Positions 1 to 45,976 of a stretch of DNA of 45,976 nt are shown here, piece by piece. The position numbers were made by a program, and so were the translations under genes. The DNA lies in contig DATKCP010000180.1 in assembly GCA_035513115.1 (NCBI GenBank), positions 1 to 45,976 on the forward strand, read 5' to 3'. Each line of letters opens with the position of its first letter. The first letter of the stretch is position 1. The notes beneath the pieces are model-generated. The model did no database searches and was not told where the DNA came from. It was given only the letters and a program-made list of their open reading frames with translations. Origin of the DNA: Candidatus Limnocylindria bacterium (GTDB lineage Bacteria; Chloroflexota; Limnocylindria; P2-11E).

Positions 1-707
1 GCGCCGACCAGGAAGAGCGTCGCGAGCGTGATGGCGCCCATGTATGCGTACAACAGGTGCGACAGCGCCAGTCCGCAGAGCATCACGATCGCCAGGGCGC
101 GGCCCGTACCGCGCTCGAGGAGCGACCAGACGGCCGCGACCGTGAGGAAAGTGAAGTGCGCCGCCCACAGCTGCGTGTACATGCCGAACCCGCGCCACAC
201 GTAGCTGCCGTACTCGAGCCCGAAGAGGTGCGGCGCGGACAGCAGGCTCGACGCGCAGGCTGCCAGACAGGCCGCGCTCAGGCTGAAGCCCATGCGCCGC
301 AGCGACCAGAGCACCGTGAGGGGGAAAGCGACGAGCAGGATGTAGCGGACAGCGTTGAACAGCGTGACCACGTCGATCGTGCCGAACAGCGCCCGGTGCA
401 GCGCGGCGACCGCGACATGCGGCAGGTTCTGGTAGTAGAGGAACTGCGGGAAGCCGAGCTCGAGCTCCGGGACCCATGTATCGATCGGATTCTCGCCGCG
501 CGCGAACGCGTCACTCGCGCGCCGCACGAAGGCGAGGTGCTCCGCGTCGTCGTTCACGCTCGGCACGGCGACGGTGAGCTCGGGCAGCAGGGCGATGGCG
601 TTGAACAGGACCGGGACGGCGACCAGGGCGAGGAGGACTATCCGCTCGCGTCGGGCCGGCTGGTGCGGCTCGACGCTGCCGGCGAGCGCGCGGAGCCGCG
701 GGAGCAC
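1..707 (-). CDS. polytopic integral membrane protein, N-terminal part only (gene runs off the left edge); function unknown, possibly a membrane glycosyltransferase-like enzyme
   Basis: Absent from the ORF track because no stop lies in the window. Manual minus-strand translation from GTG at 707 gives MLPRLRALAGSVEPHQPARRERIVLLALVAVPVLFNAIALLPEL...ENPIDTWVPELELGFPQFLYYQNLPHVAVAALH...LLVAFPLTVLWSLRRMGF... It has several hydrophobic spans and G/C at nearly all third positions. It is the last gene of the co-directional 7797->1 cluster. Confidence 0.6.
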   Translation of the reverse strand, partial: MLPRLRALAGSVEPHQPARRERIVLLALVAVPVLFNAIALLPELTVAVPSVNDDAEHLAFVRRASDAFARGENPIDTWVPELELGFPQFLYYQNLPHVAVAALHRALFGTIDVVTLFNAVRYILLVAFPLTVLWSLRRMGFSLSAACLAACASSLLSAPHLFGLEYGSYVWRGFGMYTQLWAAHFTFLTVAAVWSLLERGTGRALAIVMLCGLALSHLLYAYMGAITLATLFLVG

Positions 708-732
708 CGCGCCTAGTGGCTGGGCGACCAGG

Positions 733-1320
733 TCACCCCGTGGGGGAGGGACTCGCCTGTCGCGCCGGGCTGGCACTCGGGCTTGGCGCCACGAGCTTCG
801 CGTCGAGGCGCTGGGCCGTGGCCAGCGCCTGTTCCGCCTCAGCGTTCTGGCCCAACTGGCGGAGGACGAGACCGAGATTAAAATACGCGGCCGCGTAGCT
901 CGGATCGATGGCGATGACGCGCCGGTACAGGTCGGCTGCCTCCTGGTTCGCACCCGCCTGCGCCCGGAGGATCGCGAGGTTGAAGAGCGCCGATCCCATC
1001 CGCGCATCCTGCTCGAGCGCAAGGCGGTAGTACGACTCGGCCGCGGCCGCTCGCTTCTCTGCTTGCGCGATGACGCCGAGGTTGTAGTAAGCGAACTTGT
1101 TCTTCGGATCCTTCGAGAGTGTCTCGAAGTAGGCCGCGGTGGCAGCGTCCAGATTGCCGGCGGTATGCGCCTGGAGAGCACGGCTGAGCGCGTCGTCCGC
1201 GGAGCCCGTCCCCGTGGTGCCCGGAGACGCGCATGACACCAGTGCCGCACCGAACAGCAGCGCGACGAGGGTGCGCGTCATGGAGCGCGGATCGTAGCGC
1301 AGCATGGTCTTCCTCCTCAT
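733..1320 (-). CDS. TPR-repeat lipoprotein
   Basis: Lipoprotein signal MTRTLVALLFGAALVSCAS. Several TPR-like units follow (AAYFETLSKDPKNKFAYYNLGVI, AESYYRLALEQD, ADLYRRVIAIDPSYAAAYFNLGLVL). The tail is Ser/Pro-rich. The ATG overlaps the upstream stop (ATGA). Confidence 0.85.
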   Translation of the reverse strand: MRRKTMLRYDPRSMTRTLVALLFGAALVSCASPGTTGTGSADDALSRALQAHTAGNLDAATAAYFETLSKDPKNKFAYYNLGVIAQAEKRAAAAESYYRLALEQDARMGSALFNLAILRAQAGANQEAADLYRRVIAIDPSYAAAYFNLGLVLRQLGQNAEAEQALATAQRLDAKLVAPSPSASPARQASPSPTG

Positions 1321-2252
1321 GGTCGCGTGGTCGGCGACGGGCTCGGCGACGTTGCAGGCGATGGCGACGTTGCCGGCGCGGCTGATGCGGGCGGCGTCGC
1401 CTGTGTGAGCTGCCTCGCCGCCGCGTCACCGACCTGCGCGTACAGCTGCGACGCGCGCGTGACGATCGCGTAGAGGTCCGGTGCGAGCAGGACACCGGCG
1501 TCGGCGGCGAACGACGAGCGTTCCAACTGCGCGTCCGTGGTGCGGACGTACGCCTCGGCATCGGCGGCGGTCATCTGGAGCACCTGGGCGACGGCGCCGA
1601 GCGCGCTGCGCCGGACGGTGCGCAGGTCGGTCAACGCCTTCTCGGTGATCGCTTGCGCGTCCCCTGTCGAGACCGGCAGCACCAGCTCGTTCAACTTCGC
1701 GAGCTGGTCGACGGCGGCGGTGAAGCCGCGCGCGATCCCCTGCTCCGTCGCGGCGCGCTGCGGAACGAGGGCGTCGCGCCCGGCTACCGCGGGGCGGTTC
1801 AGGCTGATCGCGGGCACCGCGGTGGCGCGAAGCGCGCGCTCCGCGGCGATCGCCCGCGCGACCGCCGAGTCCGCGCGCACGCGTTCGATCGCGAGCACCT
1901 TGTCGCGGTTGATGCGCATGCCGTCCGCGGGCTCGTGTGCTTCCTGGCCGCGCAGCACCAGGCCGACCGGCAGGCCGGTCGGCGCGCCCCTGGCGTCCTG
2001 GAAGTAGTAGACGTCGCGCAACACGAGCGTTCCAGACTCACCGGAGTCGTCGAGATGGCCGAAGTACGCCTGCCCGTCAAGCAGGAGCACCGCCGTCGTG
2101 CGCTCGGGGCCGACCACCGGCAGCGACCGCACGTCGACGTTGCCCGACACGACGATGCCGAGCACCGCGGGCAGGACGAGCCACGGGACGGCCCAGCGCA
2201 GGACGCGCCCCGCCACGCGCACCGGATCGCGTTCGGGCTCGTAGGCACTCAC
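1317..2252 (-). CDS. membrane-anchored protein, paralogue 3 of a triplicated ~85-aa domain, with an extra C-terminal helical region and Pro/Ser tail
   Basis: N-terminal TM helix (WAVPWLVLPAVLGIVVSG). The domain AVLLLDGQAYFGHL...LVLRDVYYFQ...LVLRGQEAHEP...MRINRDKVLAIERV aligns with the two upstream genes. GTGA overlap with the upstream stop. Confidence 0.8.
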   Translation of the reverse strand: MSAYEPERDPVRVAGRVLRWAVPWLVLPAVLGIVVSGNVDVRSLPVVGPERTTAVLLLDGQAYFGHLDDSGESGTLVLRDVYYFQDARGAPTGLPVGLVLRGQEAHEPADGMRINRDKVLAIERVRADSAVARAIAAERALRATAVPAISLNRPAVAGRDALVPQRAATEQGIARGFTAAVDQLAKLNELVLPVSTGDAQAITEKALTDLRTVRRSALGAVAQVLQMTAADAEAYVRTTDAQLERSSFAADAGVLLAPDLYAIVTRASQLYAQVGDAAARQLTQATPPASAAPATSPSPATSPSPSPTTRP

Positions 2253-2680
2253 TGGCGATCCTGCTTCATGAACTGCGCTATCGGCGACGCGTCACTCAGG
2301 TCCTCGACGAACAGGACGGCGGATCTCGGAACGAGCATCCGCGCCGCCGGCGAGTGCAGCTCTCTCCCGCGACGGACCAGCTTCGTGTCGGGCGCCTGAT
2401 CCGGATTCGCGCCCTCGGTCTGCTGAAGGTAGTGGACGTCCTCGATCTTCACGTAGGCGCCGAGGCGGTCGTAATAGCGGCCGAAGTACGTCTGTCCGTT
2501 GGCGAGGAACACGGCCTGGTAGTCCGCCCGGCCAAGCGACGGGAGCGTGAAGTCCCACCACTGCGTGAAGAAGAGCGCCGCCACAAAGACGGCGGTCGCG
2601 ACGGCCACGTTGCGCAGACGCCAGCGGTTGGCGGCGAGCCACCAGGTCGCGCGGCGGTAGGCGCGGCCCGGCGCGCTCAG
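2249..2680 (-). CDS. membrane-anchored protein, paralogue 2 of the triplicated domain (start uncertain)
   Basis: TM helix VAVATAVFVAALFF, then YQAVFLANGQTYFGRYY...IEDVHYLQQ...KLVRRGRELHSP...MLVPRSAVLFVEDL. The track ORF (2249..2953) has an Arg-rich N-terminal extension that overlaps gene 2677..3192 and looks non-coding. After the upstream stop, candidate starts are CTG at 2680 (CTGA overlap) or GTG at 2608. Confidence 0.7.
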   Translation of the reverse strand: MSAPGRAYRRATWWLAANRWRLRNVAVATAVFVAALFFTQWWDFTLPSLGRADYQAVFLANGQTYFGRYYDRLGAYVKIEDVHYLQQTEGANPDQAPDTKLVRRGRELHSPAARMLVPRSAVLFVEDLSDASPIAQFMKQDRQ

Positions 2681-3192
2681 CGCGTCGGGCTCGCCTGCGC
2701 CGTCGGGCTGGGCGGCGCTGCCGTTCGGAGCGGCGTCGCGGGCGGCGCGGTGGTAACAGGAACGCCAGACTTGAAGCGCCGGATCGCGGTGACGATCTCC
2801 GCGTCGTCGCGCAGGTTCTCGATGAACAGCACCTGCTGCTTCGGGATCAGCATCGGCTCCCTTGGACCCTGCGGCTCCGAGCCGCGCTTGATCAACTGCG
2901 TTCCGGACTCCTCGGTCGAGGAGAGGTAGAACACGTCCGACAGCACGAACCACTGGTCACCCTGCTCCTGCAGCTTTCCAAAGTACGTCGAGCCGTTGGT
3001 GAGGAAGACGGCCTGATAGGCGTCGCGGTCGATGACCTCGGCGGCACCGGGCGCGATCAGCCCCGCGAGACCCGTGCGGAAGAGCTGCGTGCGCGCGATC
3101 AGCACGACGGCGATCAGCAGGATGAGGACGAGCAGCATCACGAAGATGCGCCGCAGCGCGCTGACGGGAACGACTATGGCGTTGTCGCGCAC
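2677..3192 (-). CDS. membrane-anchored protein, paralogue 1 of the triplicated domain
   Basis: TM helix IFVMLLVLILLIAVVLIA, then YQAVFLTNGSTYFGKLQ...VLSDVFYLSS...QLIKRGSEPQGP...MLIPKQQVLFIENL and a Pro/Thr/Ala tail. GTG start lies 12 nt after the stop of the 1530-aa gene, preceded by GAGG. Confidence 0.85.
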   Translation of the reverse strand: MRDNAIVVPVSALRRIFVMLLVLILLIAVVLIARTQLFRTGLAGLIAPGAAEVIDRDAYQAVFLTNGSTYFGKLQEQGDQWFVLSDVFYLSSTEESGTQLIKRGSEPQGPREPMLIPKQQVLFIENLRDDAEIVTAIRRFKSGVPVTTAPPATPLRTAAPPSPTAQASPTR

Positions 3193-3204
3193 CTCGGTCG
3201 TACG

Positions 3205-7797
<4,593 letters not shown>

Positions 7798-7976
7798 GCC
7801 GATAGCCTCGCGTTTTGGCCGTTAGGGACCATCGGACCTTCGAATGAGTTTGGTAGGAGAGGCGTGTCGCGATTCCGTACAAGGTCGCGGGAACACCGAC
7901 AGCTTGGTCGCCCGCTTGGGGGATGGCCCCACTCAATGTGCGCGGCAACCGCCGGCGTGGCGTTGAATAGGCGCCG

Positions 7977-8423
7977 TTGGCGCAGACGAAGGTGCTTCTG
8001 GTGGTCGCCCACCCGGTGATCGGGTCGGGCATCGAAACACTCTTGCGACTCGAGGAGCGGTACGACGTTCGGCGGGTCGCGAGCGCTCATGAGGCGGCCG
8101 CGCTCCGCGAGTGGCGTCCCGATGTCGCGCTCATCGACGGCGCGCTCCTGAGCGGCGGCGCGCGCGTCCATCTCGGTTCACCGACGCTGGTGCTCTCGGG
8201 CACAGAGGCCGACGGCCGCGGGCTGTTGCGTCGACTTCCCGAGGGACGCGGATGGCTGCGCAAGGACGCGACCGCAGCCGAGTTCGCAAAGATGATCGAC
8301 GGTGTCGCGAGTCGTCCGATCGCCCAGGTCACGCTGGGCACGCTCGGCACCGCCGTCCTCGTGCTGCTGGTGCTCGCGGTGATCCTGCTGGTGATCTATC
8401 TCGTCTGGCTCGCGCTGTATTGA
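7977..8423 (+). CDS. degenerate receiver-like domain protein with a C-terminal transmembrane anchor
   Basis: KVLLVVAHPVIG: the usual acidic pair is replaced by A-H. DVALIDGAL keeps the phospho-acceptor-position Asp. TLVLSG and GWLRKDA resemble receiver beta4/beta5. C-terminal TM LGTAVLVLLVLAVILLVIYLVWLALY. High GC3. TTG start (GTG 6 codons downstream is also possible). Confidence 0.7.
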   Translation: MAQTKVLLVVAHPVIGSGIETLLRLEERYDVRRVASAHEAAALREWRPDVALIDGALLSGGARVHLGSPTLVLSGTEADGRGLLRRLPEGRGWLRKDATAAEFAKMIDGVASRPIAQVTLGTLGTAVLVLLVLAVILLVIYLVWLALY

Positions 8424-8469
8424 CGACGAGGTCGGAACGAGCGCGCGGTGCTCCTCCGTCCGTGGCCCA

Positions 8470-8475
8470 TACAAT
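8470..8475 (+). promoter_or_regulatory. candidate -10 hexamer TACAAT for a leaderless transcript of the NarL-type regulator
   Basis: TACAAT is followed by 6 nt (cacgcc) and then the GTG start at 8482. No Shine-Dalgarno is visible. Confidence 0.4.
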
Positions 8476-8481
8476 CACGCC

Positions 8482-9129
8482 GTGACACGTGTTTTGCTCG
8501 TCGACGACCACGAGCTGGTCCGGCAAGGCGTCGCGGCGATGCTCCTGAAGGCCGACGGCATCGAGGTCGTCGGCGAAGCGCGGACCGGTCGCGAGGCGAT
8601 CGAGGCGACGCGCCGGGATCTGCCCGACGTCGTACTGATGGACGTCCGGATGCCGGACATGGACGGACTCGAGGCGACGAAGAAGATCAAGGAAGAGCGC
8701 CCGCGCACCGCGGTGATCATGGTCACGATGCATGACAACCCCGCCTACCTGCGTGACGCCGTACGCGCCGGCGCCGCCGGCTACCTCCTGAAGGACGTCT
8801 CGAAGGAGGAGCTCGTCGACGCGATCCGCCAGGTCTCGACCGGCGGCGCGTTCATCGAGTCGAAGCTGCTCCGCGGGATGCTGAGCGAGATGAAGCCCGC
8901 GGGTCCGGTGCCGTCGGCCGCAAAGAACCTCACCAAGCGGGAGCGAGAGATCCTGGGCCTCGTGGCCGAGGGCCTCTCCAATCGCGAGATCGCCGACAAG
9001 CTCGTGCTCTCACCCGAGACCGTGAAGAGCCACGTCGCCGCGATCCTTGAGAAGCTGAATGTCTCGGATCGTACCCAGGCCGCGATCTATGCCGTCCGCA
9101 ACGGCTTGGTGGACGCGACACAGCTTTAG
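8482..9129 (+). CDS. NarL/LuxR-family response regulator (receiver + HTH)
   Basis: VLLVDDHELVRQG, DVVLMDVRMPDMDG, VIMVTMHD, GYLLKD. C-terminal LuxR HTH: LTKREREILGLVAEGLSNREIADKLVLSPETVKSHVAAILEKLNVSDRTQAA. Confidence 0.95.
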   Translation: MTRVLLVDDHELVRQGVAAMLLKADGIEVVGEARTGREAIEATRRDLPDVVLMDVRMPDMDGLEATKKIKEERPRTAVIMVTMHDNPAYLRDAVRAGAAGYLLKDVSKEELVDAIRQVSTGGAFIESKLLRGMLSEMKPAGPVPSAAKNLTKREREILGLVAEGLSNREIADKLVLSPETVKSHVAAILEKLNVSDRTQAAIYAVRNGLVDATQL

Positions 9130-10370
9130 CCCCCGCGCCGCCTGAGTGCCAGGAACGTCGCCGCGGCCGCGGCCTGTGTCCCGAGCGCGACCACGAGGAC
9201 GACGCGCGCCATCGTCAGCGGATCCGTCGCGCTCGTGACCAGCAGAACGACCTCCACCACCACCGCGCCGGCGAGGAGGAGGCCCACACGCATCTCGCCG
9301 CGACCGATGAAATACGAGATCCACAGATTGAGGAGGGCGTTGGCGAGCGCGGCGATCCCATAGGTGCCGACGATCTTCGCGGTCTCCGGATACTGCGCGC
9401 CGACGACGATGGGCACGAGGATCTCCGGCATCACGACGTACGCGCCGGCGACGAGGCCACTCGTCGCGAGCACAAATCCCAGCGCGAGGAACAGGGCGCG
9501 GTCGGTGTCCTCGCCGCGCGCATGCGCTCGCGCGGTCCGCTCGAGGAGCAGGAAGCCGATCGCGATCGGCGCGAAAAGCACGATCTTTCCCATCGTGATC
9601 GCGCCGGCGTACGCGCCCGCGTCCTCGGGCCGCAATAGCGAGCGCGCGAGCACGGCGTCGATGTTCGTGAGGGCCGCGTAGGCGAGCAGCACGATGGCCG
9701 AGAGCGCGAAGAAGCGCGTCTCGGCCGCCCCGAGCTCGTACAGCACCGTGTTCCTGCGCGCGGCATGGAACAGCGGGACGAGCGGAATGACAAGGACGAT
9801 GAGGCTGACGGCGATCGCGGCCGTGGCGCCGCTGAACGCTCCGTCGACGCCGAAACCCACCAGGACCATAGCCACACCGATCGCGAGGCGGCCACCTGCC
9901 TGCGCAATGAGGGCGCTGCCCATCCATACGAAACGCCCGAGGCCCTGCAGCAGACCCAGCCCGAAGGTGAACACGAGCGCGAGGAACAGCGCCAGCCCGA
10001 GCAGGGCGACGGAGAACGCCGGCAGCGCGAGCACGCTCGCGATGACGCCCGAGAGCAGGGCGACCAGCAGTCCGAACCCGGCGGCGGCGCTCCCCACGCG
10101 CACGGACCAGCGGCGCACGAAGGCGTGGAGCGCCGCTTCCTCGTTCCGGGCGCGATATTGGGCGGCGAGCTTGGCCGTCGCGGACTGGATGACCTGGCTC
10201 GAGATCGACTCGAGGATCAGGATCCCGAAGAGCGCGGTGAGCACGGCGTATTCCTCGGGTCGGAGGAGCCGCGCCATGACGACCTGGTAGCCGTACGCGA
10301 GGACGTTCGCGACGAACGTCGCCGCGAAGAGGAAGAGAGCCCCGGAGTGCCGCTGCGCGCGTGACAGCAC
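9126..10370 (-). CDS. MOP-superfamily (Wzx-like) polysaccharide/oligosaccharide flippase
   Basis: 414 aa, about 12 hydrophobic helices. The N-terminus FLFAATFVANVLAYGYQVVMARLLRPEEYAVLTALFGILIL is typical of polysaccharide biosynthesis/flippase proteins. Confidence 0.8.
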   Translation of the reverse strand: MLSRAQRHSGALFLFAATFVANVLAYGYQVVMARLLRPEEYAVLTALFGILILESISSQVIQSATAKLAAQYRARNEEAALHAFVRRWSVRVGSAAAGFGLLVALLSGVIASVLALPAFSVALLGLALFLALVFTFGLGLLQGLGRFVWMGSALIAQAGGRLAIGVAMVLVGFGVDGAFSGATAAIAVSLIVLVIPLVPLFHAARRNTVLYELGAAETRFFALSAIVLLAYAALTNIDAVLARSLLRPEDAGAYAGAITMGKIVLFAPIAIGFLLLERTARAHARGEDTDRALFLALGFVLATSGLVAGAYVVMPEILVPIVVGAQYPETAKIVGTYGIAALANALLNLWISYFIGRGEMRVGLLLAGAVVVEVVLLVTSATDPLTMARVVLVVALGTQAAAAATFLALRRRGG

Positions 10371-10396
10371 CCGCGAAGGTTAGCGACTGCGCGGAC

Positions 10397-11431
10397 CTAC
10401 GCTCGGACCGGCTCCTTGAGGGGCGCGACGAGCATGAAGTTCTCCACCAGCTCGTCCGACTCAGGCGAGGTGTAACTCTCGATGTCGCCGTTGTCGGCGT
10501 CGCGCGCGATCGCCGGGTCGATGGGCAGCTTCCCCATCAGCGGCGCGTTCGACGCGATCACGAGCTTCAGCCCTTGCGAGGGACCGAAGACCTCCAGACG
10601 CTGCCCGTCCGGAAGCGTGACGTACGCCATGTTCTCGACAACGCCGATGATGTCACCGCCGAGCTGCTTCACGAGCTTCACGGCCTTGGTGACCACCATG
10701 GTCGCGAGTGCCTGCGGCGTGGTGACCAGCACCACACCGTCGACCGGTAGCGCCTGCATCACCGTGAGGGGCGCGTCGCTCGTGCCCGGCGGAAGGTCCA
10801 CGATGAGGTAGTCCAGCTCGCCCCACTGCACGTCGCTGAAGAACTGACGGATCGCGCCGGAGACCATCGGGCCGCGCCAGATCACGGCCTCCTCTTCGCT
10901 CGGAAGGATGAGGTTCATCGACATGATCGGGATCCCGCCGCGCGACTTCGGTGGAACGAGCGTCTTGCCGTCCGCTGACATCGGCTTCTCGCGCACGCCG
11001 AACATCCGCGGGATCGACGGCCCGGTGATGTCGCCGTCCAGGATTCCGACGCTGAATCCGCGCCGCTTCAATCCGACCGCCAGGAGGCCGGCGACGAGGG
11101 ACTTCCCCACTCCACCCTTGCCCGACATGACCGCGATGACATGTTTGATGCCCTTCTGCTCGGCCATGCCGCGTGGCACGCCCTTCGCGGCGAGCGACGG
11201 TGCGGGCGGCGCGCCCTCCGGCAGCTTGCCGGTGTCGGCGAACACGTTGAGCTCACCGATGAGGTCGTCGAGTTTCACGCGACCCGCGCCGTGACCGGCG
11301 GCGGCCTGCGCGATGGTCTCGCTTTTGCTGATCGCGCACGAGGCGCACCCGAGGCTGTACCGCGCGAAGATCCGCGCCGAGTCCGGCCAGCGGTCGACGA
11401 CCGAGGCGATGGTCATGTCGGGGGTGATCAC
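10397..11431 (-). CDS. Mrp/ApbC/NBP35-family Fe-S cluster carrier ATPase with an N-terminal DUF1858-like (CxxC) domain
   Basis: ITPDMTIASVVDRWPDSARIFARYSLGCASCAIS is the DUF1858 pattern. Deviant Walker A: VMSGKGGVGKS. Also DYLIVDLPPGTSD and ENM. Start is taken as GTG 11431 (GAGGAAG 5-6 nt upstream, GTGA overlap). The 542-aa track ORF has an Arg-rich, non-coding-looking N-terminal extension. Confidence 0.9.
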   Translation of the reverse strand: MITPDMTIASVVDRWPDSARIFARYSLGCASCAISKSETIAQAAAGHGAGRVKLDDLIGELNVFADTGKLPEGAPPAPSLAAKGVPRGMAEQKGIKHVIAVMSGKGGVGKSLVAGLLAVGLKRRGFSVGILDGDITGPSIPRMFGVREKPMSADGKTLVPPKSRGGIPIMSMNLILPSEEEAVIWRGPMVSGAIRQFFSDVQWGELDYLIVDLPPGTSDAPLTVMQALPVDGVVLVTTPQALATMVVTKAVKLVKQLGGDIIGVVENMAYVTLPDGQRLEVFGPSQGLKLVIASNAPLMGKLPIDPAIARDADNGDIESYTSPESDELVENFMLVAPLKEPVRA

Positions 11432-11583
11432 TCGGCTTCCTCGATGAGCATAACCGGGATGCCGTCGCGGACCGGATACCGACGGTGACAACGACCGCAG
11501 GTGAGGCGGTCGCCCTCCTCGGTGAGCGGACCATGGTCCGCGGGACAGACGAGGATCTCGAGCAGCTGCTTGTCGATGGGCAT
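11428..11583 (-). CDS. Trm112/UPF0434-like small zinc-ribbon protein (51 aa)
   Basis: Not in the ORF track (below the size cut-off). Manual translation: MPIDKQLLEILVCPADHGPLTEEGDRLTCGRCHRRYPVRDGIPVMLIEEAE. It shows the characteristic LL.ILVCP...L...C..C...YPI.DGIPVML pattern. Its TGA overlaps the GTG of the Mrp gene. Confidence 0.75.
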   Translation of the reverse strand: MPIDKQLLEILVCPADHGPLTEEGDRLTCGRCHRRYPVRDGIPVMLIEEAE

Positions 11584-11592
11584 GCCACGATG

Positions 11593-12072
11593 TTAGTCGT
11601 TCATCTGCAGCGTCGCGGTCGCCCCGACCGTACGCGTGGTCCCGCTGTCGTCGGACTCGAAGTCGAGCACGAGCACGTAAGCGTCCGCCGGCACGCGCGC
11701 TCCTGACTCGTCCTCGCCGTTCCACGTCATGGAGGTCGTCGCGCGCCCTCCAGCCGTGATCCTCGCGGTCGTCACGACGAGACGGCGAACGAGGACCTCG
11801 GACGGCGCGCCGCCTTCGCCCATGCCGGTGGCCATCACCCGCGCCTCGAGCGGGCCGGTGATGGTGCCTCGTGTGGTGATGATCGCCACGTCGATGCGCG
11901 CCGATGCGCCGAGCACATAGTGTGGCTGGACCGCGATCTCGACATGTCCGTTCGGCAGCACCGTCGGCACGACGATGACTCCGGGCGTGGGTGTCCGCTC
12001 GATGGCCACGGGCCGCGGCCCGCACGCCCCCATCAACAGGACCAGCACGAGGGCGCTAGCGGGCCGCCACAC
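11593..12072 (-). CDS. lipoprotein of unknown function (beta-rich, Ig-like)
   Basis: Signal MWRPASALVLVLLMGAC. High GC3. The C-terminal part (MTWNGEDESGARVPADAYVLVLDFES) resembles FlgD-Ig-type folds. Confidence 0.7.
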   Translation of the reverse strand: MWRPASALVLVLLMGACGPRPVAIERTPTPGVIVVPTVLPNGHVEIAVQPHYVLGASARIDVAIITTRGTITGPLEARVMATGMGEGGAPSEVLVRRLVVTTARITAGGRATTSMTWNGEDESGARVPADAYVLVLDFESDDSGTTRTVGATATLQMND

Positions 12073-12886
12073 GGCTCCGCGTTATCGAGCGCACGGCCCA
12101 GACCAGACCGAACAGCGCCGTCGCCACGAGCACGATGGTGCCACCCGACGCCGCGTTCACGTAATAGCTCAGCCAGATGCCGACGACGGACGACGCGACA
12201 GCCACGAGCAACGCGGTCGCGACCAGAGCACGCAGATCCTGCGCCACAAGACGCGCGGTCGCGGCCGGCGTCACGAGCATCGCCACGACGAGCACGACGC
12301 CGACGATCTGCACCGAGACCGCGATCGCGAGACCGATGAGACCCAGGAGCAGCGTGTCGTAGCGCAGCGTGTTGAGGCCGGCCGCGGCCGCGCCGACCGG
12401 ATCGAAGCTTACGAAAACAAGCTGCCGCCACACGATCCACAGCACGGCCAGAACGGCTGAGGCGGTGACGGCCGCGATGACGAGCTGTTCCGCCGTGACG
12501 CCGAGAACGTCGCCGAACAGGATCCCGAGAAGGTCGCCGGTGTACGTGCGGATGCCGCTGAAGAGCACGATCCCGAGGGCGAACATACCCGAAAAGACCA
12601 CTCCGATCGCGGTGTCCTCCTTCAACCCGCTGCGGCGAGCGACGGCACCGATCGCCAGGGCCGACAGGACCGCGGCGATGGAGCCGCCGATGACGATGTT
12701 GACCTTCAACAGGAACGCGATCACGACGCCGGGGAACGCCGCATGCGCGATCGCGTCGCCGAGGAACGCCAGCCCTCGCAGCACCACGAAGACGCCGACG
12801 CTCGCGCACACCAGAGCGACGAGCACGGCGGCAGCGAGCGCGCGCTGGACGAACGCATACTCCAGCGGCTCGAGCAGGTCAGGCAT
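12056..12886 (-). CDS. metal (Zn/Mn-type) ABC transporter permease
   Basis: MPDLLEPLEYAFVQRALAAAVLVALVCASVGVFVVLRGLAFLGDAIAHAAFPG... is typical of ZnuB/MntB/TroCD-family permeases. The ATG at 12886 overlaps the end of the ATPase gene by 8 nt. Confidence 0.9.
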   Translation of the reverse strand: MPDLLEPLEYAFVQRALAAAVLVALVCASVGVFVVLRGLAFLGDAIAHAAFPGVVIAFLLKVNIVIGGSIAAVLSALAIGAVARRSGLKEDTAIGVVFSGMFALGIVLFSGIRTYTGDLLGILFGDVLGVTAEQLVIAAVTASAVLAVLWIVWRQLVFVSFDPVGAAAAGLNTLRYDTLLLGLIGLAIAVSVQIVGVVLVVAMLVTPAATARLVAQDLRALVATALLVAVASSVVGIWLSYYVNAASGGTIVLVATALFGLVWAVRSITRSRVAAR

Positions 12887-13661
12887 GGTGCTCGTCGGCG
12901 ATGTGCTGCGGACCACCCGGTCGGTGGCCGCCATAGGTGCGGCGAAGGATCGCGTCGTCACGCAGGATCGACGCGTTCCCGTCAGCGACGATCCCGCCAT
13001 TCATGCAGAGCACGCGTGGGAAGTGCGCCATGACACCCGCGAGGTCGTGGGTCGCCACGAGGACGGTCCGGCCGTGGCTGGCGAGATCGCCGAGGAGCGA
13101 CATGAGCTGCTCCTCCGTCGCCGGGTCGACGCCCGTCGCGGGCTCGTCGAGCAGGAGAAGCTCGGGGTCGGCCGCGAGTGTTCGCGCGAGCAGGACGCGC
13201 TGACGCTGCCCGCCGGAGAGCGCGTCGATCGGTCGGCGCGCGAGGTCGGCGACCTGCACTCGTCCCAGGGCGGCGGCCACGGCCGACCGATCCGCCGCTG
13301 AGGGTCCGCGTCCCGGCGTCGCGTGCGTGACGCGACCCATCAGTACGACGTCCTCGACGCGGAGCGGGTAATCCCAGTGCACCTGCTCGGCCTGCGGCAG
13401 GTACGCCAGACGGCGCGCGCTCGCGCCCGGTTCCGACCCGAACACGCCGACGCTGCCGTCGTACGGCCGCAACAGACCGACGATGACCTTCAGCAGCGTC
13501 GACTTCCCGGCGCCATTCGCTCCGACCAGCGCGATGAGCTCACCACGTCGAACCGTGAGATCGACGTTTTCGATGACCGGCCGTCGGTCGTAGCCTGCGC
13601 TGACGCCGCGCATCTCGATGACGGCGGGCTCCCTCACGGGCAGCGACGATACGCGAGCCAC
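12879..13661 (-). CDS. metal ABC transporter ATP-binding protein
   Basis: Walker A GANGAGKST, signature LSGGQRQR, Walker B LLLLDEP, H-loop ATHD. Confidence 0.95.
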   Translation of the reverse strand: MARVSSLPVREPAVIEMRGVSAGYDRRPVIENVDLTVRRGELIALVGANGAGKSTLLKVIVGLLRPYDGSVGVFGSEPGASARRLAYLPQAEQVHWDYPLRVEDVVLMGRVTHATPGRGPSAADRSAVAAALGRVQVADLARRPIDALSGGQRQRVLLARTLAADPELLLLDEPATGVDPATEEQLMSLLGDLASHGRTVLVATHDLAGVMAHFPRVLCMNGGIVADGNASILRDDAILRRTYGGHRPGGPQHIADEHHA

Positions 13662-13669
13662 CGCTCGTG

Positions 13670-14530
13670 CTACTTCAGTGCGGCGACGATCTTGTCGACG
13701 GCGACCCGCATCAGACCGATGTACGAGTCCGCGGGCCGCTCGAGCAGACTGTCGGTCGGCAGGTCCGTGACGACCTTCGCACCCGTCTCCTTCGCCACCG
13801 TCTCGGCAAGCTGTGACGAGCCGCCGGCCTCCGAGAAGATCGCCGGAACCTTCGCGGCCCTCACCTTCTCGACGAGCCCCGCGAGCTCGCCGGCTGACGG
13901 AGGCTTTCCGGGCTCCGGCTCCGCGAAGCCGACGATCTCGAATCCGAAGGCTTCGGCTAGGTACGGGAACGCGTCATGTGAGGTCACCAGCTTGCGACGG
14001 TCCGCCGGGATCGTCGCGACCTTCGCCTGGAGCTCCGACTCGAGACTGACCAGCTGGTCCGTGTACGCCTTCGCGCGCGACGTGTAGGCGTCGCGTTCCT
14101 GCGGATCGAGCGCGATGAGCGCGTCCCTGATCGCCTCCACGTACCCGCGCGCGAGCGCTGGATCGAACCACATGTGCGGGTTCCCGTCGATGTCGGCCAG
14201 ACCATCCGTGACGACGACGACCGGCGTTCCGCTCTTCGCGTTGCGGAGGAGCGGCTCGACCCAAACATCGAGGTCGAGGCCGTTCGTGACGATCAGCCGC
14301 GCATCGGACACTCTTCGCGCGTCGTCCGGTCGTGGCTCGTACTCCTCGACGTGGCCGCCGGCGGGCACGATCGATCCGACCGTCATACGGTCGCCCGCGA
14401 CCTGTTTCGTCATGTCCGCGAGGATCGTGGTCGTGGCGAGGACCTGCGGGCCGCCGCCCCCGACGAACCCGCATCCGGCGAGTGGCATCGCCAGGAACGC
14501 GGCCAGCATCACGACCATGAGACTGCGCAT
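13670..14530 (-). CDS. metal ABC transporter substrate-binding lipoprotein (ZnuA/TroA/MntC family)
   Basis: Signal MRSLMVVMLAAFLAMPLAGC. Also ATTTILADMTKQVAGD, HVEEYEP, NPHMWFDP, VTSHDAFPYLAEAFGF. GGGAG lies 7 nt upstream of ATG 14530. Confidence 0.9.
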   Translation of the reverse strand: MRSLMVVMLAAFLAMPLAGCGFVGGGGPQVLATTTILADMTKQVAGDRMTVGSIVPAGGHVEEYEPRPDDARRVSDARLIVTNGLDLDVWVEPLLRNAKSGTPVVVVTDGLADIDGNPHMWFDPALARGYVEAIRDALIALDPQERDAYTSRAKAYTDQLVSLESELQAKVATIPADRRKLVTSHDAFPYLAEAFGFEIVGFAEPEPGKPPSAGELAGLVEKVRAAKVPAIFSEAGGSSQLAETVAKETGAKVVTDLPTDSLLERPADSYIGLMRVAVDKIVAALK

Positions 14531-14556
14531 GAAACAACTCCCGTAGCGAGAACGAG

Positions 14557-14590
14557 TCTCAATGAAGTGTTGAGAATGATACTCGATATG
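14557..14590. promoter_or_regulatory. candidate Fur/Zur-family operator in the divergent SBP/fur intergenic region
   Basis: Inverted repeat TCTCAA-N7-TTGAGA (14557-14575). Overlapping it, gagaatgatactcgatatg (14572-14590) matches the classical 19-bp Fur box GATAATGATAATCATTATC at 14 of 19 positions by manual count. Confidence 0.45.
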
Positions 14591-14616
14591 TCGTGAGCGC
14601 GCGCTATGCTGTCCAG

Positions 14617-15063
14617 ATGCCACGAACGGCCTCGCGAACGGCTCTGGCCAAGCGGATCACCTCGCGCGGGCGCCGACTCACCAAGCAGCGGGTCATCGTC
14701 GCTCAGGCGCTCGCGACGGAGCGCCAGGCCGTTTCAGCGCAGGAGCTCCACGAGCGCCTGCACCGTGGACATCCGCGCCTCGGCCTGGCCACGGTGTACC
14801 GCGCCCTCGAAGCGCAGGTCGAGGCCGGGATGGCGACCAGGCTCGAACGGCCGGGTCACGTGTCCGCGTACGTGGCCTGCGTATCCGAGCACCACCATCA
14901 CCTGGTGTGCACGAGCTGCCAGCGCGTGGATGACGTGGACGAGACGATCCTCCGCCCGGTCCTGCGCGGCATCCGGGAACGCCACGACTTCCAGGTCGAC
15001 CACGAGCGCCTGGACTTCTACGGCCTCTGCGCGCGCTGCCGCCGGGAGCGGGCCGCGCGCTAG
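14617..15063 (+). CDS. Fur-family metalloregulator (Zur/Fur-like)
   Basis: LTKQRVIVAQAL...SAQELHERL...LATVYRALE, HHHHLVCTSC..., and C-terminal CARC. TATGCT + 6 nt + ATG suggests a leaderless transcript. Confidence 0.9.
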   Translation: MPRTASRTALAKRITSRGRRLTKQRVIVAQALATERQAVSAQELHERLHRGHPRLGLATVYRALEAQVEAGMATRLERPGHVSAYVACVSEHHHHLVCTSCQRVDDVDETILRPVLRGIRERHDFQVDHERLDFYGLCARCRRERAAR

Positions 15064-15091
15064 ACGAGCCGCGCGCTAGACGAGCCGGGCG

Positions 15092-16195
15092 TTAGGTCGG
15101 ACGCCGGCGCGCGAAGAGGACGGCGACCGCGGTCGTGACGGGCACGCACAGCACCAGGCCGATGCTCGCGGCGAGCACGGCGAGGATCGACTCCACGATC
15201 TCTTCGCTGTTGAGCGCGACCGCGAGCGGCTGGTAGCCGAGCGAGAGCAGGAGCACGAGCGGCAGGGCGCCGCCGAAGTAGGCAAGGGCGAGCGTGTTGA
15301 CGAGCGACCCGATGTGGTCGTGCCCGACATTGAGGGCCGAGCGGTAGAGCTGCGCCGGTCCGAGTGTCGGGTCCACGGCCGCGAGCTCCATCGTGGCCGA
15401 CGCCTGGCCGACGCACATGTCCACCAGGGCGCCGAGCGAGCCGACGATGACGCCAGCGAGCACCAGCCGCGGCATGTTGATGCGGCCGTCGGTCCCAATG
15501 GCGAGGAAGATCTGGTCCTCGGAGCCGAGCCCGGTGAGGCGCAGCGACGCGACGCCCACCACGGCGACCACGCAGATGATCACCAGCCCAACGAGCGTGC
15601 CGGCCAGCGCCGCCAGACTCTTGCGGTTCGCGCCGTGGACCACGAACACCGAGACGGTCACGACGCCCACCGCGCCGACGAGCGTCGCGAGGAGTGGATC
15701 GCCGCCGCGCTGCAGCGCGGGAACGATCGCCAGAAGGAACACCGCGATGCTGGCTGCGAGCCCCGCGAGCGCGGCAAGCCCCTTGAGCCTCGCCACGGCG
15801 AGCAGCGCGACGAAGAGCACGATCGCAAGTGGCGCGAGCCCGGGGAGACGGACGATCTCCTGGATCGCGTAGCGGCGCTCGCCGCCCTCCCGGCTCTCGC
15901 TCACGAGGACGCGGTCGCCGGCGCTCAGAAAGCCGTTCGGATCCAGCGCCCGCCGTCCGCCCCACTCGACCGTGACGATCTCCCCGCGATAGAGCCCGGT
16001 GTCGAGCTGCAGCTCGAGGCGCTGGAAAGGCTGCCGCATGCCGGTCGGGGCTGGGTTCCGGTCACCGGTCTCGATCACGCGCACGACGTGCGCGTCGAGG
16101 ACGTCGATCCCCAGCCCCCGGCTCCAGTCCCCGCAGGCCGTCAGCGCGAGCGCCGCGACCAGGCCGAGTCGGAGCGCCACGGACACAGGCGTCAC
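15092..16195 (-). CDS. YibE/F-family integral membrane protein
   Basis: An N-terminal extracytoplasmic domain (VVRVIETG...YRGEIVTVEWGG) is followed by about 6-7 TM helices (LVGAVGVVTVSVFVVHG..., ALVDMCVGQASATMEL, GHDHIGSLVNTLALAYFGGALP). The track ORF is N-terminally over-extended; start is taken as GTG 16195. Confidence 0.85.
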   Translation of the reverse strand: MTPVSVALRLGLVAALALTACGDWSRGLGIDVLDAHVVRVIETGDRNPAPTGMRQPFQRLELQLDTGLYRGEIVTVEWGGRRALDPNGFLSAGDRVLVSESREGGERRYAIQEIVRLPGLAPLAIVLFVALLAVARLKGLAALAGLAASIAVFLLAIVPALQRGGDPLLATLVGAVGVVTVSVFVVHGANRKSLAALAGTLVGLVIICVVAVVGVASLRLTGLGSEDQIFLAIGTDGRINMPRLVLAGVIVGSLGALVDMCVGQASATMELAAVDPTLGPAQLYRSALNVGHDHIGSLVNTLALAYFGGALPLVLLLSLGYQPLAVALNSEEIVESILAVLAASIGLVLCVPVTTAVAVLFARRRPT

Positions 16196-16203
16196 CCGGG
16201 CCT

Positions 16204-17121
16204 CTAGCCCTCTCCCCCGAAGATCAGCTGCTGGAGATCGGGCAGCGCGGTCCCGAGACCCATGATGAAGAACGTGCCGATGACGAGGCTCGCCGTGCCC
16301 GCGAACGCTCCGACGATGACGTAGAGCGTCCGCATGCGCTGTGCTCCGATGAAGCCGCTCGCGCTCACGACCGCGACCAGCGTGTTCGAGATGAGCAGCC
16401 CGGTGACGAACGCCAGGAGTATGACGATCCCCGTGGTACCCGTCACCCCTGCGATGCCCGCGAGGAGCAGCGCCTGTGACCCCGTCTCGGCGCCGATGCC
16501 GTGGATCAGCCCCACCCCGAACGCGGTGCGGGGTCCGTACTGCGTCGAGTGCGCCGACGGCCGGTGCTCGTGCCCATGGATGCGCGCCTGCAGCGCACCC
16601 CACGCGTTGCGCGCGAGATCGAATACCAGCATCCAGCGGCTGCGCAGCCGGAATTCGCCCTTGCCACGGAGGTACTGCACGACCGAATAGATCACCCAGA
16701 CGCCGAGAAGCACCAGCGTCACGCCGACGACCTTCTCGAGGATCGGGTCCAGCCACTCGGGCAGGACCGCGCCGAGCGTCAACGCGAGCACTCCGAGGAC
16801 CACGACGACCAACGCGTGTCCGAGCGCGTACAGCGACGCGAGACCGATCGCGTGCCGCTGCTCGTGCGCGAAACGCGACTCGCCGAACGCGTGCATCGTC
16901 CCCGGTCCGCTCGGCGCGTGATCGTGCGCGTGCCCGCGCATTTCGCCCGCGTCGTGGCCATGTGGTGTCACAGGCGACGCGGCCGGCACGTCCACCTCCG
17001 CATGCCCTGCGCTCGTCGTGCTGGTGATGTCCGTGATCGCCGCGATGTGATCCCAGTCGAATCCGTGCCGGAACCCGAGCGCGGTCATACCCAGGAGCAG
17101 TACGACGAGGCTGAGGTCCAC
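16204..17121 (-). CDS. NiCoT/NicO-superfamily nickel/cobalt-type transporter with a His-rich loop
   Basis: The signature-like motif FRHGFDWDHIAAITD matches the NiCoT RHA.DADHI motif. His-rich segment: HAEVD...HGHDAGEMRGHAHDHAP...HAFGESRFAHEQRH. A second half has LIHGIGAETG. Confidence 0.8.
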   Translation of the reverse strand: MDLSLVVLLLGMTALGFRHGFDWDHIAAITDITSTTSAGHAEVDVPAASPVTPHGHDAGEMRGHAHDHAPSGPGTMHAFGESRFAHEQRHAIGLASLYALGHALVVVVLGVLALTLGAVLPEWLDPILEKVVGVTLVLLGVWVIYSVVQYLRGKGEFRLRSRWMLVFDLARNAWGALQARIHGHEHRPSAHSTQYGPRTAFGVGLIHGIGAETGSQALLLAGIAGVTGTTGIVILLAFVTGLLISNTLVAVVSASGFIGAQRMRTLYVIVGAFAGTASLVIGTFFIMGLGTALPDLQQLIFGGEG

Positions 17122-17151
17122 GGACCGCAGCCTACCGAGCGAGCGTGCTTA

Positions 17152-17211
17152 TCGCAAGGTGTCGCAATAGTGTGTTCTTGCAACACGCTCGCGTTTGCGC
17201 GACGCTTGCGA
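17152..17211. promoter_or_regulatory. array of TCGCAA / TTGC(A/G)(A/C) hexamers between the NiCoT gene and the second fur gene (candidate operator)
   Basis: TCGCAA at 17152 and 17162 (10-bp phasing). The inverse-oriented hexamers are TTGCAA at 17178, TTGCGC at 17195 and TTGCGA at 17206. GTGTCGCAA-N11-TTGCAACAC is an imperfect inverted repeat. Confidence 0.35.
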
Positions 17212-17212
17212 C

Positions 17213-17641
17213 ATGGGTACCGAGATCGACGAGCGCGTGCGGGCGGGCGGGAAGCGGATGACCGTCCAACGCCGCCTGGTGCTGGAGGCGCTGCGGCGCG
17301 CGCGCCATCACGTGACCGCCGACAGCATCGTGACCCGCATCCGCGCGCGTCACCCGCAGATCGACCCTTCCACGGTCTACCGGAACCTCGAGGCGCTCGA
17401 GGAGCTGGGGTACGTGACGCACACGCACTTCGACGACCGCGTCACGCGCTGGCACCGCGCCGACGCGCAGCGCCACGGCCATCTCGTTTGCCGCAGATGC
17501 GGCTCCGAGCAGGAGCTTCCGATCGACCTGCTCGAGCCGCTCGCACGCCGGCTGCGGGATGACCACGGCTTTCGAGCCGATCTGGCGCACTCGGCGATCG
17601 TCGGTATCTGCAAGGCCTGCTCGAACGTATCCTCTATGTAG
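17213..17641 (+). CDS. second Fur-family metalloregulator (possibly Nur/other metal-specific)
   Basis: MTVQRRLVLEAL...HVTADSIVTRI...PSTVYRNLEALEELGYV, HGHLVCRRCG and CKAC. Confidence 0.9.
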   Translation: MGTEIDERVRAGGKRMTVQRRLVLEALRRARHHVTADSIVTRIRARHPQIDPSTVYRNLEALEELGYVTHTHFDDRVTRWHRADAQRHGHLVCRRCGSEQELPIDLLEPLARRLRDDHGFRADLAHSAIVGICKACSNVSSM

Positions 17642-17643
17642 AT

Positions 17644-18009
17644 ATGCGCCTGATCGCGATCGTCGTCTTCGCACTCGCCGCCACCGGCGCCACGCTCGCT
17701 GGTTCCGGTCTGGTGGTCGCCCCGCACATCGACCCGCCCGGAACTCCGAAGTACCACGACCACGTCCTGGCGGCGTACCGCCTGCCGATCTTCCTCGCGG
17801 GCGTTGAGGCGCGCTTCGACCCGCGGCAGGGCGTGCTCACCCAGAAGCACCTCGACGCCGCGACCTTCGCGCTCGCACTCGCGCTTCTGGTCTTCGCCTG
17901 GCCGCGCCTGCCGCGGCCGACTCGGCGGCCCACCTGGCGGCTGGCCAGAGCGGACATCGCGCGGGCGCAGTGGCGCTCGCCGCTGATCCTCGGACCGCCG
18001 CGCCGCTGA
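17644..18009 (+). CDS. small membrane protein, unknown function
   Basis: The ATG lies 2 nt after the fur stop. High GC3. There are two hydrophobic segments (LIAIVVFALAATGATLAG, ATFALALALLVFAW). Confidence 0.55.
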   Translation: MRLIAIVVFALAATGATLAGSGLVVAPHIDPPGTPKYHDHVLAAYRLPIFLAGVEARFDPRQGVLTQKHLDAATFALALALLVFAWPRLPRPTRRPTWRLARADIARAQWRSPLILGPPRR

Positions 18010-18086
18010 CCCTCCTTCCACCGACAGCCCGGGTGATTTTCGAGAGCCGGGTGACTCACCGGACACAAAAGACCTTGGAGGGTCAC

Positions 18087-18686
18087 ATGACGCGTGTCAC
18101 TTCATTCGCCGCGGCGGCGCTGGTCGTCGCGACGAGTGTCATCGCATTCAGCGGCACCGCGGCGGCGCACGAGCGTCGGACGGTCGGGCCGTACCAGTTC
18201 GTCGTGGGATGGCTCAACGAGCCCGCCTACGTTGGACTCGTGAACAGCCTTGACCTGCGCGTGACCGACACGCGCGTGACTCCCGCGAAGGCCGTCGAGG
18301 GTCTCGACAAGACGCTCACGGTCGAGCTGCAGACCGGCGGACTCGCGCCGCTCCGCCTCACGGTCACCGCGCGCTTCGGAACGCCCGGTGCGTACAACGG
18401 CTACGCCATGCCCACCGCGACCGGCACGTACACCTTCCATATCAAGGGCAAGGTCGAGGATCTCGACGTCGACGAGAAGTTCGAGTCCGGGCCAGGCCGG
18501 TTCGGCGACATCGAACCGACCACCGCGCTCCAGTACCCGAACGAAGTCCCCACCCCGGATGAGCTCGGCACCCGCCTGGGCGACCTGCAGAGCGGCATCG
18601 ATCAGACGCGCATCCTGTCCGCGGCGGCGGTCCTGATCGGTCTCGTCGCCCTGGGCGTCGCATTCATGTTCCGGCGCCGCGCGTAG
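18087..18686 (+). CDS. secreted, C-terminally membrane-anchored protein with a predicted N-terminal His after signal cleavage (YcnI-like role)
   Basis: GGAGGG lies 5 nt upstream of the ATG. Signal ...AFSGTAAA|HERRTVGPY. Beta-rich body, then C-terminal TM ILSAAAVLIGLVALGVAFMFRRRA. It sits directly upstream of CopC-CopD (TAGTG overlap). Confidence 0.8.
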   Translation: MTRVTSFAAAALVVATSVIAFSGTAAAHERRTVGPYQFVVGWLNEPAYVGLVNSLDLRVTDTRVTPAKAVEGLDKTLTVELQTGGLAPLRLTVTARFGTPGAYNGYAMPTATGTYTFHIKGKVEDLDVDEKFESGPGRFGDIEPTTALQYPNEVPTPDELGTRLGDLQSGIDQTRILSAAAVLIGLVALGVAFMFRRRA

Positions 18687-20590
18687 TGCGCGGACCCCTC
18701 ACGGCGCTCGTCGCCGTGTCCGTCCTCATCCTGATGGGCGGCGCGGCGGCGGCGCACGCGAACTACGTCAGGTCGAACCCCGCCTCCGACGCCCTCCTCA
18801 CGAGGGCGCCGACGGAGGTGCGCGTGACGTTCAGCGAGCCGCCGGACGCCCGCGGCAGCGACGTCGCGGTACTCGACGTGAACGGCAGCCGCTTCGACCA
18901 GCGCGACGTGACGCTGGTGAGCGACGAGCCGAACACCCTGCGGGTGTCGCTCGGCGCGCTCGCCGACGGCGGCTACCTTGTGTCCTGGACCGCCCTGTCC
19001 TCCGTCGACGGTCACGTGACGAAGGGCACCTTCGCGTTCGCCGTCAACGCGCCGCTCCCGCCCATCGGGGACATCGGACCGTCGACACCGCCTCCGACGG
19101 CGCTCGAGATCGCCGGCCGCGCGCTCTCGTACGGCGGGATGGCGCTGTTGATCGGCCTCGCGTTCTTCACGATGTTCATCCGCGTCCCGACCGCCGGTGC
19201 GGAGACGCGCCGCGAGCGACATCTGGTCGTCGCCGGTGGCGCGGCCGTTCTGGCAGGCAGCGCGCTGCTGATCCTGGGTCAGGGCACGAACATCCCGGGC
19301 CGGCTACTTGCCCTGCTCGGACTACGCGCGCTCGCGGGCATCGCGGCCCTGGCGTCCCTCGCCGTGCCGGCGCGCCTCCTGCCCGCCGACGCGCGCCGCG
19401 AAGCGATCGCGTTCTTCGGACTGGCCGCCGGACTCACCGCCACGCTGGTGTCGCACGCCGCGGCGAGCGGCGACCTCCGCTACGTGGCACTCGACTATCT
19501 CCATGTCATCGCGATCTCGATCTGGCTCGGTGGCGTCGTGGCGTTCTCGTACGTGGCGATGCCGTCAGCGCGGTCGGAGGACCCGAGCGACCTCGGACGG
19601 ACGGTCTGGCGGTTCTCGCTGACGGCGCTCGTCGCGGTCGCGGTGATCGTCACGACCGGGGCGCTGCAGGCGCTGGACCGTCTGGTGCTCGTCGAGGATC
19701 TCGTTGAGACCCCTTACGGGATCGCGCTGCTCACCAAGATCGTGCTACTCGTCGGACTGCTCGGGCTGGGCGCGCTGAACCTCCTGGTGTGGGGGCCGCG
19801 GCTGCGGCGCGGCCTTCAGGCGAGCGCGCAGCTCTGGCGCGGTGTGCTCGGCGAGACCGCGCTCTTCGCCGGCGTGATCGTGGCCGCGGCCTTCCTCACC
19901 GCACTCGTGCCGCCGGCGCAGGTGAGCGGTGCCGCGTTCGACGAGACCAGGCGCGTGAGCGGCATCCGCATCCAGCTGCTCACGGCGTCCACGCTCCCCG
20001 GACGCAACCGCTTCGTCGTGAGGGCACAGCAGGGACTCACGCCGATCTCGGGCGCGGAGAGGGTCGCGCTGCGTTTCACCATGGTCGAGCACGACATGGG
20101 CGAGCTCGAGCTCATCGCGAGCGAGCGCGCCGCCGGCGAGTACGTCGCCGAAGGCAGCCCGATGGCGATGTTCGGCACGTGGAAGGTCGAGGTGATCACG
20201 CGGCTCGCCGGCCGGCCCGACATCCGCGCGCTGTTCACCGTGCCGGTCTCGGCGCCCGCGGGTCAGGACGCGACGACCAAGGTCATCGCGGTCCCGCCCT
20301 ACCAGCTCATCGTCTTCGCGGAGCCGTTCCAGCCGCAGGCCGGCGCACCCCTCACTATCAATGTCGTCGTGGTCGATCAGCAGGGCGACCCGGTGACGGG
20401 TAGGAACGTGCGGGCGACGTTCAGCGGGCCCGGCACCCAGGCGCCGCTCGACGGCGTCGAGAACGCCGCCGAGCTCGGCCCGGGCCGCTACCGCTTCACG
20501 TTGCCGGGACTGGACGCGGGCTCGTGGAGGATCACGATCGGCGTGGACGGCGCGGGCAGCGGCGTGTACGAGCTCGACGTGAGCAGGTGA
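18686..20590 (+). CDS. CopC-CopD fusion copper resistance/uptake protein (YcnJ-like) with C-terminal Ig-like domains
   Basis: CopC domain: AAAAHANYVRSNPASDALL...VRVTFSEP...GGYLVSWTALSSVDGHVTKGTFAFAV. Then about 8 TM helices (CopD). Then soluble beta domains (FVVRAQQG...FTMVEHDMGELEL...GTWKVEV; INVVVVDQQGDPVTG...GRYRFTLPGL). Confidence 0.9.
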   Translation: MRGPLTALVAVSVLILMGGAAAAHANYVRSNPASDALLTRAPTEVRVTFSEPPDARGSDVAVLDVNGSRFDQRDVTLVSDEPNTLRVSLGALADGGYLVSWTALSSVDGHVTKGTFAFAVNAPLPPIGDIGPSTPPPTALEIAGRALSYGGMALLIGLAFFTMFIRVPTAGAETRRERHLVVAGGAAVLAGSALLILGQGTNIPGRLLALLGLRALAGIAALASLAVPARLLPADARREAIAFFGLAAGLTATLVSHAAASGDLRYVALDYLHVIAISIWLGGVVAFSYVAMPSARSEDPSDLGRTVWRFSLTALVAVAVIVTTGALQALDRLVLVEDLVETPYGIALLTKIVLLVGLLGLGALNLLVWGPRLRRGLQASAQLWRGVLGETALFAGVIVAAAFLTALVPPAQVSGAAFDETRRVSGIRIQLLTASTLPGRNRFVVRAQQGLTPISGAERVALRFTMVEHDMGELELIASERAAGEYVAEGSPMAMFGTWKVEVITRLAGRPDIRALFTVPVSAPAGQDATTKVIAVPPYQLIVFAEPFQPQAGAPLTINVVVVDQQGDPVTGRNVRATFSGPGTQAPLDGVENAAELGPGRYRFTLPGLDAGSWRITIGVDGAGSGVYELDVSR

Positions 20591-20721
20591 CGATCCTCTC
20601 GGTCCTGCCACACGGCGCAAGCGGCTGGCTCGACGAGATCATCTCCCTCGGGCTTCCGCTGGCGGTGCTCATCGTGCTGTACGTGTGGTCGTCGCGTAAG
20701 CCGAAAGAGAAACGCAAGTGA
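20587..20721 (+). CDS. 44-aa single-TM peptide, unknown function
   Basis: VTILSVLPHGASGWLDEIISLGLPLAVLIVLYVWSSRKPKEKRK. Its GTG overlaps the copCD stop (GTGA), and its own stop overlaps the next GTG (GTGA). Confidence 0.5.
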   Translation: MTILSVLPHGASGWLDEIISLGLPLAVLIVLYVWSSRKPKEKRK

Positions 20722-21257
20722 CCTTCCCCATCTCACGCCAGGGGCTGCAGGACATCGCGCTCTTCCTCATCGCGGGGGCGGTGATCTTCGTGCTCCTCGC
20801 GCTCGTGACGCGCTACCGCGGCGGCGACTGGCGGCGTTTCGCGATCAGCGCCGGCGCGCTCGGCGTCCTCGTCATCGTGTCGTATGCGCTCGCGTTCACG
20901 GTCGCCCCGAACATTCCCACCCCGCCGGTCCCGTTCACCGCACGGTTCGTGCAGAACCCGACGCCGGACACACCCGAGACGATCGAGCGGGGCCGCGCAA
21001 CGTTCCAGGCGAACTGCGCGATCTGTCACGGATCGCGTGGCCTCGGTGACGGCCCGCAGGCCTTCCTGCTCCAACCCCGCCCCGTGAACCTGCAGCTGCA
21101 CGTGCCGCAGCACGCGGAGGGCGAGGTCTACTACTGGATCGGCGAAGGCGTCGCGGGGACGGGTATGCCGGCCTGGAAGGAGACGCTCGACGAGACGAAG
21201 CGCTGGGAGGTCGTGCGCTACCTTCAGGCACTCGCGTCGGGGAAGGTGGAACGCTGA
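20718..21257 (+). CDS. membrane-anchored mono-haem c-type cytochrome
   Basis: Two N-terminal TM helices, then a class I cytochrome c domain with CAICHG and a distal GMPAW Met. Confidence 0.85.
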   Translation: MTFPISRQGLQDIALFLIAGAVIFVLLALVTRYRGGDWRRFAISAGALGVLVIVSYALAFTVAPNIPTPPVPFTARFVQNPTPDTPETIERGRATFQANCAICHGSRGLGDGPQAFLLQPRPVNLQLHVPQHAEGEVYYWIGEGVAGTGMPAWKETLDETKRWEVVRYLQALASGKVER

Positions 21258-21297
21258 CCCGAGCCATCGGGAGTTCGATTCGACGACGTCAGCGGGA

Positions 21298-21852
21298 TCA
21301 GTGCTGCTCCTCGTCATCTCCGTCCATGGTGTGTCCCGGCGACGACGGCGCCGCGGTCATCAACGCGGGTGTCGGGCCCACGGTCCGCACCGGATCCGAC
21401 CCGGTACCTGCCTCCACCAGGATCGTGCCCTTCATCCCGCTCTCGTAGTGCCCCACCACGAAGCAGCCGAATTCGAACCGACCGACCTCCTGCGGCACCA
21501 TGAGCGTGAGGCTCGCCGCCGCGCGGGGAGCCAGCCGTAGCCCCTCGCCGACGTGACCCGCGGCGTGGTTCCCGCTCGTGTTGTCGGTCATTGCCAGCGC
21601 GAGCCAGTCGTACATGAAGCCCTTGCCCACCATGGCCTCGCGACCAGCCATGAACTCGTGCTCCTGGCTCCCGACGTTCCGGAAGCTCAGCGTGATCCGC
21701 TCGCCGGGCGTGACGCTGATCGTCGCGGGCGAGAATGCGAAGTCGCTCATGTCGATGCGGACGACGCGTCCGGCGTCGTTCGGCAGCGGCGCGTAACCGG
21801 ATCCGCACCCTGTGAGTAGTAGCGCCAACACGATCGCCACCGGGATGCGCAT
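21298..21852 (-). CDS. cupredoxin-fold (blue-copper-like) lipoprotein
   Basis: Signal MRIPVAIVLALLLTGCGS. Type-1 copper ligand pattern: ...QEHEF... and FGCFVVGHYESGM (Cys, His, Met). GGAGGTG lies 6 nt upstream of ATG 21852. Acidic/His tail: HTMDGDDEEQH. Confidence 0.85.
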   Translation of the reverse strand: MRIPVAIVLALLLTGCGSGYAPLPNDAGRVVRIDMSDFAFSPATISVTPGERITLSFRNVGSQEHEFMAGREAMVGKGFMYDWLALAMTDNTSGNHAAGHVGEGLRLAPRAAASLTLMVPQEVGRFEFGCFVVGHYESGMKGTILVEAGTGSDPVRTVGPTPALMTAAPSSPGHTMDGDDEEQH

Positions 21853-21873
21853 CGGGTCACCTCCACCGAGCCG

Positions 21874-21892
21874 TTGCCCTTTAGAAGGGCAA
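21874..21892. promoter_or_regulatory. perfect 8-3-8 inverted repeat TTGCCCTT-TAG-AAGGGCAA upstream of the cupredoxin gene
   Basis: Read directly from the sequence, 22 nt upstream of ATG 21852. It is followed by the direct repeat CGTAGCGCT-ctg-CGTAGCGCT (about 21895-21915). Confidence 0.4.
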
Positions 21893-21986
21893 ATCGTAGC
21901 GCTCTGCGTAGCGCTGACCGTCGAGCCGCAGCCCTGTCGGCGGGGTTCACCAGGGCTCACTAGTCTCCTCGTGTGGAGGCGAGGGA

Positions 21987-22658
21987 TTGAGCGAAGGCGG
22001 ACGAGTCGTGAGGGCGACTCACGGACTGCGGCGCGTGGAGCCGGACGCGCCCGATGAGCTCATGGAGTCGGCCGAGCTGCGGCAAACGATGTCGCGCGAG
22101 GACCTGCTGGCGAGGTTCGCCGCCGCCGCCCACGTCGAGGGTCCCGAGGGACAGCGGCAGCGCCGCGTGGTCCTGCGCGCGCTGTGCAAGCGATTTGGGA
22201 ACAGCGTGCGCATCGGGATGGGCGTACAGGTGCTGCACCCGCACACCTTCGAGATCGGCGACGCGGTCTTCATCGGGAACCAGACGTTCCTCCAGGGACG
22301 CCACGATGGGCACTGCGTCATCGGCGCGCACACCTGGATCGGCCCGATGTCGTACTTCGACTGCCGCGATATGGAGCTCGGCGAGTACGTGGGATGGGGT
22401 CCGGGCGCGAAGGTCCTCGGCAGCGAGCACACCGGCGAGCCGGTCGACGTCCCGATCATCCAGACCGACCTCGTCATCAAGCCCGTCCGCGTACGCGACG
22501 GCGCGGACATTGGCGTGAACGCCGTGCTGCTTCCGGGAGTGACCGTGGGCGCCGGCGCGATCGTGGGTGCGGGGGCGGTGGTGACGACGGATGTTCCGGA
22601 CCACTCGATCGTCGCGGGCGTGCCCGCGAAGCTGCTGCGCCGCCGCAAGAGCAGCTAG
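21987..22658 (+). CDS. left-handed beta-helix (hexapeptide-repeat) acyl/acetyltransferase
   Basis: Hexapeptide repeats IGDAVFIGNQTFL, IGAHTWIGP, VRDGADIGVNAVLLPGVTVGAGAIVGAGAVV and ...VAGVPAKLL. The start is uncertain (TTG 21987; GTG/ATG alternatives lie downstream). Confidence 0.85.
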   Translation: MSEGGRVVRATHGLRRVEPDAPDELMESAELRQTMSREDLLARFAAAAHVEGPEGQRQRRVVLRALCKRFGNSVRIGMGVQVLHPHTFEIGDAVFIGNQTFLQGRHDGHCVIGAHTWIGPMSYFDCRDMELGEYVGWGPGAKVLGSEHTGEPVDVPIIQTDLVIKPVRVRDGADIGVNAVLLPGVTVGAGAIVGAGAVVTTDVPDHSIVAGVPAKLLRRRKSS

Positions 22659-24019
22659 AGCGGGCTCGATCCGGTGATCGTCGCGCGAGCGACTTTGATC
22701 GGCGGACAGAGACAGACGATGGAGCCCATCCCGTTGGAGGACCACCAATCGCGCGCGAGGCGCTGCGGGCCCAGGAGGTCGATCCCGGAGAAGAGGTCGA
22801 GCGCGCTCATCCTGTAGCGCACGTTGGCCAGCGCGCGCGTGACCCGGCCGTCCTCGATGAGGAACGTGCCGTCGCGAGTGGTGCCGGTCATCGTGGCGCG
22901 CTTGGGATCCGGCGTGTTCGTGTAGTGGAAGCGGGTGATGAGCACACCGCGCTTCACCGCGCGGATCAGCTGACCGCGGGTCGCGTCACCGCCGGCCATC
23001 GTCAGGTTGCCGGCGTGGCCGCCCACGCCGTAGCGTCGGGGATCGGCGGCGTGGCCGGTCGACTGCGTGTCGAACCACTTCGCCGACTGACGGTCGTACA
23101 CGACGGCTCTCGCGACGCCGGACTCCACGAGCGCGACGCGCTGCTTCGGCGTGCCCTCGACGTCGAACGGGATCGAGAGGGTACGCGGGTCCAGCGCGTC
23201 GTCCCAGAGGGAGAACCGCGGCCCGGTGACCTGCTCGCCGAATCTGCCGGCCATGAAAGACCGCCCGTCCTTCAGCGTCTGGCCGGTGAGTCCGGTGAGC
23301 GACATGAAGCGCAGCACCTCCGCGACCGCGAGCTCCTCGAACACCGCCTCGTAGTCGCCAGGCTCGAGCTGCGCGCGGTCGCGGTCGAGGACCGCCTTCT
23401 CGATCGCGCGCGCGGCGACGTCCACGGGATCGAGCGATCGCGTGGTCCAGCCGAGATCCTCGGCCCAGCCGGTCCCGGTGTCGCTCGTGACCAGCGCGCG
23501 CAGGTAGGCCATGGTGCCCGGCGCGTAGGCCACGGCTCCGTTCGTGTTGGCCAGCGCGTCTTCGGTCAGCTCGATCTGATGCGTGCCGGCGGCGCGGAAA
23601 CCGCGAGCCTTCGCAGCCGCGGTGATGCGCTGGATCGCCGCGGCCTGGCCCGCGGCGTCGGCCTGCGCGGTCTCGGCGTCATACGCCCGCGCCTCGGGCA
23701 GTGGTGCCGGCGCGGCCAGGCCCGGCCAGTCGGCGTTGGGCGCGCTTTCGCGCGCCGCGGCCGTCGCGTCGGCGACCAGCCGCCGGAGATCGGCGGGGTC
23801 CAGCGAGTTCGCGCTCGCGATGCCCACCGCCTTCCCCACGATCACTCGTGCCTGCACGTGCGTCTCGTCGGCCACGGCGTTCTGATGGATCTGATCCTTC
23901 GCGTAGCGCGTGATCGCCGAGCGGCGCCGGTGCACCCAGAGCTCCGCTTCGCCGGCCTTCGCGCCGCGCAGCGCGTCCTCGAGCGGCGGGAGCATCGCGT
24001 CTCGACCGCGGACCGTCAC
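22655..24019 (-). CDS. pmbA: PmbA/TldE-family metalloprotease partner
   Basis: TldD/PmbA-family features across 454 aa (RYAKDQIHQNAVADE..., GTTRDGTFLIEDGRV). No HExxxH motif. GTGA overlap with tldD. Confidence 0.85.
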   Translation of the reverse strand: MTVRGRDAMLPPLEDALRGAKAGEAELWVHRRRSAITRYAKDQIHQNAVADETHVQARVIVGKAVGIASANSLDPADLRRLVADATAAARESAPNADWPGLAAPAPLPEARAYDAETAQADAAGQAAAIQRITAAAKARGFRAAGTHQIELTEDALANTNGAVAYAPGTMAYLRALVTSDTGTGWAEDLGWTTRSLDPVDVAARAIEKAVLDRDRAQLEPGDYEAVFEELAVAEVLRFMSLTGLTGQTLKDGRSFMAGRFGEQVTGPRFSLWDDALDPRTLSIPFDVEGTPKQRVALVESGVARAVVYDRQSAKWFDTQSTGHAADPRRYGVGGHAGNLTMAGGDATRGQLIRAVKRGVLITRFHYTNTPDPKRATMTGTTRDGTFLIEDGRVTRALANVRYRMSALDLFSGIDLLGPQRLARDWWSSNGMGSIVCLCPPIKVARATITGSSPL

Positions 24020-25452
24020 CCGCGCACCTCGATCGGCACGTCGCGGAAGCGCGCGTGCGCGGAGCCGTGGCCGACGCGCATGAGCTGCAGCGGCTCACCC
24101 TTCGCGCACGAGAGGAAGCCGTGGAGCTCCCAGTCATCAGCGACGCCGTCGCAGCGCCCCCAGAACGCCGGCGTCAGGGACTGGAACGAGACGCCGCGCG
24201 CGTAGCCCTCGAGCGCGCCGTTCCGGATCACGCGTGCCGACTGCGTCGAGAAGTGGAAGTTCTGGCGCTTGTCGTCGAGCGAGTAGGAGGCCGGGGCCTC
24301 GAGGAGCAGGCCGTCCTCCACGCCCTGCAGGAGCGCGTCGTAGCTCTGCGTCCCGGGATCGAGACTCACGTTCACCATCCGCACGATCGGAAAGTGCTGC
24401 CAGCCCTCGGCACGCGCCGAGCCGATGGCGACCGGCACGCCCAGCGCGGCGGCGGTCTCGCGCGACGTGAGGTACCCCACGAACGTGCCGCGGTCGATCA
24501 GCTTGGTACGCATGGCAGGCACGCCGTCGTCGTCCCAACCGAAGGTGCCCATACCGCCGGGGACCGTGGCGTCGGCGGTCATCGACACGTGCTCCGAGCC
24601 GTAGCGGAGATGGCCGCGGTCCTTGGGCCACATGAACGTCGTACCCGCGAACGCGACCTCGTACTCCAGCACGCGGTCGGCTTCGGTCGGATGGCCACAC
24701 GACTCGTGCACGAGCAGCGCGAGGAACTCGGGCGTGAAGACGAGCGTCGTCGGCCGCTCGGGCGCGAGCGGCGCGTCGAGCATGGCCTCCGCGTCGTCGC
24801 GATAGCGCGCGGCGCGCGCGACGAGGTCGAGGTGCTCGATGAACTCCCAGCCGGCCTGTCGCGTGAGCCGCCCGTCGTAACGCTGGGCGGGCTTGGCGCC
24901 GGCTTTCACCGCGGTGAGGCTCAGGCCCGCGCCCGACTCGACGATCTCCTGGTGAACGTCGGTGCCCTCGCTCGTCACGAGATGCTTGCGCGTCCGATAG
25001 GCGGAGACGCTCCCGCGGCGCGCCACGGCATGGGGTCCCTTCAGGCTCGCGTCGGCCTCCCGCAACAGCTCGATGCGCTCCGCCAGCGGGACCGCGAACG
25101 GGTCGCGCCGCAGGGTCGTGCTGTACTCGCCGCGCTGCGGCGCGATCGGCGCGAGCACGACCGGCGACGTGCGTGTGCGCGCCGCGGCCGTCGCGCGCGC
25201 GAAGGCCTCGTCGACGGTGGAGCGCAGTGACGTCTCGTCGGCGCGGTCGGTGGCGGCGAAGCCCCACGCGCCCTGGTGCATGACCCTGAAGCCGACGCCC
25301 CGGTCGCTCGCGCGCGTGACTGACTCGACCTCGCCGTCGCGCACCGACACTGACTGGTGCTCCCGCTCGACACGGCGGGCGTCGGCATAGGCGGCACCCC
25401 GTCGAGTTCCAAGGTCCACGAGTTGCGCCAGCTGGACATCGCGCTCGGGCAC
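24016..25452 (-). CDS. tldD: TldD-family zinc metalloprotease
   Basis: YADARRVEREHQSVSVRDGEV, GVGFRV, HESCGHPTEADR (HExxxH) and GMGTFGWDDDG. TAGTCT + 6 nt + GTG suggests a leaderless start. Confidence 0.95.
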   Translation of the reverse strand: MPERDVQLAQLVDLGTRRGAAYADARRVEREHQSVSVRDGEVESVTRASDRGVGFRVMHQGAWGFAATDRADETSLRSTVDEAFARATAAARTRTSPVVLAPIAPQRGEYSTTLRRDPFAVPLAERIELLREADASLKGPHAVARRGSVSAYRTRKHLVTSEGTDVHQEIVESGAGLSLTAVKAGAKPAQRYDGRLTRQAGWEFIEHLDLVARAARYRDDAEAMLDAPLAPERPTTLVFTPEFLALLVHESCGHPTEADRVLEYEVAFAGTTFMWPKDRGHLRYGSEHVSMTADATVPGGMGTFGWDDDGVPAMRTKLIDRGTFVGYLTSRETAAALGVPVAIGSARAEGWQHFPIVRMVNVSLDPGTQSYDALLQGVEDGLLLEAPASYSLDDKRQNFHFSTQSARVIRNGALEGYARGVSFQSLTPAFWGRCDGVADDWELHGFLSCAKGEPLQLMRVGHGSAHARFRDVPIEVRG

Positions 25453-25697
25453 GCCGGAAGACTACGTGAGCCAGACGTGTCGGTCCTCGCGCTGGTCGCA
25501 TACACTGGCGCCACAACAAAACGGCGCGCGCGACGACCAATGCGTTCGTGAGGAACGCGCTCGCGTACCGACCGCGCTTCGGCGACACGGAGACGTGGAC
25601 CAAAGAGCGTTTGGGACGAGGGTGAGCAACTAGCGCGTGACTCCGGGAGGGGTCCGCGAACGGGTCGGGCGGCGTGTGCGCTCCATAGGAGAATCCC

Positions 25698-27404
25698 TTG
25701 CCCGACGTCGCTCTCCTCATTGACTGGGAGAACGTCTACTACACGCTGCGGCAGCACACCACCGGACCGCTGCCGTCATCACTCGCGATCCTGCAGGCCA
25801 TCCTCAAAAAGGCAGCCGAGTTCGGCCCCGTGCGCGTGAAGCTCGCGATCTTCGGACAGGAGGTCGCGATGCAGGACGAGACGCTGCTCATGGCGCTCGA
25901 GTTCACCGGCATCGAGCCGATCCCGGTGGCCCAACGCATGAGCGGCCGGCTGCTCAAGGGCCGGTCCGACGCGGTCCTGATCACGCGCGCGATGAAGCTC
26001 CTGTACAAGGATCGGCCGGAGATCGACGTCTGGTTCATCGTCTCCGGCGACCGCGATCTCAATGCCCTGTGCAAGGCGCTGAAGGACGAGGACAAGAGCG
26101 TCTATCTCGTCGCGGGCGATCTCTCGCTCGCCAACGAGCTCCGCGAATCACCGCATCTGCGCGACGACGTCTTCCTGCTCGAGGACCTCATACCGGAGGC
26201 GCGCTGGACGCGGGGCGGCCTGCGGGCCGACGACACCCAGCACGGCAAAGAGGACGGCCACCGGGGGGCTGCGCCCCCCGAGAGCCCCCCGCGCGGCCGG
26301 ACTCGTCGCGGTGGACGTGGCGGAGGCGGGCGTGGCCTGCGTACGCCGCCGGTCGTCCCGGCCGTCGTGCCGACCGGAGCGCCGGAGTCCGACAAGGAGC
26401 AGCGACGGCTCGCGGTGCTGCTCCTCGACCAGCTCGTCGCCATCCATGCGTCGGCGATGGCGCGCGGCGACTTCGTCCGATCTGTCGTGCCGCTCTCCGA
26501 GAAGGAAGCCTCGAGCGTGCTCGAGGAGCGGATCGACGCGGCGATCGAGCAGCACCACATCGTGGCGAAGTTCGAGGGCCGCGCCCGCGCGAAGGCGAAG
26601 CAGCTCCTGTCGCCAAACATCAGCTCCCCGCTCGTGGCGGAGACGTACTTCCACTTCGTGCGCCTGCTCCGTCGCATCAACACCGTCACCAAGGACACCA
26701 AGCGCGTGCCGGTGGTCGAAGCCGTGCTCGATCCGCTCTCGCGCGCGGACCAGCCCGGCGGTATCGCTCGCGGCCGCACCCAGCGGCGCATCCTCCTCGA
26801 GACCCTGTTCAACATCGCCGAGGAACGCGGCGCCATCCAGAGCGAGGCGGTCCAGCGTGACGGCCGGGAGATCACGATGTGCTGGCTCGTTGACGACCAT
26901 CCGCTCGTCGTGTACGCGCGGCAGCCAGCCGCGGCCATCGCGCATCTCTTCAACTTCGTCAGCACGACGCGCGCGCACGGCGACCGCGCCGATTGGGTCA
27001 ACGCCGCGCTGTTCGCCGAGCTTCTCTCGCGAGTCGAGGGGGACGCGCTCGAGTCGAACATCCGCAGCGCCGTCGAGCGCGGGATCATGAAGCCGGAGGA
27101 CCACGGGAAGAAGGCCGGCTTCGTCGTCTCCCGCGATCATCCCGAGGTGCGCACGGTCCTGGGCGAGTTCGGCGGTCTGAACGGCGACGCGGTGGAGCGA
27201 GCGGTCGCGACTGCCACCGCGCCGGAGACCGAGGATGAGGACGAGGACGAGTCCGCTCCCACGGCGGCCACGGCGGCGGCGACCGAACCGCCGGCCGTGC
27301 CACGAAAGCGCACCCGCCGCGGGTCACGTGGTGGTCGCCGGCGCGGTGGACGCGGGCGCAAGAACGCGACCGCGGCCGGTACTGGAACGGAAGCCGCGGA
27401 CTGA
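25698..27404 (+). CDS. NYN/LabA-like (PIN-fold nuclease) domain protein with two RGG boxes and a ~270-aa unknown domain
   Basis: The N-terminal domain (ALLIDWENVYY..., RSDAVLITRAMKLL, WFIVSGDRDLNALCKALK, VYLVAGD) fits the NYN/DUF88 pattern. RGG boxes: RGRTRRGGRGGGGRGLR and [27 protein letters not shown] lies 4 nt upstream of the TTG start. Confidence 0.85.
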   Translation: MPDVALLIDWENVYYTLRQHTTGPLPSSLAILQAILKKAAEFGPVRVKLAIFGQEVAMQDETLLMALEFTGIEPIPVAQRMSGRLLKGRSDAVLITRAMKLLYKDRPEIDVWFIVSGDRDLNALCKALKDEDKSVYLVAGDLSLANELRESPHLRDDVFLLEDLIPEARWTRGGLRADDTQHGKEDGHRGAAPPESPPRGRTRRGGRGGGGRGLRTPPVVPAVVPTGAPESDKEQRRLAVLLLDQLVAIHASAMARGDFVRSVVPLSEKEASSVLEERIDAAIEQHHIVAKFEGRARAKAKQLLSPNISSPLVAETYFHFVRLLRRINTVTKDTKRVPVVEAVLDPLSRADQPGGIARGRTQRRILLETLFNIAEERGAIQSEAVQRDGREITMCWLVDDHPLVVYARQPAAAIAHLFNFVSTTRAHGDRADWVNAALFAELLSRVEGDALESNIRSAVERGIMKPEDHGKKAGFVVSRDHPEVRTVLGEFGGLNGDAVERAVATATAPETEDEDEDESAPTAATAAATEPPAVPRKRTRRGSRGGRRRGGRGRKNATAAGTGTEAAD

Positions 27405-27796
27405 TGGCGCGGGTCCTCATCGTGGAAGACGACGCCGCCAGCATGGACCTCGCGCTCCGCATCGTGCGGCTGGCGCGCCACGAGCCCATCACGACGATGG
27501 ACGGCGAGACCGCGTTCGCCGTCGCGCAGGCAACGCATCCAGAGCTCATCCTGCTCGACCTGCACATCCCGAGATTGGACGGTTATGCGTTCGCGCGCGC
27601 GGTGCGCAAGGAGCCCTGGGGCAAGGACATGCCCATGGTCGCCGTGTCGGCGTCCGCCACGCCGGTGGATCGCGAGCATGCGATCGCGGCGGGATGCGAC
27701 GGATTCCTCGCGAAGCCGTACTACCCCGAGCAGCTGCGGGCCGTGATCGACCAGTACCTCCCCGCGAGCGCAAAGCGCACACAAAAAGACCGCTAA
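27404..27796 (+). CDS. single-domain (CheY-like) response regulator
   Basis: VLIVEDD, LILLDLHIPRLDG, MVAVSASA, GFLAKP. The ATG overlaps the TGA of the NYN gene by 1 nt. Confidence 0.9.
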   Translation: MARVLIVEDDAASMDLALRIVRLARHEPITTMDGETAFAVAQATHPELILLDLHIPRLDGYAFARAVRKEPWGKDMPMVAVSASATPVDREHAIAAGCDGFLAKPYYPEQLRAVIDQYLPASAKRTQKDR

Positions 27797-27938
27797 CCGA
27801 CAAAGTCCACTTTTCGTGCTCGACCCTTCGCGGGGGGAAGGCCCTTGGTCTTCACCGATACGCGATCGTCGCATTAAGCGAGTACGGCTGGCGTCAACTC
27901 AGCCGCCTCATGGCATGCTGCGCGCAACGACTGGGGTC

Positions 27939-28337
27939 ATGGGGTCGCCCAGGAACAGACGCACGCGAGTCGTCGTGGTCGTCGAGGATGACCGGCAGAT
28001 CGGCGAGCTGCTGGCGGGCGTCATCAATGACGAGGCGGGCTACCGCGCCATCCACCTGACCCAGCCAGGCGATGCACTGCGCACGCTGGAGCAGCTGAAG
28101 CCGGACCTGTTGGTGCTCGACGTCAGCCTACCCGAGATGAGCGGTCTCGAGCTCTACGATCGCCTGCAGCAGGACGAGCGCATGCGGAACGTGCCGGTGA
28201 TATTCGAGACCGCCGTGGCGCGCGAGCACGGAGCGGAGTTTCGGAAGCGCGGGATCACCAAGGTCCTGCAGAAGCCCTTCGACCTGAACGATCTCATCGC
28301 GGGTGTCAAGGAGCTTGCCCCACCGATCGCGGCCTAA
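27939..28337 (+). CDS. single-domain (CheY-like) response regulator
   Basis: VVVVVEDD, LLVLDVSLPEMSG, VIFETA, VLQKPF. ATG 27939 was chosen; ATG 27915 is an alternative. Confidence 0.85.
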   Translation: MGSPRNRRTRVVVVVEDDRQIGELLAGVINDEAGYRAIHLTQPGDALRTLEQLKPDLLVLDVSLPEMSGLELYDRLQQDERMRNVPVIFETAVAREHGAEFRKRGITKVLQKPFDLNDLIAGVKELAPPIAA

Positions 28338-29659
28338 TCCGCGGCGCCGTCCTCGACGCGGGTGCGCGACTTCGCGACGCGGCCGATCTGCTCTGCCGTC
28401 GCCTGGGAGCTCGCGACGAGCGTCCGGAAGGCATCTTCCTCGAGCGCCATGACCTCGAGCGAGGTCCTCGCCCGCACCGTGGCGTTCCTCGTCTGTCCGC
28501 TGAGGATGCCGACCTCGCCGAAGTAGTCGCCGGGACGCAGCGTGTTGATCGTTCGTTCCGCGCCGTTCGGGTCCCGCTGAGTGACGACCGCCTCCCCCTT
28601 CGCGATCACGAAGAAGCGATCGGATCGGTCGCCCTCGCGGATGACGACCGATCCGGGCGGGAACGTGAGGATCCGCATCCGGCTTGCGGCCTTGGCGACG
28701 ACTTCGCGCGGCGCCTCTGGGAACGCCCGCTCGGCATGCTTGAGCTCCTCGATGTAACGCTCGGCGTGGAGCACGGCCGTCGTGGCGTCGCCGACCGCCG
28801 TCGTGATCTGCTTCGCGAGCTGCTGCCGCGTGTCGCCCGCGGCGTACACGCCCGGGATGCTCGTCTGCATGTATTGGTCGGTGATGAGATAGCCGCTCTC
28901 GTCATGATCGATGTGATCGGCGAACAGCTGCCTCGCGACCGGTTTGAAGCCAACGAACACGAAAACGCCCTCGACGGGGATGCGCTCGACCTCACCGTCA
29001 CGCGCGACGTCGATCCACTTCACGGCCGTCCCGTCACCGCCGATCTCCTTCACGGTCGCGGGCGTGACCGTATGGACCATGTCCTTCGCAAGCAGGCGAT
29101 CCTGCAGGATGGCCTGCGCGCGGAAGTCGCTCCGCCGGTGCACGACGTGCAGCTTTTTCGCGAACCGCGTGAGGAACAGTCCCTCCTGGAAGGCGCTGTC
29201 GCCTCCGCCGACGACCGCGAGGTCGTTGCCCTTGAAGAAGGCGCCGTCACAGACCGCGCAGTACGAGACTCCGCGGCCGTGGTACTCCGCCTCGCCGGGA
29301 ACGCCGAGCTTGGTGGGCTCCCCGCCAACGGTCACGATCACCGCGTAGGCGCGGTGGATGGTGCCGTCCACGAGCTCGACGACCTTGCGGTCGCCCTCGA
29401 CGCGGATCTGCTTCACCGGCGCGTAGGTCTCCACCTTGAGACCGAATTTGCGCGCATGGTCCGCCATCTTCTGGGCGAGCTCGGCCCCGGTCACCGACTC
29501 GAACCCGGGATAGTCCTCGATGAGATCGGTGTTCAGGATCTCGCCGCCGGTGTCCTTGCCCTCGAGCAGGACCGCGCTCATGTTCGCGCGCGCGGCGTAG
29601 AGTCCGGCGGTGAGCCCGGCGGGGCCACCCCCGATGATGATGAGGTCGTAGTCGGCCAA
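28334..29659 (-). CDS. trxB: thioredoxin reductase fused to a C-terminal cyclic-nucleotide-binding domain
   Basis: ADYDLIIIGGGPAGLTAGLYAAR, redox CAVCDG, VVGGGDSAFQEG and GVYAAGD. Then a cNMP-binding-like domain: FPPGSVVIREGDRSDRFFVIAKGEAVV...LRPGDYFGEVGILSGQTRNATVRA. The TTG start at 29659 is preceded by AAAGGA; the longer track ORF adds an implausible leader. Confidence 0.9.
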   Translation of the reverse strand: MADYDLIIIGGGPAGLTAGLYAARANMSAVLLEGKDTGGEILNTDLIEDYPGFESVTGAELAQKMADHARKFGLKVETYAPVKQIRVEGDRKVVELVDGTIHRAYAVIVTVGGEPTKLGVPGEAEYHGRGVSYCAVCDGAFFKGNDLAVVGGGDSAFQEGLFLTRFAKKLHVVHRRSDFRAQAILQDRLLAKDMVHTVTPATVKEIGGDGTAVKWIDVARDGEVERIPVEGVFVFVGFKPVARQLFADHIDHDESGYLITDQYMQTSIPGVYAAGDTRQQLAKQITTAVGDATTAVLHAERYIEELKHAERAFPEAPREVVAKAASRMRILTFPPGSVVIREGDRSDRFFVIAKGEAVVTQRDPNGAERTINTLRPGDYFGEVGILSGQTRNATVRARTSLEVMALEEDAFRTLVASSQATAEQIGRVAKSRTRVEDGAAD

Positions 29660-29711
29660 GAAGGGTCCTTTCTGGAAGCGGTTTCCACAGACTAGAACAG
29701 CGGAGCATTCC

Positions 29712-30335
29712 ATCGGCATTCCTGCCACAGAGCGCTGGCTTGCCCTGGGTGACTCGTTCACGATCGGAACGGGCACCACGCCGGAGGATTCGTTCCCGGC
29801 GGCACTCACGCGCCTCTGGTCCGGCAGCGGGCGGGCCGTCGAGCTGCGGAACCCGGCGGCGAACGGCTACCGGACCGATGACCTCATCGCGGAGGAGCTA
29901 CCGCTGGTCGCGCGGTTCCATCCGACGCTCGTGACGGTCCTGATCGGGGCCAACGACATCGTCGCCGCCTCGACCGACGAGCGCTATCGCGCGCAGCTGC
30001 GGCGCATCCACTCGAGCATCAGGACGGACGCCCCCGCGGCGGCGCTCTACGCGCTGCCTCAGCCCGACTGGTCACTGGCGCCCGTGGCGACGTCGTTCGG
30101 CACGGTGACCGCGATCGCGGCGCGCATCGCCCGCTTCAACGTCATCGCGCGCGAAGAGGTGGAGCTGGCCGGCGGTACGTTTGTGGATATCTTCCCGCTG
30201 ATGCGCGAGCAGGCCGTGCGCGGCATGGTCGCGCCCGACGGTCTGCACCCGTCGGCGGCGGCGTATGCCGAGTGGGCCGCTGTGCTGCGAGAGCTGCTCC
30301 AGCCCGGGTACCTCAGGCCGGCTTCGTCACCATGA
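29712..30335 (+). CDS. SGNH/GDSL-family hydrolase; start codon non-canonical or uncertain
   Basis: Manual translation of the frame upstream of track ORF 29931..30335 gives ...ERWLALGDSFTIGTG (block I GDS), ...NPAANGYRTDD (block II), LIGANDIV (block III) and DGLHPS (block V). No ATG, GTG or TTG lies between the in-frame stop at 29649 and the GDS motif. ATC at 29712 sits 6 nt after GGAG. Confidence 0.7.
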   Translation: MGIPATERWLALGDSFTIGTGTTPEDSFPAALTRLWSGSGRAVELRNPAANGYRTDDLIAEELPLVARFHPTLVTVLIGANDIVAASTDERYRAQLRRIHSSIRTDAPAAALYALPQPDWSLAPVATSFGTVTAIAARIARFNVIAREEVELAGGTFVDIFPLMREQAVRGMVAPDGLHPSAAAYAEWAAVLRELLQPGYLRPASSP

Positions 30336-30765
30336 GGAACAGGATGACCACCACGATGATCCCGAGGACGATCCCCACGTTGCGGCCGCGCGCCGCGAGG
30401 CGCTGGTACTCCTCGCTGCCGGGTCCCTCACTCTCCAGAACGCGGATCTGATCGCGCAGCGTCGGCGTATACACACCCAGGCCGACGAACACGAGCACGA
30501 ACCACAGGCCGATGGACGCCGCGATCCACAGGCGGCTGAACGGGATTCCCGCGCTCACGACCATGAAGAGGCCGGTGATGAGCAGAAGGCCGTACGCGGG
30601 ATTCGCGACGCGGTCGTCGAGGAACTTGATCGTGCGCAGGACGTGGCTCTGCGTCCCCTGCGGCGCTTTCGCGGCACGCGCGAGCCAGATCCCGTACGAC
30701 GCGTTGAAGCCGACGGCCACGAGCGCGAGCAGGACGTGAAGGAACTGGACGAGCTGATATTCCAC
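30313..30765 (-). CDS. DUF2269-like four-helix membrane protein
   Basis: VEYQLVQFLHVLLALVAVGFNASYGIW... with four hydrophobic helices. AAGGAGAG lies 5 nt upstream of GTG 30765. Confidence 0.75.
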   Translation of the reverse strand: MEYQLVQFLHVLLALVAVGFNASYGIWLARAAKAPQGTQSHVLRTIKFLDDRVANPAYGLLLITGLFMVVSAGIPFSRLWIAASIGLWFVLVFVGLGVYTPTLRDQIRVLESEGPGSEEYQRLAARGRNVGIVLGIIVVVILFLMVTKPA

Positions 30766-30776
30766 TTCGGCTCTCC

Positions 30777-31499
30777 TTACGTCCGCGCCGTGATCGGAAT
30801 GGCGGCGCCGTTCACGCCGCTCGCCTCGCGTGATGAGAGGAACAGGATCACGTTCGCGACCTCCTCCGGCGATGGCCACAGCTTCGGGTCCGCCCTCGGC
30901 ATCTGCGCGCGGTTGACCGGATGGTCGATCGTCGTGGGCAACACGACGTTGACGGTGACCCCCTCACCCTTGACCTCGGCCGCGAGGGACTCGGTCCACC
31001 GAACGAGCGCGCTCTTCGACATCGCGTAGGCGCCGCCGTTCCGCGTGCCCTTGAGCGCGCTGACCGCCGAGACACTCACGATGCGGCCGTAGCCACGCGC
31101 GCGCATCGGACGGAGGCAGGCCGCGCCGGCCGTGACCGCGGTCAGCACGTTGCTGTCCCACAGCTCGCGCATGAGACCCGTCTCGAGCGCCGATCCGGCT
31201 TTGAACGTGCCGGCCAGATTGTTGAGGATGTCGATGCGCCCCCACGCGCGCAGCACTCGCTCGACGAGCGCATCCATCGCGGCCGCGTCGGCGGGGTCCG
31301 CATCGATCAGGAGTAGCCGCGGATCGTCGTCGCCGCCGGCCACGTCAGAGAGCGCGGCCCGCAGTGCATCTCCCCTGGCCGCATCGCGCACGGCCGCCGC
31401 GACGTGAGTCCCACGTGTGAGATACGCGTGCACGACCGCGGCTCCGAGGTTGCCTGTCGCGCCCGTGATGACCGCCGCGTGAGACGAAAGATCCAACAC
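30777..31499 (-). CDS. short-chain dehydrogenase/reductase (SDR)
   Basis: Cofactor motif VITGATGNLGAAV, NLAG, and catalytic S...YAMSK. Confidence 0.9.
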   Translation of the reverse strand: MLDLSSHAAVITGATGNLGAAVVHAYLTRGTHVAAAVRDAARGDALRAALSDVAGGDDDPRLLLIDADPADAAAMDALVERVLRAWGRIDILNNLAGTFKAGSALETGLMRELWDSNVLTAVTAGAACLRPMRARGYGRIVSVSAVSALKGTRNGGAYAMSKSALVRWTESLAAEVKGEGVTVNVVLPTTIDHPVNRAQMPRADPKLWPSPEEVANVILFLSSREASGVNGAAIPITART

Positions 31500-31519
31500 G
31501 CGCCCGTAGTATGGGCACC

Positions 31520-33418
31520 ATGAGCGTGCTCGAGCGTGTGAACGATCCGCGCGACCTGCGCGCCCTCAGTCGGGACGATCTGCTGCAGCTTTGCCGGGAG
31601 ATCCGGGAGTACACGGTCGACCAGGTGCAGCGCACCGGTGGCCACATCTCCTCGAGCCTGGGCACCGTCGAGCTCACGGTCGCGCTGCATTCCGTCTTCG
31701 ACTCGCCGCGCGACAAGCTGGTGTGGGACACCGGACATCAGGCCTACGTCCACAAGATGCTCACGGGTCGGCGCGGGCGGTTCGACACCCTCCGGCAGCT
31801 GGGCGGCATCTCCGGCTTCCTCGTGCGCACCGAGTCCGAACACGATCAGTTCGGCGCGGGCCACGCCGGGACGTCGATCTCCGCGGCTCACGGCATGGCG
31901 CTCGCGCGTGACCTCAGGAAGGAGGACTTCCACGTCGTCGCCGTCATCGGCGACGGCGCGCTCACCGCGGGGCTCGCGTTCGAGGGCCTGAACAACATCG
32001 GCCACGACCAGCGGCGGGTCATCGTGGTGCTCAACGACAACGGCATGAGCATCGCGCCGAACGTCGGCGCGGTGTCGCGGATGCTCGAGGCCGTGCGTAC
32101 CGCGAGCCCGTACCGCGGCGCGAAGCACGTGGTGCGGCAGCTCCTCGATCACATGCCGGCCGGCGAGCTCGCCGAGGAAGCCCGCCGCCGCATCTTCAAT
32201 AGCCTGAAGGCGCTGCTCATCCCGAATCTGCTGTTCGAGCAGATGGGGTTCACCTACTTCGGGCCCGTGGACGGGCACGACTACGGAGCGGTCGAAAGCG
32301 TCCTGGCGAAGGCACGCGACTTCCGCGACGGACCGGTGTTCGTGCACCTGCACACGCAGAAGGGACACGGGTACGGTCCGGCTGAGGACGACAACGTGAA
32401 GTGGCATGGCGTCTCCGCGAGCGGCGCGTCCAAGCCGATGGCGCCGCAGTACACCACGGTCTTCGCGGACGGTGTGCGCGAGATCCTGAAGAGCGACGAG
32501 CGCGCCGTCGCGATCACCGCCGCGATGCCCGGCGGCACCGGCCTGCTTCCCCTCTTCACGGAATTCCCGCAGCGCCTGATCGACGTCGGCATCTGCGAGC
32601 AGCACGCGGTCACGATGGCGGCGGGCCTCGCGACGCAGGGGATCGTCCCCATCGTGGCGATCTACTCGACGTTCCTGCAGCGCGGATTCGACCAGGTGCT
32701 TCACGACGTGGCGGCACAGGATCTCTCCGTCGTGTTCGCCATGGACCGCGCGGGTATCGTCGGCGACGACGGACGCACGCATCAGGGCCTCTACGACATC
32801 GCGTATCTCCGTCCGCTGCCGGGCTTCACGCTCATGGCGCCGAAAGATGAGGCGGAGCTGCGCGACATGCTGTGGACCGCGTACCGGCACGCCGCCGCGC
32901 AGCGCGGTCCGATCGGCCTCCGGTTCCCGCGCGGTGTCGGCTTCGGCGTCACGCTTGCGGCGACAGCGAGCGAGCTGCCGATCGGCGTATCGGAGACACT
33001 GCGCGAGGGCGACGACATCGTCATCGTGGCCTACGGGCAGCCGGTCAACGCCGCGCTCGAGGCCGCCGAGACGCTCGCGCGCGAGGGGCTGCAGGCGACC
33101 GTCGTGAACGCGCGCTTCGCGAAGCCGCTCGACGCCCAGCGTTTGCTCGCGCTCGCCGCGCGAACGCCGCGGTTCCTGACGGTCGAGGAGCACGTCATCG
33201 CCGGCGGCTTCGGATCCGCGGTCGCGGAGCTGCTCCACGAACGCGGCGCTCGCGTCGAGCTCGAGATGCTCGGTATCCCGAACGAGCATGTCGACCACGG
33301 TTCGCAGAAGCAGTGGCGGCATCACTACGGGCTGGACGGGGAGGGGATCGCCGCGGCGGTCCGCGGACGCTGGCCGCAGCTCGTGCGCTCGCACCAGCCG
33401 GAGAGAACCGCCGGCTAG
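31520..33418 (+). CDS. dxs: 1-deoxy-D-xylulose-5-phosphate synthase
   Basis: GGHISSSLGTVELTVALH, DTGHQAYVHKMLTGR, GAGHAGTSISAA, IGDGALTAGLAFEGLNN, and transketolase-like middle and C-terminal domains. ATG 31520 was chosen (TAGTAT + 7 nt); ATG 31511 is an alternative. Confidence 0.95.
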   Translation: MSVLERVNDPRDLRALSRDDLLQLCREIREYTVDQVQRTGGHISSSLGTVELTVALHSVFDSPRDKLVWDTGHQAYVHKMLTGRRGRFDTLRQLGGISGFLVRTESEHDQFGAGHAGTSISAAHGMALARDLRKEDFHVVAVIGDGALTAGLAFEGLNNIGHDQRRVIVVLNDNGMSIAPNVGAVSRMLEAVRTASPYRGAKHVVRQLLDHMPAGELAEEARRRIFNSLKALLIPNLLFEQMGFTYFGPVDGHDYGAVESVLAKARDFRDGPVFVHLHTQKGHGYGPAEDDNVKWHGVSASGASKPMAPQYTTVFADGVREILKSDERAVAITAAMPGGTGLLPLFTEFPQRLIDVGICEQHAVTMAAGLATQGIVPIVAIYSTFLQRGFDQVLHDVAAQDLSVVFAMDRAGIVGDDGRTHQGLYDIAYLRPLPGFTLMAPKDEAELRDMLWTAYRHAAAQRGPIGLRFPRGVGFGVTLAATASELPIGVSETLREGDDIVIVAYGQPVNAALEAAETLAREGLQATVVNARFAKPLDAQRLLALAARTPRFLTVEEHVIAGGFGSAVAELLHERGARVELEMLGIPNEHVDHGSQKQWRHHYGLDGEGIAAAVRGRWPQLVRSHQPERTAG

Positions 33419-33419
33419 G

Positions 33420-33806
33420 CTACGCCATCACCTCGCTCTTCGCGGCGCCCATCAGCCGGTCCGCGCGCGCGATGAGCTCGTCCACGTCGAAGGGCTTCGC
33501 GAGGACCTCATGCACTCCGGTCGATGCGTTCGCCGACTCCGCGCGGTCAGGGAGGCTGGTGAGAAAGAGCACCGGCACGCCCTGCCAGTGCTGATCGCTG
33601 CGCAGCAGATCGAACACGTCGAGTCCGTTCAGGCCCGGCAGCTGGACATCTAGGATGAGCAGATCCGGGCGACGGGCGGTGATCCAATCCATCACCAGAG
33701 CACCGTTCGCGACGGCGTCGACGTCGACATCAAGTCGCTCGGTCAGGGCCTGGCGCAGCACGTCCTCGATGTCCGGCTCGTCCTCCGCAATGAGGACGCG
33801 TCTCAC
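33420..33806 (-). CDS. single-domain (CheY-like) response regulator
   Basis: VLIAEDE, LLILDVQLPGLNG, VLFLTS, VLAKPF. Confidence 0.9.
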   Translation of the reverse strand: MRRVLIAEDEPDIEDVLRQALTERLDVDVDAVANGALVMDWITARRPDLLILDVQLPGLNGLDVFDLLRSDQHWQGVPVLFLTSLPDRAESANASTGVHEVLAKPFDVDELIARADRLMGAAKSEVMA

Positions 33807-33931
33807 GAGACGAGCAGTGCCAGGATCCGAAGGAAGAGGCGCTCGCTGACGCAGACCTTACAGGTGCACATGGCGCCCCGCTCATGCACCCGCCTTGCCA
33901 CCTGGCACGACCACTGCACCGGAGAACGCGC

Positions 33932-34156
33932 ATGAGGAGTGAAGGGGTCTTGGGCGCGGTCCTTTCGGCCTTTCGCTCCGTCGCGACGCGAGTGGTCGCG
34001 CTGGCGCGATGGGGCTTTGAGTCATCCGAGGAGGAGCTGCCACCGCCACCGCCGCCGCGGCCCGGACCGCCACACGGACCGATCCCGGCGATCGATCTCC
34101 GGCGTGACCCCCGCCGGCGGGACGTGCCGCGCAGCGGAGGCGTTCCGCCTAGTTAG
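33932..34156 (+). CDS. possible 74-aa protein with an N-terminal amphipathic/hydrophobic helix and a polyproline tract (weak call)
   Basis: GGAGAA lies 5 nt upstream of the ATG. Translation: MRSEGVLGAVLSAFRSVATRVVALARWGFESSEEELPPPPPPRPGPP... GC3 is lower than in neighbouring genes. It lies in an otherwise empty 346-bp gap. Confidence 0.3.
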   Translation: MRSEGVLGAVLSAFRSVATRVVALARWGFESSEEELPPPPPPRPGPPHGPIPAIDLRRDPRRRDVPRSGGVPPS

Positions 34157-34875
34157 GGACGACGAATCGGAGGCACCGACGGCCGCGGCGGGTCGCTCCG
34201 GTCGTTGCCGCGGCGCTCGGCGCCGGTCCCAGGGGATGAGCCTTCGTTCTGGTTCTGCTCGATCCTGTCTTTCTTGCCCTTGGTGTTCGGAGTGTCCCTG
34301 CGCTCGACCTCGATCGCGCGGTCGACCGACTCCTGCGCCTTCTCGGGGAGGCGCGCCCTGAGCCGCTCCAGCACAAATTCGTGCTTCTCGCGCGCCACGT
34401 CAGCGACGAGCTGCGCGAGCTCGCTCTTGTCTTCATCCGGCGCCGCTTCCTGCAGCGCGTCGACCGCTTCGCGGAAGCGCGTGACGGCATCGGCGTACTC
34501 CTCCGACGCGGTCGGAGCCCTGTCGTCGCGAGCGGCCACGCGATCGAGCTCGCTGAGCCGCTGGTCCGCGATCTCCGCCAGCAGGCGCACCCGCTCGACC
34601 TCGTCGAACGCGAGCGCGACGCGGACTTCCTCCATCGCGCGCTTGAGACCGAAGCTCACGTCGCCCGGAACGCTTCCCGCGGCGGCGGAGCCGGCACCCA
34701 TGACGAGCACCAGCGTGGCGAGACCGGCCGCCAGCGCAGGACGGAACCACGTGGTCCACGCGTTGTCGCGGCGCCTCGGCACGAGGATGACGGCCGCGTC
34801 GCGCATCAGCTGCGCGCGCAGCTCGCGGCGGAACTCGTCGCGCATCCGCGGGTCGGGGAGCTTCTGCTCGCTCAA
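34153..34875 (-). CDS. putative anti-sigma factor (single TM, helical extracytoplasmic domain)
   Basis: 4-nt overlap with the ECF sigma gene. Short cytoplasmic N-terminus, TM WFRPALAAGLATLVLVMGAGSAAAG, then a coiled, DUF5667-like region and a basic Pro-rich tail. Confidence 0.75.
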   Translation of the reverse strand: MSEQKLPDPRMRDEFRRELRAQLMRDAAVILVPRRRDNAWTTWFRPALAAGLATLVLVMGAGSAAAGSVPGDVSFGLKRAMEEVRVALAFDEVERVRLLAEIADQRLSELDRVAARDDRAPTASEEYADAVTRFREAVDALQEAAPDEDKSELAQLVADVAREKHEFVLERLRARLPEKAQESVDRAIEVERRDTPNTKGKKDRIEQNQNEGSSPGTGAERRGNDRSDPPRPSVPPIRRP

Positions 34876-35468
34876 CCCAGTGCCTCACGCGATGGGATCA
34901 GCTGCCGCAGCGCGCCGAGCGCGCGGAACTGGATGCCGCGCACGGTGCCCTCGCGCTTTCCGATCAGCTTCGCGATCTCGTCGGTCGAGTACCCCTCGAG
35001 GAAACGGAGGACGATGACCTCCTGCTGCAGCGGAGTGAGCTGCTCGAGCGCCGTGCGCAGGGTCGCCTTGTCGGAGCCGGCGAGGACCTCGAGGTCGGGA
35101 TCGACCGCGTTGTGCACCTCGGGGTGCAGGAGCGCGTCCTCGAAGGAGACCTGTCGGCCGCCTCGGCGGACGTGGTCGATGACGGCGTTGCGCGCGATGC
35201 GATAGAGCCATGCCAGGAATGCCTGGCGCGGCTCGTACCGCGGGATCGCTCGCAGTGCCTTCATGAACACATCACTGGTGAGGTCTTCCGCCTCGGCGTC
35301 GTCCCGCACTCGGTAGTAGACGTAGCGGTAGACGGCGCTGACGTGCCGGTCGTAGAGGGCTCCGAACGCTGCCGGGTCACCCTTTGACGCCTGTACGGCC
35401 AGAGCGGCATCCTCGTCCTTTCCACCAGGCGTAACGGTCGTGGCGAGGGGGTCGTTAGGCGCCATCAC
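34872..35468 (-). CDS. ECF (group IV) sigma-70 factor
   Basis: Region 2: FGALYDRHVSAVYRYVYYRVRDDAEAEDLTSDVFMKAL, WLYRIARNAVIDHVRR. Region 4: LTPLQQEVIVLRFLEGYSTDEIAKLIGKREGTVRGIQFRAL. Confidence 0.9.
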   Translation of the reverse strand: MMAPNDPLATTVTPGGKDEDAALAVQASKGDPAAFGALYDRHVSAVYRYVYYRVRDDAEAEDLTSDVFMKALRAIPRYEPRQAFLAWLYRIARNAVIDHVRRGGRQVSFEDALLHPEVHNAVDPDLEVLAGSDKATLRTALEQLTPLQQEVIVLRFLEGYSTDEIAKLIGKREGTVRGIQFRALGALRQLIPSREALG

Positions 35469-35843
35469 TCACCTCAACGAGGCCAGATAGGCGACCAGAG
35501 CGGCCAGATCCTCGGCCGATAGGTTGCCCGCGAGGCCCCTGGGCATTGAGTCCGGGTAGCCCGGTACCAGGTAGGCCCCCGGATCGGTGATCGACTGACG
35601 CAGGTAGTCCTCCGCGCTCATGCCTGGCACCCTCTTGCCGCCGACCAGGCCAGCCTCGTTCAGGGGCGGCCCCACCGGTCGGAACAGGTTGGAGATGCTC
35701 GGATCGTGGCAGGTCGCGCACCCCAAGGTGCGGTACACCTGCCTCCCGCGGGCTATCGGATCGGTCGCAACCGGCTCGGGAGCGCAGGCGATCGCCACGA
35801 CCACGACGGCGAGGCTGCAGAGGCATAGCAGCCGCCCCATCAT
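35469..35843 (-). CDS. c-type cytochrome lipoprotein
   Basis: Signal MMGRLLCLCSLAVVVVAIAC, haem motif CATCHD, distal PDSMP Met. The track ORF is over-extended at the N-terminus. Confidence 0.8.
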   Translation of the reverse strand: MMGRLLCLCSLAVVVVAIACAPEPVATDPIARGRQVYRTLGCATCHDPSISNLFRPVGPPLNEAGLVGGKRVPGMSAEDYLRQSITDPGAYLVPGYPDSMPRGLAGNLSAEDLAALVAYLASLR

Positions 35844-36471
35844 GCGGCGCGTGCCAGAGAACGCGCCGCCGCCGAAGAACGCATCGCTCAACGATGCCAC
35901 GGTCCTCCTCGACGACCGAACGATCCTTCGGGGGATCTCTCTCGAGCTCCGCCCGGGCCTGACGCTGCTGCGAGGCACGAACGGCGCGGGCAAGACCACG
36001 CTGCTGCGCGCACTCGCGGGCCTGGTGCCGCTCGCGCGCGGGCGCCGGTCGCTGCCGGGCGGCCAGCCGCTCTACATCGGCCACCGCCCCATGCTCCTGC
36101 GCGGCCTCACCGCGCGCGAGAACCTCGCCTTCTTCGCCGCGTTCCGCGGCCTCGCCGCCAGCGGCGTCGGCGACGCGCTGCGCAAGTGGGGTCTCGGCGA
36201 CGAGATGGACAGGCCGATCGAGCGACTCTCCGCCGGGCAGCGACGCCGCGCGTCGCTCGCGCGGATCGAGACGGAGCAGGTCCCGCTGGTCCTCCTCGAC
36301 GAGCCGTTCGCGGACCTCGACTCGGACGCGCTCGTTCGCCTCCGCGCGGCGCTCAACACGGCTCTGGTCCGTGGGCAGGCGGTGCTCATGGCGACGCACA
36401 TGCACCACGAGCTCGACCAGGACGCCGGGTACCGCTACGTCCTCGACTCGGGTTCGCTCCGCGAGACGTGA
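35842..36471 (+). CDS. ccmA: haem exporter ATP-binding protein CcmA
   Basis: Walker A GTNGAGKTTLLR, signature LSAGQRRR, Walker B LVLLDEP. Start is ATG 35842 (or GTG 35851). Confidence 0.85.
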   Translation: MRRVPENAPPPKNASLNDATVLLDDRTILRGISLELRPGLTLLRGTNGAGKTTLLRALAGLVPLARGRRSLPGGQPLYIGHRPMLLRGLTARENLAFFAAFRGLAASGVGDALRKWGLGDEMDRPIERLSAGQRRRASLARIETEQVPLVLLDEPFADLDSDALVRLRAALNTALVRGQAVLMATHMHHELDQDAGYRYVLDSGSLRET

Positions 36472-37136
36472 ACGCCCTCGACCGCGCGCTGCTCGTGGCG
36501 GCACGGGAGCTGGCCGCCGAACGCCGGCACCCGGACGGCCTTGTCGCGGCTCTCACCTTCACCGGTCTCCTGGTGCTCATCGAGAGCCTCGCGTTCGGGC
36601 CTGGCCAGGCGCGCCAGCCCGGCGTGGCGAGCGCGCTCTTCTGGATCGCGATCCTGTTCGCGGCCACGCTCGTTGCGACGCGCTCCTTCGACCGAGAGCT
36701 CGAGGATGAGGCAATCGATGCCGTGCTCGTGCTGGAGGGTGGGCGCGAGGCGATCTACGCCGGCAAGCTGGTCGCGATCGCGGCCGTGCTGGCGATCGTC
36801 GCGCTCGCCGCCGGCGTGCTCTCGCTCGTGCTGCTCGATCTCGAGATCGCGCTCACCGGACATCTCCTCCTCATCGGCATGCTGGGGATCCTCGCGCTTT
36901 CGCCGGTCATCGTGCTCACCACGCTCATCGCGCTGCGCGTGCGTGCGCGCGTCGCACTGGTCCCGATCCTTTCGTTCCCGATCCTCATCCCGCAGCTCGT
37001 CGCGTGCACGCAGGGCGCGGCCGCTGCCCTGACCGGCGACGCGTCGGCGGCCCTCGGATGGGCGGGCATACTCGCGGCCTTCGCGCTCGTGTACGGCGTC
37101 CTCGGCCTTACCATCGTTCCTGCGGCCATCGAATGA
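36468..37136 (+). CDS. ccmB: haem exporter permease CcmB
   Basis: GTGA overlap with ccmA. Six hydrophobic helices (ALFWIAILFAATL..., LSFPILIPQLVA...). Positioned between ccmA and ccmC. Confidence 0.85.
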   Translation: MNALDRALLVAARELAAERRHPDGLVAALTFTGLLVLIESLAFGPGQARQPGVASALFWIAILFAATLVATRSFDRELEDEAIDAVLVLEGGREAIYAGKLVAIAAVLAIVALAAGVLSLVLLDLEIALTGHLLLIGMLGILALSPVIVLTTLIALRVRARVALVPILSFPILIPQLVACTQGAAAALTGDASAALGWAGILAAFALVYGVLGLTIVPAAIE

Positions 37137-37834
37137 TCGAAACGACGACGGCGCCATTCCCCACCATCCGCGTCCGGCCCTGGCTGGGCGTCCTCGCGAC
37201 CCTGAGCTCGGTGATCGCGACCTTCATGGCGCTCGTCTGGGCCCCTACCGACGCCGTTCAGGGCGACGTGTACCGGATCCTGTACGTGCACGTTCCGCTG
37301 GCCTGGCTTGCGTACCTCGCTTTCTTCGTCGTCTTCATCGCGAGCCTGGGCTGGCTGCTCACCAAGCGCCCGTGGTTCGACGCGCTCGCGGTCGCCTCGG
37401 CCGAAGTCGGCGTTCTCTTCACGGGCATGTTCATCGTCGCCGGTTCCATCTGGGCCAAGCCGACCTGGGGCGTGTGGTGGACGTGGGATCCGCGCCTCGT
37501 GACGACCGCGGTCATGTTCATGATGTACGTCGGCTACCTGCTGCTGCGATCGCTGTCGACGGACTTCTCACGACGCGCGACGCGCGCGGCGGTGCTCGGA
37601 GTCATCGCCGTGATCGACATCCCGATCGTGCACCTGTCGGTACTGTGGATGAACTCACTGCACCAGCTGCCCACGGTCATGCGCGCCGGCGGCAGCCCGT
37701 CGATCGACGCGGCAATGGGCACGACGCTGCTGGTGAGCGTCGTCGCGTTCACGCTCGTGTACCTGGCGTTCCTCGCCGAGCGCATGTCGATCGAGCTCGA
37801 CCGCCAGCGTCGGATGTTCGAGGCTCGAGCGTGA
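37133..37834 (+). CDS. ccmC: haem exporter/lyase component CcmC
   Basis: Trp-rich motif WGVWWTWDPRL. Conserved His residues (YVHVP, IVHLS). ATGA overlap with ccmB. Confidence 0.95.
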   Translation: MIETTTAPFPTIRVRPWLGVLATLSSVIATFMALVWAPTDAVQGDVYRILYVHVPLAWLAYLAFFVVFIASLGWLLTKRPWFDALAVASAEVGVLFTGMFIVAGSIWAKPTWGVWWTWDPRLVTTAVMFMMYVGYLLLRSLSTDFSRRATRAAVLGVIAVIDIPIVHLSVLWMNSLHQLPTVMRAGGSPSIDAAMGTTLLVSVVAFTLVYLAFLAERMSIELDRQRRMFEARA

Positions 37835-37929
37835 TAGAGAACCTGGGCTTCATCGTCGCCGCCTACGTCCTCGTGTGGGGCGGCCTCGCGGTGTACGTCA
37901 TCTCCCTCATTCGGCGCCGTGGCAGTTGA
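37831..37929 (+). CDS. ccmD: haem exporter protein D (CcmD), 32 aa
   Basis: Not called as a separate ORF in the track. Translation: MIENLGFIVAAYVLVWGGLAVYVISLIRRRGS. GTGA overlap with the ccmC stop. Single TM helix plus a basic tail, as in CcmD. Confidence 0.7.
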   Translation: MIENLGFIVAAYVLVWGGLAVYVISLIRRRGS

Positions 37930-38350
37930 GCCCATGGGAGCGCGCCGCGTCCTGCTGATCGCGGTGCTCGCCGCCGCGGTGCTGATCGGATTTGTCGCGG
38001 TGCAGAACCTCGCGACCTCGGCGGTCTACTACCTCACGCCGACCGAGGCACGCGAGCGCGGTGTTGCCGCGGGCACCGCCGCGCGCCTCGGTGGGCAGGT
38101 GGACGTGGGGAGCCTGCGCTACGAGCCGCGGACGCGCGAGCTGCGCTTCGTCCTCTCCGACGGCACCACCCGCGTCACCGTCATCGGAAGCGGCGCGCCG
38201 CCCGCGCTCCTGCGCGAGGGAGCGGGGGCGGTCGTCGAGGGAACGTTCGCGCCGGACGGGACCTTCCGCGCGACGCAGGTCATCGCGAAACACGACGAGC
38301 AGTACGCCCCGCCGCCACCGGGGGCGACCCCGAGCCACCGCACGCCTTGA
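37919..38350 (+). CDS. ccmE: cytochrome c maturation haem chaperone CcmE
   Basis: N-terminal TM helix and an OB-fold body. C-terminal haem-binding motif VIAKHDEQYAPP. Start is GTG 37919 or ATG 37934. Confidence 0.9.
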   Translation: MAVEPMGARRVLLIAVLAAAVLIGFVAVQNLATSAVYYLTPTEARERGVAAGTAARLGGQVDVGSLRYEPRTRELRFVLSDGTTRVTVIGSGAPPALLREGAGAVVEGTFAPDGTFRATQVIAKHDEQYAPPPPGATPSHRTP

Positions 38351-40356
38351 ACCTCACCTTCGCCGACATCGGCACGGGCGCGCTGCGCGCGGCGCTCCCA
38401 CTCGCGATCTGGGGGATCGGCGCCGCCGCCTACGCGGTGGCGAAGCGCGACGGCCGAGCGCTCGCGAGCGCGCGCTGGTCCGCGCTCATCACCTTCCTGC
38501 TGATCGTTCTCGCCGCGCTCGCGATGGTCGGGGCACTCGTGACGCACGACTTCAGCATCGCGTACGTCGCGCGCAACAACGCGCTGGAGACGCCGCTCTT
38601 CTTCACGGTCATCTCCCTCTGGGCCGCGCTCGAGGGCTCGATCCTCCTGTGGACCGCGATCCTCGCCGGAGCCACCGCGTACGTCGCGTGGCGTGGCACG
38701 CCCGCGCTCCCACGGCTGGCCACGACGGCGCTGGCCGTCCTGATGGTCATGTGCGCGTTCTTCCTGCTGCTCGTGACGACGCCCGCGGCGGATCCTTTCG
38801 TGCGGAGCGCGATCGTTCCCCTGAACGGGAGCGGTCCGAACCCGCTGCTCCAGAACCATCCGCTCATGGCGCTGCACCCGCCACTCCTCTATCTCGGCTA
38901 CGTCCTCTTCTCCGTGCCGTTCGCCTACGCGATCGCGTCGCTCATCCTGGGCGAGGGCGGTGACCGCTGGCTCGTGGCGACGCGGCGTTACGCCCTCGTG
39001 TCGTGGGCGCTGCTCGGCGTCGGCATCGTCGCCGGCGCGTGGTGGTCGTACGCGGTCCTGGGCTGGGGCGGCTACTGGGCGTGGGATCCGGTCGAGAACG
39101 CGGCGATCATGCCGTGGCTCGTCGCGACGGCGTATCTCCACTCGGTGATGGTCGAAGAGAAGCGGCGCCTCCTCCGCAGCTGGAACCTGTCGCTCGTGAT
39201 CGCGACGTTCGCGCTCACGATCCTCGGCACGTTCCTCACGCGCAGCGGCGTCGTGAACTCGGTGCACGCATTCAGCCTGTCCGCGATCGGGCCGCTCCTG
39301 CTGGGCTACCTCGTCGCGATCGTCGTCCTGTCCGTGGGCCTGCTCCTGTGGCGCCTGCCGATGCTGCGCGACTCCGGCACGGTCGGCGCGCCGCTGTCGC
39401 GCGAGGCGGTCTTCCTCTTCCAGAACGTCATCTTCGTCGCCGCGACGCTGACCGTGCTGCTCGGCACCCTCTACCCCCTCATCGCCGAGGCGCTGAGTGG
39501 CGCGCAGCTCTCCATCGGACGTCCGTACTTCGACCGCGTCGGGGTGCCGCTCGCGCTGGCGCTCTTGTTCCTCATGGGCATCGGCCCCCAGCTGCCGTGG
39601 CACGGCGCGTCGCGCGCGACGCTGGAGCGCCAGTTCACGACGCCCATCGTCGCCGCCGCGGGCGGCGCCCTGATCGCGATCGCGACCGGCCTGGGCGGCG
39701 CGTTCGCGGTGCTCACCTACGCGCTCGCCGCGTTCGTTGCGGCGACGGTCGTGCAGGAGTTCGCGCGCGGGATCCGCGCGCGGCGCGCACTGCACGGCGA
39801 GAGCGGCGGCGCCGCGCTGGCGAACCTGCTGAGGCGGAACGGCCGCCGGTACGGCGGGTACGTCGTGCACCTCGGGATCGTGCTGATCGCGGTCGCGGTG
39901 GCGACGAGCGAGTCGAAGACGATCGAGGTCGAGCGCACCGTAAGCACCGGCGAGCGCTTCGACGTCGCTGGATACACCGTCGGCTACGGTGGACTTCGGA
40001 CGGTGAACGAGCCACAGCGGGACCTCGTCGTCGCGGACCTCACCATCACGGGGGGCGGCACGGAGCAGCGCCTCCATCCGGCGGTCGCGTTCTTTCCGAA
40101 CGCGACGCAGGCCATCGGCTCGCCGGGCATCGCCGCGGGGCTCCGAGATGACGTCTACACGATCCTGGCCGCGTACGACACGACCGGGCAGTCGTGGGCG
40201 ACGATCCGCGTCCTGGTCATCCCACTCGTCTCCTGGCTCTGGCTCGGCGGCGCGGTCGTTGGCCTGGGCGCGGTCATCGCGGCCCTGCCGCAGCCGAAAC
40301 GCCGCGAGGTTACGCGTCCGCTCGCCCAGGCGTCGTCCGCGACGGTGGGCGACTAG
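38347..40356 (+). CDS. ccmF: cytochrome c haem lyase subunit CcmF
   Basis: 669 aa, polytopic. Motifs LWAALEGSILLW and the Trp-rich WGGYWAWDPVENAAIMPWL. TTGA overlap with ccmE. Confidence 0.95.
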   Translation: MNLTFADIGTGALRAALPLAIWGIGAAAYAVAKRDGRALASARWSALITFLLIVLAALAMVGALVTHDFSIAYVARNNALETPLFFTVISLWAALEGSILLWTAILAGATAYVAWRGTPALPRLATTALAVLMVMCAFFLLLVTTPAADPFVRSAIVPLNGSGPNPLLQNHPLMALHPPLLYLGYVLFSVPFAYAIASLILGEGGDRWLVATRRYALVSWALLGVGIVAGAWWSYAVLGWGGYWAWDPVENAAIMPWLVATAYLHSVMVEEKRRLLRSWNLSLVIATFALTILGTFLTRSGVVNSVHAFSLSAIGPLLLGYLVAIVVLSVGLLLWRLPMLRDSGTVGAPLSREAVFLFQNVIFVAATLTVLLGTLYPLIAEALSGAQLSIGRPYFDRVGVPLALALLFLMGIGPQLPWHGASRATLERQFTTPIVAAAGGALIAIATGLGGAFAVLTYALAAFVAATVVQEFARGIRARRALHGESGGAALANLLRRNGRRYGGYVVHLGIVLIAVAVATSESKTIEVERTVSTGERFDVAGYTVGYGGLRTVNEPQRDLVVADLTITGGGTEQRLHPAVAFFPNATQAIGSPGIAAGLRDDVYTILAAYDTTGQSWATIRVLVIPLVSWLWLGGAVVGLGAVIAALPQPKRREVTRPLAQASSATVGD

Positions 40357-40361
40357 TCTCA

Positions 40362-40895
40362 ATGCCACGCTGGCTGCGTTACTCCATCGTCGCCGGCATC
40401 GCTGCGCTGGTCGTCGTCCTGATGCTCTCGTTCCGCTTCGATCCGCGCGACATCCGCGCCGTCACGCTGAACAAGCCCGCGGCGGCGTTCACGGCGGAGA
40501 AGCTCGACGGGACCGGCACGCTCTCGCTCGGCGACTACGCGGGCAAGGTCGTCGTCCTCAACTTCTTCGCGTCGTGGTGTCCACCGTGCAAGGTGGAGAA
40601 CCCCGCCCTCATCCGTGTCTGGGAGCGTTACCGCACCAGCGACGTGGTGCTGATCGGCATCGTCTACAACGACTCGACGGCGAGCGCGCGCGCCTACGTG
40701 GAGGCGAACGGCGTGACCTGGCCGACGGTGCAGGACGCCGACGGGCGCATCGCCTTCGCGTACGGGGTACGCGGTCCGCCCGAGACGTACTTCATCGGAC
40801 GCGACGGCATACTGACCGCCCGGCACATCGGGGAGATCACCGAGGCGGCGCTCGTGGCCGGCATCGACGCGCTCCGCGCGCAGGCCGCACGGTGA
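40362..40895 (+). CDS. ccmG: thiol:disulfide oxidoreductase CcmG/DsbE
   Basis: N-terminal TM helix. Thioredoxin fold with VLNFFASWCPPCKVE and GVRGPPETYFI. Confidence 0.9.
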   Translation: MPRWLRYSIVAGIAALVVVLMLSFRFDPRDIRAVTLNKPAAAFTAEKLDGTGTLSLGDYAGKVVVLNFFASWCPPCKVENPALIRVWERYRTSDVVLIGIVYNDSTASARAYVEANGVTWPTVQDADGRIAFAYGVRGPPETYFIGRDGILTARHIGEITEAALVAGIDALRAQAAR

Positions 40896-41377
40896 CACGC
40901 GGGCGCGCGCTCATCCTGGTCGCGCTCCTCGCGATCCTCGGCGCGGTCGCGTGGAGCGTGCGTCCGCAGGATGTGAGCGCGGCCGAGCGCGTCGACCGCA
41001 TCACGAGCGAGCTGCGCTGCGTGACCTGCCAGGGTCTGTCGGTGAGGGACTCGCTCGCCCCAAGCGCGCGGCAGATGCAGGGTCTCGTGGCGCAGCGTGT
41101 CTCCGAGGGCCGGACCGACGATGAGATCCGAGCCGAGTTCCGGGCGTCGTACGGCGACTGGGTCTTGCTCTCGCCGTCGACCTCCTCGTGGAGCGGGCTC
41201 ATCTGGCTGGTGCCTCTCGCCGCGCTGGCCGCGGGCCTGGCCGTCGCGCTCGGCCGCGTGCGGGCGGCGGGAGCTCCGAGCACGCTCACGCCGTCGCCGC
41301 CCGAGGTCGCCGCGCTGCGCGAACGCGTCGCGCGCGAGGAAGCGCTCGATCTGCCCCACGCGGATGGCGCCGAGTGA
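40892..41377 (+). CDS. ccmH: cytochrome c maturation protein CcmH (CycL-type)
   Basis: Motif LRCVTCQGLSVRDS. C-terminal TM helix. GTGA overlap with ccmG. Confidence 0.85.
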   Translation: MTRGRALILVALLAILGAVAWSVRPQDVSAAERVDRITSELRCVTCQGLSVRDSLAPSARQMQGLVAQRVSEGRTDDEIRAEFRASYGDWVLLSPSTSSWSGLIWLVPLAALAAGLAVALGRVRAAGAPSTLTPSPPEVAALRERVAREEALDLPHADGAE

Positions 41378-42174
41378 GCTACCTGCTCTTCACGACGCTG
41401 TTCCTCGCGGGCCTCGCGCTCGCGGTGCGCCCGCTGCTCGCGCGACGCGCGATAGCGTGGCCCGCCGAGGCACTCGACGCGCACGACGACGTTGCCCGCG
41501 CGGTCAGCTCGCTCCGCGATCTCGAATTCGCGCGCGCCGCCGGCACGATCGCGCCCGAGGACCACGAGCGGCTCCGCGGCCTGCTCGAGCGAGGCGCCTT
41601 CGTCCATGAGCGCGCGGAGCGGTCGGTGCCGGCGCCGTGGCGGACGCTCGCGCTCGCCTCGCTGCTCGCCGGCATCGCGGTGGTTCTCGTCGTCGTCGAG
41701 CTGCCTCGCGCGGCGGGCGATCGCGTTCCGGGCGTGCCGATCACCGGATCGGTGCCCGCGCCCACGCTCTCTGAGCTGGAGGCGCGCGCGAAGGCCACCC
41801 CGCGCGATGTGCCAACGCTGCTCGCGCTCGCGGACGCGTATGTGAGCGTGGACCGCGTGAGCGACGCGGTCGCGACCTATCAGGCGGTGCTCACGATCGA
41901 CCGAGACAGCGTCCCGGCCCTCAACGGCATCGGTTTCATGCTGTTCCGCTCCGGTGAGATGAACGGCGCGCGTCTCGCGGCCGATCGCGTGCTGGCCCTG
42001 CGTCCGAAGGACCCGGACGCGCTGTTCCTGAGGGGCCTGGTGCAGTACCGCAGCGAGGACTGGCGCGGTGCGGTGGACACGTGGGCGGTGTTCCTCGACG
42101 TGGGCGAGTTCCATCCCGCGGCGGCGATGGTGCGACCGCTGTACGAGGAAGCGCGGAAGAAAGCGGGACCCTGA
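41374..42174 (+). CDS. ccmI: CcmI/CycH-like TPR membrane protein
   Basis: Two TM helices, then TPR units (LLALADAYVSVDRVSDAVATYQAVLTIDRDSVPALNGIGFMLF..., LALRPKDPDALFLRGLV). GTGA overlap with ccmH. Confidence 0.7.
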   Translation: MSYLLFTTLFLAGLALAVRPLLARRAIAWPAEALDAHDDVARAVSSLRDLEFARAAGTIAPEDHERLRGLLERGAFVHERAERSVPAPWRTLALASLLAGIAVVLVVVELPRAAGDRVPGVPITGSVPAPTLSELEARAKATPRDVPTLLALADAYVSVDRVSDAVATYQAVLTIDRDSVPALNGIGFMLFRSGEMNGARLAADRVLALRPKDPDALFLRGLVQYRSEDWRGAVDTWAVFLDVGEFHPAAAMVRPLYEEARKKAGP

Positions 42175-42225
42175 CGCGACGGTCGTCTAACATTTGGTCC
42201 AGACGGGCGCCGTCCTGTCTCACAC

Positions 42226-42297
42226 GGCGGCTATGGTGTAATGGCAGCACTGATGGTTGTGGACCATCCAGTAGCAGTTCGAAACTGCTTAGCCGCC
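42226..42297 (+). tRNA. tRNA-His (anticodon GTG) with genome-encoded G-1; no encoded CCA
   Basis: Manual fold. Acceptor GCGGCTA/TAGCCGC; D stem GTGT/GCAC; anticodon stem GATGG/CCATC with loop TTGTGGA (GTG at 42259-42261); T arm AGCAG-TTCGAAA-CTGCT. The extra 5-prime G at 42226 lies opposite discriminator C42297. The next bases are CCG. Confidence 0.9.
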
Positions 42298-42310
42298 CCG
42301 CAGATCGAGT

Positions 42311-43390
42311 TCAGGGCTTCGCGCTGAACGGCTTCACGTTCGTCCGGCCATCGGCGCTCCGGCTCACCTCCACGCTCGCGCGGCCCTGCCTGTCGGCGCT
42401 GACCGTGACGGCCGCCGCGACCGGCGCCAGACCACGGTCCACGACCGTCGTCCGCACGTCGACCTGACCGGCGGCGGTGCGCACCAGCGCGTCGAGGCGA
42501 CCGTCCGAAACGTTCGGGAGCACGACCTGGAGCTTGCCATCGTTCGTCCTCACGAGCTGCGCACCGGGGGTCTCGAGATGCTTCCTGCCGTTCCTGTCCA
42601 TGCCGTTCGCGCGGCCCTGCGCGTCGATGACCAGCGCGTTCTGATCGTCGAAGGTCATGGTGAGCGTGCGCTCCGGCTGCGGCGCCGTGGCCGCCGGCGC
42701 GGGACGCTCGTTCCTCTGCTGCGCATGCGTCTTGCCCGCCGGAACCGCGACGTCAACCGTGTGGCCCGGACGCGCCGGATCCGCCACGCGGGCGAGGACG
42801 GTGCCTTCGGTCGTCGTGACGACCGTCCGGTCGCCGTCGCTGTCCACTTCGAACGTCGTGCCGCGCACGGAGGCCGTGCTCGCAGGCGTTCTCACTTCGT
42901 ACCTGGAGTTACCGGTGATCAGGCGGGTCACGACGTGCCAGGTCCGGCCGAAGCTCTGCCGCATGACGACGACGGTGCTGCCGTCCTTCAGCGACGACGC
43001 GTTCTCGATCGTCAGCTCGCTGTTCGGCTCGATGCTCACCGTCGAGCCCTCGAAGTACGTGAGGATCGCGCGCGCGTCTCCGGCGGTCCGAACGGCGTCG
43101 CCGGCGGTGAGGACCTCACCGTCGGTCGCGCTGACGAAGGAGGCGTTCGCGCCGTGGCGCACCTGGACGTCGCCCGAGATGATCGTCACGGTCGTCGCCG
43201 CGCCGAGCGCGGCGCCGCCAAATCCGCCACCCACGCCGAACGCCATGAGCACGAGGGCGCCGAGGAGAACGGGCGCGATGGCCTTTCGCAGGCGTCCCGG
43301 GCCCGTGTTTCCCCTCATCCGCACCACACCAGCGGTCTTACCCACCTTCACCACCGCGCGTAACCCTATGCGGCGATCTCGAGCGCTCAT
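42311..43390 (-). CDS. membrane-anchored FecR-domain protein (paralogue of the FecR module in the 1530-aa protein)
   Basis: TM IAPVLLGALVLMAFGV. FecR-like region ISGDVQVRHG...GDAVRTAGDARAILTYFEGSTVSIEPNSELTIE...RTWHVV...ASVRGTTFEV...TTTEGTV aligns with aa 345-475 of gene 3205..7797. Confidence 0.85.
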   Translation of the reverse strand: MSARDRRIGLRAVVKVGKTAGVVRMRGNTGPGRLRKAIAPVLLGALVLMAFGVGGGFGGAALGAATTVTIISGDVQVRHGANASFVSATDGEVLTAGDAVRTAGDARAILTYFEGSTVSIEPNSELTIENASSLKDGSTVVVMRQSFGRTWHVVTRLITGNSRYEVRTPASTASVRGTTFEVDSDGDRTVVTTTEGTVLARVADPARPGHTVDVAVPAGKTHAQQRNERPAPAATAPQPERTLTMTFDDQNALVIDAQGRANGMDRNGRKHLETPGAQLVRTNDGKLQVVLPNVSDGRLDALVRTAAGQVDVRTTVVDRGLAPVAAAVTVSADRQGRASVEVSRSADGRTNVKPFSAKP

Positions 43391-43435
43391 CTGCCGTTCG
43401 GGGGACAGGCAGTCTCAGCGATGTAGCGGGTGGTA

Positions 43436-43897
43436 CTAGTCGCGCGGCGGCGAGTACTCCGACAGAGTGACCAGGAATGGCCGCGTGCGGCCGGCCTGGA
43501 TCGTGAGTGGCTCCGCGAGTCCGGACTTCGCGAAGACGGCGACGCGCAGGCCATGAAGCCGCTCGGTGCGACGCTGCCACTCCGTTCCGCACACCGGACA
43601 CGCGAAGGGCCCGTCAGCCATGCGCTCGCCGTGTGACAGGAGGATCTTCGCGCAGCACCGCTCGACGTTCGGTTGGTGCCCGTCGGCGGCCCCCAGGTAC
43701 TGGAACGACGCCTGCGGTCCGACCCGCGTGCGGCGCGTGAAGCTCCGTCCGTCGGCGCGCCGGTACGCATCCGTCCCGGTCTTCGTCCACTCTGTCGCGC
43801 ACTCCGGGCAGCGGAACGCGCGATCGGGCTGATAGAAGCCGCCCCACTCGATGATCCAGTCCTCGCAGCAGTCCGCGAGGATGACACGCTCGCTCAT
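43436..43897 (-). CDS. Cys-rich protein with two tandem CC...CPxC(x)TEW zinc-ribbon-like modules
   Basis: ADCCEDWIIEWGGFYQPDRAFRCPECATEW and ERCCAKILLSHGERMADGPFACPVCGTEW. ATGA overlap with the argF stop. Confidence 0.7.
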   Translation of the reverse strand: MSERVILADCCEDWIIEWGGFYQPDRAFRCPECATEWTKTGTDAYRRADGRSFTRRTRVGPQASFQYLGAADGHQPNVERCCAKILLSHGERMADGPFACPVCGTEWQRRTERLHGLRVAVFAKSGLAEPLTIQAGRTRPFLVTLSEYSPPRD

Positions 43898-44838
43898 CGC
43901 TCGCCTCGCAGCAGCCAGCACAGGATCGCCTTCTGCGTGTGCAGCCGGTTCTCGGCCTGGTCGAATACGACGCTCTGCGGCCCGTCGACGACCTCGTCGG
44001 TGATCTCCTCACCGCGGTGCGCCGGGAGATCGTGCATCACGATCGCGTCGGGCTTCGCGTGCTGCAGCAATGCGGCGTTCACCTGATAGCCGGCGAACGC
44101 GCGCCTGCGTCGCTCGTACTCCTGTTCCTGTCCCATGCTCGTCCATACGTCGGTGTAGACGACGTCTGCGTCGCGCACGGCAGCGATCGGATCGTTACCG
44201 AACTCGACCGAGCCACTGGCTTCAGCCGCCTTACGCGCCGCGAGCTCGCGGTAGCGGGGCGACGGCTCGAATCCGGCGGGCGTCGCGACACGCATACGGC
44301 CGGATCGCAGCACCACGGCGAGCATCAGTGAATTGAGGACGTTGTTCCCATCGCCAACGTACGCGACCGTCACGTTTCGCAGGTCGCGGCCCTTCTTCTC
44401 GCTGATCGTCAGGATGTCCGCCAGACCCTGGCACGGGTGGGACAGATCGGAGAGGCCGTTGATCACGGGGATCGATGCGAAGCGAGCGAACTCCTCGATC
44501 GTCTCGTGGGCGTTCGTCCGTAGGACGACGGCGTCGACCATTCGGCTCACGACTCGCGCAACATCGGCCACGCTCTCGCGTCGACCGAGGCCGACCTCCT
44601 GGGGTGACAGGTAGGCGCAGTGTCCGCCCAGCTCGGTCATGCCGACATCGAACGAGAGACGCGTACGCAGGCTCGGCTTCTCGAAGATCAGCGCGAGCGT
44701 GCGCCCCTGAAGCAGCGGCTCGCGCCGCGCTCGCTCCGCCTTGAGCGCCGAGGCGCGTTCGAGCAGGTACGCGAGCCCGCCTGGATCGAGCTCGGCGATG
44801 GAGACGAAGTGGCGCACGCGCGCCCACACCGCGGTCAC
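43894..44838 (-). CDS. argF: ornithine carbamoyltransferase
   Basis: FEKPSLRTR, SDLSHPCQ, DVWTSMG and HDLPAHRGEE. GTG 44838 overlaps the upstream stop (GTGA). The track ORF is over-extended at the N-terminus. Confidence 0.93.
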   Translation of the reverse strand: MTAVWARVRHFVSIAELDPGGLAYLLERASALKAERARREPLLQGRTLALIFEKPSLRTRLSFDVGMTELGGHCAYLSPQEVGLGRRESVADVARVVSRMVDAVVLRTNAHETIEEFARFASIPVINGLSDLSHPCQGLADILTISEKKGRDLRNVTVAYVGDGNNVLNSLMLAVVLRSGRMRVATPAGFEPSPRYRELAARKAAEASGSVEFGNDPIAAVRDADVVYTDVWTSMGQEQEYERRRRAFAGYQVNAALLQHAKPDAIVMHDLPAHRGEEITDEVVDGPQSVVFDQAENRLHTQKAILCWLLRGER

Positions 44839-45881
44839 AGGGCGCGGAGAGCCGGTCGCCGACGCTGCTCGACGAGATCGACGAGGGCGCGGGCCACGCG
44901 CTCGGGGTCGTGACGGATGGTGTCCTGCTTCAGCCACAGGTCGCGCGGTCCGCTCCACTTGTCGATGATCGGCGCGGTCACCGGCCGCACGCCCAGGGCG
45001 CGGATGCGACCCAGCTCGTCGGCCGTGGGGTCGAGCAGCTCGAGACCCCGCTCCGCGTAGTGCACGCGGAGGTGCGCGGGCGGCGGGTCGTCGTTCACGA
45101 GCGCGACGTCGAGACCGGACCCGCCTAAATAGTCCTGCGCCGCGCGCACGTGGTCCGACAGCGACAGCGTGTCGGTCTGGCCAGGCTGGCGCGTCGTGTT
45201 CGCGACGTAGACGACGAGGCCCTCCGCGTTCGCGATGGCGCGCGCGATCTCCGGCACCAGCAGGCACGCGCACACGGTCGTGTACAGGCTTCCCGGTCCG
45301 AGCGTGATGAGGTCGGCCGACGCGATCGCCTCGACACTTCCCGGCGTGGCGCGGACGTGCGCGTCCTTGAGGAAGACGCGCGCGATCGGCACCTTCCCGG
45401 TCTCGCGGACGCTCACCTCGGTCTCCACGATCCTGCCATCGGTGAGCTCGGCGCAGAGGTGCGTGTTGTACAGCGTGACGGGCAGGACGCGGCCGCGGAG
45501 CTTGAGGAGGCGCGAGGCCTCCTCGACGGCGGCGAGAAAGGACCCCTCCTGCTGTGTCAGGGCCGCCAGGAAGAGGTTGCCGAAGGCCATGCCGTTGAGG
45601 TCCTCGCTCTTGTCCGTCTCGAAGCGGTGGTTGAACAGTCGCGCGAGGACGGGGTCTCCCTCCGCGAGGACCGTAAGGGCGTTGCGGATGTCGCCGGGCG
45701 CGGGCACGTCCAGGGCAATGCGGACCTTGCCCGTCGACCGTCCGGAGTCGGTGACGGCGATGAGTCCGGTGATGGCGGACGTGTAGGCGCGCAGGCCTGC
45801 CATCACGGTGGGCGCGCCCAGCCCGCCGCCCACGCAGACGACCTTCAGCGGCTCCACTGCCGCATCTTCGCAGATATGCAC
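44835..45881 (-). CDS. YvcK/CofD-family (UPF0052) protein
   Basis: VVCVGGGLGAPTVMAGLRAY...ITGLIAVTDSGRSTGKVR...GDIRN and GNLFLAAL are typical of the YvcK-like family. Confidence 0.85.
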   Translation of the reverse strand: MHICEDAAVEPLKVVCVGGGLGAPTVMAGLRAYTSAITGLIAVTDSGRSTGKVRIALDVPAPGDIRNALTVLAEGDPVLARLFNHRFETDKSEDLNGMAFGNLFLAALTQQEGSFLAAVEEASRLLKLRGRVLPVTLYNTHLCAELTDGRIVETEVSVRETGKVPIARVFLKDAHVRATPGSVEAIASADLITLGPGSLYTTVCACLLVPEIARAIANAEGLVVYVANTTRQPGQTDTLSLSDHVRAAQDYLGGSGLDVALVNDDPPPAHLRVHYAERGLELLDPTADELGRIRALGVRPVTAPIIDKWSGPRDLWLKQDTIRHDPERVARALVDLVEQRRRPALRAL

Positions 45882-45901
45882 CCTCTTGCTAGCCTGAACG
45901 G

Positions 45902-45976
45902 CGTGAAGCGTGCAGGCGCGTTCCTCCCGCTGTGGGCCCTGCAGTTCGTGATCGGGATCGTCGCGGTGCTGCTCGC
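45902..45976 (+). CDS. possible start of a membrane protein (partial, runs off the right edge)
   Basis: From GTG at 45902: VKRAGAFLPLWALQFVIGIVAVLL... The stretch is hydrophobic with high GC3. Only 25 codons are visible. Confidence 0.3.

Follow-up and report, generated by a model that had tools for sequence, protein, structure and literature searches.

A gene for a protein with an NYN (PIN-like nuclease) domain is followed here by genes for two CheY-type receivers, the first joined to it by a stop/start overlap. The original prediction read this arrangement as a possible phosphorylation-controlled RNA-cleavage or RNA-binding module, and the question that the locus raises is whether nuclease and receivers form one functional unit. 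The window, by which we mean the whole 45,976-nt stretch analysed, comes from a Candidatus Limnocylindria bacterium; Limnocylindria are abundant uncultured Chloroflexota of soil and freshwater. The NYN gene is the open reading frame at 25698..27404 on the + strand, which begins with TTG and encodes 568 aa. With a GC3 of 0.88 it resembles the rest of the genes in the window, whose overall GC is 70%, and antisense ORFs overlapping it were rejected as high-GC artefacts. The NYN domain, RGG boxes, acidic stretch, receivers and spacer that had been listed for the locus were all found at the coordinates given for them.

Domain architecture of the NYN protein

The N-terminal domain (aa 1–167, 25698..26198, + strand) is a LabA/COG1432-type PIN-like nuclease domain by Pfam, fold and residues. 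Pfam NYN (PF01936) matched aa 4–150 at 53 bits (cut-off 24.2; E=6.9e-14), and it matched 34/34 full-length homologues as well. The NYN signature comprises four acidic residues, at the end of beta1, the end of beta2, the N-terminus of alpha3 and the end of beta4, together with an Asn at position +3 from the first Asp and a Ser at position −2 from the last. The motifs LIDWENVYY (aa 7–15), DAVLITRAM (aa 91–99) and IVSGDRDLNAL (aa 114–124) lie in this domain, and the complete active-site set (D9, N12, E55, D91, S116 and D118, plus D120) was found at the expected secondary-structure positions. Loss of the catalytic acidic residues would have counted against the original reading; all of them are present, and the whole set is invariant in an alignment of 25 sequences. 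The second acidic position is a Glu (E55) rather than an Asp, and it aligns to the Asp of 2qip.

Structural comparison gave the same picture, with 2qip as the top Foldseek match (VPA0982; E=4.4e-4, TMt 0.62, 21% identity), followed by the MARF1 NYN structures 5yaa (TMt 0.67) and 6fdl (TMt 0.71), for a domain whose predicted structure reaches a pLDDT of just ~73–86. A weak sequence match to LabA/VPA0982 puts the catalytic residues in register. Database sources label the family 'LabA/DUF88', and 2qip represents the LabA/COG1432 cluster to which the domain belongs (PMC5499597). With the same signature, the NYN domain of MARF1 is a Mn/Mg-dependent single-stranded RNase (PMC6217404), and a CRISPR-associated NYN protein of Bacteroides fragilis is a Mn2+-dependent, sequence-nonspecific ssRNA endonuclease (bioRxiv 10.1101/2024.04.08.588522). 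Homology to these enzymes predicts that the NYN protein is a metal-dependent endoribonuclease with specificity for RNA over DNA.

The ~270-aa middle region, previously left unassigned, is predicted to fold as three tandem winged-helix domains (AF2, pLDDT 90.6, pTM 0.90). In the model, winged-helix domain 1 (aa 229–306, 26382..26615, + strand) has an H-H-H-beta-hairpin topology, and it is followed by WH2 (aa 311–397, 26628..26888, + strand) and WH3 (aa 402–487, 26901..27158, + strand). WH2 is the best conserved of the three (89% across the class and 70% in a divergent clade) and is rich in invariant arginines (GIARGRTQRR ahead of helix 3), while WH3 is the most variable (68% and 40%, respectively). 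Of the two folds that had been proposed for this region, the winged helix was borne out by all three units, and membership of the OST-HTH/LOTUS family was not: PF12872 did not match the middle region at E<=10, and 0/35 family members matched it at E<=1. The top 50 PDB matches to the undivided region were generic multi-winged-helix proteins at TM 0.2–0.3, with no LOTUS structure among them, and no sequence relatives of the three winged helices were found outside the NYN family. Winged-helix arrays of this kind, as in ScpB, ESCRT-II and Dcc1, are more often DNA- or protein-binding.

Disordered segments flank the array. The linker at aa 168–228 (26199..26381, + strand; pLDDT <50) holds RGG box 1 (aa 199–215, 26292..26342, + strand) and the conserved motifs ARWTRGGLRxDDTQxGKE and PPVVPAVVPTG, which are invariant in the family alignment amid variable intervening sequence. 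By predicted structure and family alignment the tail (aa 488–568, 27159..27401, + strand) is likewise disordered; it carries the acidic run ETEDEDEDE (aa 510–518, 27225..27251, + strand), RGG box 2 (aa 535–555, 27300..27362, + strand) and a conserved G(T/S)EAAD at the extreme C-terminus. Family members share both RGG boxes, which, together with three short linear motifs, stand out from otherwise variable disordered sequence. The acidic run is not conserved as sequence and sits in a variable, generally acidic segment. The conservation of the RGG boxes makes an RNA-directed function the best reading of the NYN protein, whose winged-helix and RGG parts would then bind RNA.

A structured leader RNA upstream of the NYN gene

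The NYN gene is preceded by a structured 5' leader RNA at 25516..25697 (+ strand), as evidenced by covariation, folds and a covariance model. The leader (~180 nt) is conserved in at least 49 distinct Limnocylindria, and independent MFE folds agree on one architecture, a three-way junction with a closing helix of ~23 bp. Across the 41 modelled pairs, 90.1% of cells were paired (36–43% in slid controls), both-sided changes occurred at 23 pairs, and the covariation score of 0.293, versus 0.06–0.10, was reached by 0/500 shuffles. Because G-U pairs are frequent, the + strand is the one that folds. The closing helix (helix 1) joins a 5' strand at 25523..25550 (+ strand), which contains the invariant GGCGCGCG block, to a 3' strand at 25655..25682 (+ strand); its 23 pairs are 92.6% paired with 10 double-sided changes, including CG<->UA in 14 sequences. 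Enclosed by it is a variable inner hairpin region at 25564..25618 (+ strand), in which helix 4 has 12 pairs with double-sided changes in 10, single-sequence folds display GNRA/UUCG-type loops, and the window's subclade has additional small hairpins. Adjoining the closing helix's 3' strand is a conserved hairpin, GACUCC-GGGA-GGGGUC (25639..25654, + strand; helix 5, 6 pairs, 94.3% paired, 3 double-sided changes), which is deleted in one clade.

The closing helix ends 5 nt ahead of a Shine-Dalgarno sequence, GGAG (25688..25691, + strand), that lies 6 nt 5' of the TTG. GGAGAA is kept in >90% of leaders upstream of NYN-family genes, and the start codon (TTG, GTG or ATG) and the Shine-Dalgarno are both conserved across the family. 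In the predicted fold the Shine-Dalgarno is not obviously sequestered. At the other end, a -10-like box, TACACT (25501..25506, + strand; family consensus TAnAnT), is placed ~10 nt 5' of the leader's invariant start, and its positional conservation across clades in alignments points to a putative NYN promoter; no complete promoter came out of a simple sigma-70 scan.

A covariance model of the leader found one match per locus, with 28–160 bits and its end always at the NYN start, and over 945 kb no other match exceeded 21.5 bits. At the gathering threshold Rfam 15 gave no match, and the best hits of a permissive Rfam search were STAXI (13.9 bits, E=0.7) and PART1_3 (10.1 bits). The leader is thus a previously undescribed, gene-specific structured RNA motif that occurs only upstream of the NYN gene.

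In E. coli, RNase E, RNase III and PNPase (rne, rnc and pnp) are subject to feedback control through their leaders. The NYN gene resembles these in having a long, conserved, structured 5' UTR adjoining the ribosome-binding site of a predicted ribonuclease gene, although its leader has no sequence or Rfam relationship to theirs. By this analogy the NYN gene is probably autoregulated, and the most likely role of the leader would be as a target that the NYN protein binds or cleaves, feeding back on its own expression. Alternatively, the leader could bind a metabolite or another protein.

Distribution of the NYN gene and its neighbouring receivers

The family comprises ~300 members, every one of them from Limnocylindria-type contigs, and the middle domain is represented by just 29 clusters in 1.84 billion proteins. 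Located in a housekeeping syntenic block, the NYN gene is apparently a single-copy core gene of the class Candidatus Limnocylindria. Across the class the NYN module is 90% and WH2 89% identical, compared with 65–84% for TldD, Dxs and TrxR of the same loci. The protein matched none of the defence-system models in PADLOC-DB, and the locus has no defence context.

The receivers are distributed otherwise. CheY1 (27404..27796, + strand, 130 aa; PF00072 E=4e-20) and CheY2 (27939..28337, + strand, 132 aa, ATG at 27939; PF00072 E=1e-20) are single-domain proteins without an output domain, share 23% identity and both keep D13, D57, T/S87 and K109–P110 in an alignment with E. coli CheY. The start/stop coupling described earlier is real: the NYN stop codon TGA (27402–27404) has its A in common with the CheY1 ATG (27404–27406; GACTGATGG, TGATG), and this 1-nt overlap is kept in 52/57 CheY1-carrying loci. 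Between the receivers lies a 142-bp spacer (27797..27938, + strand) with 62.0% GC against 69.7% for the window, in which neither a promoter nor a terminator was called on the + strand. CheY2 always adjoins a convergent TrxR-cNMP gene, and the stop codons of the two overlap.

Across the family, the pairing of NYN with CheY proved largely not conserved, an outcome named in advance as counting against the original reading. A coupled CheY1 is present at 10 of the 73 informative loci, all ten with NYN identity >=86%; 44/73 have a CheY2-like receiver alone, 76–1816 bp downstream and often behind another gene; and 18/73 have no receiver. What stands is a pair conserved within the window's subclade, CheY1 being confined to loci with NYN identity of ~83% or higher, and in the divergent clade of ~60% identity an adjacent receiver is never present. 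CheY2 orthologues (46–82% identity) occur in 55/73 loci at variable distance from NYN. Loci that lack CheY1 show no change in the leader or in the NYN, winged-helix and RGG parts. CheY1 therefore appears as a recent, optional addition and CheY2 as an older, dispensable neighbour, and neither defines the NYN unit.

Within the subclade, CheY1 is nonetheless under strong constraint. It is 88–94% identical where CheY2 of the same loci is 72–82%, it is still beside NYN in three loci where CheY2 has been lost (L132–L134), and its relatives of at least 82% identity for which upstream sequence is available all lie directly 3' of NYN. This constraint and retention hint at a real functional tie. The closest relatives outside that group (68–70% identity) are encoded together with a HAMP-GAF-HisKA kinase in an ordinary gene cluster. 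Genes for five receivers lie within the 46 kb of the window itself. Pfam searches of its called ORFs and tblastn queries with four kinases detected neither HisKA nor HATPase_c there; with so many receivers and no kinase found, adjacency of NYN to a receiver comes cheaply here. No NYN-receiver fusion was seen among ~240 listed homologues.

Candidate functions of the NYN protein

Taken together, these observations lead us to favour, as probable, the reading that the gene is a lineage-specific core gene for an NYN/triple-winged-helix/RGG endoribonuclease, likely autoregulated through its leader, with the receivers outside the conserved unit. The closest known design is that of MARF1, an endoribonuclease of animal oocytes that combines an NYN domain with an RRM and tandem LOTUS/OST-HTH winged helices, and whose winged helices bind RNA and are needed for cleavage (PMC6217404). 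Both proteins place an N-terminal NYN domain before several winged-helix domains, and D178, N181, D215, D246, S270 and D272 of MARF1 correspond to D9, N12, E55, D91, S116 and D118 here. The NYN domains are only 12–13% identical, however, and the NYN protein lacks the RRM and any LOTUS signal; it alone has RGG boxes and an acidic tail, and its host is bacterial and its family restricted to one class. We regard it as a new take on the known theme of NYN plus winged-helix RNases. On the model of the LOTUS winged helices that serve the NYN domain of MARF1, the winged-helix array and RGG boxes would recruit RNA and position it at the exposed NYN active site. The NYN protein of B. fragilis is a prokaryotic precedent that supports the predicted chemistry, but it belongs to a type III CRISPR locus and not to a syntenic core position free of defence genes.

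Restricted to the subclade, the original reading would make CheY1, perhaps along with CheY2, a partner dedicated to the NYN protein: a phosphorylated receiver would dock on it, for example at the variable WH3 or a tail motif, and switch RNA cleavage or binding on or off, making the locus a two-component output on RNA. Receivers that stand alone, among them CheY, CpdR and DivK, act by binding partner proteins, both receivers here retain every phospho-acceptor residue, and the overlap implies that NYN and CheY1 are co-translated; the constraint on CheY1 and its persistence behind NYN speak in the same direction, as does the tie of another NYN protein, LabA, to the response regulator RpaA (PMC11127020). 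We nevertheless consider this unlikely. The coupling is seen only at shallow depth, where synteny in any case covers the entire region; CheY1 is missing in 62/73 loci, and a receiver of any kind is always missing in the divergent clade. The kinase cluster around its outside relatives, the receiver-rich window with no kinase detected and the lack of fusions among the listed homologues weigh against it too. A two-component output that acts on RNA would also be less novel than was first supposed, given the LabA link and the ANTAR response regulators, which are RNA-binding two-component outputs (PMC3369931). In ANTAR proteins of the EutV, AmiR and NasR type, a receiver is fused to an RNA-binding domain and controls antitermination rather than cleavage, whereas CheY1 and CheY2 are separate genes, optional in the family and without a cognate kinase in the window.

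Regulation might also run the other way, with the NYN protein acting on signalling, e.g. by making the receivers next to it, or their mRNAs, less abundant or less active. In Synechococcus LabA represses RpaA: its knockout raises both the abundance and the phosphorylation of RpaA, and suppressor screens hint that the two interact directly (PMC11127020), a functional link that is genetic and possibly physical; the NYN domain falls in the same group, with 2qip as its best fold match (PMC5499597), and a receiver lies downstream in most loci. LabA and VPA0982, however, are small single-domain proteins of ~160–190 aa, and the NYN protein exceeds them by ~400 aa of winged helices, RGG boxes and motifs. 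Receivers are optional across the family, and no Kai-type circadian-clock context was found in the window, which leaves this reading very improbable. We think it quite improbable, too, that the protein is no RNase and instead serves as a scaffold that binds DNA or protein and helps to organise the chromosome or assemble complexes, its NYN domain structural or DNA-nicking and its triple array working like those of ScpB, Dcc1 or ESCRT-II. The middle region has multi-winged-helix DNA- or protein-binding proteins as its sole structural neighbours, some PIN-like domains, as in FEN, are DNA nucleases (PMC5499597), and RGG or arginine-rich tails also occur on nucleoid proteins. Those fold matches nonetheless reach TM-scores of only 0.2–0.3, the invariant, full catalytic signature argues for an active enzyme, the characterised PF01936-type NYN domains all cut RNA (PMC6217404; bioRxiv 10.1101/2024.04.08.588522), and a long, gene-specific, structured mRNA leader better fits a product that binds RNA.

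If the gene encodes a core endoribonuclease, as we favour, the CheY1 lineage would originate in a kinase cluster of the ordinary sort, and a copy would have been placed behind NYN in one subclade, where it would be co-expressed with the RNase through the overlap and may modulate it. Phospho-control by CheY is thus possible in that subclade only. An extended version, in which the subclade has a full RNA-signalling device, a leader-autoregulated RNase whose RNA binding or cleavage is gated by the coupled CheY1 once phosphorylated by a distant kinase, seems to us improbable; if true, it would be a two-component system whose output is an RNase, caught while it was being assembled from a core RNase that is older and independent of receivers. 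In either case the receiver distribution illustrates that stop/start overlap can graft a stand-alone receiver onto an older gene, and that in a receiver-rich genome phyletic testing is needed before adjacency is taken for a conserved module.

For the family, the leader offers an experimental handle on the RNA specificity of the NYN protein, and its function is directly testable. The pairing of NYN with winged-helix RNA binding, known from MARF1, would be extended to a bacterial triple-winged-helix and RGG architecture, and the short conserved motifs in its disordered regions recall degradosome scaffolds. The NYN protein is among the most conserved lineage-specific genes of Limnocylindria. That its NYN module and WH2 are conserved beyond Dxs suggests that it is probably central in RNA processing or decay, a task probably handled by different enzymes in other bacteria.

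The NYN protein: catalytic domain, winged helices and disordered segments

The window has a GC content of 70% and many overlapping high-GC ORFs, among which frame-specific GC3 singled out the + strand ORF at 25698–27404 (GC3 0.88) as the real gene. Translation starts at a TTG codon 6 nt 3′ of a GGAG Shine-Dalgarno (SD) sequence (25688–25691) and yields a 568-aa product. All of the peptide motifs quoted in the original prediction were found at their expected positions, and the product also contains both RGG boxes and the acidic stretch claimed for it. Pfam placed a NYN domain at aa 4–150 (E=6.9e-14). A single-sequence search against solved structures gave a marginal match to 2qip and nothing else; a family-profile search against solved structures offered ribosomal protein S3 as a relative, which we rejected as a spurious match caused by the basic tail. 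The full-length AlphaFold2 model most closely matched VPA0982 (2qip) and the NYN domains of MARF1 (mouse and human), the animal NYN and LOTUS endoribonuclease, and on this modelled structure the N-terminus adopts a genuine NYN fold. MARF1 requires four aspartates, at the end of beta1, the end of beta2, the N-terminus of alpha3 and the end of beta4, and additionally carries an Asn and a Ser that are conserved (PMC6217404). The equivalent residues in the window protein are D9, N12, E55, D91, S116 and D118, which in its model occupy MARF1’s secondary-structure positions, with D120 as an extra aspartate; E55 pairs with an Asp of VPA0982 in the alignment. Together with D120, these residues are invariant across the protein’s own family. 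The active site on which the predicted RNA-cleaving function had been staked is complete, and its acidic residues do not vary.

The middle region, ~270 aa between the RGG linker and the tail, has no Pfam match and had been left unassigned, with OST-HTH/LOTUS or winged-helix folds suggested. When 1.84 billion representative proteins were scanned in full with HMMER, relatives of the region fell into 29 clusters, and none lay beyond the window protein’s own family or fragments thereof. The first full-length AlphaFold2 model, built on a shallow alignment, was poor in this region (pLDDT 57.8) and was replaced by a model of the middle region alone from a more diverse alignment, which reached a mean pLDDT of 90.6 and a pTM of 0.90. 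Its topology comprises three successive helix-helix-helix-beta-hairpin units, each of them a winged-helix domain: WH1 (aa 229–306), WH2 (aa 311–397) and WH3 (aa 402–487). Foldseek returned generic multi-winged-helix proteins at low TM-scores, including Rpc82/RPC62, TFIIIC tauB, SarS, Dcc1 and STK19 as well as ESCRT-II, ScpB, MAGE and YceH-like proteins. We rejected a specific structural homologue of the triple array, as Foldseek against the PDB and a viral structure library gave generic multi-winged-helix or HTH proteins at TM 0.2–0.3, with nothing specific in the viral library. The top match, GPAT1 (8e4y; E=4.5e-4, TMq 0.29, rmsd 12.8), appears to be a coincidental resemblance between helices. 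LOTUS structures were not among the top Foldseek matches, and Pfam detected OST-HTH/LOTUS neither at E≤10 in the window protein nor at E≤1 in 35 homologues. On these Pfam negatives we rejected membership of the OST-HTH/LOTUS family and retained the fold class; the winged-helix half of the earlier guess was correct and the LOTUS half is unsupported.

Disorder is predicted for the linker (aa 168–228) and the tail (aa 488–568), inside which RGG box 1 and RGG box 2 form invariant islands. Three short motifs, all encoded on the + strand, are invariant within variable disordered segments: ARWTRGGLRxDDTQxGKE (26199–26252), PPVVPAVVPTG (26346–26378) and GEAAD at the extreme C-terminus (27384–27401). 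By analogy with degradosome scaffolds, they are candidates for sites at which partner proteins dock.

Distribution of the family and its receiver neighbours

We found about 300 homologues of the NYN protein, all in soil or freshwater metagenomes or in MAGs labelled Candidatus Limnocylindria/Chloroflexota, apart from a few in evidently mis-binned MAGs. Databases name them just ‘NYN domain-containing’ or ‘LabA/DUF88’, and a literature search on Limnocylindria and NYN found nothing. Some contigs from other loci that carry the syntenic block (L021, L027, L041, L054, L066 and L071) are filed under MAGs of other lineages, with the labels Bathyarchaeia, Udaeobacter, Acidiferrales, Saccharimonadales and Dormiibacterota; the block is specific to Limnocylindria, and these labels probably reflect binning contamination in public MAGs. 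Measured class-wide against the window protein, identity is 90% for the NYN module and 89% for WH2, followed by WH1 (78%), WH3 (68%), the linker (62%) and the tail (51%). As TldD, PmbA, TrxR and Dxs of the same loci show 65–84% identity, the catalytic domain and the arginine-rich WH2 are constrained more than housekeeping enzymes. The NYN protein had no match in PADLOC, on which ground we rejected a role in a defence system.

The gene lies in a housekeeping block whose synteny is class-wide: PmbA-TldD(−) / NYN(+) / ... / TrxR-cNMP(−) - DUF2269 - SDR - Dxs. TrxR-cNMP (28334–29809, −), a thioredoxin-reductase-like flavoprotein with a fused C-terminal cyclic-nucleotide-binding domain, adjoins the NYN region throughout the class. 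Metal-homeostasis genes (ZnuA/ABC-3, a CopC-CopD-YtkA fusion and a cupredoxin) occupy 12056–21960 upstream. In a divergent clade NYN directly follows Fur and Zip/Znu genes and is also found downstream of CopCD-cytochrome c; the linkage to metal-homeostasis genes may be ancestral.

The predicted stop/start coupling is present: the A of the NYN stop codon (TGA, 27402–27404) is the first base of the ATG of a 130-aa receiver, CheY1 (27404–27796). A second receiver of 132 aa, CheY2 (27939–28337), begins beyond a 142-bp spacer of 62% GC, as had been described, and its stop overlaps that of the convergent TrxR-cNMP gene at 28334–28337. D13, D57, T/S87 and K109 of CheY are kept in both, and at 23% identity we rejected their origin by tandem duplication. 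The 46-kb window encodes five receiver proteins, and neither Pfam scans of the called ORFs nor tblastn with four kinases found a histidine kinase in it. A third stand-alone receiver (33420–33806, −) immediately follows dxs, and a REC-GerE (NarL-type) regulator lies at 8482–9129 (+). An ORF at 3205–7797 (−) encodes 1530 aa with an unusual response-regulator architecture: besides an N-terminal receiver it has MshEN and FecR domains, long stretches of collagen triple-helix repeats and the BppL_N motif of phage baseplates.

The original prediction suggested that the NYN protein and the receivers may form one module. Among 73 informative loci of the family, overlap-coupled CheY1 followed by CheY2 occurred in 10, with NYN identity of at least 86% in all, and one locus (L072) had another two-receiver arrangement. 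A CheY2-like receiver alone was present in 44, at 76–1816 bp past the NYN stop, about 19 of which have an intervening gene of 1.3–1.8 kb, in L001 one for an MFS transporter. A receiver was absent from 18, where mostly the convergent TrxR gene is 10–136 bp from NYN; a ~60%-identity clade, with Fur/Zip/Znu upstream of NYN and DUF4395 downstream, likewise has none. Adjacency is thus not conserved family-wide, and the conserved unit does not include receivers.

With CheY1 itself as the query against metagenomes, relatives of at least 82% identity were all directly 3′ of NYN, and the 1-nt overlap was retained at 52 of 57 loci. Three CheY1 loci (L132–L134) lack CheY2. The next-closest relatives, at 68–70% identity and without NYN linkage, are elsewhere, in loci L139–L142 (e.g. 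L140, 3923–8360). There the receiver belongs to a cluster downstream of BatA/VWA-TPR genes, whose other members are a membrane protein of 331 aa lacking a Pfam match, a PBP-like protein (PBP_like_2) and a HAMP-GAF-HisKA kinase, a type that is a candidate for the cognate kinase of CheY1. We conclude that CheY2 is a dispensable though old neighbour and that CheY1 is a recent graft in a single subclade.

A structured leader RNA upstream of the NYN gene

A check of the promoter region showed that ~190 nt 5′ of the start codon are conserved class-wide. Downstream of a conserved TAnAnT box (TACACT, 25501–25506, +), which precedes the leader (25516–25697), come an invariant AACGGCGCGCG block and then more conserved blocks down to the SD. 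Scanning the surroundings of the genes for promoters and terminators was uninformative, with no + strand site called. RNAalifold gave a long-range helix with compensatory changes, and MFE folds computed independently for leaders of different clades shared an architecture: a ~23-bp closing helix (25523–25550 with 25655–25682, +), a variable interior hairpin and a conserved hairpin (25639–25654, +), with the SD 5 nt past the end of the structure. The divergent clade’s leader folded with the same closing-helix design.

Covariation was assessed on 49 distinct leader sequences and 41 modelled pairs. Paired cells amounted to 90.1%, compared with 36–43% with slid partners, a measure inflated by deriving the structure from the same sequences; double-sided changes, which are less affected, occurred at 23 of 41 pairs. 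The covariation score was 0.293 vs 0.06–0.10 in slid controls, and 0 of 500 shuffles matched the observed values. Frequent G-U pairs assign the leader to the + strand. An extra helix (ACGCGCU/AGCGCGU), compatible yet invariant, was set aside, as covariation speaks neither for nor against it. A covariance model found exactly one strong match per locus (28–160 bits), which always ended at the NYN start, also in loci outside model building, and no other match in 945 kb exceeded 21.5 bits. Rfam had no match for the leader, the sole Rfam match of the window being a tRNA gene (42227–42297, +). As an RNA motif, the leader is new and specific to the NYN gene.

Proposed function of the NYN protein and its leader

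With MARF1 as the model, the winged-helix array and RGG boxes would provide RNA binding for a NYN endoribonuclease, and the leader would most likely act as the gene’s own feedback operator, in analogy to the feedback-controlling leaders of rne, rnc and pnp. The analyses above show the domain content, catalytic residues, fold, distribution and leader structure; the combination of inferred activity, RNA binding and autoregulation we consider reasonably probable. One prokaryotic NYN enzyme is a demonstrated Mn-dependent ssRNase (bioRxiv 10.1101/2024.04.08.588522). Gating of the RNase activity by CheY1, as originally proposed, could apply in the CheY1 subclade, where CheY1 is 88–94% identical vs 72–82% for CheY2; because CheY1 is so well conserved there, a local functional tie to NYN is still conceivable, and with coupling limited to that subclade we regard gating as unlikely. 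The reverse, LabA-like direction, in which the NYN protein acts upon the receivers (PMC11127020), seems very improbable in a family whose conserved unit has no receiver. That the protein is a DNA- or protein-binding scaffold and not an RNase would accommodate the winged helices; in view of the invariant catalytic residues, we find it improbable.

The NYN and winged-helix theme is already known from MARF1 and bacterial LabA-like NYN proteins (PMC5499597), and RNA-directed two-component outputs are known from ANTAR (PMC3369931). What is new is the architecture of three winged helices, two RGG boxes and conserved short motifs, which is restricted to a single uncultured class, together with the structured leader of its gene and a documented, recent receiver graft via stop/start overlap.
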